DNA of 64,000 nt, taken from positions 58,097 through 122,096 of IMG/VR virus record IMGVR_UViG_3300005573_000063, one strand, 5' to 3'. Shown piece after piece: positions 1 through 64,000 of the stretch. Source of the stretch: a virus. The stretch's first letter is position 1. The number at the start of each line of letters is the position of its first letter. Both the position numbers and the translations under genes were made by a program. The notes beneath the pieces are model-generated. The model was not told the DNA's origin and did no database searches. It saw only the letters and a list, made by a program, of their open reading frames with translations.

Positions 1-2
1 CT

Positions 3-122
3 AAAACTTACTGGGGCCTTGGCTCCGCAGAACAAGTACTTTTCTACGAATCTCTAGGTATCAAGAATATTACAGGAGTAGTTCCTGCTGCAGTGTATGC
101 TCAGTACACAAGGACTGGTTAA
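3..122 (+). CDS. 3' end of a gene truncated by the window edge
   Basis: Open frame KTYWGLGSAEQ...AQYTRTG* ending 2 nt before the next ATG. Confidence 0.5.
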   Translation, partial: KTYWGLGSAEQVLFYESLGIKNITGVVPAAVYAQYTRTG

Positions 123-124
123 GT

Positions 125-616
125 ATGCAAATTGAAAAAAAGGTTCCTATTGCATGCCCTATTTGTGGCGGGGAGGGATGTAAGCCTTGTAATCAAAAGG
201 GAATTGTTTATGAGGTGACGAGTGAGATTTACTCTGAAGAAGAGTCAAATGCAATTCTTGTAGCTGATATAAATTCTATTAAAATGCTTCTTCAAGATCT
301 TCAATCTAGACTACAGAAGCTTGAAAGTGAACAAGGATATTCTTTTCCTAAGGGTGCCTCTCCTGGAATCTACAATCCTACATATCCTTATGTAACTTAT
401 GGTACTACTTATAGTAGTACACCAGTAACTCCAAGGCAAACTTATTCTACTACCACCTTTGCGGTATGTGAAGATGGATCGGGGAAGTTTTATAATATTG
501 GAGACAGTACTCAAGACTATACTCTATATTCTTCAAGTGATATAAATAAATGGGACGGCGACAAAAAGAGTCAAATACTAAGAGATAAAAAGAAAATGCT
601 AAAATCTGTAGCCTAG
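125..616 (+). CDS. hypothetical protein with N-terminal CxxC-CxxC zinc finger
   Basis: CPICGGEGCKPC motif (DnaJ-type zinc finger-like). Confidence 0.6.
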   Translation: MQIEKKVPIACPICGGEGCKPCNQKGIVYEVTSEIYSEEESNAILVADINSIKMLLQDLQSRLQKLESEQGYSFPKGASPGIYNPTYPYVTYGTTYSSTPVTPRQTYSTTTFAVCEDGSGKFYNIGDSTQDYTLYSSSDINKWDGDKKSQILRDKKKMLKSVA

Positions 617-643
617 TAACTTAAGCAAAATAGAATAATTTAT

Positions 644-674
644 AACAACCACCTCTCCTATAGGGGTGGTTGTT
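644..674 (+). terminator. stem-loop, probable terminator or regulatory hairpin
   Basis: AACAACCACCTCT / AGGGGTGGTTGTT inverted repeat in the intergenic gap before the RNR. Confidence 0.55.
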
Positions 675-698
675 CCAATCTAAGGGTAAAATATAAAA

Positions 699-2948
699 AT
701 GATTGATATTGACACATCTGTAGATGTAGAAGAGAATGTAGTTCGAGCTGGGGGAAAGGCTAGTTATACACGCAGGCCAGATCGTAAAAATCCAGAGAAG
801 ACATTCTTACCCGGAATTCACTTGTTTGCTGAGGAGCGTTATGAGGCTGGTGAAATCATAGAACGAGATGATGAATTTTATTTTCTTTCTTTTAGACTTT
901 CGGATAATTTTATAAAACCCTATAAAACAAAAACTCCCTCCTTTGGCTTTCCTATAGGAGGAGGAAATACTCTTGGAGAGTATGTATGGTTTACCAAATA
1001 CTCTCGTAAGAAGCTAGATGGAACTAAGGAAAGATTTTGGGAGGGATGTCGGCGTGTGATCGAAGGTATGTATTCCATTCAAAAAGATCATGCCTTTTAC
1101 TATCGTCTTCCATGGGATGAGAAGAAAGCTATTGTATCTGCTCAAGAAGCGTATGATCGTCTTTTCTCTTTCAAGTGGACGCCTCCTGGAAGAGGATTTT
1201 GGATGATGGGAACATTCTTAGTTAACGGCCTTAAGACATCTGCTCCTCTACAGAATTGTGCTATGTTATCCACTAAGATAAAAGACCCTCTAGATCCCGC
1301 TTTCCCATTTTATCGTTTAATGGAAATGGCTACCCTAGGTGTAGGAGTAGGATTTGATACATTAGGAGCAGGTCAAGTTACTTTGCATGCACCTTTAGAA
1401 GGAGAACATCAGAAAGTAGTGATTGATGATTCTCGTGAGGGATGGGCTGATTCCACTCGACTTTTATTGGAAAGTTATTTTTTGCCAGATAAGCCAGTTA
1501 TAGATTTTGATTACTCCGAGATTCGTCCGGCAGGTGCTCCTATCAAAAGATTTGGAGGTACTGCAGCTGGCCCAGAACCTTTGATTCAATTTCATGAAAG
1601 AGTGAGGAATCTTTTTAAAGACCGTAAGGGGGATCTACTTAGCACGTCAGATATTGTCGATATTCAAAATATGATTGGCAAATGTGTAGTAGCAGCAAAT
1701 GTGCGTAGTTCAGCTGAGATTGCGCTAGGAGATATCTCTGACTCAGAATTTCTTCACTTAAAGGATCCTTATTTGCACCCAGTACGCATGGGTTTTCAAG
1801 AAGGACCAAATGGAGGTCCCTTAACTGATGCGGATGGAAATTGGATTCCTACTGAACAAGGAGGCTGGGGTTATACGTCCAATAATTCCGTATTCGTAAA
1901 TGTGGGAGATGATTATTCAGCTCTTTCTGAAGGAATTGTTCTGAATGGAGAGCCTGGACTTGTCTGGCTTGATGTATCCAGAAAATATGGAAGATTAATT
2001 GACCCTCCTGATGGTCGAGACTATCGAGTAGCAGGTGTTAACCCTTGCGCAGAGATGCTACTCGAAAGTAGCGAATGTTGTACCTTAAGTGAAACCTATC
2101 CCACTAAGTGTGAAGATTTAGATGACTATTTGCGTACCCTTAAGTTTGCCTATTTGTATGGTAAAACTGTCACTCTTCTCCCTACTCACTGGCCTGAAAC
2201 TAATGAGGTTATGATTCGTAATAGACGTATTGGCCTATCTATGACTGGACTCGCTGAGTTTGTTGAGAATAAGGGATGGCATGAGCTGAAGAAATGGCAA
2301 GATGCGGGATATAGAGAAGTACGTAGGTGGGATAAAATATACTCAGAATGGTTAGGAATTAGAGAGTCCATCAAGGTAACAACTACAAAGCCGTCCGGAA
2401 GTGTAAGCTTGCTAGCTGGTGTCACACCAGGGTGTCATTGGCCGAAAGAAAGAGGATTTTATCTGCGTAGGGTAAGAGAGTCGGTTAATAATCCCATAGC
2501 CAAAGCTATGGAAGAAGCCGGGTACCATGTAGAGCCTAATCTTCAAAATCCTCAATTTGGAGTAGTTGTGACGTGTCCTACTGAGGGACCAGATATTCGC
2601 CCAGAGGCCGATGTATCTCTATGGGAGAAGGTGTCTCTAGCTGCTCAGACCCAAGAATGGTGGTCAGACAATTCAGTCTCGGTGACGGCTACATTTGACA
2701 TCGGAAAAGAGAGTGACCAGATAGGAGCAGTATTGCGCTCCTTTGATGGAAGGCTAAAGTCAATCTCTTTTCTAGGGACTTCAGGAGGAAATTATGCTCA
2801 GTTGCCTTATGAGAAGGTTCCTGTAGAAGAATGGAGTGCTCTCAGAAGCAGAGTACGTCCCCTCAACTGGGACCTCTTATATGCTAGTGATGCAGCAGAT
2901 GCAGAGGGGGAACGCTACTGTTCGAATGACTCTTGCACTTTGGAGTAG
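699..2948 (+). CDS. nrdJ: class II (adenosylcobalamin-dependent) ribonucleoside-triphosphate reductase
   Basis: TPPGRG, LQNC, GVGVGFD, DSREGW, NPCAE catalytic motif, RRIGLS, TTKPSGSVSLL, C-terminal YCSNDSC; monomeric RTPR type. Confidence 0.95.
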   Translation: MIDIDTSVDVEENVVRAGGKASYTRRPDRKNPEKTFLPGIHLFAEERYEAGEIIERDDEFYFLSFRLSDNFIKPYKTKTPSFGFPIGGGNTLGEYVWFTKYSRKKLDGTKERFWEGCRRVIEGMYSIQKDHAFYYRLPWDEKKAIVSAQEAYDRLFSFKWTPPGRGFWMMGTFLVNGLKTSAPLQNCAMLSTKIKDPLDPAFPFYRLMEMATLGVGVGFDTLGAGQVTLHAPLEGEHQKVVIDDSREGWADSTRLLLESYFLPDKPVIDFDYSEIRPAGAPIKRFGGTAAGPEPLIQFHERVRNLFKDRKGDLLSTSDIVDIQNMIGKCVVAANVRSSAEIALGDISDSEFLHLKDPYLHPVRMGFQEGPNGGPLTDADGNWIPTEQGGWGYTSNNSVFVNVGDDYSALSEGIVLNGEPGLVWLDVSRKYGRLIDPPDGRDYRVAGVNPCAEMLLESSECCTLSETYPTKCEDLDDYLRTLKFAYLYGKTVTLLPTHWPETNEVMIRNRRIGLSMTGLAEFVENKGWHELKKWQDAGYREVRRWDKIYSEWLGIRESIKVTTTKPSGSVSLLAGVTPGCHWPKERGFYLRRVRESVNNPIAKAMEEAGYHVEPNLQNPQFGVVVTCPTEGPDIRPEADVSLWEKVSLAAQTQEWWSDNSVSVTATFDIGKESDQIGAVLRSFDGRLKSISFLGTSGGNYAQLPYEKVPVEEWSALRSRVRPLNWDLLYASDAADAEGERYCSNDSCTLE

Positions 2949-2961
2949 AGTGTGGTAAGGT
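2933..2961 (+). promoter_or_regulatory. sigma70/SigA-type promoter
   Basis: TTGCAC-17 nt-TAAGGT with extended TG. Confidence 0.5.
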
Positions 2962-2967
2962 GAAGGG

Positions 2968-3144
2968 ATGGCGAAGAAGAGAAAAACCTTCAAACTAAAG
3001 ATTTCAACCCAGCGGGACCAGTGGATCGCCAACACTGGACACCCGTGGCCCAGAGCTGTTACAATACCCAACAAGCGTCTAAAAGCTCTTCGAGAGCTAG
3101 GACGTAAGAAGGTCAGCGAAAAAGAAATTTTGGACCTGACTTGA
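2968..3144 (+). CDS. small basic hypothetical protein (58 aa)
   Basis: MAKKRKTFKLKIST...EILDLT*, read directly from the sequence; follows a promoter. Confidence 0.55.
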   Translation: MAKKRKTFKLKISTQRDQWIANTGHPWPRAVTIPNKRLKALRELGRKKVSEKEILDLT

Positions 3145-3169
3145 CACCTACAGGAGACTGTGATAAGGT
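3141..3169 (+). promoter_or_regulatory. sigma70/SigA-type promoter
   Basis: TTGACA-17 nt-TAAGGT with extended TG, upstream of the AAA ATPase. Confidence 0.65.
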
Positions 3170-3223
3170 GTTGGAGAAGTGAAGAGCGGTTACCTACCAG
3201 ACAAATAACAAGGAGAAATAATA

Positions 3224-4333
3224 ATGGCGAATACGTTGCTGCCCAAGGCTGGGGAATACTGGAAGAATGGGTTCAATGTTCTTCTGATCGGTCCTCATGG
3301 AGTTGGCAAGACAGTGCTGGTGAAGGACCTTGCCAATGAGCAGGGTATCAATGTCAAGTATTTCAGCTGCTCGACACTTGAGCCTTTCACTCACTTCGTT
3401 GGAGTTCCTCACCCCTCAATTGATACTCTGGGGCGTGATACGATCAAGCTTCTACGTCCTCGTGACGTGGATGATGCCGAGATGCTATTCTTCGATGAGC
3501 TGAACCGTGCAGATGACACGGTGCTCAACGCTGTTCTGGAGATTGTCCAGTTCGGGACGATCAACGGAGAGCCTCTGCCTAAGCTGAGGTGTGTGTGGGC
3601 TGCTATCAACCCTCCTGAGGGCGAGTATCACGTTCACGAGCTGGACCCTGCTCTCGTAGACCGCTTCGATATTTACGAGGAGCTGAAGCCTAAGCCGAAT
3701 GCCAAGTACCTGGAGGGAAAGATTTGGGAGGCAGTTCAGAAGTCCGACTCTTCTACCACCTATGTCAGCACACAGGCAATTGCCAAGGCTCTGGTGCAGT
3801 GGTTCAATGAGCATGACTTTCCGAAGGATTCTCCTGAGAACTACGTTTCTCCTCGTAGGTTGGAAAAGATTGGGACAGTTATTGCTGTTCTACATAGTGC
3901 CGCTCAGGTGCGTAAGCTTTTGCCTCCTGGCAGTCAGCTCGATGCAGCTAAGCTGCAGGACATGCTCACCAAGGCTCTCAAGACCGAGGATGCGGTCCGA
4001 ATTGTCAATAATGAGGGGGCTGCAGTCTTTGGTCCCAACTCGACCATCACTTACAAGCCAGACTGGATCTTCAAGAACTTGGATACTGTGGTGGAGGCAT
4101 TCCAGAGCCCTGACTGTGCGGAAGAGACTCGCCAGCAAGTCGTGGACGCCATGGCTGGCGCTGGTGCTGAGCGTTGGTGTATCGTCATGGACCGCCTTCT
4201 GAGGGAGGGTTTGGACCCCAAGACTGTGGCTGCAGCCTACTTCAGCTTTCCTGACACAAAGCAGGATGAGGTTGGTCGCCTGGATATCGCCAAGGCTGAT
4301 AGTCCTCTGGACCAGGCCATCTGGAGCCTCTAA
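3224..4333 (+). CDS. MoxR-like AAA+ ATPase
   Basis: Walker A GPHGVGKT, Walker B LFFDELNRA, AAINP, LDPALVDRF; AGGAG RBS. Confidence 0.9.
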   Translation: MANTLLPKAGEYWKNGFNVLLIGPHGVGKTVLVKDLANEQGINVKYFSCSTLEPFTHFVGVPHPSIDTLGRDTIKLLRPRDVDDAEMLFFDELNRADDTVLNAVLEIVQFGTINGEPLPKLRCVWAAINPPEGEYHVHELDPALVDRFDIYEELKPKPNAKYLEGKIWEAVQKSDSSTTYVSTQAIAKALVQWFNEHDFPKDSPENYVSPRRLEKIGTVIAVLHSAAQVRKLLPPGSQLDAAKLQDMLTKALKTEDAVRIVNNEGAAVFGPNSTITYKPDWIFKNLDTVVEAFQSPDCAEETRQQVVDAMAGAGAERWCIVMDRLLREGLDPKTVAAAYFSFPDTKQDEVGRLDIAKADSPLDQAIWSL

Positions 4334-4477
4334 AATTTAACCTATGTAATTCATCTCAGGGTCAGAAAAGTAAACGGAGAATGGGAAAGTCTGCAGTCCG
4401 AGCAGACCAGATACCTCACCCGCCCTCAAATGTGCTATACTGAACGTGACGAGTTATCCGGAGAATAAGGAGAGAAA

Positions 4478-5980
4478 ATGGCTGATACTGACACCCACAG
4501 CAAGACCTGGGTTCTAACAGGTGAGGCGGTCCTTGGCTACCCATCCTACGGGATGACGGTGGCTGAGGTATTTTACTCTTTGCCTGAGAACTTCATGGAC
4601 GGGTCCTCCTCGCAGGGAGATGTCACCTTTGAAGAGGTGCAGAAGCAGATTGAGAAGCAGCTGGCGGCTATGCTTGAGGAAAATCCTGCAGAGCCTCCTC
4701 TCAAGTCTGTAGCTCAGGCATATAGAGAAGCGATTGACTGGCTCGATGAGAACTATGCGTACTTTCTTACGCACGTTCTTAATCTTGGAATACCCGTATC
4801 TAATCCTCATATGCCGACTGCTGCTGTCTTTTTCAACGACTTGACAAAGAAGTTGGAGTTTCATATCAACCCCGAGCTGACTCGGTTGGAGACGGAGGAG
4901 TTTGCATTCGTTTTGGCTCACGAGACGATGCATGTTAGGTTGCGTCACCTCGACGTGCTCAAGAGGTTTTATTCTCGGATTACGGATGAGGAAGAGAAGA
5001 TTAAGGAAGCAAATAAGGCCAACTGTGCAGCAGATGTCGTAATCAATGATTATCTGGAGGCTCGTGGCTTTACTCTTCCGGTTACCCCTCCCTCATCCAG
5101 TAGTGCAAATAGCGGTACATGCTCTATTTCTTTCCCGAGCCAGGAGGCTATGGAGAAGTTTCTTTCAGAGCATCCTGAGCTGTTCCAGCCTGGTGGAAAG
5201 CCTCGTGATGGTCAGGGCCAGGATGGTCAGGATCGAGCCAACAAGGCAGGCGGGGAGGCAACTAGTAAGTTTCCTTCTGACGCTGACAGCCTTGGTGGTC
5301 CCACCCAAACCTCTATCAGTTCTGGTGTGAGCTACGGATTCGGAACTACCAACGAGATTAGTGCCTGGAGTAAGGACACTGGGACTAGCTTGGAATGGGG
5401 TAAGCTTATGGCTCGTGTTAATCCCGAACTATTCTCTAAGTTCGGAATTGGAAAGCATCCTCGTAAGGACTTCCACACTCCTCACCGTGGGACTGCTTTC
5501 TTTCCGGAGGTTAATCTGCCTGTGAAGGCAGTCACTCACTCAGATAAGCTGCGTGAGACGGACAAGATTCCGTTCATCGTGTTGGCTCTGGATACCTCAG
5601 GTAGTTGTTCTCACCTAGTGGATAAGTTCATCACTCTTGCTAAGAGCATTCCCAAGAAGCGGGTTAAGCTGTGGGTATGTACCTTCTCTACTAATTACAT
5701 GGAGCTGGATTTGGACAATCCTCACTATCAGTGTGCTGGTACAGATTTTAGTGCCATTGAAAACTACATTCAATTCAAGATGACTTCTGAAAAGCGCAAG
5801 AAGTACCCGGACACTGTAGTGGTGGTCACGGATGGTGTCGGAGTTTTCTCCTCTTCTGCTCCTCCTGAGCAGCACTGGGGAAACTGGCACTGGCTCTTGG
5901 ATGAGGGCTACACTAATATCAGTGAGAATCGTCCAATTGGAAAAGATCAGATTTATCCACTCAGCGACTACATCAAGTAA
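4478..5980 (+). CDS. HExxH metallopeptidase-like plus vWA domain protein (MoxR partner)
   Basis: LAHETMH, N..AD..IND, MIDAS DTSGS, GTDF, VVTDG. Confidence 0.85.
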   Translation: MADTDTHSKTWVLTGEAVLGYPSYGMTVAEVFYSLPENFMDGSSSQGDVTFEEVQKQIEKQLAAMLEENPAEPPLKSVAQAYREAIDWLDENYAYFLTHVLNLGIPVSNPHMPTAAVFFNDLTKKLEFHINPELTRLETEEFAFVLAHETMHVRLRHLDVLKRFYSRITDEEEKIKEANKANCAADVVINDYLEARGFTLPVTPPSSSSANSGTCSISFPSQEAMEKFLSEHPELFQPGGKPRDGQGQDGQDRANKAGGEATSKFPSDADSLGGPTQTSISSGVSYGFGTTNEISAWSKDTGTSLEWGKLMARVNPELFSKFGIGKHPRKDFHTPHRGTAFFPEVNLPVKAVTHSDKLRETDKIPFIVLALDTSGSCSHLVDKFITLAKSIPKKRVKLWVCTFSTNYMELDLDNPHYQCAGTDFSAIENYIQFKMTSEKRKKYPDTVVVVTDGVGVFSSSAPPEQHWGNWHWLLDEGYTNISENRPIGKDQIYPLSDYIK

Positions 5981-5992
5981 GGAGAAAATATA

Positions 5993-6274
5993 GTGAGTAG
6001 GTACGATTTACCCAAGGGTTCTTCTTCTAGTACGAAGACTCTCTCTGGGCTCCAGACATTGATTTTGCTTGGAGTTATGCTGGGATGGTCGTTGTTGGTT
6101 ATCCTATTCTGGAGCTGGCTAATTATGCTAGCAGTGGGGATCTGGTATCCCTTGGCGTTCTACCCTGGCGCCTGTATTTTGGGATTGGGAGCATTTGTTA
6201 CTCTGCCGAATCCTCGCTTCATTAAGGGTATTGCTAGTGTTATCGCAAGTCTTTTCCCTGAGGTACAAAAGTAG
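5993..6274 (+). CDS. small membrane protein
   Basis: two long hydrophobic segments; AGGAG RBS. Confidence 0.65.
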   Translation: MSRYDLPKGSSSSTKTLSGLQTLILLGVMLGWSLLVILFWSWLIMLAVGIWYPLAFYPGACILGLGAFVTLPNPRFIKGIASVIASLFPEVQK

Positions 6275-6585
6275 TGAGAGTAACACGCTTTACAGCACAG
6301 CAACTATCTTCCCTCTATCGTTTTAGTCCGAAGATAGTTGCTGTGTTTTTTGATACCACTGTTTCAACACTGAGGAGACAGGAAAGAGAGGGGAGATTCA
6401 AAGACAATAAGGGAGAACCTCTTTTACCATTGCGGGTAAGTAATCAACGACAGTATTCGCTTGACCTTATGAGACAGATGGCGCATTCATTGCGTAGAGA
6501 AAATCTCCTAAGTAATTACCAATTAAAGGTTATCCTCAATAGGATAGATGCCTTTGCAATACCTGTTAGGAGAAAGAAGAAATGA
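6274..6585 (+). CDS. MerR-like HTH DNA-binding protein
   Basis: VAVFFDTTVSTLRRQEREG...NQRQYS pattern. Confidence 0.7.
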   Translation: MRVTRFTAQQLSSLYRFSPKIVAVFFDTTVSTLRRQEREGRFKDNKGEPLLPLRVSNQRQYSLDLMRQMAHSLRRENLLSNYQLKVILNRIDAFAIPVRRKKK

Positions 6586-7283
6586 ATCAGTTAAAGATTG
6601 CGGTATGTGGAAGTAATCCACCTGAAAATGAGGCTCTCGTTCTTGATATCTCTCAAAAAATACAGGATCTTCTAGATGTTGATCCCCACATAATAGGTGT
6701 ATCGCCTATTTTTTCCCCTAATTTATCTCATGATGAATATCAGCTAGATTCAGCCTATGACCGTAAATTGAGGTTTCAAGAATTGTCGGGTCAAGCGCCC
6801 GAGGTAGTTATCTCGGCAGGCTGTATGATTCAAGAGGTAGCCTACCAGAAGTCCCGAGTAGACATGCTGGGAAAGAAGCTTAATGCAGCTCTGACTATCC
6901 CAAATAGTCCTAGCCAGCAACAGGTGGAGGCAACAATGGCTGTTTCTGTCTTGCAGGTCCTTATTCAGCAAGCGATAAATGAACTATCCCAGGTATGGGA
7001 TTTTCTTTATATCCTTCCCCCATTAGGAGAATTGTCTTCAATACCTAATCTCAGTGAAGTTAACGATAATATTGAATGGTTTCTGAATTCCTTAGGAGGA
7101 TTGGACAATAAAATTCCAACATTCCCTCTTATTAAGAGGGTTCCAGAGAAGGGAAGGGGTAGGGAAAGGTTTATTCAGACGGAGGGAGATGTATGGACTC
7201 ATTTTGTAGAGGATCAGTCGGCCCCACTCCTTTCCACAAGCGGTTTGGTAATTCCTCATTCTTCTTCTACGAAGAATTCTTAA
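6582..7283 (+). CDS. hypothetical protein (possibly degenerate nucleotide-kinase fold)
   Basis: coupled ORF; N-terminal KIAVCGS strand without an intact P-loop. Confidence 0.5.
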   Translation: MNQLKIAVCGSNPPENEALVLDISQKIQDLLDVDPHIIGVSPIFSPNLSHDEYQLDSAYDRKLRFQELSGQAPEVVISAGCMIQEVAYQKSRVDMLGKKLNAALTIPNSPSQQQVEATMAVSVLQVLIQQAINELSQVWDFLYILPPLGELSSIPNLSEVNDNIEWFLNSLGGLDNKIPTFPLIKRVPEKGRGRERFIQTEGDVWTHFVEDQSAPLLSTSGLVIPHSSSTKNS

Positions 7284-7301
7284 AGAAAGATAGGTGTAAT
7301 A

Positions 7302-7697
7302 GTGAGTAATTCAGACAATGGAGTACGACCCCTCGCTCAAGAAGGAGATAGTATTTTTGAGCGTAATTTAGCCATTTTGGTAAAGAGAGGGCAAGAATTA
7401 AAGTTCTTTATGGGGAATGCATCCACCTTCACTGGCTTTGTGGTAGCATTGGACACAGAGTGGATTCAGGTAATCTCTTCGGTTAACAAGGAGGTTATCC
7501 TAGTTCATAAGAGGCATATTTCTTCTATTCAGCCCACAGGGAGATTACTAAGTGAATTTCCAAAGGATCGTTCTACGGTTCTAGAAACTAAGGTTTCCAA
7601 TTTTAGTGCAGTATGTTCTGGATTTTTACATTCTACAAATGTAGTACACCGAGAAGAGAGAGAAGTGCGAGGCACGCATGGAAATGAGTTGGGTTAA
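7302..7697 (+). CDS. hypothetical protein, possible Sm/LSm-like fold
   Basis: LKFFMGNASTFTGFVVALDTEWIQV...ILVHKRHISSI resembles Sm1/Sm2 motifs. Confidence 0.5.
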   Translation: MSNSDNGVRPLAQEGDSIFERNLAILVKRGQELKFFMGNASTFTGFVVALDTEWIQVISSVNKEVILVHKRHISSIQPTGRLLSEFPKDRSTVLETKVSNFSAVCSGFLHSTNVVHREEREVRGTHGNELG

Positions 7698-8487
7698 CAA
7701 TTATGTTCCTCTTAGGTTCAAGTTCATCTCGGAAGAAGATGGAGAATACTTAGAGCGTTCGGTGCCGGACTACAAGAAATTCGTAGCCTATGGTTGTCCT
7801 ACCTGTCGAGGAAAGGGAACCTTCCTCACTCCGAATGGCGAGGTAGAGTGTGATTGTGCAGAGCAGCTAATGCTCTATAAGCACTACACAAATGCCAACA
7901 TCGGACTTAATTACCAAAGGCTTTCATGGGAAGATTACACTGGTAGTGATGCTGCGAAGGCGGCTATGGTAGACTATCTAGATCACTACGATGGAATGCT
8001 TAATGAAGGATTTGGAGCCTTATTTACGGGAGGTCCCGGATTAGGAAAAACATTACTGAGTTCCTTAATAGGTAAGGAATTAGTGAAGTTGGGTTACACA
8101 GTTTTCTTTGCTACATTTGCCGAAATGACTACCCTCTTGACTAAGGGATGGGGAAATGAGGAAGCTCGTAGTTTCTTCGAGAAGAAGGTGGTACGCTCAG
8201 ACGTATTCATCTTGGATGATGTAGGAAAGGAATTGAGAACTAAGACTAATTTAGCTGAATCTACGTTCGACTACGTTCTGCGAAGTCGAGTGGCAAACTG
8301 TCGTCCTGTTTTTATTACCACTAATCTCACTCTTCCTGAAATGAGTCAAGGCTATGGTTCCGCATTATTCTCTCTGCTTCAGGAGAAGTCGTTGGTTGTA
8401 AATATCCAAGGAGAGGATTTTCGTAGAAAAGCAGGGGATGCAGCGCTGGAGTATGTGCGTAATGGCTACACAAGAGCAATTTCTTAG
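7678..8487 (+). CDS. dnaC: DnaC/IstB-like helicase loader
   Basis: CPTC...CDC zinc site, GGPGLGKT, FILDDVGKE, ITTNL, GEDFR. Confidence 0.88.
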   Translation: MEMSWVNNYVPLRFKFISEEDGEYLERSVPDYKKFVAYGCPTCRGKGTFLTPNGEVECDCAEQLMLYKHYTNANIGLNYQRLSWEDYTGSDAAKAAMVDYLDHYDGMLNEGFGALFTGGPGLGKTLLSSLIGKELVKLGYTVFFATFAEMTTLLTKGWGNEEARSFFEKKVVRSDVFILDDVGKELRTKTNLAESTFDYVLRSRVANCRPVFITTNLTLPEMSQGYGSALFSLLQEKSLVVNIQGEDFRRKAGDAALEYVRNGYTRAIS

Positions 8488-8498
8488 AAGGGGTTAGC

Positions 8499-9758
8499 GT
8501 GGATATTGAACGTTCATTTGTTAATTTATTTATAAATCCTGAAGCAATGATTAAAGTGTGGGATGACGGGGTAAGAAAGATTCATTTTGCAGACCCTTCA
8601 ATGGCAGAGATTTTTGAATGGTCTATGAACTATTTCACCGAGTCTCGCTTTAAGTTCTGTCCTACTAAGGAGGTTTTAGAGCACCAATTCCCGGCTATTC
8701 GAAATTGGTGGAGCGATGAAGAAATTCTGCCAGGCTACCTTATCTCGGAACTGTTGAAACGCTATAAAGTAAGAACTGTGCGAGATAAGATTCTCGCTCT
8801 AGCACCTCTTGTGGAAGCAGAGCCAGATAGAGCTATTTCTACTGGACTGTCGGACTTTGTTTCTGTGCAGCAGGATACTGTACCTCGAAATAGAGTAACT
8901 TCTTACGGACAAGGATTTAGTAATCGCATAGATCATTACATGGAGAATGTCTTAGGGAAGGTGAAAATAAGAGGAATTCCTACTCCATGGGATGCTCTCA
9001 CTGACCACACAAACGGGATAGAGAAGTCTGAGGTAGGCGTCTTAATTGGCTCTCCTAACTCAGGTAAGTCATGGATTCTAGCCTCCTTTGCTCTAGCAGC
9101 TGCTCAGTCAGGAGTGAAGACTTACTATGCCTCCTTGGAGAATGGTCGTCAGATGACCGATGAGCGTCTCGACTGCATTATGAGCGGTATCCCATTCTTC
9201 CGATATCACGCAGGATTACTCACTCCAGCGGAGACGAGTAGACTGAGAGATACGCAGGAAAAAATAGAGGCTCTAGGAGATTTCTTACGGGTTGATACTC
9301 CATCTAAAAGAGCAGATCGTACTGTGGCCGATATTTACACTGCAGCTAAGTATTGGGGCGCCGATATAGTAGTAGGGGATCAGCTTTCATGGATCACTCC
9401 CGTCTCCAATTTTGCAGCTAGCGCCTCTGAATCATTGGCTATGGGGGAGGTTATCTCCGATATTATGGTGGTGAGTCGAGAGATGCAAATAGCCTCTCTC
9501 TGGGGTGCTCAGTTCAACCGAGATGCCCGTAAGGGAGGGGGAGGGAAGCTGCATAACATCGGCCTTAGTCATAAGATTGAGGAGAATGTTGACTTTGCTT
9601 TCTCTATCTGGGCTGGCGAACAGCAGAAGGCATCTGAGGCATTAATCTTCGAAATCCTCAAGGGACGCCGTTTTCCTCATGGAAAATGGGTTCTGGACTT
9701 TCAGCTCCAGAACAAAACTAAAATAGGAATGGTTAGAGAATATTCCGATGAAAACTAG
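8499..9758 (+). CDS. dnaB: DnaB-like replicative helicase
   Basis: GSPNSGKS, SLEN, VVGDQL, AQFNR, KGR motifs. Confidence 0.9.
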   Translation: MDIERSFVNLFINPEAMIKVWDDGVRKIHFADPSMAEIFEWSMNYFTESRFKFCPTKEVLEHQFPAIRNWWSDEEILPGYLISELLKRYKVRTVRDKILALAPLVEAEPDRAISTGLSDFVSVQQDTVPRNRVTSYGQGFSNRIDHYMENVLGKVKIRGIPTPWDALTDHTNGIEKSEVGVLIGSPNSGKSWILASFALAAAQSGVKTYYASLENGRQMTDERLDCIMSGIPFFRYHAGLLTPAETSRLRDTQEKIEALGDFLRVDTPSKRADRTVADIYTAAKYWGADIVVGDQLSWITPVSNFAASASESLAMGEVISDIMVVSREMQIASLWGAQFNRDARKGGGGKLHNIGLSHKIEENVDFAFSIWAGEQQKASEALIFEILKGRRFPHGKWVLDFQLQNKTKIGMVREYSDEN

Positions 9759-10773
9759 GCAGTCTGTTTTAGATGAATTCAAAGGACAATTTGATGTAGG
9801 AGATTTCCTAAGAGATGTCTTGGGTATTTGGGAGTTTGAGGAGAATGGGGACGAGTTAATCATGAGGTGTCCGTTGCCCTTTGATGGACACCTTCATGGA
9901 GATGAGAAACCATCAGCAGCTCTCAATCGAGATTCTCTCTTATTCAATTGCTTCACAGAGGCGTTGGGAGGAGATCTTTTATGGCTCGTACAGCAAGTGA
10001 AAGGAATTACTTTCCAAGAAGCTGCAGAAGAAATAGCTCAGTTTTGTCAGGGACGGGAGTTTAATAGCTCTTCTTTCTCGGAGAAGCTTTACTCTATCTT
10101 TGCTCCTTACGAGCTGTCTACCATCGAGCCTGTCCAATATGATGAACGCATCTTAAACCCTTGGATTCAGCATAGCTTCTATCTAGAGGAAAGAGGGATA
10201 ACTTCCGCAATTCAACAAGAAATGAAGACTGGCGCTGTCACACGAGAAGAGGTGGGACATCAGGTAATTAGATGTGTAGTTCCTCATTTCTTTAAGGGTT
10301 CCCTTCTCGGCTGGACTATGAGATTTGTTTCTACGTATCCGGATACCCCTCAGTTACAGGTTCCAAAATATATTCACTCAGTGAACTTCCCAAAGAAGAA
10401 TACTCTCTTTAATTATGACAAGATTGATCCTAATAAGCCTGTGTTGGTGGTGGAATCTCCGCTGTCTGTCTTGTATTTAATGTCTAATGGCGAGAGAAAT
10501 TGTGTTGCAACATTTGGAGCAGCAGTAACAGATGGTCAGATTTCTCTACTTCGAGAATTCCCGGAGATTCTGGTATTTCCAGACGGAGATAAAGCCGGGT
10601 ACGGTTCGACCTTTTCCCTACTGGATAGACTTAAAGATTTCTCCCATACACAGGTAGTTCTTCCGCTATTAGGGAAGGACCCTGCAGATATTGCAGATGT
10701 AAGTAATTACATTCGCTATAATATAAGGGATGGCACATCTCTTTCCTTGTCGAGAATCTTCTCCGGTAATTAG
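9748..10773 (+). CDS. dnaG: DNA primase (zinc-binding domain plus TOPRIM)
   Basis: CPLP..H.DEKPS..FNCF, YLEERGI, VVES, FPDGDKAG, KDPAD. Confidence 0.88.
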   Translation: MKTRQSVLDEFKGQFDVGDFLRDVLGIWEFEENGDELIMRCPLPFDGHLHGDEKPSAALNRDSLLFNCFTEALGGDLLWLVQQVKGITFQEAAEEIAQFCQGREFNSSSFSEKLYSIFAPYELSTIEPVQYDERILNPWIQHSFYLEERGITSAIQQEMKTGAVTREEVGHQVIRCVVPHFFKGSLLGWTMRFVSTYPDTPQLQVPKYIHSVNFPKKNTLFNYDKIDPNKPVLVVESPLSVLYLMSNGERNCVATFGAAVTDGQISLLREFPEILVFPDGDKAGYGSTFSLLDRLKDFSHTQVVLPLLGKDPADIADVSNYIRYNIRDGTSLSLSRIFSGN

Positions 10774-11377
10774 GTCCCCAGGTATTCCCTGGTCTAATAG
10801 CGCTGAGCTAGTGAAGTACGTTTCCCCGTTTCATATTAGTGACTGGAAAGGATACTATAAAAAACTGGGCTTCGATCCCAATTTGAACTATCCATCTTCT
10901 TGGGAAATTAGGCAAGCTTTTCGTCAAATCTTAAAAGCTAAAAAGCTCACTGATAAAGAATTCGAAGAAGTTTTTACTGCGTATGAAACCCTAAAAGAAT
11001 CTGCATCTCAAATGCTATATGATATATCAGATTTTAATCTGAAATTAGTCAATGATAGAGCTAAAACTCCGAAGAAGAATCGTTATAGTTTTTATAAAGA
11101 TTTTACGGGAGATGTAGAAGATGAAAAGGTGATTTACTATCTCAATGCTGTAGGGTTGTGTCTTAATCATTTAGGTATTACGCAGGACGTTCGTATTGGA
11201 TTTTCTCATGAATCAGTCAATTATGCGACACGAACATCGTATGGGACGGTATACTTCTTTGCAGACAACTCGGTTCTTCAATCATTGGAATATATAACTT
11301 TCTTCATTTGTTATATTATAAATAAAGATAGATGGTATGAGTTGCAAGCTAAGGCCCTTTATGGGCAGAAAGAATAG
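10730..11377 (+). CDS. DnaJ-like (J-domain-like) protein
   Basis: YYKKLG...EIRQAFR...AYETL..YD; no HPD; sits between primase and SSB. Confidence 0.55.
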   Translation: MAHLFPCRESSPVIRSPGIPWSNSAELVKYVSPFHISDWKGYYKKLGFDPNLNYPSSWEIRQAFRQILKAKKLTDKEFEEVFTAYETLKESASQMLYDISDFNLKLVNDRAKTPKKNRYSFYKDFTGDVEDEKVIYYLNAVGLCLNHLGITQDVRIGFSHESVNYATRTSYGTVYFFADNSVLQSLEYITFFICYIINKDRWYELQAKALYGQKE

Positions 11378-11385
11378 GTAACAAT

Positions 11386-12153
11386 ATGTCATTTGCTAAA
11401 GGAATTGCTAACGCTTCTTCATTAGCTCCAACTAAGAGAGATACTTCAACATGGGTAAGGTGGGCCGATAAGGAAACTAAGGTTCTGCGATTTCTCACTG
11501 ACCCTGATGAAATTTTAATTATTCAACAGCATGGCTTCGTTGCAGGATTTGATGGGAACAAGAGAACTTATGTCTGCCCTCAGGGACTATCAGTAGGTTC
11601 TCCTGAATACCGTCCCTGTGACCTATGTCAACAAGGACAGAAGGCCAGAGAAATCGGTGTAGGGATTGCAGTTATTCGTACTGCCCTTCCCGTTACAGGA
11701 CCGAGAGGATTTGGAACTGCAGTTTATGAAGACCTTTTGGAGGATGTAGAGGAGAATGGCGTTATTACGAAGCGTCCTTCAGTCGGTATTGTAAGTCAGT
11801 CATTAAAGAACTTCTGGGTGCCTGTGGGCGCTCTGTTCGATAAGTACGGGTCCCTCAAGAACCAAGACATTGAAATATTGCGGAATGGTTCGGATCTTCA
11901 GACTTCTTACATGGTTTTGCCTAATGTCCCCACTTCGGTTGACCTGAACTCCTATACTCCTTACCTTCCTCCGGTTGAGGAAATCATGTCTCGTATGGCT
12001 AGTAAGGAATATTTCGACAAGTTCTTGTATGGGATTACTGCTCCTGCTGGAACACCATCAGGTAATCATTCCTTCAGTGCTATTTCACCTAAGCCAGTGG
12101 AAGAAGATGATGCATGGGGACAGTTGAAGAGTAGGCTAGGAGGAGGTGCGTAA
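11386..12153 (+). CDS. single-stranded DNA-binding protein (gp32-like)
   Basis: LRFL, H..C..CDLC zinc site, R.G..LQTSY, acidic tail; replication context. Confidence 0.7.
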   Translation: MSFAKGIANASSLAPTKRDTSTWVRWADKETKVLRFLTDPDEILIIQQHGFVAGFDGNKRTYVCPQGLSVGSPEYRPCDLCQQGQKAREIGVGIAVIRTALPVTGPRGFGTAVYEDLLEDVEENGVITKRPSVGIVSQSLKNFWVPVGALFDKYGSLKNQDIEILRNGSDLQTSYMVLPNVPTSVDLNSYTPYLPPVEEIMSRMASKEYFDKFLYGITAPAGTPSGNHSFSAISPKPVEEDDAWGQLKSRLGGGA

Positions 12154-12250
12154 TTTTGAAAATTGGCTCCTCATTCATCATCCTCCCTTCAAAAAGTCCT
12201 CTCTCGTTAAAATAGGGTTTTGATAATATAGAAGATAGAAAAGGACTATT

Positions 12251-15200
12251 GTGACATATACTGCCTTGCATGTGCACACCGAGTATTCCAAGCTGGACGG
12301 CGCCAGCAAGATAGAGGAATTAGTTGCCAGGGTAATAGAATTAGACCAGGACGCTGTGGCTATAACGGATCATGGCAATGTGGGAGGTCATCTCACACTT
12401 CAGAATGCCTGTGATAAAACTGGTACCAAACCTATATTTGGAATGGAAGGGTATTTTTGCGACAATAGATTTGATAAATCCGGGAAGAAGGGTGAGAACT
12501 ACGACCATATGACTGTGTTGGCACTTAACAACACAGGATTATCTAATCTTTGGGCTCTTTCTTCTATGGCATTCTCCGAGGGGCTTTATTATGGTGATCC
12601 TCGATTTGATTGGGACCTTCTGAAGAAATATTCAGAAGGTCTTGCCATTAGTGGAGGATGCATGGGAGGGTGTGTAGGGAAGTTCCTTAACCCTAAGGAG
12701 GGTAGTCGCAGCCTGGAGAAGGCTGTAGAACGTATCGGTGGGCTATTGAATATATTCAAGGACAACTTCTTCCTGGAAATTATCCCTTACGAGTCTGCGG
12801 GACAAAGAGAGGTAAATAGAGCTGTTATCCAACTAGGAGAAGAATACTCAATTCCTATCGTGGCTACTCCAGACTCTCACTATTTGCGTAGTGAGGATTG
12901 GATTCTGCATGAGACAATCACTGCTATTGGTATGAAGAAGACTCTTGAAGACGAGAAGAGATTACGTCATGACGAGGGACAACTTTCTTTTCCTTCGGAG
13001 GACGAAATTAGAAAGCGCTTGTCTTATCTCCCGGCAGCAAAAGTAGAAGAGGCTCTAGCTAACTCTGCACTCTTTGCTGCGAAAGCAGATGCTCGTATCA
13101 AAACTGAAGTGAATATGCCAGTATTCTTTAGTTCTTTTGAGGAAGACTCTCGTCAATTGAAGAAGAAGTTGGCTGAGGGATTCAACAAAAGAATCATCGA
13201 GCGTCTTCCAGAGGAAGATCATGAGAGATACTGGAGGCGTTTAGACTATGAGCTTGGTGTTATTAACTCCAAGAAATTTGATGGATATTTTCTCACAGTA
13301 GAGGATCTAGTTCGTTGGTCCAAGGAGAACGGTCTATTGGTTGGCCCTTCTCGGGGTTCTGTGGGAGGGTCTTTAGTAGCCTATTGCCTAGGCATTACAG
13401 AGATAGACCCTATTCGATATGGTCTTATCTTCGAGAGATTTCTTAACCCTGGACGTACAAGTCTTCCAGATATTGACCTTGACTTTCCCGCAAATGAACG
13501 TGTGATTGCGAGGGGATATTTAGAGAAGAAGTATGGAGCTGACAATGTAGCATCTATTGGCACATACACTGTAGTCGGATTAAAGATGGCAATTAAGGAT
13601 CTTGCTCGTGCTCAAGGGATTAATTTCAAGGATGCTAATGACATTTCTAAGGCCATTGAAGAGTTAGCTATCACTGAAGATGAAATTGACACACTGGATA
13701 CGGATTATCATTTCAAGTTTGGGCCTTGGATTGGTAAGTACCCACAGCTCTTCAAAGACCTTCCCAAGTATTTAGGGCACCTGAGAAACAACAGTGTCCA
13801 TGCCTCAGGAGTAGTTTTTTCTAAGGACACCCTAATAGGGGCTCTCCCACTGCTACGTGACAATGGATCCTCCGAGTGGGTTACTCAGCAGGATATGCAT
13901 GATGTGGAAAAGGAGGGATTTGTAAAGCTGGACATGCTGGTAGTGAGAAATCTCTCTACTCTCATGAAGGCGTTTGCAGCCATTCGAGCAAATGTTAATT
14001 CTACCTTCCCTCACTTCTACGAATGGCAATATCAGTCTCCTTCTTTTTATGAAGATGAAGGGGTATGGGACAGTATTGACACTGGAAAGAATATTGGCTG
14101 TTTTCAGATAGAGTCTGCTGGTCTGAGAAGAGAGGCAGTACGCCTACGCCCTAGAAGCATTGAAGACTTAGCTGCTCTTATTGCTGCATATCGTCCCGGT
14201 CTTCTAGACGCTAAAGACCCTGAGAGTGGGTTATCTCTTTTTGAACTATATGTGCAAAGAAAGAATGGCTCTAGGGAGACTACATATCTTCACCCTATCC
14301 ATCAAGTAATTACTGAGTCCACGTATGGCTGTCTTCTTTATCAGGAACAGTGTATTCGTCTGTGCACCGACATGGCTGGCTATACCACGGCCGAAGCTGA
14401 CGATATGAGAAGCTACATCGGTAAGAAGAATGCAGAGAAATTAAATGCAGAGCGTCCTAAGTTTATCTCAGGATGTACACAGAAAGGAGTGAGTGAGGAG
14501 ATAGCTGAAATTATCTTTGATGAAATGGCTGCTCATGGTCGCTATTCATTCAACGCTAGTCACTCTATTGGGTACGCTATTCTTGCTTACTGGACTGCAT
14601 ATTTGAAGTTTCACTTTCCTACTGAATATATGACAGCATTACTTCAGACAAACCCATCTCGTGCAAGCGTATATATTCGAGAATGTAGGCGTATGGGAAT
14701 TGATGTATTGGGTCCTGATATTAATGAATCTAGAATGGAATTTTCTCAGACTGCAAATAGGGTAATACGCTATGGTTTGGGGCAAATCAAATGGGCGCCT
14801 GCCTCCACTCAATTACAGGATTTTCGTCCATTTACCTCAATTCAGGACATTGTTGAGAGAGTTGATAAAAGAATTCTCAATAAGAGAGCATTCTATTCGT
14901 TAGCGCTGGTGGGAGCTATGGATTCGCTAGCATTTACTGCCCCTGAACACTCAGGCTACTCTAAGATGCAGGATATACTGTATGAGTACCATGTTCAAAG
15001 GAAAGATTGGAAGACGAAAGATTCGTTTCATTATAACTCTTGCATTATATGTGAAGGTAAATTGACTGAATTCGAGTGCATGTGTGAAGAGCTACGAGTA
15101 AATCACCGAGAAGAGCATGAGTTAGAAAGATTAGGGGTTTTGGTAGGTCAAGACATCCTCACTCGTTATGCAGACATCCTCCTGGAGGAAACAGATTATT

Positions 15201-15529
15201 CGGGATTCACCTCTATGCTCCTGGGCTCTAGGGCACGAGTAGGAGGAGTAGTTGTGAGCATTACCAAAAAGATAGTTAAGAATGGAGCGAATGCCGGAAA
15301 GGAAATGGCAATCATACAGGTTCAAATGTCGGCTCCTCTTCTGGAGGTGACCGAAGATACGGCCTCGCTAGATGAGGCAATGACAGATGATATGGTAGAA
15401 CTGGTTGTATTTGCTGGAGAATTTGAAGAGATAAAGAAGGACCTTCAATTAGGTGTTCCTGCAATTTTCTTGGTACAAAGATTAGATCACAGTTTAGCTG
15501 TGAAGAAGATGATGTTACTTACTACATAA
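12251..15529 (+). CDS. dnaE: DNA polymerase III alpha subunit
   Basis: LHVHTEYS.LDG, AITDHG, RGSVGGSLVAY, PDIDLDF, KLDML, FQIES, YSFNASH. Confidence 0.97.
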   Translation: MTYTALHVHTEYSKLDGASKIEELVARVIELDQDAVAITDHGNVGGHLTLQNACDKTGTKPIFGMEGYFCDNRFDKSGKKGENYDHMTVLALNNTGLSNLWALSSMAFSEGLYYGDPRFDWDLLKKYSEGLAISGGCMGGCVGKFLNPKEGSRSLEKAVERIGGLLNIFKDNFFLEIIPYESAGQREVNRAVIQLGEEYSIPIVATPDSHYLRSEDWILHETITAIGMKKTLEDEKRLRHDEGQLSFPSEDEIRKRLSYLPAAKVEEALANSALFAAKADARIKTEVNMPVFFSSFEEDSRQLKKKLAEGFNKRIIERLPEEDHERYWRRLDYELGVINSKKFDGYFLTVEDLVRWSKENGLLVGPSRGSVGGSLVAYCLGITEIDPIRYGLIFERFLNPGRTSLPDIDLDFPANERVIARGYLEKKYGADNVASIGTYTVVGLKMAIKDLARAQGINFKDANDISKAIEELAITEDEIDTLDTDYHFKFGPWIGKYPQLFKDLPKYLGHLRNNSVHASGVVFSKDTLIGALPLLRDNGSSEWVTQQDMHDVEKEGFVKLDMLVVRNLSTLMKAFAAIRANVNSTFPHFYEWQYQSPSFYEDEGVWDSIDTGKNIGCFQIESAGLRREAVRLRPRSIEDLAALIAAYRPGLLDAKDPESGLSLFELYVQRKNGSRETTYLHPIHQVITESTYGCLLYQEQCIRLCTDMAGYTTAEADDMRSYIGKKNAEKLNAERPKFISGCTQKGVSEEIAEIIFDEMAAHGRYSFNASHSIGYAILAYWTAYLKFHFPTEYMTALLQTNPSRASVYIRECRRMGIDVLGPDINESRMEFSQTANRVIRYGLGQIKWAPASTQLQDFRPFTSIQDIVERVDKRILNKRAFYSLALVGAMDSLAFTAPEHSGYSKMQDILYEYHVQRKDWKTKDSFHYNSCIICEGKLTEFECMCEELRVNHREEHELERLGVLVGQDILTRYADILLEETDYSGFTSMLLGSRARVGGVVVSITKKIVKNGANAGKEMAIIQVQMSAPLLEVTEDTASLDEAMTDDMVELVVFAGEFEEIKKDLQLGVPAIFLVQRLDHSLAVKKMMLLTT

Positions 15530-15538
15530 AGGAATAAA

Positions 15539-16669
15539 ATGGTTGATACTGGCAAAGTTCGATTCTCTACATTGGCTGAGAGATTAAATAAGGAGTTCAT
15601 GAAGGTGCATGCTCAGAAGCCGATAATCCAGTTGGCTAGTGACCTAGAGGATGTACGAGCAATCCCTTGTTTTTCACCAATGATAGGGTATATTTTAGGA
15701 ATTGGAGGATGGCCTGAGGGTAAGCTCATTGAGTTGTTTGGTAAAGAGCATTCCGGAAAGACCTCATTCTCATATCTATTTTTGAAGGATTGCTATGACT
15801 TCTATGGAGGAGAGCGCAAGGTAGCGTATATAGACATAGAGCATCGTTTCAATAAGCGTTGGGCTATTCAGCTTGGATTAGATCCCAAGTCTGTATATGT
15901 TGCTACTCCTGATGATGGAGAGCAAGCTACTGATATCATGCATGAACTTATTGACCAGGGTGATACGGCTGCTGTAGTATTTGATTCCGTAGGAGCAGCT
16001 GCCCCTAGCCACGAATCTTTGCGCTTCTCGGATGCAAAGACACGTCAGGGAGGAAATGCTGCCATTATGTCTCGTAATATGCGAACTATGGGGCCTTTGG
16101 CTGACAACAATAGAACTACTGTTATTTACATCAATCAAATGAGAGAAGACATGTCCGGGTACAATCAGCCTATTACTCCAGGTGGAAGAGCTGTAAAACA
16201 CCACACCTCAGTAAGACTCTATCTACGTCCAGCTGCGGAAAAGGAGCATTTCAAGGGAGTGAATCTCTCCGGGGAAAAAATAGAGGTAGGTTTTCCTATT
16301 AGTGTAAAAGGGGTCAAGAATTCTTTTGGAACACAAAGAGAAGGAACAGTAAACTTCTATAATCAACCTAGTCCCTTGTTTAATGGAGTAGGGGTTGATA
16401 CAGAGCAGGACTGGTGTAGACTTGGGCTTTTGTTCGGTGTAGTTGAACGCAGAGGACCTTACTATTACTGGAACAATATTCAAGTCCAAGGAAGGGATCC
16501 TTTTTTCAAGAAGATAAAAGATGACGGTCTTATGGACGTATATTCATCTGAAGTTCAATCTATGTTCAAGAAAGATGGAGCCGTTCTCGTGGAGAATACT
16601 GAGCCTCCCATAGAATTTGAAGGACCAGATGTAGTGGATGAAGAAGAAGGTGGGGATGGAGATGAGTAA
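15539..16669 (+). CDS. recA: RecA recombinase
   Basis: GGWPEGKLIELFGKEHSGKT, IDIEH, VVFDSV, INQMR, TPGGRAVKH. Confidence 0.93.
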   Translation: MVDTGKVRFSTLAERLNKEFMKVHAQKPIIQLASDLEDVRAIPCFSPMIGYILGIGGWPEGKLIELFGKEHSGKTSFSYLFLKDCYDFYGGERKVAYIDIEHRFNKRWAIQLGLDPKSVYVATPDDGEQATDIMHELIDQGDTAAVVFDSVGAAAPSHESLRFSDAKTRQGGNAAIMSRNMRTMGPLADNNRTTVIYINQMREDMSGYNQPITPGGRAVKHHTSVRLYLRPAAEKEHFKGVNLSGEKIEVGFPISVKGVKNSFGTQREGTVNFYNQPSPLFNGVGVDTEQDWCRLGLLFGVVERRGPYYYWNNIQVQGRDPFFKKIKDDGLMDVYSSEVQSMFKKDGAVLVENTEPPIEFEGPDVVDEEEGGDGDE

Positions 16670-17066
16670 AATACATGATCTTGCTAACCGTCACGAGAAA
16701 GAAATTCAGCAATCCATCCCTAATTCGTTTAGGACTATAGCATCCGGGTCTAAACACCAAAAAGGTGATGTAGCCACATATGACGATGGTACGGACTATC
16801 AGCTTTTTGTAGAAGCTAAATGTACACAAAACTCGTCCTATAGATTAGGGCTCGAATTACTTAAAAAAGTTGAAGAACAATCTTTGTGTCGTGGACTTAG
16901 CAAAAGACCTGTATTAGCAATTCGATTTTATGGGCCTTCTGAAAATCCTCTTCCTACACCTCACTCTATTTCTCCTTCTAATGTTGCAAATCTAGGAGAT
17001 TATTTGGTAGTCAAGAAAGAAGACTATCTAGAGCTATTGCAAAAGGCATTCCCGGATGGTCAGTAA
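16662..17066 (+). CDS. PD-(D/E)XK Holliday junction resolvase-like nuclease
   Basis: ASGS...KGDV...VEAKCT; start refined to ATG 16662. Confidence 0.7.
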   Translation: MSKIHDLANRHEKEIQQSIPNSFRTIASGSKHQKGDVATYDDGTDYQLFVEAKCTQNSSYRLGLELLKKVEEQSLCRGLSKRPVLAIRFYGPSENPLPTPHSISPSNVANLGDYLVVKKEDYLELLQKAFPDGQ

Positions 17067-17826
17067 ACTTACTCGTACTCTAGATAGTATTACCAACGGA
17101 AGTCTCGTCACTCCCTACCTGGAGGAGGCTATTTTACGACAGGATTGGCCTGCGGAATACCCTATTCGAGTTCATAACTCGAAATTCCATCCCTGGAATA
17201 ATCGTTTTCATCCTAGCTCAGATATCAAAGCTAATGATTTAGACTTATATTATCAAAAACATCCCTCTTATGGGCCATATCTCAAAAAAGAAATAGTCAC
17301 TCCATCAGTCATAATGGCATGGCAAATAGGGTCTGCTCTTCATGCCATGCTACAATCTATGATGGTGCATATTGGCCTCACTACTGTGGAAGAATGCGAA
17401 GTTTACTTCAAGGAACAGAAGCTCGGTGTATCAGGTAGTTGTGATGTGCGTAGAGCTTTTCTCCCCTCCGGACAGACTCCGCTTATAGACATTAAAACCT
17501 GCAGCAAGATGCCAATAGTGGCTGATCCTTCTCATGTCTTACAGGTTCAGGTATATATGGACTTATTGGAAGAGAAGCCTCGGGATCTAGGTTCTGTACT
17601 CTATTTAGAGAAAAGTGCTCCTCATAAAATGAAAGACTTCCCAGTCTACCCTAACCCTCACGCTCTAGATAATCTTTATCAGAAATGGATTAGAGTAAGA
17701 GAAGCCGTAGAAAACAATGATGTTTCTGGCTTAAGATGCAAATGCGAAGGGCAAGTTTCGGCTGCTCATAATGGATGTCCTCAAAGACTAGAGTACGAAA
17801 ATTACTTTGCCGCATTAGGAAAGTAA
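17056..17826 (+). CDS. Cas4/RecB-like PD-(D/E)XK exonuclease
   Basis: HPSS, GSALH, SGSCD, IDIKT, QVQVYM, C-terminal cysteines. Confidence 0.75.
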   Translation: MVSKLTRTLDSITNGSLVTPYLEEAILRQDWPAEYPIRVHNSKFHPWNNRFHPSSDIKANDLDLYYQKHPSYGPYLKKEIVTPSVIMAWQIGSALHAMLQSMMVHIGLTTVEECEVYFKEQKLGVSGSCDVRRAFLPSGQTPLIDIKTCSKMPIVADPSHVLQVQVYMDLLEEKPRDLGSVLYLEKSAPHKMKDFPVYPNPHALDNLYQKWIRVREAVENNDVSGLRCKCEGQVSAAHNGCPQRLEYENYFAALGK

Positions 17827-17846
17827 ATAGTTGCTATTATAGTTAT

Positions 17847-18347
17847 ATGAATATTTTAAGTATGGACCCTGGAGTAGCTAAAGTCGGAATTGCCATTACA
17901 TCTGACACTTCTTTAGTACATTGTGAGTTTCTTACCGAACCTATTCCTAAGCCTCTTCAATTTCATATGCGATGTAATAATCATATGCAATACCTCATTC
18001 CCCTTTTGGGGAATCTTTTGGTTGAATATGAAGTTACGCATGTAGCATGGGAAATTGTTCCCTCTTTTGCTTCCTTTAGAAGTCGAGACTTGGTAATAGC
18101 CACTGCCGATGTTTTAAAGGTTTTAACGTTTCAAAATTCCCTCCCTTATTGTGCTATTACGCCACAGGCGTGGCATAAGACTCTTATGGGATCAACCAAA
18201 GATATCACTAAACAACTGGTAAAAGATAAAATTACCTCACTCTATCCTAATCTTAAAGATGATTTTCCTTATGATGTTTATGACGCTATTGGAATCAATA
18301 TCGTAGCTCGTCAAAAAAATACATGGATAGGTGATAAAAATGCCTGA
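17847..18347 (+). CDS. ruvC: RuvC-like resolvase
   Basis: ILSMDPGVAKVGIA, VAWE, DVYDAIGI; start refined to ATG 17847. Confidence 0.8.
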   Translation: MNILSMDPGVAKVGIAITSDTSLVHCEFLTEPIPKPLQFHMRCNNHMQYLIPLLGNLLVEYEVTHVAWEIVPSFASFRSRDLVIATADVLKVLTFQNSLPYCAITPQAWHKTLMGSTKDITKQLVKDKITSLYPNLKDDFPYDVYDAIGINIVARQKNTWIGDKNA

Positions 18348-18430
18348 TGAGAACAAAAGAAATGCAAAATACGGACTACGGGTAGGAGATTTTATAGAAA
18401 CTATTTCGATTAAAGAACTAAGAGAAAAAA

Positions 18431-18835
18431 ATGGAGACAGCTATGGAAATTAGTAATGATGCCCCACAGAGTGATCGCCCTCGCCAGGTACGTAAACAAA
18501 ATATCATGAAGTCCGGGGAGATGACCTGGAAACTCTTAGAGAGTGTCTTGAAACATTACAATGAATTCAAAGCTCTGCTCGAAGAAACTGGCATAGATGA
18601 GATTACTCTTGATAATGGAGTAGTCATTAACTATTGGGACCTTCTCACGGGAATTGAGAACCTTCCAGAGCGTCAACGTTTGGCTGTTACATTGATGTGT
18701 CTAGAGGGACTGAAAGAAACAGATGCCGCTAAGTACATGAACTATGCCAAATGGTCTTCTCCCGCAGGTCTGTACAAGAGAATGGGGCTCAAGACATTAG
18801 TACGCCTTTACTACAATAAGAAAGAAGTAGACTAA
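18431..18835 (+). CDS. sigma factor region 4-like HTH protein
   Basis: LPERQRLAVTLMCLEGLKETDAAKYM pattern. Confidence 0.7.
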   Translation: METAMEISNDAPQSDRPRQVRKQNIMKSGEMTWKLLESVLKHYNEFKALLEETGIDEITLDNGVVINYWDLLTGIENLPERQRLAVTLMCLEGLKETDAAKYMNYAKWSSPAGLYKRMGLKTLVRLYYNKKEVD

Positions 18836-19161
18836 TGGCTAGTGCTCTTCCTCCTCCGTCTATAGAGGAAATGCTAACTGAATATGGGATCACTCCGCAT
18901 AAGGATTTCTATAAATGGCCTCGTTCTACGCAACTAGACTTTATTGCCGAACGCATTCTAGCATCTAATCGTAAGACGAAGAGTCATCAAATGATGAAAG
19001 AAGAGGGATATCTATCTCGTTCTCAATTAGAAAGACGTAGAGACGGAGAAGTCTATGCTGAAGATGGCAACGTAGAACTCTTAGCGGTAGCTCGTAGAGG
19101 AATATATTCCCGAGCTTATCGAGAAAGTAATAGGAAGCCAGGTCTTTCTCATGACGACTAG
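18835..19161 (+). CDS. hypothetical protein
   Basis: translationally coupled ORF. Confidence 0.6.
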   Translation: MASALPPPSIEEMLTEYGITPHKDFYKWPRSTQLDFIAERILASNRKTKSHQMMKEEGYLSRSQLERRRDGEVYAEDGNVELLAVARRGIYSRAYRESNRKPGLSHDD

Positions 19162-19810
19162 AGCAGAAATTCAAGAAATTTTTGAAACTCCTCATCCTAT
19201 TACTCAGGTAATAAACGAAAAGATAGATGGAGAAATCTACTCCTATAACAAGTCTTCTCGTTGCTCAATATGTCGAGCCCCTCAAGAGATTCAAACTCTA
19301 GTGGATCGTTTGCTTGTAGATGGACATTCTTACGCTGAAGTCTCTAGACTTCTCAACCCATTGCAAGATAAAATGAATATTCCTCAACAAGACCGAATTT
19401 CTTACAGTGCTATTCGTCAACACCAACAACAACATCTTCCCTTTGACAGATTAGCTGCCCGAGAGATTATTGAAAAAAGAGCCAGAGAACGGGGAAAGAA
19501 GATTATTGAAGGAACCGATAATCTTCTCACATATGCTGCTGTTCTAGAAATGGTTCAACAGATAGGATTTGGAGAAATTGTAGCTAAGGCGCAAATTCCA
19601 AACATCGACCAAACTCTCAAGGCATCTCAACTTCTTCATGAGTTAGAAACTGTGAGTGAAGAAGATTCCAAGGTGGAAGATGTAATTGTTAAGTTCAATG
19701 TAGTATTGGAAGCTGTCAAGAAACATGTTACACCTGAAATATGGTCACTAATTGTGCAAGAAATAGAAAATGCTCGTAGTTCTACACCTCAAGGAGAATT
19801 GAATCCATAA
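19151..19810 (+). CDS. hypothetical protein, candidate terminase small subunit
   Basis: CSIC...H...H zinc/HTH-like N-terminus, upstream of terL. Confidence 0.5.
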   Translation: MTTRAEIQEIFETPHPITQVINEKIDGEIYSYNKSSRCSICRAPQEIQTLVDRLLVDGHSYAEVSRLLNPLQDKMNIPQQDRISYSAIRQHQQQHLPFDRLAAREIIEKRARERGKKIIEGTDNLLTYAAVLEMVQQIGFGEIVAKAQIPNIDQTLKASQLLHELETVSEEDSKVEDVIVKFNVVLEAVKKHVTPEIWSLIVQEIENARSSTPQGELNP

Positions 19811-20313
19811 TGACTACCCCCGGCTTTGAAACTGATCCAGAAAAACTTGAAGGGATTCGTCCTGAAGATATTGTGGAGAGCGCTAGAACCTTACCTAGAC
19901 CTGACACAAGTGATAGAGCGGAAGCGTTGGTGAAAGAGGCACTCAAGGATCTAGGTAATGCTCCTAAGACTGAAGATGAGCGCTTTGAGTTAACCGACAA
20001 TGAGTTGATGGAAGCTCTGAAAATTTTTGAGGAACTAGGTATTAAATATCAAGATCGTCCTAAGACATTCGCCAATACTCAGTCTTTGCGTAAAGAAGCT
20101 ATTGAAAAGTTTGACAAAATTGGTCTTGTCGTAGAAGTAGACACCTTGCGCTCTGAACTTACCGAAGAGCCTCCTATTATCGAGATAGTAGATAGAAAAG
20201 GCCCTATCGACGTAGAAGAATATTTCTGGTCGATTCAGAAGGGTGTTGCAGATGAGGTGTGGGAAGATCGAAGAAAGAGGGCACAAAAGAAACAAAAAGG
20301 AATAAATGCCTAG
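19810..20313 (+). CDS. hypothetical protein
   Basis: coupled ORF. Confidence 0.6.
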   Translation: MTTPGFETDPEKLEGIRPEDIVESARTLPRPDTSDRAEALVKEALKDLGNAPKTEDERFELTDNELMEALKIFEELGIKYQDRPKTFANTQSLRKEAIEKFDKIGLVVEVDTLRSELTEEPPIIEIVDRKGPIDVEEYFWSIQKGVADEVWEDRRKRAQKKQKGINA

Positions 20314-22321
20314 AGTAACAAAACGCAATGTGGAGACAATTCTCAATGCCAACCTGGATTTGTATACCCAGGCTGTTGATGCATTGACTCCTCAACCTGT
20401 CAAAATTCCTATTTGTGACTTTGTAGAAAGACCAGACTATCTAGGTCACCGATTGTATCCTCGTCAAAAAGCACTCTTAAAGCTCATATTTCTTGAGATA
20501 GAGAATATGACGGAGTACGAGAAAGATGTAATCACTGAGTGGGGAACGAATTTTAATCCCTCGGGCTTAGCTTTAGGGATTTCTCCAGATGTTTGGAAAA
20601 GAGTAAACTGGCTTAAAGCCAATGGGTATTCTCACTTTCGAGAAGTAGTCAATATTACAGGGCGTCGTGGAGGAAAGGGTTATCTAGGGGGAGTAATCAC
20701 TGCGTACTTAGCTTGGAATCTTCTCAAGTTAGATAGCCCTCAAGATTATTACAATATTGACCCAGACAAAGATATTTACATCTACACCGTAGCTACGAAC
20801 GTAGAGCAGGCCACCAAACAGCAATTTGCTGACATTGCAAACGTAATCATTAACTCCCAATGCTTCCATAAGTATCTGGACGAAGGGTCTGGAGAACGAG
20901 CATTATATTTGCGTACTCCTGCAGATATTCGTAAGATTGCTCAACTTGAGGCTCAAGGAATTCGACTGAACCGCAGAATAGCCTCTGTCCGAATCCAACC
21001 TGTATCTTCTAATGCATCGTCTAGTCGTGGCGCTGCTGTGTATTCAGTAATCTTTGACGAGATGGCTCACATGCAAGGAGGGCTCAATGGCCCTCGTACT
21101 GCGGAAGAGGTTTACAACGCTATTACGCCTGCACTTGACCAGTTCAAGAAAGATGGGTTTATCTATGTCCCAACTTCGCCATACACCAAAATTGGCAAAG
21201 CCTATCAGCTCTATGAAAATGCTTTAGAAACCTCAATGGATCAGGCTGTTCCTCTTTATCCCAACATGCTAGCTATTCAGCTAACATCATGGGATCCTTT
21301 CAAGGACTGGGATGAACCTGAAAAGACTGGCCAAGTATTCGAAGATGCTCCTCAGAGGTACGATGAACAAATGAAATTGCTGCAGTCCCGAGATCCACAG
21401 ACTTTCTCCGTAGAAAGAATGTCTCAATGGTCTGAGGTAATTAATGCGTACCTTAATCCTAAAATTGTAGATAGGATTTTTGAACCATTTTGGGATGGCA
21501 CTAGTATGCGAACTCTTTCCCCTGTTGATCGTGGGCAGATGAGATATACTTATCGTTGTCATATTGACCCATCTCACACTCAAGCTAATTTTGCTGCAGC
21601 TATTGCTCACTGCGAAAAGATTCCTGATGAGACGGGGGAAGAATGGTATCATGTCATAGTGGACTGGAACAAAGTATGGAAGCCTTACCAATTCGAGGAT
21701 CACCAAGTAGATTATAATGAAATTGAAAAACACCTTCTGGACACTTTTTTGAATTTCCCTACTCTTCAATTTATAACTTTAGACCAGTATGGATCGTTTG
21801 TCACTATTCCGCGACTAAAGAAGGTATTGCGTGAGGTAGGACATCAGGCTAGAGTGTCGGAAGAGGTGGCTACAGCCAAATCCAATATGCGTTGTTATGA
21901 AAGATTTAAGGCAGCTATTGGGATGGGATGGGTGCATGCCTTCCCGGATGAGTTTGGGGAAAATAATACGTGCCTGCTGTCCGATGAATTGAAGTTTCTG
22001 CAGTTGACAAATGGGAAGGTTGATCGCCAACAAATTGGTGGTTTGACAACTAAAGATTTGTCTGATACAGTGGTACATCTAGTAGACCTTCTCCTGGAGG
22101 ATAATTTTAGACGACTAGAGATGCGTCAAAGATTAGGTAGTGCTGAGTTGACAGTAGGGGGTCAAGGAGGCTATCATAGTACCATTACAGGCAAAGATAG
22201 TGCACGAGAAAAATTAGGAGGGTCGAGGCTCAAGGCTACTGAATTTTACTCTAAAGGGAATCGTAATAATGCCCGTCCCTATTATGGAGGGATGGCAAAT
22301 CGAATAAGTCGAGGTAGATAA
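20306..22321 (+). CDS. terL: terminase large subunit
   Basis: GRRGGKG Walker A, VIFDEMAH Walker B, TSP coupling motif, HIDPS...KDLSD nuclease acidic residues. Confidence 0.9.
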   Translation: MPRVTKRNVETILNANLDLYTQAVDALTPQPVKIPICDFVERPDYLGHRLYPRQKALLKLIFLEIENMTEYEKDVITEWGTNFNPSGLALGISPDVWKRVNWLKANGYSHFREVVNITGRRGGKGYLGGVITAYLAWNLLKLDSPQDYYNIDPDKDIYIYTVATNVEQATKQQFADIANVIINSQCFHKYLDEGSGERALYLRTPADIRKIAQLEAQGIRLNRRIASVRIQPVSSNASSSRGAAVYSVIFDEMAHMQGGLNGPRTAEEVYNAITPALDQFKKDGFIYVPTSPYTKIGKAYQLYENALETSMDQAVPLYPNMLAIQLTSWDPFKDWDEPEKTGQVFEDAPQRYDEQMKLLQSRDPQTFSVERMSQWSEVINAYLNPKIVDRIFEPFWDGTSMRTLSPVDRGQMRYTYRCHIDPSHTQANFAAAIAHCEKIPDETGEEWYHVIVDWNKVWKPYQFEDHQVDYNEIEKHLLDTFLNFPTLQFITLDQYGSFVTIPRLKKVLREVGHQARVSEEVATAKSNMRCYERFKAAIGMGWVHAFPDEFGENNTCLLSDELKFLQLTNGKVDRQQIGGLTTKDLSDTVVHLVDLLLEDNFRRLEMRQRLGSAELTVGGQGGYHSTITGKDSAREKLGGSRLKATEFYSKGNRNNARPYYGGMANRISRGR

Positions 22322-22606
22322 TTGAATAGTGAGGAACAGCATGCATTTAACGAAGCATGGAGAGATATTGTCAAGTACAATTCTTCCACCAAAACTGCTT
22401 CGGTAGCAGTTGAATTTCTTCTGGAAGAGTTAAAAGCATTATTGGGGCGAACATCGGGAGTTATCACCTCTTTGGAATGGGGTGGGTATCTGGATATTAT
22501 TACTCAGTTAAATCAGCTTTTAAAAGAGTTGTCCACAGAAGAAGAAGAAAGGATCCAGAATGAGTCCGCTTATCAACAAATTATCTTTGATTTCTCTGGC
22601 AGTTAA
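22322..22606 (+). CDS. hypothetical protein
   Basis: ORF directly after terL with GAGG RBS. Confidence 0.5.
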   Translation: MNSEEQHAFNEAWRDIVKYNSSTKTASVAVEFLLEELKALLGRTSGVITSLEWGGYLDIITQLNQLLKELSTEEEERIQNESAYQQIIFDFSGS

Positions 22607-22901
22607 GAGGTTTTTCCAGCCAAAGCGTTCCCACGATACAGTGAAGAGTCTTTTGCAAGCTGGATGGCATTTTTATATTCACTACCATGGCTCGGAAGAG
22701 GGAAGAGTAGCAGTTTGCTTGCAAAAATCCTATCCATGGGATGTGGTGATTTTTCTTCATCATTACTCCTGGTACTGGAAGTATATCCTGTTTCAGGATG
22801 GGGCGTTTGTCATTCAGGACGATGCAAACACGCTAGAAGAATGTCTTGAAAAGATGACTGAATCTATTCATCAGTCCGAAATCTTTCTCCATTCCTCTTA
22901 A
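22560..22901 (+). CDS. hypothetical protein
   Basis: 113-aa ORF in operon orientation. Confidence 0.45.
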   Translation: MSPLINKLSLISLAVKRFFQPKRSHDTVKSLLQAGWHFYIHYHGSEEGRVAVCLQKSYPWDVVIFLHHYSWYWKYILFQDGAFVIQDDANTLEECLEKMTESIHQSEIFLHSS

Positions 22902-22927
22902 GTTTGTAATAATATGTAAAATCAGAC

Positions 22928-22952
22928 CCTCCTAGTCCTATTGACTAGGAGG
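22928..22952 (+). promoter_or_regulatory. RBS-sequestering hairpin
   Basis: CCTCCTAGTC-ctatt-GACTAGGAGG perfect 10-bp stem covering AGGAGG 7 nt before ATG 22960. Confidence 0.7.
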
Positions 22953-22959
22953 CTTTGAT

Positions 22960-23703
22960 ATGGCTTTAATAACTGATTTCAAAACTGAATATAGGCGTAT
23001 TCTTCATGAGAGAGTAGTAGACGGTAAGCGTTTAGGTCGCCATATCTATATTACCCCAGAAGATATTGCAGCTAATCCAGTTACTCCGGTTCTTCCCGCA
23101 AATGCTCAAGTAAAAGCTCAAGAATGGAATAGGTTTATTCCTATTCTTAACCAAGGCTCACTCGGCAGTTGTACAGCTCAAGCTACTATAGGGCTCTTTG
23201 GAACCGCTCCCTTTTATGTAGCTGGACGTACTCTTGATGAGGCCGAAACTATTACATTTTATGAATATGAAACTACTATAGATGGATTAGGTGCTCCTTA
23301 CCCTCCTGATGACCGGGGTTCTACTGGAGCTGCTGCTCTTCAAACTGCTATTCATTTTGGATACACAACAAGCTATTATTATCCTCTCACTGTGGAAGAA
23401 ACCTTCCTTACTCTTAGCAGTTATGGTCCCTGTATATTGGGGATTAACTGGTACGATAGTTTTGACTCTCCCGATTCTAATGGTGTAGTGCAACTTCCTC
23501 CTACAGCCACTATTCGAGGGGGGCATGAAATAGAATGTCTAGGAATTGATCCTCAGGCAAATCTTCTTAAATGTGCTAATTCTTGGTCCTCAGCATGGGG
23601 GCAAGGAGGGTACTTCTATATACCCTTCTCAGTTTTTGAAACACTTCTTAATCAAGAGGGTACTGTAGGTACTGCAGCTCTTCCTTCTTCCCCCGCTTCA
23701 TAA
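22960..23703 (+). CDS. papain-like (C1) cysteine protease
   Basis: NQGSLGSC, GGHEI, ANSWSSAWGQGGYF catalytic motifs. Confidence 0.9.
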   Translation: MALITDFKTEYRRILHERVVDGKRLGRHIYITPEDIAANPVTPVLPANAQVKAQEWNRFIPILNQGSLGSCTAQATIGLFGTAPFYVAGRTLDEAETITFYEYETTIDGLGAPYPPDDRGSTGAAALQTAIHFGYTTSYYYPLTVEETFLTLSSYGPCILGINWYDSFDSPDSNGVVQLPPTATIRGGHEIECLGIDPQANLLKCANSWSSAWGQGGYFYIPFSVFETLLNQEGTVGTAALPSSPAS

Positions 23704-23724
23704 TTTATGAAAGTAGACTTCTAA

Positions 23725-25029
23725 ATGCCTTCTTATGTTCTTTCTACAGATAATGTATCTGACAATTTCGATATGATGCCTATGACTATGCCTGGAGTGG
23801 ATCCTTCTAGTGCTTTAGCTGATCCATCTGCACAGATGAATACTACTACGGACTCTCTTGATCCTTCTCTTCAGAACAATAGTAGCCCTCCTCCCTCTGC
23901 TGCAACGGCCAATAATCATTGGGGAGTGGATACTTACCGTAAAGTATTGGGAACTAGCTCGGACCTTTACAGTCAGGGTTATTTGGACCGCTCTAATGAT
24001 GATCCAATGGATGAGAATATGGCTGTTCTCTCGGATGATTATCTACATGGCTTTGACGAAGCTGGCTTTTATACCGAAAATGCTCAAGAATCTGCCCCTC
24101 AGAATATTCAGCCTATTAATGAGGATGAGAAGGACTTGAAGAGAAATCCTGTAGCTCGCACGATATTTAGAGGAGGCCATTGGGGATTGAATGAGCCAAA
24201 TGATATGCTTTCTCCGGACAAGTCTACTCAGGAAGCTGATCCTTCCGAATACGATCCTAATACTGAAGGAGATCCTACATTGCGTAAGTCTATGCCCCCA
24301 AGTTATGAAGATTCAGGAGTGGGATTTGTCAGCGCATCTGTAAGAAATGCTCAAGAAGTTCTTTCTGATAATACTTGGTTCAAGGGGGATTCTCAGTCTA
24401 TCTCGAACCGTCTGGACACTCTAGAGAAGTGTATCAAAGAAGTAAGACGCACTGCTTCTCATGTCGGTCTAGATGAAAGAGAATTGGCGACACTAGGAAC
24501 CATAGCCTCTCACTTGGAATTAGAAAAGAATGATCTGACAAAGGTAGCTTCTGAATATGTTGATTTCTCTATGCAGGAATATTACCAGTCGTTGCCGGGA
24601 GGAGTTGTAGCCCAGAACTACGCTTCTCTCACTGCTAATTCGGAATTAGGGGAAGACGATGGAACATTCCTTTATCGAGAAGCTAAAAAAGTAGTAGATG
24701 AAGTTCAAAATATGAATTGGGATGCCTACGTTACACTAGGTGCTCGTCTCTGGGTACTAGACCAGGATGAGAAACTGCTTCAATCTAAAGAGGCTACCAA
24801 AGATGCTGCTCTTTATCATGTTTTCCAAGACTCTCTTCCCATTAGAGAAGCTTCTGTGAGGGAAAAGGTAATAGAGGGATTTGTTGAGAACGTTGAAAAA
24901 GAACGTGCTCAACTATCTGCTGCTAATAGAACTCGTAAAAATGCTACTAAGACTGCAGCCGTAGCTCACAAGGAATCCATTACTCAAGATATGGAAGATT
25001 ATTTTGGTCCTACTACTTTGTGGGTATAA
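23725..25029 (+). CDS. acidic hypothetical protein, probably head-associated
   Basis: low-complexity acidic N-half; RRTAS/KVAS/KTAA motifs. Confidence 0.6.
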   Translation: MPSYVLSTDNVSDNFDMMPMTMPGVDPSSALADPSAQMNTTTDSLDPSLQNNSSPPPSAATANNHWGVDTYRKVLGTSSDLYSQGYLDRSNDDPMDENMAVLSDDYLHGFDEAGFYTENAQESAPQNIQPINEDEKDLKRNPVARTIFRGGHWGLNEPNDMLSPDKSTQEADPSEYDPNTEGDPTLRKSMPPSYEDSGVGFVSASVRNAQEVLSDNTWFKGDSQSISNRLDTLEKCIKEVRRTASHVGLDERELATLGTIASHLELEKNDLTKVASEYVDFSMQEYYQSLPGGVVAQNYASLTANSELGEDDGTFLYREAKKVVDEVQNMNWDAYVTLGARLWVLDQDEKLLQSKEATKDAALYHVFQDSLPIREASVREKVIEGFVENVEKERAQLSAANRTRKNATKTAAVAHKESITQDMEDYFGPTTLWV

Positions 25030-25039
25030 ATAGCTCAGG

Positions 25040-25068
25040 TTGCGTTTGTCCCTCACTCATGGTACACT
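25040..25068 (+). promoter_or_regulatory. sigma70/SigA-type promoter
   Basis: TTGCGT-17 nt-TACACT with extended TG. Confidence 0.55.
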
Positions 25069-25111
25069 TCCTGATAGGCACTTTACTCCTACAGAAAGGA
25101 TGCAATAAATA

Positions 25112-25480
25112 ATGGATAATCCTCGCATAATTGATTTGCGAAAGTGGACCGAAAAGGGGACCCATATGTGGCAGTTGGAGTATGACTGTCCCGTATGTCC
25201 TCGTTCTTTTCATGCTGAAGTGTATATTGGTATGTACGCAGCCGGTATGGAAGAAGTTCCTCTATTTGGAGAGCTTTCTTCAGGGCTTTTTCTGATTCGT
25301 CAAGCTACTGCATTTATTGCATATCCTCCAGATGCAGACGGGGAAGATGCAATTTCTCAAACCAAAAGTGTGGTTTCTCAAAACCTCGGTCAACTTATCT
25401 TTTCTCATCTTGTTGAAGAGCCTGAGGTCCATGCCTCGTTCTTCCCTCCTGGCTCTTCTCATGGGCACAATCATTCTTAG
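25112..25480 (+). CDS. hypothetical protein with CPVC motif and His-rich tail
   Basis: CPVC; ends SSHGHNHS. Confidence 0.6.
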   Translation: MDNPRIIDLRKWTEKGTHMWQLEYDCPVCPRSFHAEVYIGMYAAGMEEVPLFGELSSGLFLIRQATAFIAYPPDADGEDAISQTKSVVSQNLGQLIFSHLVEEPEVHASFFPPGSSHGHNHS

Positions 25481-25494
25481 CAAAGGTTTTAAGT

Positions 25495-26697
25495 ATGCGT
25501 ACTTTCACTCGGCGTCCTCGTACGGCAAAGAAAACTGTATTCGATGTTGTAATTAATGAATCCCTGTTGCCCGATCAACGAGCAGCAGTCATTCAGTCAT
25601 TAGAGCGTCTTTTTGCTGGGTACTTACCAGAAGTCGAGGTAGAATACACTAAGAATAAAGTTACAGTTTCTTTGACGGAAGACGGTGAATTTACTCGTCT
25701 TACTCCCAAAGATGTCTACAATAAGCTCCAATGGAACCGAAATACAGATGTCGTAAAAGAGGGAGCTACAGCATATGAGCCTGCGTGCTTAAATTGTGGA
25801 AGCTTTGAAGTAAAGTCTACCTCTAAGAACCGATTTAAGTGTAACTCATGTGGCTTTGGTTGGGAGAACCCTGGTTTTTGGGAAGTAGAAGAATTCTCTC
25901 CTAGTGATGAGGTAAAAACTGCGGGTGTTGCTGATGATTTTGATGGGGATATGGATGCGTTTTATAGAGCCCATGATCCTCATGATACAGCGGTGCAAGA
26001 TGATGATGAAGGAGATGACGATGATCCTGAAAGTGAATATCTTCGTCAGAAACAATCTTCTCGTTCTCCCTTAATGTGTCAAGTATGTAAATTCGGGAGA
26101 TTGACAGTTCATATCGCCGCAACAAATAGAGTTGCCTGCGATACATGTGGGTGTCAAGAAGATATAGATGAAGATGATTCTCATCTCCTTAATAAAGATT
26201 TCGAAAGTGATGACCGTGAGAAGTGTCCTTCTTGTGGTTCTTCCCATATTGAATATGACGATGAAGATGCTGCATCTCATTGTGGAGAGTGTGGAATTGT
26301 AACGGGAGCTTATCAGGACCTAGAGTTTTTTGCTCCTATCCTAGGCTCTCTTGGCCCTCAGCCTACAGGCTTTGCTAATCAAGACCCGGACCCTCAAGGT
26401 AATAGAGAAGGCATCATTGCTCAAGGAGATATCTTGGGAGAAGACCCGTATATGCCCTTCCCTGTGGCTCATCGCTTAGCCAGTGAGCAATGGATGACTG
26501 ATGAAGGGGTAGGGGGGTTGATTGGAGAGGGTATGAGTCCTGAATCTGCAAATACTCGGGTAGATGATATTGGCAGTGAGGATCAAAATGATCCTACGGG
26601 ATGGAAGAGTCCTGCAGGAGAATACTCTTTACGTGATACTCCACAAGCAGCTGGGGGACAAGAAATTATTCCAGATGTAAGTTCTTGGTATAGCTAG
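25495..26697 (+). CDS. multi-zinc-ribbon acidic protein
   Basis: three paired CxxC ribbons (CLNC/CNSC, CQVC/CDTC, CPSC/CGEC). Confidence 0.7.
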   Translation: MRTFTRRPRTAKKTVFDVVINESLLPDQRAAVIQSLERLFAGYLPEVEVEYTKNKVTVSLTEDGEFTRLTPKDVYNKLQWNRNTDVVKEGATAYEPACLNCGSFEVKSTSKNRFKCNSCGFGWENPGFWEVEEFSPSDEVKTAGVADDFDGDMDAFYRAHDPHDTAVQDDDEGDDDDPESEYLRQKQSSRSPLMCQVCKFGRLTVHIAATNRVACDTCGCQEDIDEDDSHLLNKDFESDDREKCPSCGSSHIEYDDEDAASHCGECGIVTGAYQDLEFFAPILGSLGPQPTGFANQDPDPQGNREGIIAQGDILGEDPYMPFPVAHRLASEQWMTDEGVGGLIGEGMSPESANTRVDDIGSEDQNDPTGWKSPAGEYSLRDTPQAAGGQEIIPDVSSWYS

Positions 26698-26780
26698 GGA
26701 ATGGTTTCTTTTTAGAGACGTTATACTAGAGGTACCATCCTAGAGTGATGGGCTGAGATAATGAAAGGTAATGAAATAAT

Positions 26781-27017
26781 ATGGTTAACTTTTTCAAGAA
26801 ATTGTGGGATCGTACTGTAGTTGCAACTGGACTTAGTGTAGGTTCTGCAGCTCTTTTCGTTCTGCAGCTTTTTAATATTCCTGCAGTTCAGTTGAGCACT
26901 GTTTCAGGAATGTCAGTTCATGCAGTTGTATTAGCCCTTCTTGGTGCTGTCACTGGTCTATTTGTCCATCACACCTTGAAGAATGCAAGTCCTGCTAAGC
27001 CTGCACCTAAGGCTTAG
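26781..27017 (+). CDS. small two-TM membrane protein (holin-like)
   Basis: two hydrophobic helices with a basic C-terminus. Confidence 0.55.
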   Translation: MVNFFKKLWDRTVVATGLSVGSAALFVLQLFNIPAVQLSTVSGMSVHAVVLALLGAVTGLFVHHTLKNASPAKPAPKA

Positions 27018-27020
27018 CCT

Positions 27021-27611
27021 ATGAGTAAGAAAATTAGTGCGGTAGTCCCTCCATCCACAGTTCGATGGTTCCCCCCTGGTGAGAGTTGTTTAGATACTCA
27101 ACCAACAGATGTAATATTGGTTAAACATCTAACTGGGTCTTTTTTCTCGGTCTTACCAGGGATGGGAATTCGTTTTGGAGAATGGCTGCGTTCTTCTACC
27201 AGGCCAGGAGCATGGTGCGATCACGCAATGGGAGTTATGCAGGGAGGCGCCAATGCTGTGGTTATTCAAGAGACGGCTAAAGGCTCTATTCTTACCAACC
27301 TCTCTGCATTCAAAGAGGATCTTTATTGTGTCATCTCAGTAGATGCTGATCCAGTATTGCGAGCTGAAACCCTTAAGTTCTGGAATTGGACGCTAGGTTC
27401 AGGTTATGGATGGCTTTCTATCCCCGCAGACGGACTAGATGATCTTACTGGCCTACACCTATCTGTAGGTACGTATGGCAGAATGGTATGTTCATCTCAG
27501 GTGTCACGAGGACTTGAAAGAATGGGTCTAATTCCAGATAGAGACTCTACGGCTGTACAGCCAGCAAATTTGGCAATCTATTTTCACGCAATAAATCCTC
27601 CTAAATACTAA
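27021..27611 (+). CDS. permuted papain-like NlpC/P60 (YiiX-type) amidase
   Basis: DVILV...DHAMG (His first), GSGYGW, MVCSSQV (Cys last). Confidence 0.65.
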   Translation: MSKKISAVVPPSTVRWFPPGESCLDTQPTDVILVKHLTGSFFSVLPGMGIRFGEWLRSSTRPGAWCDHAMGVMQGGANAVVIQETAKGSILTNLSAFKEDLYCVISVDADPVLRAETLKFWNWTLGSGYGWLSIPADGLDDLTGLHLSVGTYGRMVCSSQVSRGLERMGLIPDRDSTAVQPANLAIYFHAINPPKY

Positions 27612-27619
27612 GGATCCAT

Positions 27620-28006
27620 ATGAAAGCTCATCTAGATCAATTGTATGATTGGATGGATCATTGGATTTTTCGTCCCTATATCTATATAACTGCTCACCCT
27701 ATTTTCATTTTCCTGCTGATTATTTTAGGTATTGGATTGGTGGGAGCGTTTGGAATATTTGGGACAACAGTAGGAGAGCTACGCTTTGGTAACTTCACCA
27801 ATGTAGTATCTGCAGTCGGAGCGGTAATTCTTCTTTATCGGCAACAGTACAACCATAAAGAAGTGAAGAAGTTGCATGCAGTTAATCATCAAACAATGAT
27901 GAAGCATGGGCGTCTTATCCGTAGTCATCTTAGCTCAACACGCAATGAAGTAGATTCACTGAAAAAAGAAATAGATTCTTTGAAAACGAGAGGGAAAAAT
28001 GGCTAA
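27620..28006 (+). CDS. membrane protein with C-terminal coiled coil
   Basis: two TM segments followed by a heptad-like tail. Confidence 0.6.
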   Translation: MKAHLDQLYDWMDHWIFRPYIYITAHPIFIFLLIILGIGLVGAFGIFGTTVGELRFGNFTNVVSAVGAVILLYRQQYNHKEVKKLHAVNHQTMMKHGRLIRSHLSSTRNEVDSLKKEIDSLKTRGKNG

Positions 28007-28299
28007 AGTACAGATGATTTTTGAATTTAATCCTATTGAAGACAATGAAGAAGAATTAGTCAACCAACTTGAAGATGTTTTTAACCAAACACTTGAACTT
28101 CTGAGAAATGAGAGCCGAGGAGTAAAAGGTACGTGTGAATCTGTGTGAGCAGGTTTGCGTAGGATTTATGGAACGGAAGAAGAAAATCTTATCAGTAATA
28201 AATAACTCCAAAAAGGATATTAGGTGAAGTATCTTGTTCAGCGTACCTGCGGTGTCCCTATCAAACAGCATGGTACAAAATAGAATGTGAGAAAACTTA

Positions 28300-29118
28300 A
28301 TGACCATTTCCTCTCTAGACTTTCCTGGCACTGATGTATCTTTTGATACCAAAGTTGCCAGGAAGAGTCTTTTCCTGGCTCAAGTTGAGGTGCAGAAAAC
28401 TCTCGGTTCCTTCTTGATGAATGCATCTACTGAAGAAGAATTACTTTCTCGCTTTGCCTATGCTGATGAAGTTCTTACCGATATTGCCTATCGCAAGATG
28501 GGGAGCGTATCGGATTCTAAAGCTAAGCTAGTGCGTGCTCTCCATACACAATGGAAGACTTCTAAATATAAGTACATCCATCAAGATGGAGATCAGTGGG
28601 TAATTACGCAAAAAGGTACTGGGAAGGTTCTATCTCGTCATCCTTCTAAAGAAAAGGCTGAAGAGGCATTCAGAGCTATGATGGAGAGCAAGTATGGCTC
28701 TTCTGATCCCCTAAAAAAAAAGACTAAAATAGCTGCTGATCCTTCTGGTTTCACTCCTACGCATAGTGTAGATTATCGTGATCCCATATCCAAGAACCTT
28801 CCTATGGGACCTCCTAAAGGCACCAAGGTAAAGTTAATTGGAGATGTAGGAGACGGAGCGCATGTATATGTTCAGGACGAATCTGGATTACAGCATCAAC
28901 TAGATAATCACTCTCTTCGTCGTCTTCCCAGTAGAGGCGCATCTAAAACTGCTTCATATCCTCATGGAAGTGAGCTTTTTCATCATTTAATAGATGGCGA
29001 GCATAAGCAGCCCTTAGAGCATCTTGAGTTGATTAGTAGAAGACGCCTTCCTGCCTTTCATAAAAGGGATCATGTCAAGCATGAGTACGAACATTCTCAT
29101 GAAGAAGAAGGAATTTAA
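28300..29118 (+). CDS. multi-module head-associated protein ending in a six-His domain
   Basis: modules separated by KTSK, KIAA, KTAS; C-terminal LFHHLIDGEH...FHKRDH...EHSH. Confidence 0.65.
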   Translation: MTISSLDFPGTDVSFDTKVARKSLFLAQVEVQKTLGSFLMNASTEEELLSRFAYADEVLTDIAYRKMGSVSDSKAKLVRALHTQWKTSKYKYIHQDGDQWVITQKGTGKVLSRHPSKEKAEEAFRAMMESKYGSSDPLKKKTKIAADPSGFTPTHSVDYRDPISKNLPMGPPKGTKVKLIGDVGDGAHVYVQDESGLQHQLDNHSLRRLPSRGASKTASYPHGSELFHHLIDGEHKQPLEHLELISRRRLPAFHKRDHVKHEYEHSHEEEGI

Positions 29119-29675
29119 TGTTAGTAAAAAGAAGAGTTGCCGTAAGAAAGCAAGCTATCATTCAACACCTCGATGCGGGGAAAATTTATCGTGCTCACTT
29201 TGGATGCAATTGTTTGCGTCGCCATGATCCGTGGACTGCGTATGTACGTGTAGATAAGGTCACCTATAAAGAAGAGCCTAGCGCAGAGCTAACGATTCTT
29301 CACTCAGAAGGTCCCTCCATTAGTGGAGGATTTCGATTCTCCATTAAAGAGAGGAATGACCAATGGACTGCTGGGGTAGATGGGGACCCTGTGCATTTTA
29401 GTGCAGTCCCTCAACCTCGTGATAAAGAGAATCAGAAGGAACAAACCATTGAAGAGAAACTGGGAGGAAGGTTTGCCTACACAGCAGACATGAACTCAGA
29501 TGCAGATGAATTCTCCTATAATGGTAATGATGATGCCTCTTCTGGTGATGGAGAAGGAGAGGATCCTGGAATCATCAAAGAGGCTGTAGACCCTATGGAT
29601 CAAACTCAGGTTTCTAATGAGGATGATAATGGAGATGGGGTACCTGTTCGAGCGTTCAGACGTTTTCGTTCCTAA
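29118..29675 (+). CDS. hypothetical protein
   Basis: coupled ORF with acidic C-terminus. Confidence 0.6.
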   Translation: MLVKRRVAVRKQAIIQHLDAGKIYRAHFGCNCLRRHDPWTAYVRVDKVTYKEEPSAELTILHSEGPSISGGFRFSIKERNDQWTAGVDGDPVHFSAVPQPRDKENQKEQTIEEKLGGRFAYTADMNSDADEFSYNGNDDASSGDGEGEDPGIIKEAVDPMDQTQVSNEDDNGDGVPVRAFRRFRS

Positions 29676-29704
29676 TATATTAAAAATATGAGAAGAGATA
29701 AAAT

Positions 29705-30667
29705 ATGAACACAGAAATTTGGCGCATAGCTATGCCCCTAAGGGAGCCTTCTCCAGGGCTTCCTTCTTCTCTTTTCCCAGCCCAAGGAACCACCTCTAAG
29801 GATGGATTAAGGGGCTTTGATCTAACCGAGAAGGATTTGCCTGATTCTATTAAGGCCAAGGCACGTCAACATCTAGTTAATCTAGAGGTTACTCCTAGTA
29901 AAGCTAAGCGTAATTTGATGGATCTTCTAGAGAATGCATCTCCGGAGCATCGTAGAGTAGGAGCTAGTTGGTATCAGGATGCTCATGATGAGGGAGAAAG
30001 ATTTGCCAGGGCTCATGACATACATCCAGATGTTTATCATGGCATAGTTGCAATGTTGTCTCCTGGCACCGAATGGGGGCATAATGTAAAGACTGCTCAA
30101 GATCTCATTGAAAATGGAGACATTAATAGTGCAGCCTATAAAGGCTATCCTCTTCAACTTGAAAAGGCTAAATACTTACTGGAATCTACCAAGGGGCACC
30201 CCAATCCTATTGAGGAGGTAGATAAGCAACTTGGAGGAAACAAGGTACGTAGTTTTTTTAATAACCTTGCGGACCCTGTACATAATGGGAATGATGTGAC
30301 TATTGATACGCACATGTTACGTGCATTAGCTAATGGATTCACTGAGGATAAAAAAGTAGGAAAGCGCCTAGTCCATATTAAAGAGAAAACTAATCTCAGC
30401 TCTAGTCCTTCTTTTCAAGGAGCCTCATTAGGATTGCATCCTTTTGCAAGTGATGCAGTGCGTTCGGTAACTAAGACATTTAACAAGAGGCATGGCACTA
30501 GCTACTCTCCTATGCAGGTGCAGGCAATTATTTGGAGTCACCAAAAGGATCTTTATCCTCAATCTCGTCTAAATGAATTAACCAAAGCCTATCGTGGTTC
30601 GCTAGGAACAGGGCGTCGGCCCAATCCTGGTTCACTAGGACCGATGGATCCGGAGGATATCTTCTAA
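29705..30667 (+). CDS. phage HhH/DNA-glycosylase-like protein
   Basis: WYQDAH, GIVAMLSPGTEW..N, KVRSFFNNL, VTIDTHM, QVQAIIW motifs. Confidence 0.55.
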   Translation: MNTEIWRIAMPLREPSPGLPSSLFPAQGTTSKDGLRGFDLTEKDLPDSIKAKARQHLVNLEVTPSKAKRNLMDLLENASPEHRRVGASWYQDAHDEGERFARAHDIHPDVYHGIVAMLSPGTEWGHNVKTAQDLIENGDINSAAYKGYPLQLEKAKYLLESTKGHPNPIEEVDKQLGGNKVRSFFNNLADPVHNGNDVTIDTHMLRALANGFTEDKKVGKRLVHIKEKTNLSSSPSFQGASLGLHPFASDAVRSVTKTFNKRHGTSYSPMQVQAIIWSHQKDLYPQSRLNELTKAYRGSLGTGRRPNPGSLGPMDPEDIF

Positions 30668-30816
30668 TGTCACGCTTACATGTATATTATGGAATTAATC
30701 CTGAAGAGGAAGCACAGAAGCCACCCAAAAAGGCACAAAAGCTGAGTGTGTATGCGACTCAAAAAGATTGGACTAAAGCACAATTCTTAAGTCTAAACGA
30801 GGAAGAAGAATAAGTC

Positions 30817-31578
30817 ATGAGTGTTTTTCTTTTGGATGAACTTTTCGTAAAAGAAGGAGTAGCAGACAAAAGATCATTCTTTATACCTCTTGAGGGAGCG
30901 ACTGCTTCTCCGGTTCAACACGTAGAACGTTTGAGTGGGGGAAAAAACAACCAATACGTTCATCGTCTTTATCATGTGAATGGAGCGGTGACTCTAGCTA
31001 AAGGACTGTCCAGGCAAGAAGATCAAGCTAAGGAGATTCTTGCATCCCATGTGGGGAAAGCCATTGGGGCTCCCATTGGCGAGAGTTTAGCTACCTTCCC
31101 TTCAGGAAATGCGCAATTTGAAGTTCAATCTCCCTTTTTTGAAGGTCGAGCGGGCGTAAAGTACAAGCCTTCTTCTAATCCCCTGATCCAGGCTTCTCCT
31201 GAGGTAATGCGCAAGGGAGGAAAGCGCTTAGGATTGTTGGACGCTCTTATCTCTAATACAGATAGAATGCACTACAATTGGATTGTTCCTCATGATGCAC
31301 CCGATGAAGTGCGTGGCATAGATCATGGAAATACTTTTCGAGGATGGGAGCCACCTCGGTCGCCATTTAGTCAATTTTGGGCTAATCCCGATGTTCCTCA
31401 CGGCAACAAGTTTACGGAAGATGAGCTACTTCCCTATGAAGACAAGCTCAAGCAACTAGCTCATACATTTGATGCTTATGGCTTTAATAAAGCACATGAG
31501 GATTTAATGGATAAATATTACAGATTACTGGACACAGCTCGCCCCAATGGGCATCCTTATAGTCCTCTTAATTTCTAG
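30817..31578 (+). CDS. HipA/PI3-4K-like kinase
   Basis: LAKG, EILASHVGKAIGAP, LDALISNTDRMHYNW, GIDHG. Confidence 0.8.
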   Translation: MSVFLLDELFVKEGVADKRSFFIPLEGATASPVQHVERLSGGKNNQYVHRLYHVNGAVTLAKGLSRQEDQAKEILASHVGKAIGAPIGESLATFPSGNAQFEVQSPFFEGRAGVKYKPSSNPLIQASPEVMRKGGKRLGLLDALISNTDRMHYNWIVPHDAPDEVRGIDHGNTFRGWEPPRSPFSQFWANPDVPHGNKFTEDELLPYEDKLKQLAHTFDAYGFNKAHEDLMDKYYRLLDTARPNGHPYSPLNF

Positions 31579-31589
31579 CACGACTCAAT

Positions 31590-31618
31590 TTGACTTTATC
31601 CTATTTCTGTGATATCAT
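31590..31618 (+). promoter_or_regulatory. sigma70/SigA-type promoter
   Basis: TTGACT-17 nt-TATCAT with extended TG. Confidence 0.7.
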
Positions 31619-31648
31619 GAGAGATGAGATAGGAAAGAAAGGAATATC

Positions 31649-31894
31649 ATGGCTACACGTAAATTAGAGATTTTTGAACACGACTACGACAAGGGCGCAG
31701 GTAAAAGCTCTCAGAGTGATACCGTGGAGCTACGTAACGGAAAACTTTACGTGGGTGCATCTGCAGCAGAAATTGTAGACAGCCTAGAGAGGCGTCTGAG
31801 CCATGCTCTCGGGCATTCTCCTACTGATGAGGAGATATTCAACGAGCTGGCTAATTACTCCAATGGGTACATTGGGGGAAGAGAAATTTTCTAA
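31649..31894 (+). CDS. hypothetical protein
   Basis: own promoter and AAGGA RBS. Confidence 0.65.
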   Translation: MATRKLEIFEHDYDKGAGKSSQSDTVELRNGKLYVGASAAEIVDSLERRLSHALGHSPTDEEIFNELANYSNGYIGGREIF

Positions 31895-31904
31895 CCCGGC
31901 ACGG

Positions 31905-31933
31905 TTGACATATTCGCCGCTATACTGTAAGAA
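31905..31933 (+). promoter_or_regulatory. possible sigma70-type promoter
   Basis: TTGACA-17 nt-TAAGAA. Confidence 0.4.
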
Positions 31934-31963
31934 GAGCGTTCTCATCCGAGATGCTCACTTAGA

Positions 31964-32245
31964 GTGAAGGAGAATATATTGGCTGCTACAACTACTAAAT
32001 CTATGTCGGTTGAAAATGGAGTGCGAGGACTTCAAGAAAATACCTGTATTTATGATGTATACAATTATCTCAAGACCAATAAGCGCTGGGTAGACTCTCA
32101 GGAGTTGCGTTTCGGTGGCATTGGTGGAGAGGATGGACCACGTAGAGTGCGTGAGTTGCGTGCTCTAGGGGTTAACATTCAGACTCAGCCAGTGAAGGGT
32201 ACTCGCAGGGTAGCATATCGGTTGGCTAAGGGTACCACAAAGTAG
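31964..32245 (+). CDS. winged HTH-like protein
   Basis: YNYLKTNKRWVDSQEL...RRVRELRALGVNI...YRL. Confidence 0.6.
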   Translation: MKENILAATTTKSMSVENGVRGLQENTCIYDVYNYLKTNKRWVDSQELRFGGIGGEDGPRRVRELRALGVNIQTQPVKGTRRVAYRLAKGTTK

Positions 32246-32269
32246 TACGAGTTCCATAATTTAACTAAG

Positions 32270-32298
32270 TTGACTTCCCACCTCGTCTCTGGTAGACT
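32270..32298 (+). promoter_or_regulatory. promoter of His-protein array 1
   Basis: TTGACT-17 nt-TAGACT with extended TG. Confidence 0.7.
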
Positions 32299-32336
32299 TG
32301 GTGGGACAGTCATTTAAGAAGATAAAAAGGATAAGT

Positions 32337-32549
32337 ATGCCTCGTACAGATTGGCTGAATGATTATAGTGGGGTTCAGCGACATCTCTTCATGGCACATA
32401 ATATCCCCTTTGCGACGAATTATGATTTTCTTATAGAAACCCATCGTCATTTCCATGAAATTAACGATATACCGAGCGGCTATGCGTTCGGATATGAAAA
32501 ACCTATTACTCATTCTCACCCAGGTATGAAAGAATGGACAGCACCATGA
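32337..32549 (+). CDS. six-His small protein (array 1)
   Basis: GVQRHLFMAH...HRHFH...HSHP. Confidence 0.75.
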   Translation: MPRTDWLNDYSGVQRHLFMAHNIPFATNYDFLIETHRHFHEINDIPSGYAFGYEKPITHSHPGMKEWTAP

Positions 32550-32758
32550 CTACAACTTCTTACACTAGAAATGGAGTAGTGAGACACCTTTTTGAATGCC
32601 ATAATGTCTCTTTTATTATGACAGGGGGGGATCTCACTTTTCTCATAAGGGATCATCGGACGGCGCATCAGTACCTTAATGAAGAGATTTTTTCAGAAGG
32701 AAGTAGGACTCCCGTGAAGCATGACCACCCCGGAATGAAAGAATGGCCAGCACGATGA
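32546..32758 (+). CDS. six-His small protein (array 1)
   Basis: GVVRHLFECH...HRTAH...HDHP. Confidence 0.75.
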   Translation: MTTTSYTRNGVVRHLFECHNVSFIMTGGDLTFLIRDHRTAHQYLNEEIFSEGSRTPVKHDHPGMKEWPAR

Positions 32759-33015
32759 GTAGAAAGGTAACCAAAGATGTCGCAGAGGAGATGCAATCTC
32801 ATTTAGGTGAGGGTCCTACTCTCTTTAGTCATCTTTTTTATGCGCACAATATACCCGTCGGGGCTCTGCAGACTAAGGAGGCAATGTTGCTCTATTACAA
32901 CTTCCACCGAAATCTGCATGCCATTCGGCACGGAACCTTCGGATGTATGGAAGGATATCAAATTCCTATTGTTCACAGCCATCCGGGGTGGGGGGAGTGG
33001 AGGTATAAGGAGTAA
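32755..33015 (+). CDS. six-His small protein (array 1)
   Basis: LFSHLFYAH...HRNLH...HSHP. Confidence 0.75.
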   Translation: MSRKVTKDVAEEMQSHLGEGPTLFSHLFYAHNIPVGALQTKEAMLLYYNFHRNLHAIRHGTFGCMEGYQIPIVHSHPGWGEWRYKE

Positions 33016-33022
33016 TGGTAAA

Positions 33023-33253
33023 ATGGATAAGGAGTTTTGTGACGAAGTGGAAAATCTTAAAGATGGAGGAGTGTTCCGTCATTTAATTCGAGAACATGGG
33101 CTTATCTCAGACAATTTGGAAGCACTAAAGCAAATTGGATTTAATGTGGGAAATATATGGTTTATTCATTTGCATGAAGAGTACCATAATTCGCCAACTA
33201 AATATTGTACAACCCATCCTCATCCATTTCCCGAAAGGAATATACAAAATTGA
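33023..33253 (+). CDS. six-His small protein (array 1)
   Basis: GVFRHLIREH...HEEYH...HPHP. Confidence 0.75.
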   Translation: MDKEFCDEVENLKDGGVFRHLIREHGLISDNLEALKQIGFNVGNIWFIHLHEEYHNSPTKYCTTHPHPFPERNIQN

Positions 33254-33513
33254 AATATAATGAAAGTCCTATTTCGAACGAAATTCCTATTTCGGACCTA
33301 AAGAATGGAGTAAGTCGTCATATAGCACGTTGTCATGGAGGTAGATACACTTTCGATGATCCTGAAAGGAGCTTTAAAGATGAAAATATATTGCATGAGA
33401 GGGATCATAGAGAAATCTTTTTATGTGTAAATGGAAAATACCCTCACTTAAAGGGAATATGCGAGAGCGTGCGTCCTCACACTCATCCACAAAGAGGAAA
33501 CGATGGATACTAG
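33250..33513 (+). CDS. six-His small protein (array 1)
   Basis: GVSRHIARCH...HERDH...HTHP; start uncertain. Confidence 0.7.
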   Translation: MKYNESPISNEIPISDLKNGVSRHIARCHGGRYTFDDPERSFKDENILHERDHREIFLCVNGKYPHLKGICESVRPHTHPQRGNDGY

Positions 33514-33742
33514 AGAGTCAAAGAATGTGCAAGATCAAGATGGGGTGGTACGTCACCTTATTCGGAGTCATCGGTATGACTATATGTTGACAGATGAGAG
33601 GGGGCTTTATGAGAGCGCCCTTTATAATGCAAAGTTTAGTAGAAAGTTTCATAGGGCACTACATGCCATGCCTCAGCCTAACTCTCCTTTTCACACTCAC
33701 CCATTTCCGATAGAGGCACAAGATGACTCATCATCCTCCTGA
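33503..33742 (+). CDS. six-His small protein (array 1)
   Basis: GVVRHLIRSH...HRALH...HTHP. Confidence 0.75.
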   Translation: MDTRESKNVQDQDGVVRHLIRSHRYDYMLTDERGLYESALYNAKFSRKFHRALHAMPQPNSPFHTHPFPIEAQDDSSSS

Positions 33743-33908
33743 TGAAATAAAAGTCCCAGTGGTACGTCATTTATGTAGAGAGCATGGGCGCAAGTATGAT
33801 AATTGGGACGTAATTCTTCCCCTAGAAGAGATTTTATATCATAAGTATTGTCATGCGATACAAGTTCTCACGCATACTCATCCATTCCCAAAATTCAATC
33901 AGAAATAG
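33723..33908 (+). CDS. six-His small protein (array 1)
   Basis: VVRHLCREH...HKYCH...HTHP. Confidence 0.75.
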   Translation: MTHHPPDEIKVPVVRHLCREHGRKYDNWDVILPLEEILYHKYCHAIQVLTHTHPFPKFNQK

Positions 33909-33979
33909 GATATTAAGTAATTTTTTCATGCTCTCGAAGTATGGAGTAGGTTACATAACACACCCCAAAGGATTTTAGA

Positions 33980-34426
33980 ATGGCATTCTCTAAGTATGCG
34001 GCTAGCGAGCTGCACTCTGATTCTGATATTGGACATCTCTTTGTGCCTGCTGACTCTCCTATGCCCAATGATTATATGGATATAGATTCAGATGACACCA
34101 AAGAAGATGCTCGTCTTAACGATCAAATGAGAAGTGATTGGAAAGAGGAACTAGACCGGGACAATGCTGATCCTGATGCAAGTCCTGAAGACAACCCAGG
34201 ACAGAGCGAAGATACTACATACAAGCGTTCTGCAAAGAATCCTATTGTAGCAGCAGTTATTCGTCAACGCCCAAATACTATTCTTGGTGCAAAAGTAGTT
34301 CTAGAAAATAAGAATGCTCGTTTTATGGGGAAGGTATTAGCAGTCGGTGATGTAGAGTTTGCTACTCACTGGAGTGATGGCAGCGTCACCATAGAGCGAA
34401 AGAGCAACTACAGCCTCTATCATTAG
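33980..34426 (+). CDS. hypothetical protein with C-terminal SH3-like module
   Basis: acidic N-half; GAKVV...GKVLAVG...HWSDGS. Confidence 0.6.
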   Translation: MAFSKYAASELHSDSDIGHLFVPADSPMPNDYMDIDSDDTKEDARLNDQMRSDWKEELDRDNADPDASPEDNPGQSEDTTYKRSAKNPIVAAVIRQRPNTILGAKVVLENKNARFMGKVLAVGDVEFATHWSDGSVTIERKSNYSLYH

Positions 34427-34577
34427 AGAGGAGGCGTGTAATGTCGCCTTCTAAAATCACCCCTAGTTCCCCTTCCCTTCCTTATCAAAAGAAACATGAT
34501 AGTATTCTCTCTCGCATAGATGTGGTACTAGATTCTATCTCTGAAGCGTTGCAAGATTCACCCCCAAAGGACTCTAA

Positions 34578-35003
34578 ATGACAGTTACATTAGCGGGTAC
34601 AGGCCCCACTGTTACTACAGTATCACAAAGCGGGACCTTCCCTACTCCTGTATTTAGTACATCTCGCACACTCCCGGCGGTAGATGTAACAGGAACCGGT
34701 AATTTCTTTAGTCCTGTAGTTTATACTCCTCATGATTCTCAGTTCCTAGTATTCGCATCTCAAGTAGAACCCTCATTTACAGGAACGCCAGGATTAACAG
34801 TAAATCTCTATGGAGGATTCTCTAATCAAGAATCCTATGCAACAGCGCCTCAGAACTTCATCCAAGCTGCGACCCTTACTATTACCTCTAATTCAGTAGA
34901 AGCAATTACTGCTCCTATCACTCTTTTGTTTCCTCAGTGGCAAATAGAGGTAGTAGCAACAGGGGGCACAGGATTGGTAGATTACTTCTTGTACTTTCTC
35001 TAA
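34578..35003 (+). CDS. Thr/Gly-rich beta protein, possibly virion structural
   Basis: amino-acid composition and beta-strand pattern. Confidence 0.55.
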   Translation: MTVTLAGTGPTVTTVSQSGTFPTPVFSTSRTLPAVDVTGTGNFFSPVVYTPHDSQFLVFASQVEPSFTGTPGLTVNLYGGFSNQESYATAPQNFIQAATLTITSNSVEAITAPITLLFPQWQIEVVATGGTGLVDYFLYFL

Positions 35004-35047
35004 ATCTATCTTGTTCTTCACACTCTAACAAATCAGTAAAGAACTAG

Positions 35048-35083
35048 CGCTATCACCTTAAAAAGTGATAGCGTTTTTCTTTT
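35048..35083 (+). terminator. Rho-independent terminator
   Basis: CGCTATCAC / GTGATAGCG stem followed by TTTTTCTTTT. Confidence 0.8.
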
Positions 35084-35095
35084 TAAGGAGTAAAA

Positions 35096-35314
35096 ATGAC
35101 TGCACCACGCAAGCAAAATATATACACACTCAAGGGCAAGTTGGCGACAGAGCGTAACCTACGTACTGCAATGACTAAAACTTCCCTAAACTGGACACTA
35201 AGTGGAGTCCCCATTAAAGATGGCATAAATGTACTAGGGGCTGCGAGAGTATGCAGTTCATGTGGTACAGAACTAGCTCCATATATGGATGATTGTCCTA
35301 CGTGCACTAACTAA
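35096..35314 (+). CDS. small zinc-ribbon protein
   Basis: CSSC...CPTC; AAGGAG RBS. Confidence 0.65.
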   Translation: MTAPRKQNIYTLKGKLATERNLRTAMTKTSLNWTLSGVPIKDGINVLGAARVCSSCGTELAPYMDDCPTCTN

Positions 35315-35418
35315 AGTAAAACATAGTTCAAGCTATTTACACCTAGAATAGATAGCATTTGTTGTGTATAAAATCATTACTTAACCTCTACCTGCTCTTT
35401 CTGATAAAAGAAGGATAC

Positions 35419-38400
35419 ATGCACAGTTTCACGAGAAGAAAAAGATTATATCCTGTTGCCGCTAATGGACAAAAAACAGCTTCTAACGAGGCTATACTTG
35501 CTCATATGCAATCTAAGCATGGAATGCCTTTCGAGACAGCACTTGCATGGAAAAAAGGATTAGATAATCCAACAAAGTATGGATACGCAGATCAAGCTCG
35601 TGTAGGAGGACAGCTGCTCAGAGTTCATAATTATCAACACCGACACCCTGATTCTCTTAATGGCATAAATCAGCCTGGGAAGGTGTACCATGAACATGGT
35701 GCACTCCATAGAAGTCTCTATAATCCTCCTTCTCCTAAAAAGAAGGCAAATACATATCACCAGGCAGATAACCATTTGCACCCTATAGTAGAAAAGGGTA
35801 TTCTTCCAATACAGGAGTGGGATCATTACCAAGATGTAGCAGAAGCATTGGCTAAACTACCTTCTCACGCTAGGCGCCCTCCTATCCCTTCAAGTAAGAC
35901 TGCCGACAATGTGAGACAATGGACAGAAGGTAATTGGTCTAGCATGAGAGCCTTCATGGAAGAGCTGCATAAAGGCAACTACGATCAGTATTTCCCTCGT
36001 ACTGATGCTGGGCTCTATTCTTTATGGCATCATTCACCTTCCACTGAGAAGGAACTACATAGGGGGCTGCGTAGTAAGAAAAGCCTTAATGAACTGGAAC
36101 AACTTCTTGATACCAATCCAGTTCTTCATGACCAATTCAACTCATGGACTGAAGATCCTTTAGTAGCTAATGATTTTGCAAGACGTAGGACACCTGCTGT
36201 GGGTACGCCTATTATTATGCACCTTCAAGGACCAGCTAAGACTCTCAATATCTCTCCTTATTCAAGTATTGTTGATGAAAAAGAACACATAGGGCGTGGA
36301 CCATATCAGGTTGTATCTCATAAGAGGAGTGCAGACAATAAAGCATTGCATGTGAATGTAAAAGCAGCAGAGCCGGTACCAGGTATAGAGGAAGATTCAC
36401 TTCCATCTATTTACTCCAAGAAGATTGCAGGAAAAGAGTATCGAAAGGGGGGTCCAAACCTTCATCGAGCTGCTGTTTTAAGAAATACCATTCGCCGTGA
36501 ACAGAGATTAGGAGGGATTCTAGATACCAAACGCCCTGAGTGGCGTGCTCAAAAGTATGCCCCTTGGGATGTAGGCCCGACGGGGGCATTCTATGATAAT
36601 GAACCCATAACCTCTCTGCCTGCAGATACATCTATTCGCCAAAATCTTATTGAACTAGCACATGATTTGAATTCAGTTCATCATGATTACTATCCTCACA
36701 ACAGGAAGGCTAAGAATTCTGATGATTATGTATGGCCGAGTTCTTACTCTCCTGTCCTCGATCACCCTGAGCATGAAAAGATGCTTCATGATAAATACTT
36801 CACTGGTCCTCAGTCTCCCACTATGGATTCTACCTTGCGTAAGATAGGATTATCTCTGCAGGGTACGGATAATCACAAAAGGCGTCATGACCCTTATCAA
36901 TTCACTTTATCTAATGCACCTAGAAATAGTCCCGAATTACATAGAGGAGTAGCTAGTCTATTACATCCTAAGACCTTAGAAGAACGCCTTATTCCCGGAA
37001 ATATGTTCAAGGATAATCCACGCTCTTGGTCTTCCAATGAGAGATATGCTCAGGAATGGACGGGCCAGCCGACTGCTCACCGGATGAACTCTAAAATAGT
37101 ATTTCATCTTCCTTCTAATTCTCAAGCTCTTCAGGTATCTCCTATTTCTCGTATTCTAGGATTAGACTTCGAGCATCAGAATGAATGGCAAGCAGGGGGA
37201 CCTTATAAGATCAATTCGGTCGATCATGCAGTGAATAATGGACACAGTATCTATCATGCACAAGTAGAGCAAGTTTCTCCAGAAGAATTTGATAAGTGGG
37301 CGCAACAAAACAAATGGACTGAACCCCCTTCTTTCTTTAAGGCTCTGAAAGATGAGCGCACACAAGATGATAAGAAGTCTGGTGAGAAAACAGACAAAGA
37401 GTTACAAGAAGAGAAGTGGACAGAACCTCCTGATTACTTCAAAGACTCGGTACATTCTCAGACATCTACCAGAAGAGGTAAGCGCCACTTCCAAAGGATT
37501 ATTGCATCTAATCCTTCTACTCCGGACCAAATTCTAGCTAGCTCACCTCATCTGAATGATTTCTTAGATACAAATGATGTAGGGAACTTGCGTGACCATG
37601 CAAATGCTCTTAATGGATCTTTAGATGATCTGTCTCTTGAAGATCACGTTCAAAGCTTTAAGGACGCCTTCCCACGTCACCCCCTTATTCATGGCATAAA
37701 GCAATGGACTCAAGATAATTCAACTCCTATTAGAAAGACCATGGAGAAGTTTCATAAGGGGAATACTCCGTTGGAGTTTGATCCTCGTGCAGATGATTAT
37801 GATAAGTTTCCTGAAGACTCTGCTAATCTTTATGCAGCATGGGCGCAAGCTCCTCATAATTCACTTGAACTACATAGGGGTATAAAGTCTTCTAAGTCAG
37901 TAGAAGAACTTCAACAAATCCTTAAAGATCATCCGGTCCTAGATGATAGTTTTGCTTCATGGTCGGGTGATCCAGAGACTTCCTATCACTTTGCTGCTCT
38001 TCCTCGGAATGCACATCATCTAAATACTCCTATAGAATTTCACCTTCCTCCAGATTCTCATGCACTTTACGTTGCTCCATGGTCTAGTAACCCCGAGGAA
38101 GAAGAATGGATAGCACATGGCCCTTATGCGGTGGATCGCAGTTATGTCACACCTCACTCCGCTCCAGATAATGAATTAGATAATGATTATTATATGGACG
38201 GGCATCAGGGTTACTTATCTAGCCATCAGCCATTTCTAGACTGGGAAAAGCAAGAGTACCCTACTTTTGACCAAGAAAGAGCAAAGTATTTAGAGAATAG
38301 GCCCCCCTTCAATATGGCCATTCCTGGTCTTGAGGAAGACAACGCAATCAAAGAAAATCGCAAGAGTCATATGCGTTCTTACTTTGACTCTCATCTTTCA

Positions 38401-41400
38401 CCAGAAGAGCAAGAAGATATAGAAAATGAAGATAGACCTCAGGCATTGCATGTGCATCTAAGGCATCTTACTCCTCAAGAACTAGCACTACATCAGAAGA
38501 CAAAACTACCTCCTGCTCAGGATATATTTGCACGTAAAATGAATAGAGAGTTCTATAGAAGATCTGCTACTCCTACACAAGCAGCTAAGCAAATTCCTTC
38601 TAATGAATTCCGCAAGCATGAAATCTCAGGTAGACCTAATCGTGGAGATTTTCCTAAGGACAATGAAGAGCTTCAGAACTATGTCTATAAGATTCTCTTA
38701 AAGCATTATCCTGCATCTACATTGCAATGGGTAAAAGATAGAGACATGCTATGGGATTACGATCCTCACGTACCTTTGAAAGAAATCAATATGGGCAGGC
38801 GTCCTGGTGGAAGAAATCCTAAGAAGGTTAAAGGTATAGAAGAAGCCATGCGTGGTGGTAAGAAAATGGACCCTGTTTTCTTGGTAAATGTATGGAAAGA
38901 TGGTGAACCTTCTGAGAAATGGGAAGTAGCAGATGGATATCATAGAACTCTTGCATATGACCATGCAGGATTCAAAAATATTCATGCATATACATGCGAC
39001 ATTCCTACGCAGGAATTGGCTGATAAATATGATTCACCATGGAAGACAGAGATGCACGATAAGAAGAAGAATGTAGCGCATAGACTAGAACAAATCCTCG
39101 CTAGACGTTATGCTGCTGCACATAAGAACATGTTCGTGCCATTAGGTACCCGAATGACTTCACCAGAAGTGTCGAGAAAAAGCTTCTCTAACGATGGTGG
39201 ATTGAATGACTACATGGATACAGTAAAACATGAAAGCGGTGAGCAATCTATTGCCAAAGGTATTTCCGAGCAGTCTCATCTCAGGAAAAGAATTGATAAT
39301 AGGTTATCTAATGAAATACTGGCATCTCATGTAGCCAAGGTTATAGGAGCGCCTGTGCCAGAAATAGGCGTTAATCCCCATAAGCAGCAGTCACGTAATG
39401 CAGAAGCCCATGAATTGATAATGCCTAAAATTCCAGGTAAGACGGGATGGGATTATGGCTTTGGGAGAGGTACAGACCACTTACAGGGAGGATTGGAACT
39501 AGGAATTCTAGACTATCTGATAGCCAATGGTGACAGGCATGGTGGAAACTATATTATCTCCCCAGATGGTAAAAGCGTTACTGGTATAGACCATGAATAT
39601 TCATTCTTTGACCCTACTCATCCAGCATTCAATCAGAGTCCCTTTGTAGAGGATCATTTCGACAATGAGTATCATCGTGCTCCTGTGGATCATGCATGGA
39701 TGCGTTCACTAGAACAACCCTTGCAAGACTTGAAGCCACTATTTAAGAAATATTACAGAGCTTCAGATCATACAGATATGATGAATAGATATCACCATCT
39801 TACTAATCAAATTGTATTCTCTCATCCTGATGCAGGTCAACTTCCTCCAACCACAGCTGCCAGGAAGACTGCATCATCTAGTCAATTTGTTCCTTTGGGG
39901 GAAAGAGAAACTTCACCTGTTACTGAAAGAACTTCTTTAGCTGATAATAAGGGAATGTTAAATTCATATGTGCATGTTTTGACGCACGCCAATAACCAGC
40001 AATCCATTGAAAAGGGAATGTTGTCTCAAAGAGGTATGAAAAAAGAGATATTGGCATCTAGAGTAGGACAGATTTTGGGAACTCCCGTAGGAGAAGTTAA
40101 ACAAGTTCCTGTATCTTCGGTTCACTTACCGGATTCTAGAGAACGGAGAGCACAAGATCCCGAAGTCGCTATTAGAATGCCTAAGCATGAAGGACAAACT
40201 GCCTTGAGCGTACCAAAGGCAGATAGAGTGGCTCACTTAGAGTACCCTGGCGGTAAAGAACTGGGATTATTTGATTATATTACTAATAATAGTGACAGGA
40301 ATGGTGGTAATTATCTAATTAATCCTCAAACAAATCAAATCCATGGAATAGATCATGAATTTACATTTATGCCTCCTGAGGATGGTGGAAGTGATTTCTC
40401 CGATTACCACATAAAACCTATTTTAAACGGGACAGGTACCCGTTCACCTATTGATCCAGATCTATATGATTCATTCGAGGAGCCCTTAAAGGCATTAGCT
40501 CCTGAGTTTAGTAAAATTCAACCGTGGGCTTATGAGAAACAAGGGGAACAACTCCATGAAGACATGATGGAGAGGTATTATCGCCTTCAGTCTGCACTTC
40601 ATAGTCTTCCTCGTCACTCTTCTTCTAGACAAGTAATTGCCAACATGTCTCCTAAAGAACTTGCAGACTTGGTGCACAAGAACACGGTCCAAAATGGTGG
40701 AGCAACCATGGACCTTGAGGGAAACACGCCTCTGCAAGGGTATTCGTATGGTCCATACAAGGATCGGGAATACAAAGTACCTACTCAGGCGTTTATGGAT
40801 AACCCACGGGCTCATCTTGAGAAGTTCTTTAATTTGAATAAAGATAAATTGGGTATAGATGGTCACCACATAGGAACATGGATTGATCCTGAAACAGGAC
40901 ACACCTATCTAGACGTGGTGAAGGTAGGAGAGCCGCATAGGGATACAATAGACGCAGCGCAGAAAGCACAGCAGCTAGCTGTGTATGATCTTGCGCATAT
41001 AGATAATAATGACCTGGGTACAGTACCCGTAGGTCAATTCAATGAAGAAGGTAGGTATATTCCCCTTGACACGCCAGACAATATCCATAATCAGCACCAA
41101 AGGCAAGCCGCTGAATCAATTAGCGGATCAGGTAATAGCAGCCCACACCAAGTACCTAGCCCAATCAGCCCAGGAGAGACGCAAGCTGTCTCATCTCGCA
41201 GGAGCGCCGGTAAGCGGAGATTCTTTAGACCTATTAACGGGCAGCGAGCCTTTGAGTACGACACCACTAGACGGAACTATACCAGAAGAGCACGAGGGGC
41301 GCCCAGAATAGGCGCAGAGGGTCCACAACAAAATCCTAATTACTTTGTACCTTCGATAAAGTCTCCTATCGTACAGCGCAAGCCTTTACTAGAAAGTGAA

Positions 41401-43332
41401 GGTCAAGGTGCTATGAATACGTATGTTCACAATCTGCGTCATGAGAATGGTCAATACAGTATCGAAAAAGGAATGGATGGTGGAATGGGACATGAGAACG
41501 AGATTCTTGCATCTCACGTAGGAAAAGCTATAGGTGCGCCTGTAGGAGAAGTCAAGTCAGTAGATCCAGATCCTAGTTCAATCGGCTCCGTTAAGGATCT
41601 CGTAGCTATTCAAATGCCTAAGCATCCAGGAAGAAGTGGCATATTTCCCGTAAGAAGCAGACATGAGGACGACTATCTCAAAATGGATGGAGCTAAAGAA
41701 CTAGGATTGTTTGATTACCTAATAGATAACATAGATAGAAATGATGGTAATTACTTAGTTCATCCTGAAGAAAATAAAGTCTATGGTATCGACCATGAAT
41801 TAGGGTTTGATGATGGAGATCCACATGGTAGATATGTCTATTCTCCATTTTGGAGGGCATATAATCCAAGTATTCTTGGACACAAGAATCCCCTATCGGC
41901 TCAAATAACTCGACCTTATGTAGAGTCTTTCCGCCAGCCCCTTACCAAACTCTTACCTAAGTTTAAAGAAATGGGAAGAGAAAGATCTCATGAAGTCATG
42001 ATGCAACGATATGAAAATCTCTTAGGTGATATTGATGAACGAGATCAAAATATAGAACGTTTCAATCGTTTACATTCTTCTAACCTTCAAGTTAATACTC
42101 CATTAGAAGATCTGATACATGAAACACACTCATGGCGCAATAATGTATTAGGGCGCAGACTAACCTCTTTCACGAGAAAAAGCATTTTCAAAAGGAAGAA
42201 GCCGGTTAGAGTTATTGCTCGAATTCCTGATTATGAATTACCTAAAAACATACAAATCAATCCTCAAATTCCTAACTCAGGACAACTTGCATTACCAGGG
42301 ATGAGTCCATCATGGTTTGTAGGCCAAGGTGATCGCCAGACATCTCCTGAAACTAAGAGAGAACCTCTTGCAGGTAGAGGGTATGGGACATTTGGCGCAT
42401 ATGTGCATAAGATAAACCATGCTAATGGTGAACAAAGTATTGCCAAAGGTATGCATCAACATCCTGCATATGAGGGAGAAGAAAGTGATTACGCAGGAGT
42501 TAACAGAAGAATAACTAATGAACTATTAGCTTCCCATGTAGGGAAAATAGTAGGTGCTCCTGTGCCTGAAGTTACATTAAGAGATGCTCCAGAGCAATAT
42601 CACAATAAAGGTACAGAAAAAGAACTGTTCATGCCACGCCTATCAGGTGTAACAGGGCGTGGAGATTATTATAATCATTTTGATAAATATTCTGGCATTA
42701 ATTTTTATCTACTTGGTAAAGAACACGCAAAGATGAAGGGTGGAAAAGAACTAGGTGTATTAGACTGGCTACTAGATAATAAAGATAGGCATTCTCAAAA
42801 CTATCTAGTCAATAGAAAACAAAACAGAGTTTATGGAATAGATCATGAATTTGTATTGGGAGATATCGGAAGTAATGCACATAATCCGTTTATAACTCAT
42901 ATACTTGAACATCCTGAAACCATAGACCCAGAATGGTATCGTAGCTTACATGCTCCATTAGCTAAATCTAAGTCTGTCTTTAAGCAATATGGCGCAGGCG
43001 ATAGACATAAAGACTTAATGCGCAACTATAAGTCACTAGGAAAAGAACTAGGTATTAACGGATTAACTAAAACAAGTGCTACTATTCCTCAAGCTCCGAA
43101 TGATAACATAGATCAGGCTCAGTCACTAGAGAAAGACGAAACTAATTCACCCTTAGCTCAAGAATCAGAGCTATATAACCTGGATGGTGAAGTGCACAAC
43201 AAGAGCACACCTGCTCCTCCGAAACCTGCTACACTCAAGGGTCCGAAGATTCCGAAGGCACCTCAGGGCTATCCTAAAGTTAAGATGCCACCTAAGGCAC
43301 CTAAACCCCAGCTCTCGAATTTTCCTACATAA
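35419..43332 (+). CDS. giant polyvalent protein: six-His domain, 3 ADP-ribosyltransferase, ParB-like, 4 HipA/PI3K-like kinase and one unassigned domain
   Basis: LHRG..SW[TS]..[EQ]xE three times; VADGYHR; EILAS..GAP..LxDY[L/I]..N.DRxxxNY..GIDHE four times; start ATG 35419 after AAGGA (ORF open from 35359). Confidence 0.85.
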   Translation: MHSFTRRKRLYPVAANGQKTASNEAILAHMQSKHGMPFETALAWKKGLDNPTKYGYADQARVGGQLLRVHNYQHRHPDSLNGINQPGKVYHEHGALHRSLYNPPSPKKKANTYHQADNHLHPIVEKGILPIQEWDHYQDVAEALAKLPSHARRPPIPSSKTADNVRQWTEGNWSSMRAFMEELHKGNYDQYFPRTDAGLYSLWHHSPSTEKELHRGLRSKKSLNELEQLLDTNPVLHDQFNSWTEDPLVANDFARRRTPAVGTPIIMHLQGPAKTLNISPYSSIVDEKEHIGRGPYQVVSHKRSADNKALHVNVKAAEPVPGIEEDSLPSIYSKKIAGKEYRKGGPNLHRAAVLRNTIRREQRLGGILDTKRPEWRAQKYAPWDVGPTGAFYDNEPITSLPADTSIRQNLIELAHDLNSVHHDYYPHNRKAKNSDDYVWPSSYSPVLDHPEHEKMLHDKYFTGPQSPTMDSTLRKIGLSLQGTDNHKRRHDPYQFTLSNAPRNSPELHRGVASLLHPKTLEERLIPGNMFKDNPRSWSSNERYAQEWTGQPTAHRMNSKIVFHLPSNSQALQVSPISRILGLDFEHQNEWQAGGPYKINSVDHAVNNGHSIYHAQVEQVSPEEFDKWAQQNKWTEPPSFFKALKDERTQDDKKSGEKTDKELQEEKWTEPPDYFKDSVHSQTSTRRGKRHFQRIIASNPSTPDQILASSPHLNDFLDTNDVGNLRDHANALNGSLDDLSLEDHVQSFKDAFPRHPLIHGIKQWTQDNSTPIRKTMEKFHKGNTPLEFDPRADDYDKFPEDSANLYAAWAQAPHNSLELHRGIKSSKSVEELQQILKDHPVLDDSFASWSGDPETSYHFAALPRNAHHLNTPIEFHLPPDSHALYVAPWSSNPEEEEWIAHGPYAVDRSYVTPHSAPDNELDNDYYMDGHQGYLSSHQPFLDWEKQEYPTFDQERAKYLENRPPFNMAIPGLEEDNAIKENRKSHMRSYFDSHLSPEEQEDIENEDRPQALHVHLRHLTPQELALHQKTKLPPAQDIFARKMNREFYRRSATPTQAAKQIPSNEFRKHEISGRPNRGDFPKDNEELQNYVYKILLKHYPASTLQWVKDRDMLWDYDPHVPLKEINMGRRPGGRNPKKVKGIEEAMRGGKKMDPVFLVNVWKDGEPSEKWEVADGYHRTLAYDHAGFKNIHAYTCDIPTQELADKYDSPWKTEMHDKKKNVAHRLEQILARRYAAAHKNMFVPLGTRMTSPEVSRKSFSNDGGLNDYMDTVKHESGEQSIAKGISEQSHLRKRIDNRLSNEILASHVAKVIGAPVPEIGVNPHKQQSRNAEAHELIMPKIPGKTGWDYGFGRGTDHLQGGLELGILDYLIANGDRHGGNYIISPDGKSVTGIDHEYSFFDPTHPAFNQSPFVEDHFDNEYHRAPVDHAWMRSLEQPLQDLKPLFKKYYRASDHTDMMNRYHHLTNQIVFSHPDAGQLPPTTAARKTASSSQFVPLGERETSPVTERTSLADNKGMLNSYVHVLTHANNQQSIEKGMLSQRGMKKEILASRVGQILGTPVGEVKQVPVSSVHLPDSRERRAQDPEVAIRMPKHEGQTALSVPKADRVAHLEYPGGKELGLFDYITNNSDRNGGNYLINPQTNQIHGIDHEFTFMPPEDGGSDFSDYHIKPILNGTGTRSPIDPDLYDSFEEPLKALAPEFSKIQPWAYEKQGEQLHEDMMERYYRLQSALHSLPRHSSSRQVIANMSPKELADLVHKNTVQNGGATMDLEGNTPLQGYSYGPYKDREYKVPTQAFMDNPRAHLEKFFNLNKDKLGIDGHHIGTWIDPETGHTYLDVVKVGEPHRDTIDAAQKAQQLAVYDLAHIDNNDLGTVPVGQFNEEGRYIPLDTPDNIHNQHQRQAAESISGSGNSSPHQVPSPISPGETQAVSSRRSAGKRRFFRPINGQRAFEYDTTRRNYTRRARGAPRIGAEGPQQNPNYFVPSIKSPIVQRKPLLESEGQGAMNTYVHNLRHENGQYSIEKGMDGGMGHENEILASHVGKAIGAPVGEVKSVDPDPSSIGSVKDLVAIQMPKHPGRSGIFPVRSRHEDDYLKMDGAKELGLFDYLIDNIDRNDGNYLVHPEENKVYGIDHELGFDDGDPHGRYVYSPFWRAYNPSILGHKNPLSAQITRPYVESFRQPLTKLLPKFKEMGRERSHEVMMQRYENLLGDIDERDQNIERFNRLHSSNLQVNTPLEDLIHETHSWRNNVLGRRLTSFTRKSIFKRKKPVRVIARIPDYELPKNIQINPQIPNSGQLALPGMSPSWFVGQGDRQTSPETKREPLAGRGYGTFGAYVHKINHANGEQSIAKGMHQHPAYEGEESDYAGVNRRITNELLASHVGKIVGAPVPEVTLRDAPEQYHNKGTEKELFMPRLSGVTGRGDYYNHFDKYSGINFYLLGKEHAKMKGGKELGVLDWLLDNKDRHSQNYLVNRKQNRVYGIDHEFVLGDIGSNAHNPFITHILEHPETIDPEWYRSLHAPLAKSKSVFKQYGAGDRHKDLMRNYKSLGKELGINGLTKTSATIPQAPNDNIDQAQSLEKDETNSPLAQESELYNLDGEVHNKSTPAPPKPATLKGPKIPKAPQGYPKVKMPPKAPKPQLSNFPT

Positions 43333-43341
43333 AGTTGCCCC

Positions 43342-43370
43342 TTGACAAGCTAGAAGAAATGTGGTAAGCT
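43342..43370 (+). promoter_or_regulatory. promoter of His-protein array 2
   Basis: TTGACA-17 nt-TAAGCT with extended TG, then AAGGAGG RBS. Confidence 0.75.
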
Positions 43371-43393
43371 AGTGAGGCGTAAGGAGGAGAACT

Positions 43394-43597
43394 GTGAGCT
43401 TTGAGGGCTTGATTAAACATCTAGAAAAAGAAGATCATGAAACGAGTGGAAATCCTAGGAGGCTGGGATCTTTCCTGAGAGAAAATTTAGAATGGATTTC
43501 TACAGACCCCGATCTTCGTATAATCGGGTATGAGGCTCATATCTACAGTCATCTACAAAATCAGGCTGAGTTAAGCCATAGTCATGGAGAAAAGTAA
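43394..43597 (+). CDS. six-His small protein (array 2)
   Basis: EGLIKHLEKEDH...HIYSH...HSHG. Confidence 0.8.
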   Translation: MSFEGLIKHLEKEDHETSGNPRRLGSFLRENLEWISTDPDLRIIGYEAHIYSHLQNQAELSHSHGEK

Positions 43598-43803
43598 TGA
43601 GTATGAATAGTCTCTTAATTCACTTAAGAGATGAGTGGCATGTCCTTTCTTATCGGGACCGTCAATTAATGATTCATTTATTGCGCACTCCGAGTGATCT
43701 TCTCTTTGTGAGTCAGGATGGGAAAGGTAAGGCGTGGTATACTCGCCATATCTACAGTCATCAACGATATGATTTACTACATACACACGGAGAATCCAAA
43801 TGA
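43597..43803 (+). CDS. six-His small protein (array 2)
   Basis: LLIHLRDEWH...HIYSH...HTHG. Confidence 0.8.
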   Translation: MSMNSLLIHLRDEWHVLSYRDRQLMIHLLRTPSDLLFVSQDGKGKAWYTRHIYSHQRYDLLHTHGESK

Positions 43804-44015
43804 GCATAGAAGGGTTAATAACGCATCTTCAAAAAAAGCACTCTACTATGGGGGATACAGACTACACTTGGATTCTAGAGGCGCTAGAAAGTGGCAAAAA
43901 ATGGAGTAGTCTTGAGTGTGGTAAACAGCTAGGATGGTATGGCTGGCATCGGAGCCTCCATAATGCAAAAATATTTAATCCGCCTCATAGTCATACATCG
44001 GGAGGAGTGAAATGA
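43800..44015 (+). CDS. six-His small protein (array 2)
   Basis: EGLITHLQKKH...HRSLH...HSH. Confidence 0.8.
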   Translation: MSIEGLITHLQKKHSTMGDTDYTWILEALESGKKWSSLECGKQLGWYGWHRSLHNAKIFNPPHSHTSGGVK

Positions 44016-44215
44016 GCATTCTTGGCTTATTAAGGCATGCAGTAAAAGACCATAGCATCTATGCAGGTGGTCCTACACGTAACCTTTTGTCCCGTCTAGA
44101 GGAGGGGGGAGAATGGCGCCCCCTGTATGATGGAGAGCCGGTAGCGTGGTACCACTGGCATACGCAACAACACCGGAACCTTCGGAGATATAACCACACT
44201 CATGGAGGTAAGTAA
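44012..44215 (+). CDS. six-His small protein (array 2)
   Basis: GLLRHAVKDH...HTQQH...HTHG. Confidence 0.8.
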   Translation: MSILGLLRHAVKDHSIYAGGPTRNLLSRLEEGGEWRPLYDGEPVAWYHWHTQQHRNLRRYNHTHGGK

Positions 44216-44451
44216 TGAGTTCTGAGGGCGCAGTGCTTCATCTCGTAACTCACCATTATAATACTAATGAATTGGTAAGATTTAATGGCATATCCTGGAA
44301 TGAATGGATAAAGCAGAACAAAGAAAAGAACCGAGAAAAGAGCACGATGTTACTCCTCCTGAGAATTCACCAGGATTGTCATAGGAAACAAATAGCTCAA
44401 ATTATTCCCCATACTCACGGAGTATCAAATGAGGTTTGGAGTATTAAATGA
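44215..44451 (+). CDS. six-His small protein (array 2)
   Basis: EGAVLHLVTHH...HQDCH...HTHG. Confidence 0.8.
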   Translation: MSSEGAVLHLVTHHYNTNELVRFNGISWNEWIKQNKEKNREKSTMLLLLRIHQDCHRKQIAQIIPHTHGVSNEVWSIK

Positions 44452-44663
44452 GTTTTAAAGGAGCACTCGAACATTGTATAGCGCATCATTACGTTGGCAG
44501 CTACCTCCTTAATGAGAACAACTTGGAAAATTATAGACAGACTATGGGAGAGGACCGAGCTTTTCGAGTGATTAGGGATCGCCACCGGATTTGTCATCTG
44601 GCGCAGATGAGTATGCTTGTCCCACACACACATGGAGTTTTTAAGGAGGGTGAAATAGAGTGA
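44448..44663 (+). CDS. six-His small protein (array 2)
   Basis: GALEHCIAHH...HRICH...HTHG. Confidence 0.8.
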   Translation: MSFKGALEHCIAHHYVGSYLLNENNLENYRQTMGEDRAFRVIRDRHRICHLAQMSMLVPHTHGVFKEGEIE

Positions 44664-44872
44664 GTATTGAGGGTCTACTTCATCATTTACTTCTAAAGGA
44701 CCATCAGGACTTCGCTAATGTTTTAATAGCTCAAGGATTATTGGATGATGAGATGATTGACATCCGCACTGGTGAACATATGGTGGCATGGTATACTTAC
44801 CATAAGAGGCGTCACCTACAGCGCCCACCTATTTGCAATCATTCTCATGAGGCAATTAATGAATGCCATTGA
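44660..44872 (+). CDS. six-His small protein (array 2)
   Basis: EGLLHHLLLKDH...HKRRH...HSH. Confidence 0.8.
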   Translation: MSIEGLLHHLLLKDHQDFANVLIAQGLLDDEMIDIRTGEHMVAWYTYHKRRHLQRPPICNHSHEAINECH

Positions 44873-44884
44873 GGCAATTAATGA

Positions 44885-45103
44885 ATGTCATCCTCCTCTC
44901 TATTCAAACATTATTTAATGTATCACCACTATCCGGATGGTCATTTTCAGAGTGATTTAGAGAAATATGCAATAGAAATGTCTATTGCCTCATGTGAAAT
45001 GAATTTAATGGCAGATAGCGTCTATGAACAATGGGTGAGGGCTCATAGACAAAGTCATATAAAGCAAAATATTGCGTGGGACCATAAGGAAAAGGTGAAA
45101 TAG
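44885..45103 (+). CDS. six-His family small protein (array 2), one terminal His missing
   Basis: LFKHYLMYHH...HRQSH...WDH. Confidence 0.75.
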   Translation: MSSSSLFKHYLMYHHYPDGHFQSDLEKYAIEMSIASCEMNLMADSVYEQWVRAHRQSHIKQNIAWDHKEKVK

Positions 45104-45104
45104 A

Positions 45105-45326
45105 GTGACTATAGAGGGAATAATGCGTCATCTGGGAAGTGAATCTCATAAAGATTCAAAAAATCATCTACGAGCACGCCTACTTCTGGACGAGGAAAGA
45201 ACTAGCTCAAATGCCCTAAAGGCTATAAAAGAGAACAAGAGTTGTAGGATAGACTGGTATAGATGGCATAGAAGAGAACATACTGAATTTGGTTGTACTT
45301 CTCACGATCACGGAGTATACAAATGA
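45105..45326 (+). CDS. six-His small protein (array 2)
   Basis: EGIMRHLGSESH...HRREH...HDHG. Confidence 0.8.
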   Translation: MTIEGIMRHLGSESHKDSKNHLRARLLLDEERTSSNALKAIKENKSCRIDWYRWHRREHTEFGCTSHDHGVYK

Positions 45327-45547
45327 GCACGCAAGGATTATTAGAACATATCCACCACGAGCACTTATTGATATCAGGAAAAGACCAGAATATAATTGAT
45401 ATATTAGACCATTTACGGCAGGGAGATGATTGGGATTGGCGTAAGTGGAGTTCTCCTCAGGAGTGGTACAAGTGGCATATGAGCTTGCACGCTCAACCCG
45501 GTAGCAGGGCTAGAAAGTGTGACCACACTCATGGAGGGATTGTATGA
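45323..45547 (+). CDS. six-His small protein (array 2)
   Basis: QGLLEHIHHEH...HMSLH...HTHG. Confidence 0.8.
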   Translation: MSTQGLLEHIHHEHLLISGKDQNIIDILDHLRQGDDWDWRKWSSPQEWYKWHMSLHAQPGSRARKCDHTHGGIV

Positions 45548-45795
45548 GCATGCAAGGATTGCTTCAACATATTGTGGATGAACACCCATTGGTTATGGAA
45601 GAATTCGGTGAGAATGATGAATCCCTGAAAAGGATTTTAACTAGATTGAAGAGTGGAGCACAGTGGAGCGTTAAACAATGGCAGCCATCTGTTGAGTGGT
45701 ACGAGTGGCACGTAGCTCTTCATCACTACCACCTTCCATCTAGAGAATGTGTTCATACACATGGAGTCTTCTTTGAAGAAAAAATAAATATATGA
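45544..45795 (+). CDS. six-His small protein (array 2)
   Basis: QGLLQHIVDEH...HVALH...HTHG. Confidence 0.8.
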   Translation: MSMQGLLQHIVDEHPLVMEEFGENDESLKRILTRLKSGAQWSVKQWQPSVEWYEWHVALHHYHLPSRECVHTHGVFFEEKINI

Positions 45796-45866
45796 GTACA
45801 ATAGGGTTATTAAAGCATGTAAAGTCTCTCCCCCTCAATCACGATCATGGAGCGTACAAAAAATGA
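45792..45866 (+). pseudogene. internally deleted six-His family member (24 aa)
   Basis: MSTIGLLKHVKSLPLNHDHGAYKK*: keeps N- and C-terminal motifs and ATGA coupling on both sides. Confidence 0.7.
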
Positions 45867-46102
45867 GCTTTAAAGGGTTAATTTCTCATTTAGAGAAGGA
45901 AAAGCATGGAGTTTCGATATACCCTCAGAACCGCAATGATTATCTTACGGTTCGGGTAGCTGATAATGATGTCTGGATAAGAGAGATGGAAAACCCAGCT
46001 CTCGCAGAGGTTCGCAGAAAGTGGTATCGTGAACACATGCATGCACATCAACAGGGGTATGCCATTAATCATTCTCATAATCATTCTCACGGAGAGAAAT
46101 AA
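45863..46102 (+). CDS. six-His small protein (array 2)
   Basis: KGLISHLEKEKH...HMHAH...HSHNHSHG. Confidence 0.8.
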   Translation: MSFKGLISHLEKEKHGVSIYPQNRNDYLTVRVADNDVWIREMENPALAEVRRKWYREHMHAHQQGYAINHSHNHSHGEK

Positions 46103-46317
46103 TGAGTATCGAGGGATTATTACAACATATAGGCAGCGACGCTCATAATGGGTCTTCTGATACGGTAACCGCTCGTAATATTCTTGCCTCTCCCTATCTT
46201 CTTAACATTGTAAGGGGGGATCCTCTCCTAAGTAGCTGGTATAGTTATCATTCGAAGCTTCATCGTGCAGGTTCCAAGCCGATTCCTAACCACACTCATA
46301 TAGGAAAAGTGAAATGA
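46102..46317 (+). CDS. six-His small protein (array 2)
   Basis: EGLLQHIGSDAH...HSKLH...HTH. Confidence 0.8.
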   Translation: MSIEGLLQHIGSDAHNGSSDTVTARNILASPYLLNIVRGDPLLSSWYSYHSKLHRAGSKPIPNHTHIGKVK

Positions 46318-46523
46318 CTCTAAAAGCACTACTTTCCCATATAGGAAGTGAGGCGCATAAAGAGTCTTTTGCCTGCGATCACGCTCGTGATATCTTACAT
46401 GATCTATTGAGAGTTGTCGAATGCAATAGAAGTGCAAGACTTGGGTGGTATCGGCATCATACAGAGCTGCATAATTCGACATATCATGTGCCTAATCATA
46501 GTCATGGGAAAGGAACCAAATGA
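46314..46523 (+). CDS. six-His small protein (array 2)
   Basis: LLSHIGSEAH...HTELH...HSHG. Confidence 0.8.
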   Translation: MTLKALLSHIGSEAHKESFACDHARDILHDLLRVVECNRSARLGWYRHHTELHNSTYHVPNHSHGKGTK

Positions 46524-46723
46524 GTGCAATAGGAATGATGCGACATGTAGCTAGTGAGAAACATTCGCAGTCCAGAGACAATAAATATGCTAAACGCATC
46601 CTACAAACCACGCTGACTATAGAAAAAATAACAAATGATAGTAGGTACACAAGAATGTGGTTGAGGGCTCATATGGCTGAGCATATGCGCCTTGGTATCC
46701 CCTTTAGTCACGAAGGAAGTTGA
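46520..46723 (+). CDS. six-His family small protein (array 2), FSH end
   Basis: GMMRHVASEKH...HMAEH...FSH. Confidence 0.78.
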   Translation: MSAIGMMRHVASEKHSQSRDNKYAKRILQTTLTIEKITNDSRYTRMWLRAHMAEHMRLGIPFSHEGS

Positions 46724-46724
46724 C

Positions 46725-46937
46725 ATGAGTGTAGAGGGATTACTTCGGCATTTTAGCAGTTATTCACATAGAGGGCATCCAAATTGCGCAAAAAGTAAGG
46801 AAATCCTAGAAGAAGTAAGTAAGGTCCGAATTCACAAAATTGAAGCTACCGATTCACTTTCATATGAATGGATTAGGGCACATATCCAAGCACATAAAGA
46901 GGGCAATATTCCCTTCACGCATGAAAAGGATGCTTAG
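46725..46937 (+). CDS. six-His family small protein (array 2), FTH end
   Basis: EGLLRHFSSYSH...HIQAH...FTH. Confidence 0.78.
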   Translation: MSVEGLLRHFSSYSHRGHPNCAKSKEILEEVSKVRIHKIEATDSLSYEWIRAHIQAHKEGNIPFTHEKDA

Positions 46938-47173
46938 TGAGTATAGAGGCAGCCCTAAATCATTGTGTGACATATCATTATTTTGATTTTCGTGGAAAAG
47001 AGAGATTCGATAAGTCCGCTTGGGAAGTATATAGGGGGAAGGCTGGAGATAAACAAACTCATTCTTTGTTAATCCATCTGCATAGATATAGGCATGAGAA
47101 GGAGTGCCCTCAACTCATCAATCATACTCATAATGTATTCCCGGACATTGAAAAAGAAAGACCACGTAAATGA
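46937..47173 (+). CDS. six-His small protein (array 2)
   Basis: ALNHCVTYH...HRYRH...HTH. Confidence 0.8.
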   Translation: MSIEAALNHCVTYHYFDFRGKERFDKSAWEVYRGKAGDKQTHSLLIHLHRYRHEKECPQLINHTHNVFPDIEKERPRK

Positions 47174-47424
47174 GCTTAAAAGGACTACTTACTCATCTTA
47201 TAGAGGTTCCACACTATAATTCCCATCTGTCGGACTTAGATGTAATGGTTAAGGATCTCCTGGCTAATCCAGAGCGTATAGAAAGAATAGAGAAGGCTAG
47301 CCACCTACGTGGCTCTCCGTGGTATTCAGTACATCGTTCATCACATAAGGAAAGTCATTGTTCAATCATCTCCCATACTCATCCCGGCTTAGTAGTGAAG
47401 AGTCCATTTGACAGCGGTGTGTAA
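47170..47424 (+). CDS. six-His small protein (array 2)
   Basis: KGLLTHLIEVPH...HRSSH...HTHP. Confidence 0.8.
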   Translation: MSLKGLLTHLIEVPHYNSHLSDLDVMVKDLLANPERIERIEKASHLRGSPWYSVHRSSHKESHCSIISHTHPGLVVKSPFDSGV

Positions 47425-47436
47425 AAGCGCTATACT
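47408..47436 (+). promoter_or_regulatory. internal promoter in array 2
   Basis: TTGACA-17 nt-TATACT. Confidence 0.7.
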
Positions 47437-47490
47437 AAGAAGTGGCAAATAAACAGACAGCAAGACCCTATAATACAAAGGAATAATAAA

Positions 47491-47622
47491 ATGGCAGATA
47501 GCCCGAAAACCAACAAAGATAAGCGCAATAGTGAATCCGAGCTGATTAACGTGCTTGGTATTGTATATGACCATGGGCGTAAGACAGAGCTAGCAGATGA
47601 GGATGAAGGAGAGAAGAAGTAA
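47491..47622 (+). CDS. small charged hypothetical protein (43 aa)
   Basis: MADSPKTNKDKRNSESELINVLGIVYDHGRKTELADEDEGEKK*; AAGGA RBS. Confidence 0.5.
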   Translation: MADSPKTNKDKRNSESELINVLGIVYDHGRKTELADEDEGEKK

Positions 47623-47626
47623 GTCT

Positions 47627-47830
47627 ATGTCAACAATAGGATTAATGAGGCATATGGCGAAGGAACACTCAGAGAGTACTCTTGGAAAGTCAGCTAAATT
47701 CTGGGCAAAGAGTGAACAACCCCCTGATGAGCTAGAGGTTTTTTTAAGAAAAACTAAACGTTATAGTCAGTACATGAAGCAACACAGACGGCTGCATGTT
47801 CAAAAGGGGGTTACTCATTCTCATCCTTAG
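47627..47830 (+). CDS. six-His small protein (array 2)
   Basis: IGLMRHMAKEH...HRRLH...HSHP. Confidence 0.8.
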   Translation: MSTIGLMRHMAKEHSESTLGKSAKFWAKSEQPPDELEVFLRKTKRYSQYMKQHRRLHVQKGVTHSHP

Positions 47831-47848
47831 AAAGAAAGAGAGCTAGTA

Positions 47849-48049
47849 ATGAGTTATATCAGTTTATTGAAGCATCTTGAGACTTATCATCATTACTATT
47901 TTTCACGGTGGGAATATGAGGAGGGGGAGGAGCAGTCAAGGGGTCTTTTTAGATATAGATATCATACGGAAGAACATGGTCAGAATCCTTCACAGACTTT
48001 CTTTTTATCACCTATTCCTCACGACCATGGAAAGAGGCTTTGCGAATGA
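47849..48049 (+). CDS. six-His small protein (array 2)
   Basis: LLKHLETYH...HTEEH...HDHG. Confidence 0.8.
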   Translation: MSYISLLKHLETYHHYYFSRWEYEEGEEQSRGLFRYRYHTEEHGQNPSQTFFLSPIPHDHGKRLCE

Positions 48050-48243
48050 GCCTAAGGGGAGCTTTTCGTCATTGTATGAAAGATCATTTATTCAATGAAA
48101 TAAGTTGGAATTCTCACCTAATGAGGCATGGAGAAAGAAAAACACACGAGAATCTTATTGTGTCCCATAGTAATCATCATGCGATATGGAATGGGAGGGA
48201 GAGGAAGTTAAATCATACTCATCAAAAGGAGCAAACTAAGTGA
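48046..48243 (+). CDS. six-His small protein (array 2)
   Basis: GAFRHCMKDH...HSNHH...HTH. Confidence 0.8.
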   Translation: MSLRGAFRHCMKDHLFNEISWNSHLMRHGERKTHENLIVSHSNHHAIWNGRERKLNHTHQKEQTK

Positions 48244-48455
48244 GTATAGAAACCTTAAAAGACCATCTATGGGCGTATCATGCTCGAATGGGAAGAGATG
48301 ATCGCTCTAGTTTTACTCCGGACAGAGAGAGCCATGCCTTCCTTATAAAAATGCATAGTCTGCGTCATACAAACCGGATGTTTTCCAACAGGGTTGGTAC
48401 CAAACCTTATATTGTTGACCCCATTCACGACCATGGAAAGAGGGAGTGGAAATGA
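48240..48455 (+). CDS. six-His small protein (array 2)
   Basis: LKDHLWAYH...HSLRH...HDHG. Confidence 0.8.
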   Translation: MSIETLKDHLWAYHARMGRDDRSSFTPDRESHAFLIKMHSLRHTNRMFSNRVGTKPYIVDPIHDHGKREWK

Positions 48456-48646
48456 GTATTGAAGGGGCCTTAAAGCACTGCATTAGTCGTCATGGATTCT
48501 CTGATAAAGCTTGGCGTGGTCAATGGGAAAGAGATGGAGACAAAAAGTTTTTTCTTTCTGTCATCAAACTTCACCTTAAAGATCATCAAGAAGTAGTTAC
48601 AGTGAACGAGCCTCATACTCACGGAATCTTTAGAAAAGAGATGTAG
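48452..48646 (+). CDS. six-His small protein (array 2)
   Basis: EGALKHCISRH...HLKDH...HTHG. Confidence 0.8.
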   Translation: MSIEGALKHCISRHGFSDKAWRGQWERDGDKKFFLSVIKLHLKDHQEVVTVNEPHTHGIFRKEM

Positions 48647-48647
48647 G

Positions 48648-48884
48648 GTGTCTGCATATGGAATTCTGAGACATATAGAAAAAGAACACCCCGAGTTTTT
48701 GTATTGGGATGCTGTATGTCGGATACTACAGGAAGAATCGCTAGAACATATTGAGGATTCTGTTAAAGCGGAGCGTAATGGATGGTGGTATATTGCCACT
48801 CATCGAGAGCTTCATAAACACAACCCTACAAATAGAATGAATAACGTACCTTTACGTTACCATAAGCATGGAGAAAATAAATGA
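48648..48884 (+). CDS. six-His small protein (array 2)
   Basis: GILRHIEKEH...HRELH...HKHG. Confidence 0.8.
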   Translation: MSAYGILRHIEKEHPEFLYWDAVCRILQEESLEHIEDSVKAERNGWWYIATHRELHKHNPTNRMNNVPLRYHKHGENK

Positions 48885-49075
48885 ACGCCTCTCATCCCTC
48901 CCCGTCTTCAGGATTATGGCGTCATTTAACTGAGTTTCATTATTGGCCCATAGGGTCATATAGAAACCATTCATACAAAATATTTTTAGCGATGCACTCC
49001 CAGGATCATCGCCAACAAAGTTTCTTTGAACATAATAAAATTTTAAAACATGAGCACGGCAATGCGAGTAAGTAG
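48881..49075 (+). CDS. six-His small protein (array 2)
   Basis: SGLWRHLTEFH...HSQDH...HEHG. Confidence 0.8.
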   Translation: MNASHPSPSSGLWRHLTEFHYWPIGSYRNHSYKIFLAMHSQDHRQQSFFEHNKILKHEHGNASK

Positions 49076-49271
49076 ATATCCAAAAGAAAATTCTGGACTT
49101 TGGAAACACCTTGTACAATACCATGTACGATACTATTCATGGACTAACGATAATAGAGTAAATGCTACAATACTTCAGTTTTTGAAATACCACATAAGGG
49201 ATCATAATTTAGGAAAACGAGACTTTGACAATCCTAACGCAGAATATTACCACATACATGGTCAAAAGTGA
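49050..49271 (+). CDS. six-His small protein (array 2)
   Basis: SGLWKHLVQYH...HIRDH...HIHG; start uncertain. Confidence 0.78.
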   Translation: MSTAMRVSRYPKENSGLWKHLVQYHVRYYSWTNDNRVNATILQFLKYHIRDHNLGKRDFDNPNAEYYHIHGQK

Positions 49272-49423
49272 CCGGATAGGTAATTAACTCCCTGTATGAT
49301 TCATATGTAGTGAAGATTTTTTTGTTTTTACTACAAAAAATAGAGTTGTCTCTCCATCTTACACACTATATCACGCAGATGAGGAAGACGCAAGAATTAC
49401 TTACCAATCTCCAAGAAGGAAAT

Positions 49424-52372
49424 ATGGCCTACGATCCATCTAATTATTCTGCTCGAAGAGAACTAGAGAGAATACGCAAGAATCCTCCGGTTGGCTCCAA
49501 CAACCCCCTAGAACGTCGTCTAGAGAACCGAAGAATGCTCCAGCAGGGAAGGAGCGGTGAATTAACAAGTGCTATGAATCATATTTCATCGGCTCTTTAC
49601 CCGGAGCCGGGATCAAGTCGAGGAATAGTGCTTCCTGAAGGGAGAAATCGCCTTAATAATTTCTCTGAAGGTCGCACCCTGGGAATGGGAAGAGAAAGCG
49701 CAGCTAATCAAGAACTAATGTCTCAGATGAAAAGGCGTGGAGGAAACACACGTACTGCTGCAGCCTTTGGAACTGATTCACAGTGGGCATGGCCTAAGTT
49801 GCACGATCCTTTCGAGTATTGGAGGGAACGTTGTGTCTTACCAGGCCAGGATATCACTCTCCGAGATGGTTCTAAGAAAATAGAAGATATTCAAGAGGGT
49901 GAATTTGCACTTACCCATATGAGTCGCTTCCGAGAAGTCTGTAAAACGATGAACAGAGAGTATGATGGAACGATTTTTAATATTAAACCTCGTTATCATC
50001 GTCCTATCAGGGTGACCGAAGGTCACAAGATATGGAGTAAAAGAAACAATATCCAACAATGGATCAAATCCGAAGACTTAACTCTAGAGGATCTTTTATT
50101 GATCCCAGTAGATAGAACAGTTCAAGATCAAAATTCTATTTCTATTTGGGATAGTGAAGAAACTCCAGAGGGATTTTGGGTAAAAATTGAATCTATCCAA
50201 TCTTCTCATTACAATGGGTTAGTTTATAACCTTTCAGTGAAAGAAGATCATAGCTTTACTTGCAATGACATTGCAATAAGTAACTGCTGGTGGTTTGATA
50301 TGGAGGATCCCGAAGAGCAGCAAGTTAAGATACGAGACTGGGTACGTCTTATGTATGTTACCCACTATCTTGTACCAGGACTTATTGACATCTATACTAG
50401 ATGGCCTTTGCAAGATATCGAGCTTGTACATAAAGACAAAAGACTTGTCGGATTCTACGAAGATCTGTTCTTCAACAGCATGGACTATGAAGACCATCTA
50501 TTCAATATGGGTAGAGAATTCTGGCTTACTGGTGAAGTATTCTCCCTTGGTTCATGGCATGAAGGTATTGGTATGTGGGATGATGATGAGATTATTAATC
50601 CCAACGATGTAGTAGTAGCACGCAATAGGGCATTAAGAACTTATCAATACCATGTAAAGATTCCTTCTGAAATAAGAAAACTTATTGACACTCGTGATCC
50701 TGCTGCAGAATATGCAACCCTAGTGGAACTGTATCCAGATATTATTGCATGGGCACGAGAAGACAACGAAATCCCTGTTTCCGATGTTCTAATGAAACAG
50801 CAGAAATTTAGTACCTCACCATGGAGCCAGCATGGTACCCCTTTGCTTCTTCGTGCATTCCGTGTGTTAATGCTTGAAGAGAGCCTTAATGCTGCTCAGG
50901 ATGCAATCTGCGACCGGCTTTACAGCCCTCTTATTCTAGCTACATTGGGACTGCCTGATGTTGACGAAGATGGTCCATGGATTCCTACACAAGCTGAACT
51001 ACAGGCATTGCGTGATGACCTTGGATTAGCTATTAACTCGGACTTCCGACTTATGGTTTATCACCACGGTCTAAAGATAGAAAATGCTTTTGGTAGAGAA
51101 GCTATGCCAAGAATGGATCAAGACTTCATTCGAGTAGAATCACGCCTTATGCAGGTATTCGGTATTGGTGCAGAAATGTTGCAAGGAGGGCGCAATACTT
51201 CAGGTACTTACGCTTCAGGTGCTCTTAATAGAGAACTTATCACTCAGATGCTTGAAAGCTATCAGATTAACCAAAAGAAGTTCTTAAGAGAAAGAATGGA
51301 ACCTGTATCAGAAGCGCAAGAATTCTATGAGTACGAGCGTGTAGGTGGAAGAATGGTTCCTGTTATGGAAACTGTTCTTGAAATAGATCCTGAAAGTGGC
51401 GAAGAATACATTAGAGAAAAGCCAAAGCTGGCTCTTCCCGAGGTACGCTTTAAGACTATGAACTTGCGTGATGAGAATACCGAAAGACAGTTCTTATTTC
51501 AGTTGCAACAAGTTGGATTCCCTATCTCTTATGGATCACTTGCAGTTAATCTTCCTATCGACTTCAACGAGGAAGCACAAACTCGTAAGCGTGAGAAGAC
51601 AGATATGGTTATTGCGGAACAGCAATACAAGAAAGACCTATTCCAGCGTCTTACTTATGAAAATCTTCCTATTCCACCAGAATTGGCGCAAGAATACCAA
51701 ATCTATCTTCAGCAGTACCACCCTGACAAGGTTCAACAGTCCATGTCCACTATGCAGAGCCTCGCAGGGGACCCTGCAATGGGGCAACCGACTGCAGATA
51801 TATCTGGTGCTCCTATGACGCCAGACTTATTGTATCCAGGCAACGTGGGCGATGGACAGTTCGATATGCAGCAGATGCAAGAAGAAGCTAAGGAACAAGC
51901 ATCTGCTCAAGGCCAAGGTGGAGGCTATGCACCACCAGAATCATATGAACAGGCAGGAACTAGAGCCAAAAGAGATGCCATAAGGGATCGCAACAAGAGG
52001 GAAGCTGCAGCTCAAAAAGAAGCAGGAATTCCTTCGGTTCTAGATCCCAATTTCAAATATGATTTTGATTATGTCAAGCCATCTGCTGTTCTATTTGATA
52101 CTAGAGAATCTCCACTAGAGAGAGTATATTATGGCGCCAGAATGAAGTTTGGTGCTCCTCAAGGATCTGAAAAGATCATAAAGATGCGTCTTCCTGCAGG
52201 TGCCAAAGTAAGGCGCAATGAAGACATTTCTCATTTTACAGAAACAGCATTTAAAAAGCAGGCTAAATACGCTCTATCCTATGAAGACCAGAATCCTAAT
52301 GTGGATGAGGCAGATCAACCTGAACCTGTTGTGAAAGAAAATCAGGAAGGTCTGTCCGATATGGACAACTAA
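49424..52372 (+). CDS. portal protein with mini-intein
   Basis: IDIYTRWP, EFWLTGEV, HGTPLLLRAFR..EESL..AQDAICDRLYSPLILATLG resembles actinophage myovirus portals; start ATG 49424 after AAGGA (ORF open from 49310). Confidence 0.8.
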   Translation: MAYDPSNYSARRELERIRKNPPVGSNNPLERRLENRRMLQQGRSGELTSAMNHISSALYPEPGSSRGIVLPEGRNRLNNFSEGRTLGMGRESAANQELMSQMKRRGGNTRTAAAFGTDSQWAWPKLHDPFEYWRERCVLPGQDITLRDGSKKIEDIQEGEFALTHMSRFREVCKTMNREYDGTIFNIKPRYHRPIRVTEGHKIWSKRNNIQQWIKSEDLTLEDLLLIPVDRTVQDQNSISIWDSEETPEGFWVKIESIQSSHYNGLVYNLSVKEDHSFTCNDIAISNCWWFDMEDPEEQQVKIRDWVRLMYVTHYLVPGLIDIYTRWPLQDIELVHKDKRLVGFYEDLFFNSMDYEDHLFNMGREFWLTGEVFSLGSWHEGIGMWDDDEIINPNDVVVARNRALRTYQYHVKIPSEIRKLIDTRDPAAEYATLVELYPDIIAWAREDNEIPVSDVLMKQQKFSTSPWSQHGTPLLLRAFRVLMLEESLNAAQDAICDRLYSPLILATLGLPDVDEDGPWIPTQAELQALRDDLGLAINSDFRLMVYHHGLKIENAFGREAMPRMDQDFIRVESRLMQVFGIGAEMLQGGRNTSGTYASGALNRELITQMLESYQINQKKFLRERMEPVSEAQEFYEYERVGGRMVPVMETVLEIDPESGEEYIREKPKLALPEVRFKTMNLRDENTERQFLFQLQQVGFPISYGSLAVNLPIDFNEEAQTRKREKTDMVIAEQQYKKDLFQRLTYENLPIPPELAQEYQIYLQQYHPDKVQQSMSTMQSLAGDPAMGQPTADISGAPMTPDLLYPGNVGDGQFDMQQMQEEAKEQASAQGQGGGYAPPESYEQAGTRAKRDAIRDRNKREAAAQKEAGIPSVLDPNFKYDFDYVKPSAVLFDTRESPLERVYYGARMKFGAPQGSEKIIKMRLPAGAKVRRNEDISHFTETAFKKQAKYALSYEDQNPNVDEADQPEPVVKENQEGLSDMDN
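49832..50284 (+). mobile_element. mini-intein (151 aa) in the portal
   Basis: starts C-VLPGQDI...KKIEDI..GE, block B VTEGHKI, ends VYNLSVKEDHSFTCNDIAISN with Cys +1; no homing endonuclease. Confidence 0.88.
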
Positions 52373-52395
52373 CTTTCTAGAAGAAATGTTGATTA

Positions 52396-52914
52396 ATGGC
52401 TACTAGCTACCCTGCATCTCTTGATACTTTTCATGATCCATTGTCTACGGACACTATGGCTAATAGTACCACGCCTCACCTGGACCAGCATGGCAATATA
52501 AATGATGCAGTAGCGGCTATAGAAACTGCTGTTGGTATAACCGGTGCGTTTAATTTTGTCTCTGCTGGTGCATTAACTTCTAGAACTTTTGCCATAGCTG
52601 GTGCAATTACTGTACCTTCCGGCAGTACTAATTACATCCCTCCATTCTTTGAACCTGTTTCAGCTAATACTACCAAGAGGTTGGTAGAAGTTCATTATAT
52701 TATAGAAACAGGAACCTCTGTTACATTTTCAGTGAACCAAAATGGAACTGGAATTACAGGGCTTAGTGCTCTTTCTGCCACTACTACTGCAGCTGGAACT
52801 GCACCTACTACACCTCCAAGTGTAGCTAATGGAGATTTATTTGCAATAGTAGTATCAGCCGTTTCTGGCTCTCCCGCAAATCTTACAGTTTCTCTTGTCT
52901 TTGAAACTCTATAA
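52396..52914 (+). CDS. virion fibre/structural protein
   Basis: YPASLDTF...HGNINDAVAAIETAVG N-terminus typical of phage fibre proteins; Thr/Ala-rich. Confidence 0.6.
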   Translation: MATSYPASLDTFHDPLSTDTMANSTTPHLDQHGNINDAVAAIETAVGITGAFNFVSAGALTSRTFAIAGAITVPSGSTNYIPPFFEPVSANTTKRLVEVHYIIETGTSVTFSVNQNGTGITGLSALSATTTAAGTAPTTPPSVANGDLFAIVVSAVSGSPANLTVSLVFETL

Positions 52915-52922
52915 GGGTAAAT

Positions 52923-54035
52923 ATGACTACTCCTCTTTTTGCAAACAATGCATCCACTACGGTTTCTTCTGGTGGAACTACCGCGCCTGCAGCAGGAACA
53001 GTAGAATCATGGACCGTAACTTCTACGGCTACCTTTCCTGCTGCTATAACGGGACGAATGAGTTTTAAAATTCAAGACCCCGCTGCGCCATCGGAGATCA
53101 TGGAGGTGACGAGCAACACTGATGTTACTCTCACCTCGGCTCTAACCGCCAACGGTGCGCCCACCTACACGGCCCTTCCGGTGACAGCGACTCCAGGAGC
53201 TATAGCGTTAGATGATGTCTTAATTCTTCAACCTGCACAGGGTTCTGGTCTTTTCCCTACTTCTTGCACTTCATCTGCTGCCACTGCTAGCGGAGTGACT
53301 TCTATCCCCGTAACCGGGTTCACACCATACCCGGACACATCTGGGAGTAACTCTTATGCTATTGGCACACTCGTTATAGATGAAACAAATCCAGCTGCCT
53401 TATGTCAAACTACATGGACAGTAGTACGAGGAGCTGAGGGAACAACTCCAGTTGTTCATACTACTGGGTTTACTATTGAAGGGGTGTTGTCCGCTACCCC
53501 TCTCACGGACCTGCTCCAGATGGCCGGGTTCTACCTCCCTTGCCTGACTACTAATCCGGTCGGGCAGCTTGCTCCTCTTTCCTCCCAGTCCCTCAACGGC
53601 CGTCAGGTACTTGCTCGCCTGTACGGTCCGGCGGCGGATGTCTCCAAGGTGCAGCTCAATGTGGTCACCACTTCAACGGGGTCCATCGATGTAGGCGTCT
53701 ACCAGGGCCACGGGATCGGAGTGGGAGACGGACAGTGCGCCCCAGGGAAACTGATGGTGCACACCGGGAACATCTCGGTGCCCGCTGCTGGAGTCGCCAC
53801 CATTTCGCTCGGGTCTACCGTCCGGGTGCGTCCTGGCGACTGGTTCTCCATCGCGTGCACCGATAACACGGCTTCGTTCACGTCAATGACGACCACCGCC
53901 GCCTACCCGCTGCAGTTCGGAACCGGGCAACTGTGGGGCCTCAGTGCCCCCAACCTCCCCGCTTCTCCCCCACTGCAGCCATACGCGCAAATCCAGAACA
54001 CCTACCAAGGAACCCCGTGGGCGGTGCTGATATGA
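52923..54035 (+). CDS. tail-fibre-like protein spanning the GC shift
   Basis: LFANNASTT...VVRGAEGTT..H N-terminal fibre motif; GC rises within the gene. Confidence 0.65.
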   Translation: MTTPLFANNASTTVSSGGTTAPAAGTVESWTVTSTATFPAAITGRMSFKIQDPAAPSEIMEVTSNTDVTLTSALTANGAPTYTALPVTATPGAIALDDVLILQPAQGSGLFPTSCTSSAATASGVTSIPVTGFTPYPDTSGSNSYAIGTLVIDETNPAALCQTTWTVVRGAEGTTPVVHTTGFTIEGVLSATPLTDLLQMAGFYLPCLTTNPVGQLAPLSSQSLNGRQVLARLYGPAADVSKVQLNVVTTSTGSIDVGVYQGHGIGVGDGQCAPGKLMVHTGNISVPAAGVATISLGSTVRVRPGDWFSIACTDNTASFTSMTTTAAYPLQFGTGQLWGLSAPNLPASPPLQPYAQIQNTYQGTPWAVLI

Positions 54036-54415
54036 GCACGACGAACACGATCACGTTGCCGGACCGGATCATCACGCAGACCGGCGAGCCGGCATGGGAC
54101 AACCCCACCGTATGGTCCTCGGAGAGCATCGAGTGGCTTCCGGGGTCGCCAGGGTATGAGGCGCAGCAGGGAGCGGCCAATCTCGCGGCTGCTCAGGCCG
54201 GCATCAACGCGCTGCTCGCGGCGCAGAGCGCGCTCGCGGCGCAGATCGCAACGGACGCTGCCATGTTTGCCGCGACCCCCGTCGGCTCGACGCTCACCTC
54301 CGAGCACATCGCTGCCCTCACACGCATGGTCAATGGATTCGGCACGACCATGCAGGCGATCACGGCCCATCTCCTCCTCACCGGGAACGCCCCTCCCACG
54401 ACTCCTCTGAGCTGA
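54032..54415 (+). CDS. hypothetical protein
   Basis: ATGA-coupled ORF with high GC3. Confidence 0.65.
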   Translation: MSTTNTITLPDRIITQTGEPAWDNPTVWSSESIEWLPGSPGYEAQQGAANLAAAQAGINALLAAQSALAAQIATDAAMFAATPVGSTLTSEHIAALTRMVNGFGTTMQAITAHLLLTGNAPPTTPLS

Positions 54416-54416
54416 T

Positions 54417-55403
54417 ATGGCGCTACCCCGGAGCCTCCCTACGGCGCTTCCCGGCACTTCAACCGGGGGCGGCACCACCCTCACCGGCTCCGGCACACTC
54501 CTCGGCGCTGCGGGGCTCACTGGCACCGGGAAGGTCGTCCTCGCGGGCCACGGCACCTTCGGCGCATCGGCACCCGTTGCCGGCCCCGGCTCTCTCGTCC
54601 TCCACGGCAGCGCGGCTCTGCTCGGCTCCGCGGGTTCCTCGGGCTCCGGCTCCTCCACCTCCTCGGCGCACGGCTCCGGTAGCCTCACGGCCAGCGCGGC
54701 GTTGTCGGGCCACGGCTCGATCGTGCTCACCGGCCACGGCTCCCTCGGGGCCTCTGCGGGGGGATCGGGCTCGGGCACCCTCAACGGCGCGCAGACCGGC
54801 CATGCCACGCTTCTCGCCTCCGCAGCGCTCGCTGGCCACGGCACGGTCGCTCTCCACGGGTCCGGTACCCTCGGCGCTGCACAGGCTCTCACGGGGACCG
54901 GCCACGTCGTCGTTCACGGCTCGGGGTCCTTCCTCGCCTCGACGAGCTTCACCGGGAGCGCATCGGGTTCGAGCGTCGTCATCGCGCCGGTGCTCCTGAC
55001 CGCAACCGTCACCCAGCCGACGGTGCTCGTGGCGACCGTCCTCGCGAACACCTACGACCCCGCCACAAGGAGGATCGTGAGCCCCCAGCCGCCCATCCCG
55101 TCCGTGCTTGCGGGCGACCTCGTGCTCTTCCAGCTCGTCGTCTCGCGCGGGGGGTCCCCGGTCGTGCCTGGTGGCGTGACCTTCAACTACGTCGTGCCGA
55201 GCACCGGCGCGACGGTGACGCTCACGTACTCGGGCGCGACCTCGATCGCCACGGGAGTCGTCGCCCAGCCCACCGCTGGGACCTTCGTGGCTCAGGTGGA
55301 CACGACTGGCGAGCCAGGTCCTTGGGAAGCATGGTGGGAGACCACGGGGACGGGACAGGGCGTGGTGTCTTCTCCGCTGATCGTACTGCCCGATCCTTCC
55401 TGA
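54417..55403 (+). CDS. Gly/Ala/Ser-rich repeat virion protein
   Basis: imperfect xHGxGxLxAxAxLxG repeats and a C-terminal Ig-like beta domain. Confidence 0.65.
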   Translation: MALPRSLPTALPGTSTGGGTTLTGSGTLLGAAGLTGTGKVVLAGHGTFGASAPVAGPGSLVLHGSAALLGSAGSSGSGSSTSSAHGSGSLTASAALSGHGSIVLTGHGSLGASAGGSGSGTLNGAQTGHATLLASAALAGHGTVALHGSGTLGAAQALTGTGHVVVHGSGSFLASTSFTGSASGSSVVIAPVLLTATVTQPTVLVATVLANTYDPATRRIVSPQPPIPSVLAGDLVLFQLVVSRGGSPVVPGGVTFNYVVPSTGATVTLTYSGATSIATGVVAQPTAGTFVAQVDTTGEPGPWEAWWETTGTGQGVVSSPLIVLPDPS

Positions 55404-55707
55404 CGGCCCCGACCCACCAGGTGGTCCACACGAGCGCTGCGCAGGTCAGCCAGAGCGCCACGGCAGCGCACTTCACGAAGATCACCACCACGAGCGCGGT
55501 CACCCGGACCGCGAGCACCGTCCCCTTCACCGTCCAGAACAGCACCATCAGCGGGAACATCACGCAGCCGGTGCCGACGAACCACGACGAGGAGCGGCCC
55601 GGCGGGAAGATGGCGGCGGACGCCTTGGTCATATCCACCGCTCCCGCCAGGTCGAGGTAGCGGTGCACCTGGTCGTGCACGGACTCCGGCATCTCGCGGC
55701 GAGCCAT
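55222..55707 (-). CDS. possible membrane protein downstream of the integrase
   Basis: GGAGGG RBS just after the integrase stop; hydrophobic core; overlaps the 3' end of the convergent gene. Confidence 0.4.
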   Translation of the reverse strand: MARREMPESVHDQVHRYLDLAGAVDMTKASAAIFPPGRSSSWFVGTGCVMFPLMVLFWTVKGTVLAVRVTALVVVIFVKCAAVALWLTCAALVWTTWWVGAVRKDRAVRSAEKTPRPVPSPWSPTMLPKDLARQSCPPEPRRSQRWAGRRLPWRSRSRPST

Positions 55708-55716
55708 CTGCCCTCC

Positions 55717-56643
55717 CTACGCGGCCGGCGCTTCCGGCTCGCCCATGTACCTGCGCAGGTCGATCACGCCCGAGAAGGGCAAGTAGACCTGCGTCGTCGC
55801 GATGCTCGCATGTCCGAGCGCCGTCTGCACGTCTCGGAGGCTCGCACCGGCGTCGAGCAGCCGTCGAGCGAACGTGTGGCGCAGCGCGTGGCCCGTCTCG
55901 TTGACGCCCGCGCGTGCCAGCACCTCCGCGACGAGCTTGGCCGTGGAGTGCGGGTTCAGGCCGCTGCCGACCATGCTGCGCTTGTTCGTCTCGCTGAGGA
56001 CGAGCTGGCCGGCACCACGCCCGCGCTCGCCCAGGTAGTCCTCGATCGACTGCGCGCACGCGTCGGTGAGCGGGAGCACCCGTTCGTGACCACCCTTGCC
56101 GTGCCGAACGACGAGAGTGCGCTGGGCCAGGTCGGCATCAGCCAGCTCAAGCCCTGCGACCTCCTGGGCACGCAGGCCCTCGTCGAGCATGAGCCGCACC
56201 AGGACCGCCTCTCGCAGCGTCAGGTCTGCACCGAGCACACGGGCGACCTGGGCATCGGAGAGCGAGCGGGGGACCGACCGAGGCTTGCGCGGGCCGCGCA
56301 GCCCCGCGGTGGGGTCGCGCTCCGCATGGCCCTCGATGACGCACCAGGAGAAGAAGCCGTGCACGGTGGAGAGCCGTAGCCGGACCGTCGCGGGAGCCAC
56401 TCTGAGGCCAGCGAGCCACGCTTGCAGGTCCGCCCGCTCCACGGAGTCCAGGCGCCGGTGCGCCCCGACGGCCGCGGCGAACGGGCGCAGCGCCTCTCGG
56501 AACACCCGTGCCGTCTCCGGCCTCACCTCTCGGCGGTCCACCCGCGCCCGCACGTACAGCTCGACGGCTTCTCCCAGCAACATCGGCATCCTTGCCACCT
56601 TTCGTCGGTCGGTCTCTAACAGCTGGCGGTCCTGGTCGATCAA
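55717..56643 (-). CDS. int: tyrosine integrase/recombinase (XerC/D-like)
   Basis: GLRAQEV, GKGGHER, HALRHTFA, LGHASIATTQVY. Confidence 0.93.
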   Translation of the reverse strand: MIDQDRQLLETDRRKVARMPMLLGEAVELYVRARVDRREVRPETARVFREALRPFAAAVGAHRRLDSVERADLQAWLAGLRVAPATVRLRLSTVHGFFSWCVIEGHAERDPTAGLRGPRKPRSVPRSLSDAQVARVLGADLTLREAVLVRLMLDEGLRAQEVAGLELADADLAQRTLVVRHGKGGHERVLPLTDACAQSIEDYLGERGRGAGQLVLSETNKRSMVGSGLNPHSTAKLVAEVLARAGVNETGHALRHTFARRLLDAGASLRDVQTALGHASIATTQVYLPFSGVIDLRRYMGEPEAPAA

Positions 56644-56697
56644 GCGCCCTCAGCGGGCGCCAAAAAGGTAGGCTGCCCTGCTGATGGCGTCGTGCAT

Positions 56698-57021
56698 CTA
56701 CTTCCGGCTCGGACCGGCCCGCTCGCGGAGTAGTGCGGCTGCCACGCGGGCCTCGGCGGCCACGGCCGGCGACAGGTCTTGGAGGGTGACCCCGAGCACC
56801 GCTGCCAGCCCCGCGGCGACCACGAGATCGACACGCTCAGCCCTAACGGCACCCACCTCGTAGTTCCTAATGGTCTCTGGCGTCACCTGCGACCGCGGGG
56901 GGACGACCCCGCGGAGCCGGAAGCTGACCTCCATCGAAGAGAGCCCCTGACGGTTGCGCTCCTCGCGCAGCCGCTGGCCGAACGTCGCACCTGCTTGCTT
57001 GGTCTTGCGTGTAGTGGTCAT
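56698..57021 (-). CDS. XRE-family HTH repressor
   Basis: FGQRLREERNRQGLS...TIRNYEVG...LAAVLGVTLQDL; probable leaderless start. Confidence 0.85.
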   Translation of the reverse strand: MTTTRKTKQAGATFGQRLREERNRQGLSSMEVSFRLRGVVPPRSQVTPETIRNYEVGAVRAERVDLVVAAGLAAVLGVTLQDLSPAVAAEARVAAALLRERAGPSRK

Positions 57022-57105
57022 GGCAAGAAGCTTGCCATAGTTGCTTGGGACGGTCAAGAGAATCCGCGAGCGGTGCTTGACAACCAAGATTCTTGTCACT
57101 AGGTT
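57020..57105. promoter_or_regulatory. divergent promoters and operators of the lysis-lysogeny switch
   Basis: rightward TTGACA-17-TAGGTT (57077-57105), leftward TTGACC-17-CAAGCT; CAAG-N3-CTTG palindromes at 57024-57034 and 57085-57095. Confidence 0.7.
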
Positions 57106-57111
57106 CTGGGT

Positions 57112-57357
57112 ATGGCTCCCTCACGACTCGACCTGCTCGCGCGCAGCTTTCCCGGTGACCTGTACGTGTGGCTTCGGACGCAGCGCCGCACGGGCGCCTC
57201 CTACGCCAAGGTCGCCAAGATGCTCCTCAACCAGTACGGCACGGAGGTGTCCGAGGAGACAGCGCGGGCGTGGTGCAAGGTCGCGTTCGACCGGGAACTG
57301 GCCGAGGGCGCGGAGAACTACGCAGGGGCCGCACGAGCGATGGACGCGGCCGAGTGA
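57112..57357 (+). CDS. Cro-like HTH protein
   Basis: divergent from the repressor; GASYAKVAKML...VSEETARAW. Confidence 0.7.
   Translation: MAPSRLDLLARSFPGDLYVWLRTQRRTGASYAKVAKMLLNQYGTEVSEETARAWCKVAFDRELAEGAENYAGAARAMDAAE

Positions 57358-64000: not shown

Follow-up and report, generated by a model that had tools for sequence, protein, structure and literature searches.

The question raised by this locus is what an uncultured bacteriophage might gain from 26 consecutive genes for small proteins that have little in common beyond six histidines. The window analysed here is a 64,000-nucleotide stretch of a viral record (IMGVR_UViG_3300005573_000063, positions 58,097 to 122,096). A six-frame listing of ORFs of at least 40 aa between window positions 43000 and 49700 returned 56 ORFs, among which 26 consecutive plus-strand frames from 43394 to 49271, all intact, form the six-His array and encode 64-84 aa from motif-proximal starts (20 ATG and 6 GTG). 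This agrees with the sequence-only reading, which had described 26 paralogous ORFs at this place. In an alignment of the 26 (A1), M1, H9, H15, H49, H53 and H64 (ORF1 numbering) are invariant, and the other His of the final pair is kept in 23; W or F takes its place in ORF8 (44885), ORF15 (46520) and ORF16 (46725), the three losses that had been claimed. Mean column identity is 23%, and only the six His are constrained, as expected from the proposed divergence outside the scaffold. The genes had also been described as translationally coupled; indeed, genes overlap at 18 of the 25 junctions, in 13 cases by 4 nt, in 4 by 1 nt and in one by 26 nt; 3 more junctions have a 1-nt gap, and the last 4 have gaps of 12, 18, 67 and 202 nt. 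The suggested terminal HxH(G/P) holds for its His, but the G is partly explained by the GGAG ribosome-binding site of the next gene, which falls in those codons. The rows for ORF1 to ORF26 below rest on the six-frame ORF list and alignment A1.

43394..43597, plus: ORF1, 67 aa, GTG start; also an HMM match
43597..43803, plus: ORF2, 68 aa; a strain variant has 5 aa changes, scaffold His untouched
43800..44015, plus: ORF3, 71 aa; also an HMM match
44012..44215, plus: ORF4, 67 aa; variants with 10 and 17 aa changes
44215..44451, plus: ORF5, 78 aa; also an HMM match
44448..44663, plus: ORF6, 71 aa; also an HMM match
44660..44872, plus: ORF7, 70 aa, GTG; 22-nt tandem duplication at its end (44848-44891)
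44885..45103, plus: ORF8, 72 aa; final pair reads W-D-H
45105..45326, plus: ORF9, 73 aa, GTG; also an HMM match
45323..45547, plus: ORF10, 74 aa from the MS.. start; longest frame from 45293
45544..45795, plus: ORF11, 83 aa; tree sister of ORF10
45792..45866, plus: relic copy, 24-codon ORF; N-terminal motif joined straight to the C-terminal HxHG
45863..46102, plus: ORF12, 79 aa; also an HMM match
46102..46317, plus: ORF13, 71 aa; structure model with pLDDT 70.5
46314..46523, plus: ORF14, 69 aa; in the tree
46520..46723, plus: ORF15, 67 aa; final pair reads F-S-H
46725..46937, plus: ORF16, 70 aa from the MS.. start; longest frame from 46692; final pair reads F-T-H
46937..47173, plus: ORF17, 78 aa, GTG
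47170..47424, plus: ORF18, 84 aa
47491..47622, plus: 43-aa ORF in the 202-nt gap
47627..47830, plus: ORF19, 67 aa from the MS.. start
47849..48049, plus: ORF20, 66 aa
48046..48243, plus: ORF21, 65 aa
48240..48455, plus: ORF22, 71 aa, GTG
48452..48646, plus: ORF23, 64 aa
48648..48884, plus: ORF24, 78 aa, GTG
48881..49075, plus: ORF25, 64 aa, N-terminus divergent; also an HMM match
49050..49271, plus: ORF26, 73 aa, N-terminus divergent; also an HMM match

The relic carries an internal deletion, its start overlapping ORF11 and its stop ORF12. The 43-aa ORF has an 18-nt stretch in common with ORF8, and a ..YDHG.. motif lies close to its end, faint resemblances by which it might possibly be a degenerate partial copy of the family.

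The array is only part of the family. An iterative hmmsearch over all ORFs of the 122-kb record, run to convergence, retrieved 46 ORFs, and 3 weaker ORFs also fit the motif, giving 49 domain copies (the relic not counted): 26 in the main array, 7 in the window at 32.3-33.9 kb, 15 outside the window and 1 fused to a larger protein. Solo genes account for 48 of the 49 and make up about a quarter of the genes of the phage, so the large paralog expansion noticed in the array had been understated, the array holding only about half of the family. Across the 49 rows (alignment A3), five His never vary and conservation of the sixth is at least 90%, and the stretch that links the first His pair to the second is hypervariable in both sequence and length, which bears out the proposed hypervariable core. 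The 26 genes are the biggest single block of this family, whose members, at about 65-80 aa, are predicted to be soluble and helical. The second array and the fused copy are as follows.

32270: TTGACT-N17-TAGACT site of the second array (32298..33908)
32298-32549, plus: ORF, six-His HMM match
32534-32758, plus: ORF, six-His HMM match
32743-33015, plus: ORF, six-His HMM match
32807-33253, plus: ORF with the domain in its last 68 aa
33205-33513, plus: ORF, weak member
33503-33742, plus: ORF, six-His HMM match
33723-33908, plus: ORF, six-His HMM match
35476..35727, plus: six-His domain fused at the N-terminus of a 2,657-aa ORF (35359-43332), domain E 4.7e-10 with the converged HMM

The family is lineage-restricted and resembles none of the families in the libraries searched. 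Beyond strain variants, no relative was found in Pfam, PHROGs, NCBIfam, PDB sequences, GenBank phages or 1.84 billion representative proteins, so that every library tried agrees with the claim that no named family is recognisable. The 49 members touched 16 Pfam families (best E 0.013) and 7 NCBIfam families (best E 0.0092), and the 26 array members touched 15 PHROGs families (best E 0.031), each family by at most one member. Hemerythrin/HHE (PF01814) was rejected as a candidate, with 1 of 49 members matching at E 0.033 and a model that consists of a two-helix hairpin plus a short helix. Probable family copies are found inside 457-531-aa proteins of a distant phage fragment and two of its relatives; these fused copies match only modestly (E 1.5e-4 and 4.2e-4 at Z=1000), and a scaffold His is missing from one relative.

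An AlphaFold2 run with 49 paralogs as the alignment gave a confident small helical model (pLDDT 82.6, pTM 0.65; helices 3-13, 29-42 and 45-50, HxH arm at about 80), which supports the predicted compact fold. In structural searches with the better model, Foldseek returned 0 matches against pdb at E<=10, with the first model none at E<=0.001, BFVD gave none at E<=0.001, and a wide VIA-align comparison with 48,161 chains had a best Z of 3.8. In the model, the three constant pairs would lie at the end of helix 1 (H-x4/5-H), in helix 2 (H-x3-H) and in the C-terminal arm (H-x-H), and their most likely role would be to hold both of these helices and the arm together on one or two transition-metal ions, either with a His4 site for Zn2+ and one further site or with a single six-coordinate site. 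In T4 gp37, six His can form one octahedral metal site, built from three chains of a beta-structured fibre, whereas the six-His family is predicted to use one small helical chain. HxH motifs also serve as metal ligands in phage tail fibres (PMC11705849). A clamp within one chain would give a phage of hot springs a scaffold that is both tiny and heat-stable, with the sequence between the His free to vary.

Because only the six His are constant and no known family or fold was matched in these searches, the proteins probably share a metal-clamped scaffold and form an effector repertoire against the host. Our best reading, to which we assign a probability of about 0.45, is that a metal-stabilised mini-scaffold was amplified by tandem duplication into diversified host-directed effectors; the copies would act as small effector or binder modules on macromolecules of the host or of rival elements at the onset of infection.

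The genes record how the family may have grown. Tree sisters are adjacent pairs (45323/45544, 46102/46314 and 46520/46725), the arrays cluster on the tree (9 label changes vs 21.3 when shuffled), and the most conserved DNA across the array is the gene junction. These features suggest repeated tandem duplication of a unit that has the HxHG codons, the GGAG ribosome-binding site and the ATG-AGY start at its borders, after which the copies would have diverged almost to saturation (median terminal branch 2.3 substitutions per site), each keeping its frame and His. Among 16 strain-variant proteins with 66 aa differences, none falls at the six scaffold His, the variants not being independent. A variant with a 145-nt deletion (44843 joined to 44989) occurs in both metagenome runs that contain this stretch, and the metagenome contigs part from the window sequence between 49112 and 49307. 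Both runs are labelled hot springs metagenome, and no RNA run contains the stretch. As the deletion variant and the relic indicate, copies are individually dispensable in the population, and therefore some may be drifting.

Consensus promoters had been proposed at two positions.

43342..43370, plus: candidate promoter TTGACA-N17(TGn)-TAAGCT, 24 nt ahead of ORF1, 9/12 consensus matches
47408..47436, plus: promoter-like site TTGACA-N17-TATACT, 11/12 matches, in the 202-nt gap

The proposal stands for the 47408 site; the 43342 site falls short of the consensus, yet it fits a stricter phage-wide motif. A generic promoter scan performed at chance (49 sites found vs 47.2 expected) and did not list the 43342 site. 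The motif TTGACA-N14-TGn-TAnnnT, on the other hand, occurs 12 times in the phage part vs 0.045 expected, with at most 1 site in 200 Markov shuffles; all 12 sites are co-oriented with the genes, and the 43342 site is one of them, in agreement with the claimed host-type promoter ahead of the array. The array would be transcribed from such host-type extended -10 promoters as translationally coupled operons. The same class also precedes the post-terminase gene block and is therefore not shown to be early-specific.

The genomic contexts of the other copies bear on function. The 2,657-aa neighbour is an ADP-ribosyltransferase (ART)/kinase protein with PI3_PI4_kinase/HipA_2 domains and is probably virion-associated; the six-His module is the first domain of this polyvalent protein. 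That the array accounts for no more than about half of the family, and that a giant effector protein opens with the same domain, both strengthen the effector reading. Immediately downstream of an ArdcN + MPTase-PolyVal gene is another solo copy (genome 3172-3393), which sits in an operon with this ArdC-type antirestriction gene. ArdcN and MPTase-PolyVal are hub domains of the polyvalent-protein class (Iyer, Burroughs, Anand, de Souza, Aravind 2017, PMC5512222). As with the accessory domains of that class, which occur fused in multi-domain phage effectors and solo nearby, the six-His domain is both fused to the multi-enzyme ART/kinase protein and encoded alone; in contrast, 12 of the 18 histidine and zinc passages of PMC5512222 contain no six-His or all-histidine domain and describe no expansion to 48 solo copies.

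Other explanations have to be weighed against this one. The T4 internal proteins and Alt combine small fast-evolving proteins, which are not known to form a large paralogous family, with an ADP-ribosyltransferase acting at injection, and these, as well as the paralogous inner-body proteins of phiKZ-like phages, are loaded into the capsid and injected with the DNA. The mini-proteins might likewise be packaged internal head proteins injected with the giant effector and the DNA, which we consider unlikely, although the array, like the T4 genes, is near head genes, and its position between the giant ART/kinase gene and the portal gene counts against our best reading. K-T-A-S directly precedes the fused domain in the giant protein and also the fused copy in the distant phage, and five proteins of the terminase-to-portal block together contain [KR]TA 9 times vs about 1.7 expected, an enrichment that suits protease release of a mini-protein with an N-terminal Ser (compare the solo 'MS..'). 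However, the solo proteins begin directly with the first scaffold helix (alignment A1), and the sole shared leader identified, M-[HR]-[ST]-F-T-R-R, is present on only 2 large ORFs of the record and on 0/48 solo genes; the T4 type, with its cleavable targeting leader, was rejected on this ground. Moreover, 22 solo copies are located at a distance from the head genes, in the midst of tRNA genes and downstream of ardC, and the domains are not uniformly basic (pI 5.6-10.3, median 8.75; GRAVY -0.3 to -1.5). The same median pI would suit zinc-finger-like nucleic-acid-binding regulators of host or phage transcription or translation, as would the CxxC-rich proteins that hold the fused copies of the distant relatives and the resemblance of both helical His pairs (hydrophobic-x2-H-x3/4-H) to the C2H2 finger helix. 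We nevertheless judge this distinctly improbable: the only PDB profile matches, to such helices (L-x2-H-x3/4-H) in two C2H2 proteins, are not significant (E = 1 and 2.7), a Pfam C2H2 model is matched by 1 of 49 members (E 0.041), 20 of the 49 domains lack any Cys, many are acidic, and 49 regulators in one phage are hard to rationalise. The predicted structure is free of strands, with neither Cys knuckle nor beta-hairpin, and the family has a third pair, HxH, so that it is not a member of the C2H2 fingers.

It is also quite improbable, in our view, that the expansion is largely neutral or selfish, or that the copies are in-cis protectors or immunity-like partners for toxin-like domains of the giant protein, as in polyimmunity arrays beside polymorphic toxins. 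The array does follow a multi-toxin-like gene, it contains one relic and possibly another, it has a deletion variant, and among the SNPs listed it shows 11 nonsynonymous to 7 synonymous changes against 1 to 4 for portal (217 further differences lie beyond that list). On the other side, 26 of 26 frames are intact despite the long terminal branches, the scaffold His never change in the variants, four further locations with copies have no relation to the giant gene, and the giant protein itself contains the domain. A role in buffering or scavenging metals (Ni, Cu, Zn, Fe), to serve the phage or to act on the host's disadvantage in a hot spring rich in metals, would be in keeping with 5-11 His per about 70 aa and with the label of both runs, but we hold it very improbable, as storage needs neither sequence diversification nor exactly six His at fixed spacing, Cys residues are rare, and no transporter or metallochaperone genes were seen beside the arrays.

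A bolder form of our best reading is doubtful: an all-His metal clamp of a type absent from solved structures, carried in a thermophilic phage by a repertoire of about 49 diversified effectors that would reach the host along two routes, injection as the first module freed by protease from the polyvalent ART/kinase protein, and early transcription. ASFV MGFs and poxvirus host-range families ('genomic accordions') are tandem paralogue blocks with fast divergence and strain-variable copy number. As in these large eukaryotic DNA viruses, paralogue blocks fill a sizeable share of the genome described here, whereas here a phage carries them, with much smaller proteins on a different, His-based scaffold. 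If the bolder form is true, this family would be the phage equivalent of the multigene families that govern host range in large eukaryotic viruses.

The window spans the final 64 kb of an IMG/VR virus record of 122,096 bp, whose completeness is estimated at 78%. From the sequence alone, an array of 26 paralogous six-histidine mini-proteins had been described here; all 26 were recovered, but the family is about twice that size. An iterative hmmsearch over the record's 576 ORFs of at least 45 aa converged at 46 ORFs, and three weaker ORFs match the His spacing, giving 49 family domains in the record.

Six-His family domains of the record (window coordinates unless marked as record)
43394-49271, plus strand: 26 six-His genes (ORF listing and their alignment, A1)
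32298-33908: seven six-His genes (hmmsearch or His spacing)
35476-35727: one fused six-His domain, at the N-terminus of a 2,657-aa protein (hmmsearch)
record 46022-48065, minus strand: nine six-His genes (hmmsearch or His spacing)
record 2369-9539: six six-His genes (hmmsearch or His spacing)

The 48 solo genes amount to about a quarter of the 195 ORFs obtained by a crude count in the 111-kb phage part. Across A3, the 49-row alignment of every family domain, five His are invariant and the sixth is present in at least 90% of rows, whereas mean column identity is 16% and conservation apart from the His is limited to a hydrophobic pattern. Cys is absent from 20 of the 49 domains, GRAVY ranges from -0.3 to -1.5, and pI from 5.6 to 10.3.

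In the main array, a six-frame listing of window 43000-49700 (56 ORFs of at least 40 aa) shows 26 consecutive plus-strand ORFs of 64-84 aa, with 20 ATG and 6 GTG starts when the start codon is taken beside the shared motif. Only M1 and five His are invariant in A1 (26 rows; mean column identity 23%). Two features proposed by the sequence-only reading hold in this listing, namely the loss of one His of the final pair in three members (the sixth His is kept in 23/26 and replaced by W or F at 44885, 46520, and 46725) and translational coupling, with overlaps at 18 of the 25 junctions (4 nt at 13, 1 nt at four, and 26 nt at one). The remaining junctions are 1-nt gaps (three) and gaps of 12, 18, 67, and 202 nt. 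The 67-nt "gap" is filled by a relic copy:

45792-45866, plus strand: relic of 24 codons, whose start and stop overlap both neighbours

In this relic, the family N-terminal motif is joined directly to the C-terminal HxHG motif. Within the 202-nt gap lie a 43-aa ORF, possibly a decayed family copy, and a TTGACA-N17-TATACT site. The best-conserved DNA in the array is the gene junction, and the "G" of the motif does not reflect protein constraint alone, because the HxHG codons include the GGAG ribosome-binding site of the following gene.

The family arose by tandem duplication. Three pairs of neighbouring array genes, starred or well supported, group as sisters in a tree of the 49 short sequences, and array labels require 9 changes on this tree versus 21.3 when shuffled (0/200 shuffles as low); the tree is mostly unresolved, with 33 of 46 inner branches open, including most deep forks. 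A 22-nt tandem duplication is also visible at 44848-44891. The scaffold is under purifying selection. The frames are open in 26/26 array genes despite a median terminal branch of 2.3 substitutions per site, and 16 variant proteins from protein collections differ from the window proteins at 66 positions in all, 0 of them at a scaffold His, these variants not being independent because changes are shared among them. Two metagenome runs, each from a different study and each carrying the label hot springs metagenome, contain 87-90% of the array's sampled words, and strain differences are visible in the contigs of both; no RNA run was listed as containing the stretch. Among the SNPs listed, 11 are nonsynonymous and 7 synonymous in the array, versus 1 and 4 in the portal gene, with 217 further differences outside the listing. 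In both runs, a 145-nt deletion fuses 44843 to 44989, disrupting two adjacent copies, the first at its end and the second at its start; single copies are therefore expendable. Contigs depart from the window sequence at 49112 and return to it at 49307, which makes the last array copy different between strains.

The array lies between a giant gene and the portal gene, and one site of a phage-wide promoter motif precedes it.

Neighbouring features and promoter motif sites of the window
3141, 22043, and 43342, plus strand: phage-wide promoter motif sites
35359-43332 (probable start 35419): giant 2,657-aa ORF with PI3_PI4_kinase and HipA_2 matches (two kinase-match families)
49310-52372: portal gene, downstream of the array, interrupted by an intein (phrog_2833, E 5e-152)
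55717-56643, minus strand: tyrosine integrase in the G+C-rich tail
62324-63976: N6/N4 DNA methylase in the G+C-rich tail

The promoter motif, TTGACA-N14-TGn-TAnnnT, has 12 sites in the phage part against 0.045 expected (maximum 1 in 200 shuffles), all 12 co-oriented with the local genes and one lying 24 nt before ORF1; taken as a whole, a generic promoter scan did no better than chance. The left 57 kb carries eight of the 12 motif sites, on the minus strand, and the four to its right are on the plus strand, a pattern suggesting that transcription diverges from near record position 57 kb. In the portal protein, the intein (Pfam Intein_splicing, E 1e-10) spans aa 206-322 and the portal match begins only at aa 329. 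One distal six-His copy lies directly behind an ArdcN plus MPTase-PolyVal gene, without a gap. Around the nine-copy array (record 44000-50000), there are five minus-strand tRNA genes (Cys, Ser, Met, Thr, and Arg), one inside the array and four past its upstream end, and genes for an HNH endonuclease and a BCS1-like AAA ATPase adjoin it. Towards the right end of the window, G+C climbs across 53.0-54.1 kb, starting at 42% and reaching about 70%; in this tail (about 53000-64000) contig depth is about halved in both metagenome runs, and 52910-54018 is unbridged among the contigs listed. This tail probably reflects a chimeric assembly or a separate element.

The compact fold envisaged from the sequence is also predicted by AlphaFold2, which, given the 49 paralogues as alignment, returned a model with pLDDT 82.6 and pTM 0.65. 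It consists of a helix at 3-13 with the first His pair at its end, a loop, a helix at 29-42 carrying H-x3-H, a short helix at 45-50, and a C-terminal HxH arm (pLDDT about 80), and we infer that the six His converge in this fold. A main-array member modelled with 38 rows reached pLDDT 70.5, its variable insert forming two additional short helices; a homodimer plus Zn prediction scored 0.03, which is evidence neither way. Foldseek, as proposed earlier, gave no match in PDB or BFVD (0 matches for the better model), and VIA-align found none among 48,161 chains (best Z 3.8); the ESM Atlas gave leads only (best feature score 0.86, best TM 0.46). The family likewise has no name in Pfam, PHROGs, or NCBIfam, where no family was matched by more than one member. 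The family profile against PDB sequences gave two C2H2 zinc-finger proteins at E = 1 and 2.7, not significant, with both alignments falling on L-x2-H-x3/4-H helices. An exhaustive search of 1,835,955,588 representative proteins with the A1 profile yielded 22 matches at E<=0.001, 16 identical to window proteins and 6 strain variants; distant relatives may exist, because this search missed the record's own divergent arrays. Homologous-protein searches with A3 gave 4 matches among near relatives, all the record's own or near-identical proteins, and none among 2,608 longer candidates. Against 50,697 GenBank phage records, neither megablast of the array nor tblastn of two family members (E<=1) found a match. 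Related-locus searches were negative for variant P0006 (viral contigs), P0031 (metagenome contigs), and the window 33980 protein. No description of the family was found in the published literature, supplements lying outside the search. Multigene families in viruses and mini-domains stabilised by metal are both known kinds; within the reach of these searches, a phage carrying some 49 copies of an all-histidine domain without a relative in sequence or fold is undescribed.

The portal's nearest named relatives are from Gordonia phage Stormageddon, Rhodococcus phage E3, and Mycobacterium phages (41-45% identity). In phage E3, some 65 small hypothetical genes, most of them coupled, separate terminase from portal (3779-25502), at the genome position that the six-His arrays and giant gene take in the window's phage, but hmmsearch of the first 50 kb of E3, including these syntenic genes, gave a best E of 1.1 and no motif match. 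A closer portal (55% identity) is encoded by L012, an IMG/VR fragment of a distant phage, which, unlike the window, has neither giant gene nor array upstream of it. A 531-aa L012 protein (L012:5092-6687) contains one probable six-His domain (6/6 His aligned, E 1.5e-4 at Z=1000), and two further homologues (P0044 and P0045) contain one or two probable copies, with a scaffold His lost in one homologue. A related-locus search with the 531-aa protein returned only the same contig. A profile search of the L012 and E3 genomes with A3 found nothing, a blank of little weight because the L012 copy found by hmmsearch was missed there too. These 457-531-aa proteins have several CxxC pairs and are flanked by homologues of the window 28300-29118 and 33980-34426 genes.

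The giant protein opens with a leader, M-H-S-F-T-R-R, then K-T-A-S and the six-His domain; a 400-aa ORF at 25495-26697 opens with the same leader type. The fused domain starts directly after K-T-A-S in the giant protein and S-K-T-A-S in the L012 protein, with the related K-I-A-S and K-T-S-S at the same place in the two further homologues. Within the terminase-to-portal block (window 23725-43332), [KR]-T-A occurs 9 times in five proteins, versus about 1.7 expected, and may be a prohead-protease cleavage motif. That the six-His copies are packaged internal proteins is unlikely, and that they are nucleic-acid-binding regulators quite improbable; a neutral or immunity-like expansion is slightly less probable still. 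We favor, with a probability of about 0.45, host- or rival-directed effector or binder modules acting early, because of their surface and charge diversity, the copy-number flux, the host-type promoters, the polyvalent-effector fusion, and the ArdC neighbourhood. As to the scaffold, a structural metal site is suggested by the six conserved His, whose spacing is fixed while the remaining sequence is free, by the small, confidently modelled fold, and by the thermophilic setting; that it represents a new type of metal site is less likely than not. Metal buffering was considered and set aside as very improbable. A hemerythrin-like reading was also considered and set aside.

If the effector reading is true, the 48 solo genes would rank with the largest expansions of paralogues seen among tailed phages, built on a scaffold without detectable sequence or structural relative. 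It would offer a tractable case of phage effector diversity made and kept via tandem duplication. It would also provide a natural mini-scaffold of protein-engineering interest, heat-stable, Cys-free, and clamped by metal, with loops that accept almost any sequence. The link to a polyvalent kinase-match protein and to ArdC provides a concrete place to seek new host-takeover or anti-defence activities.
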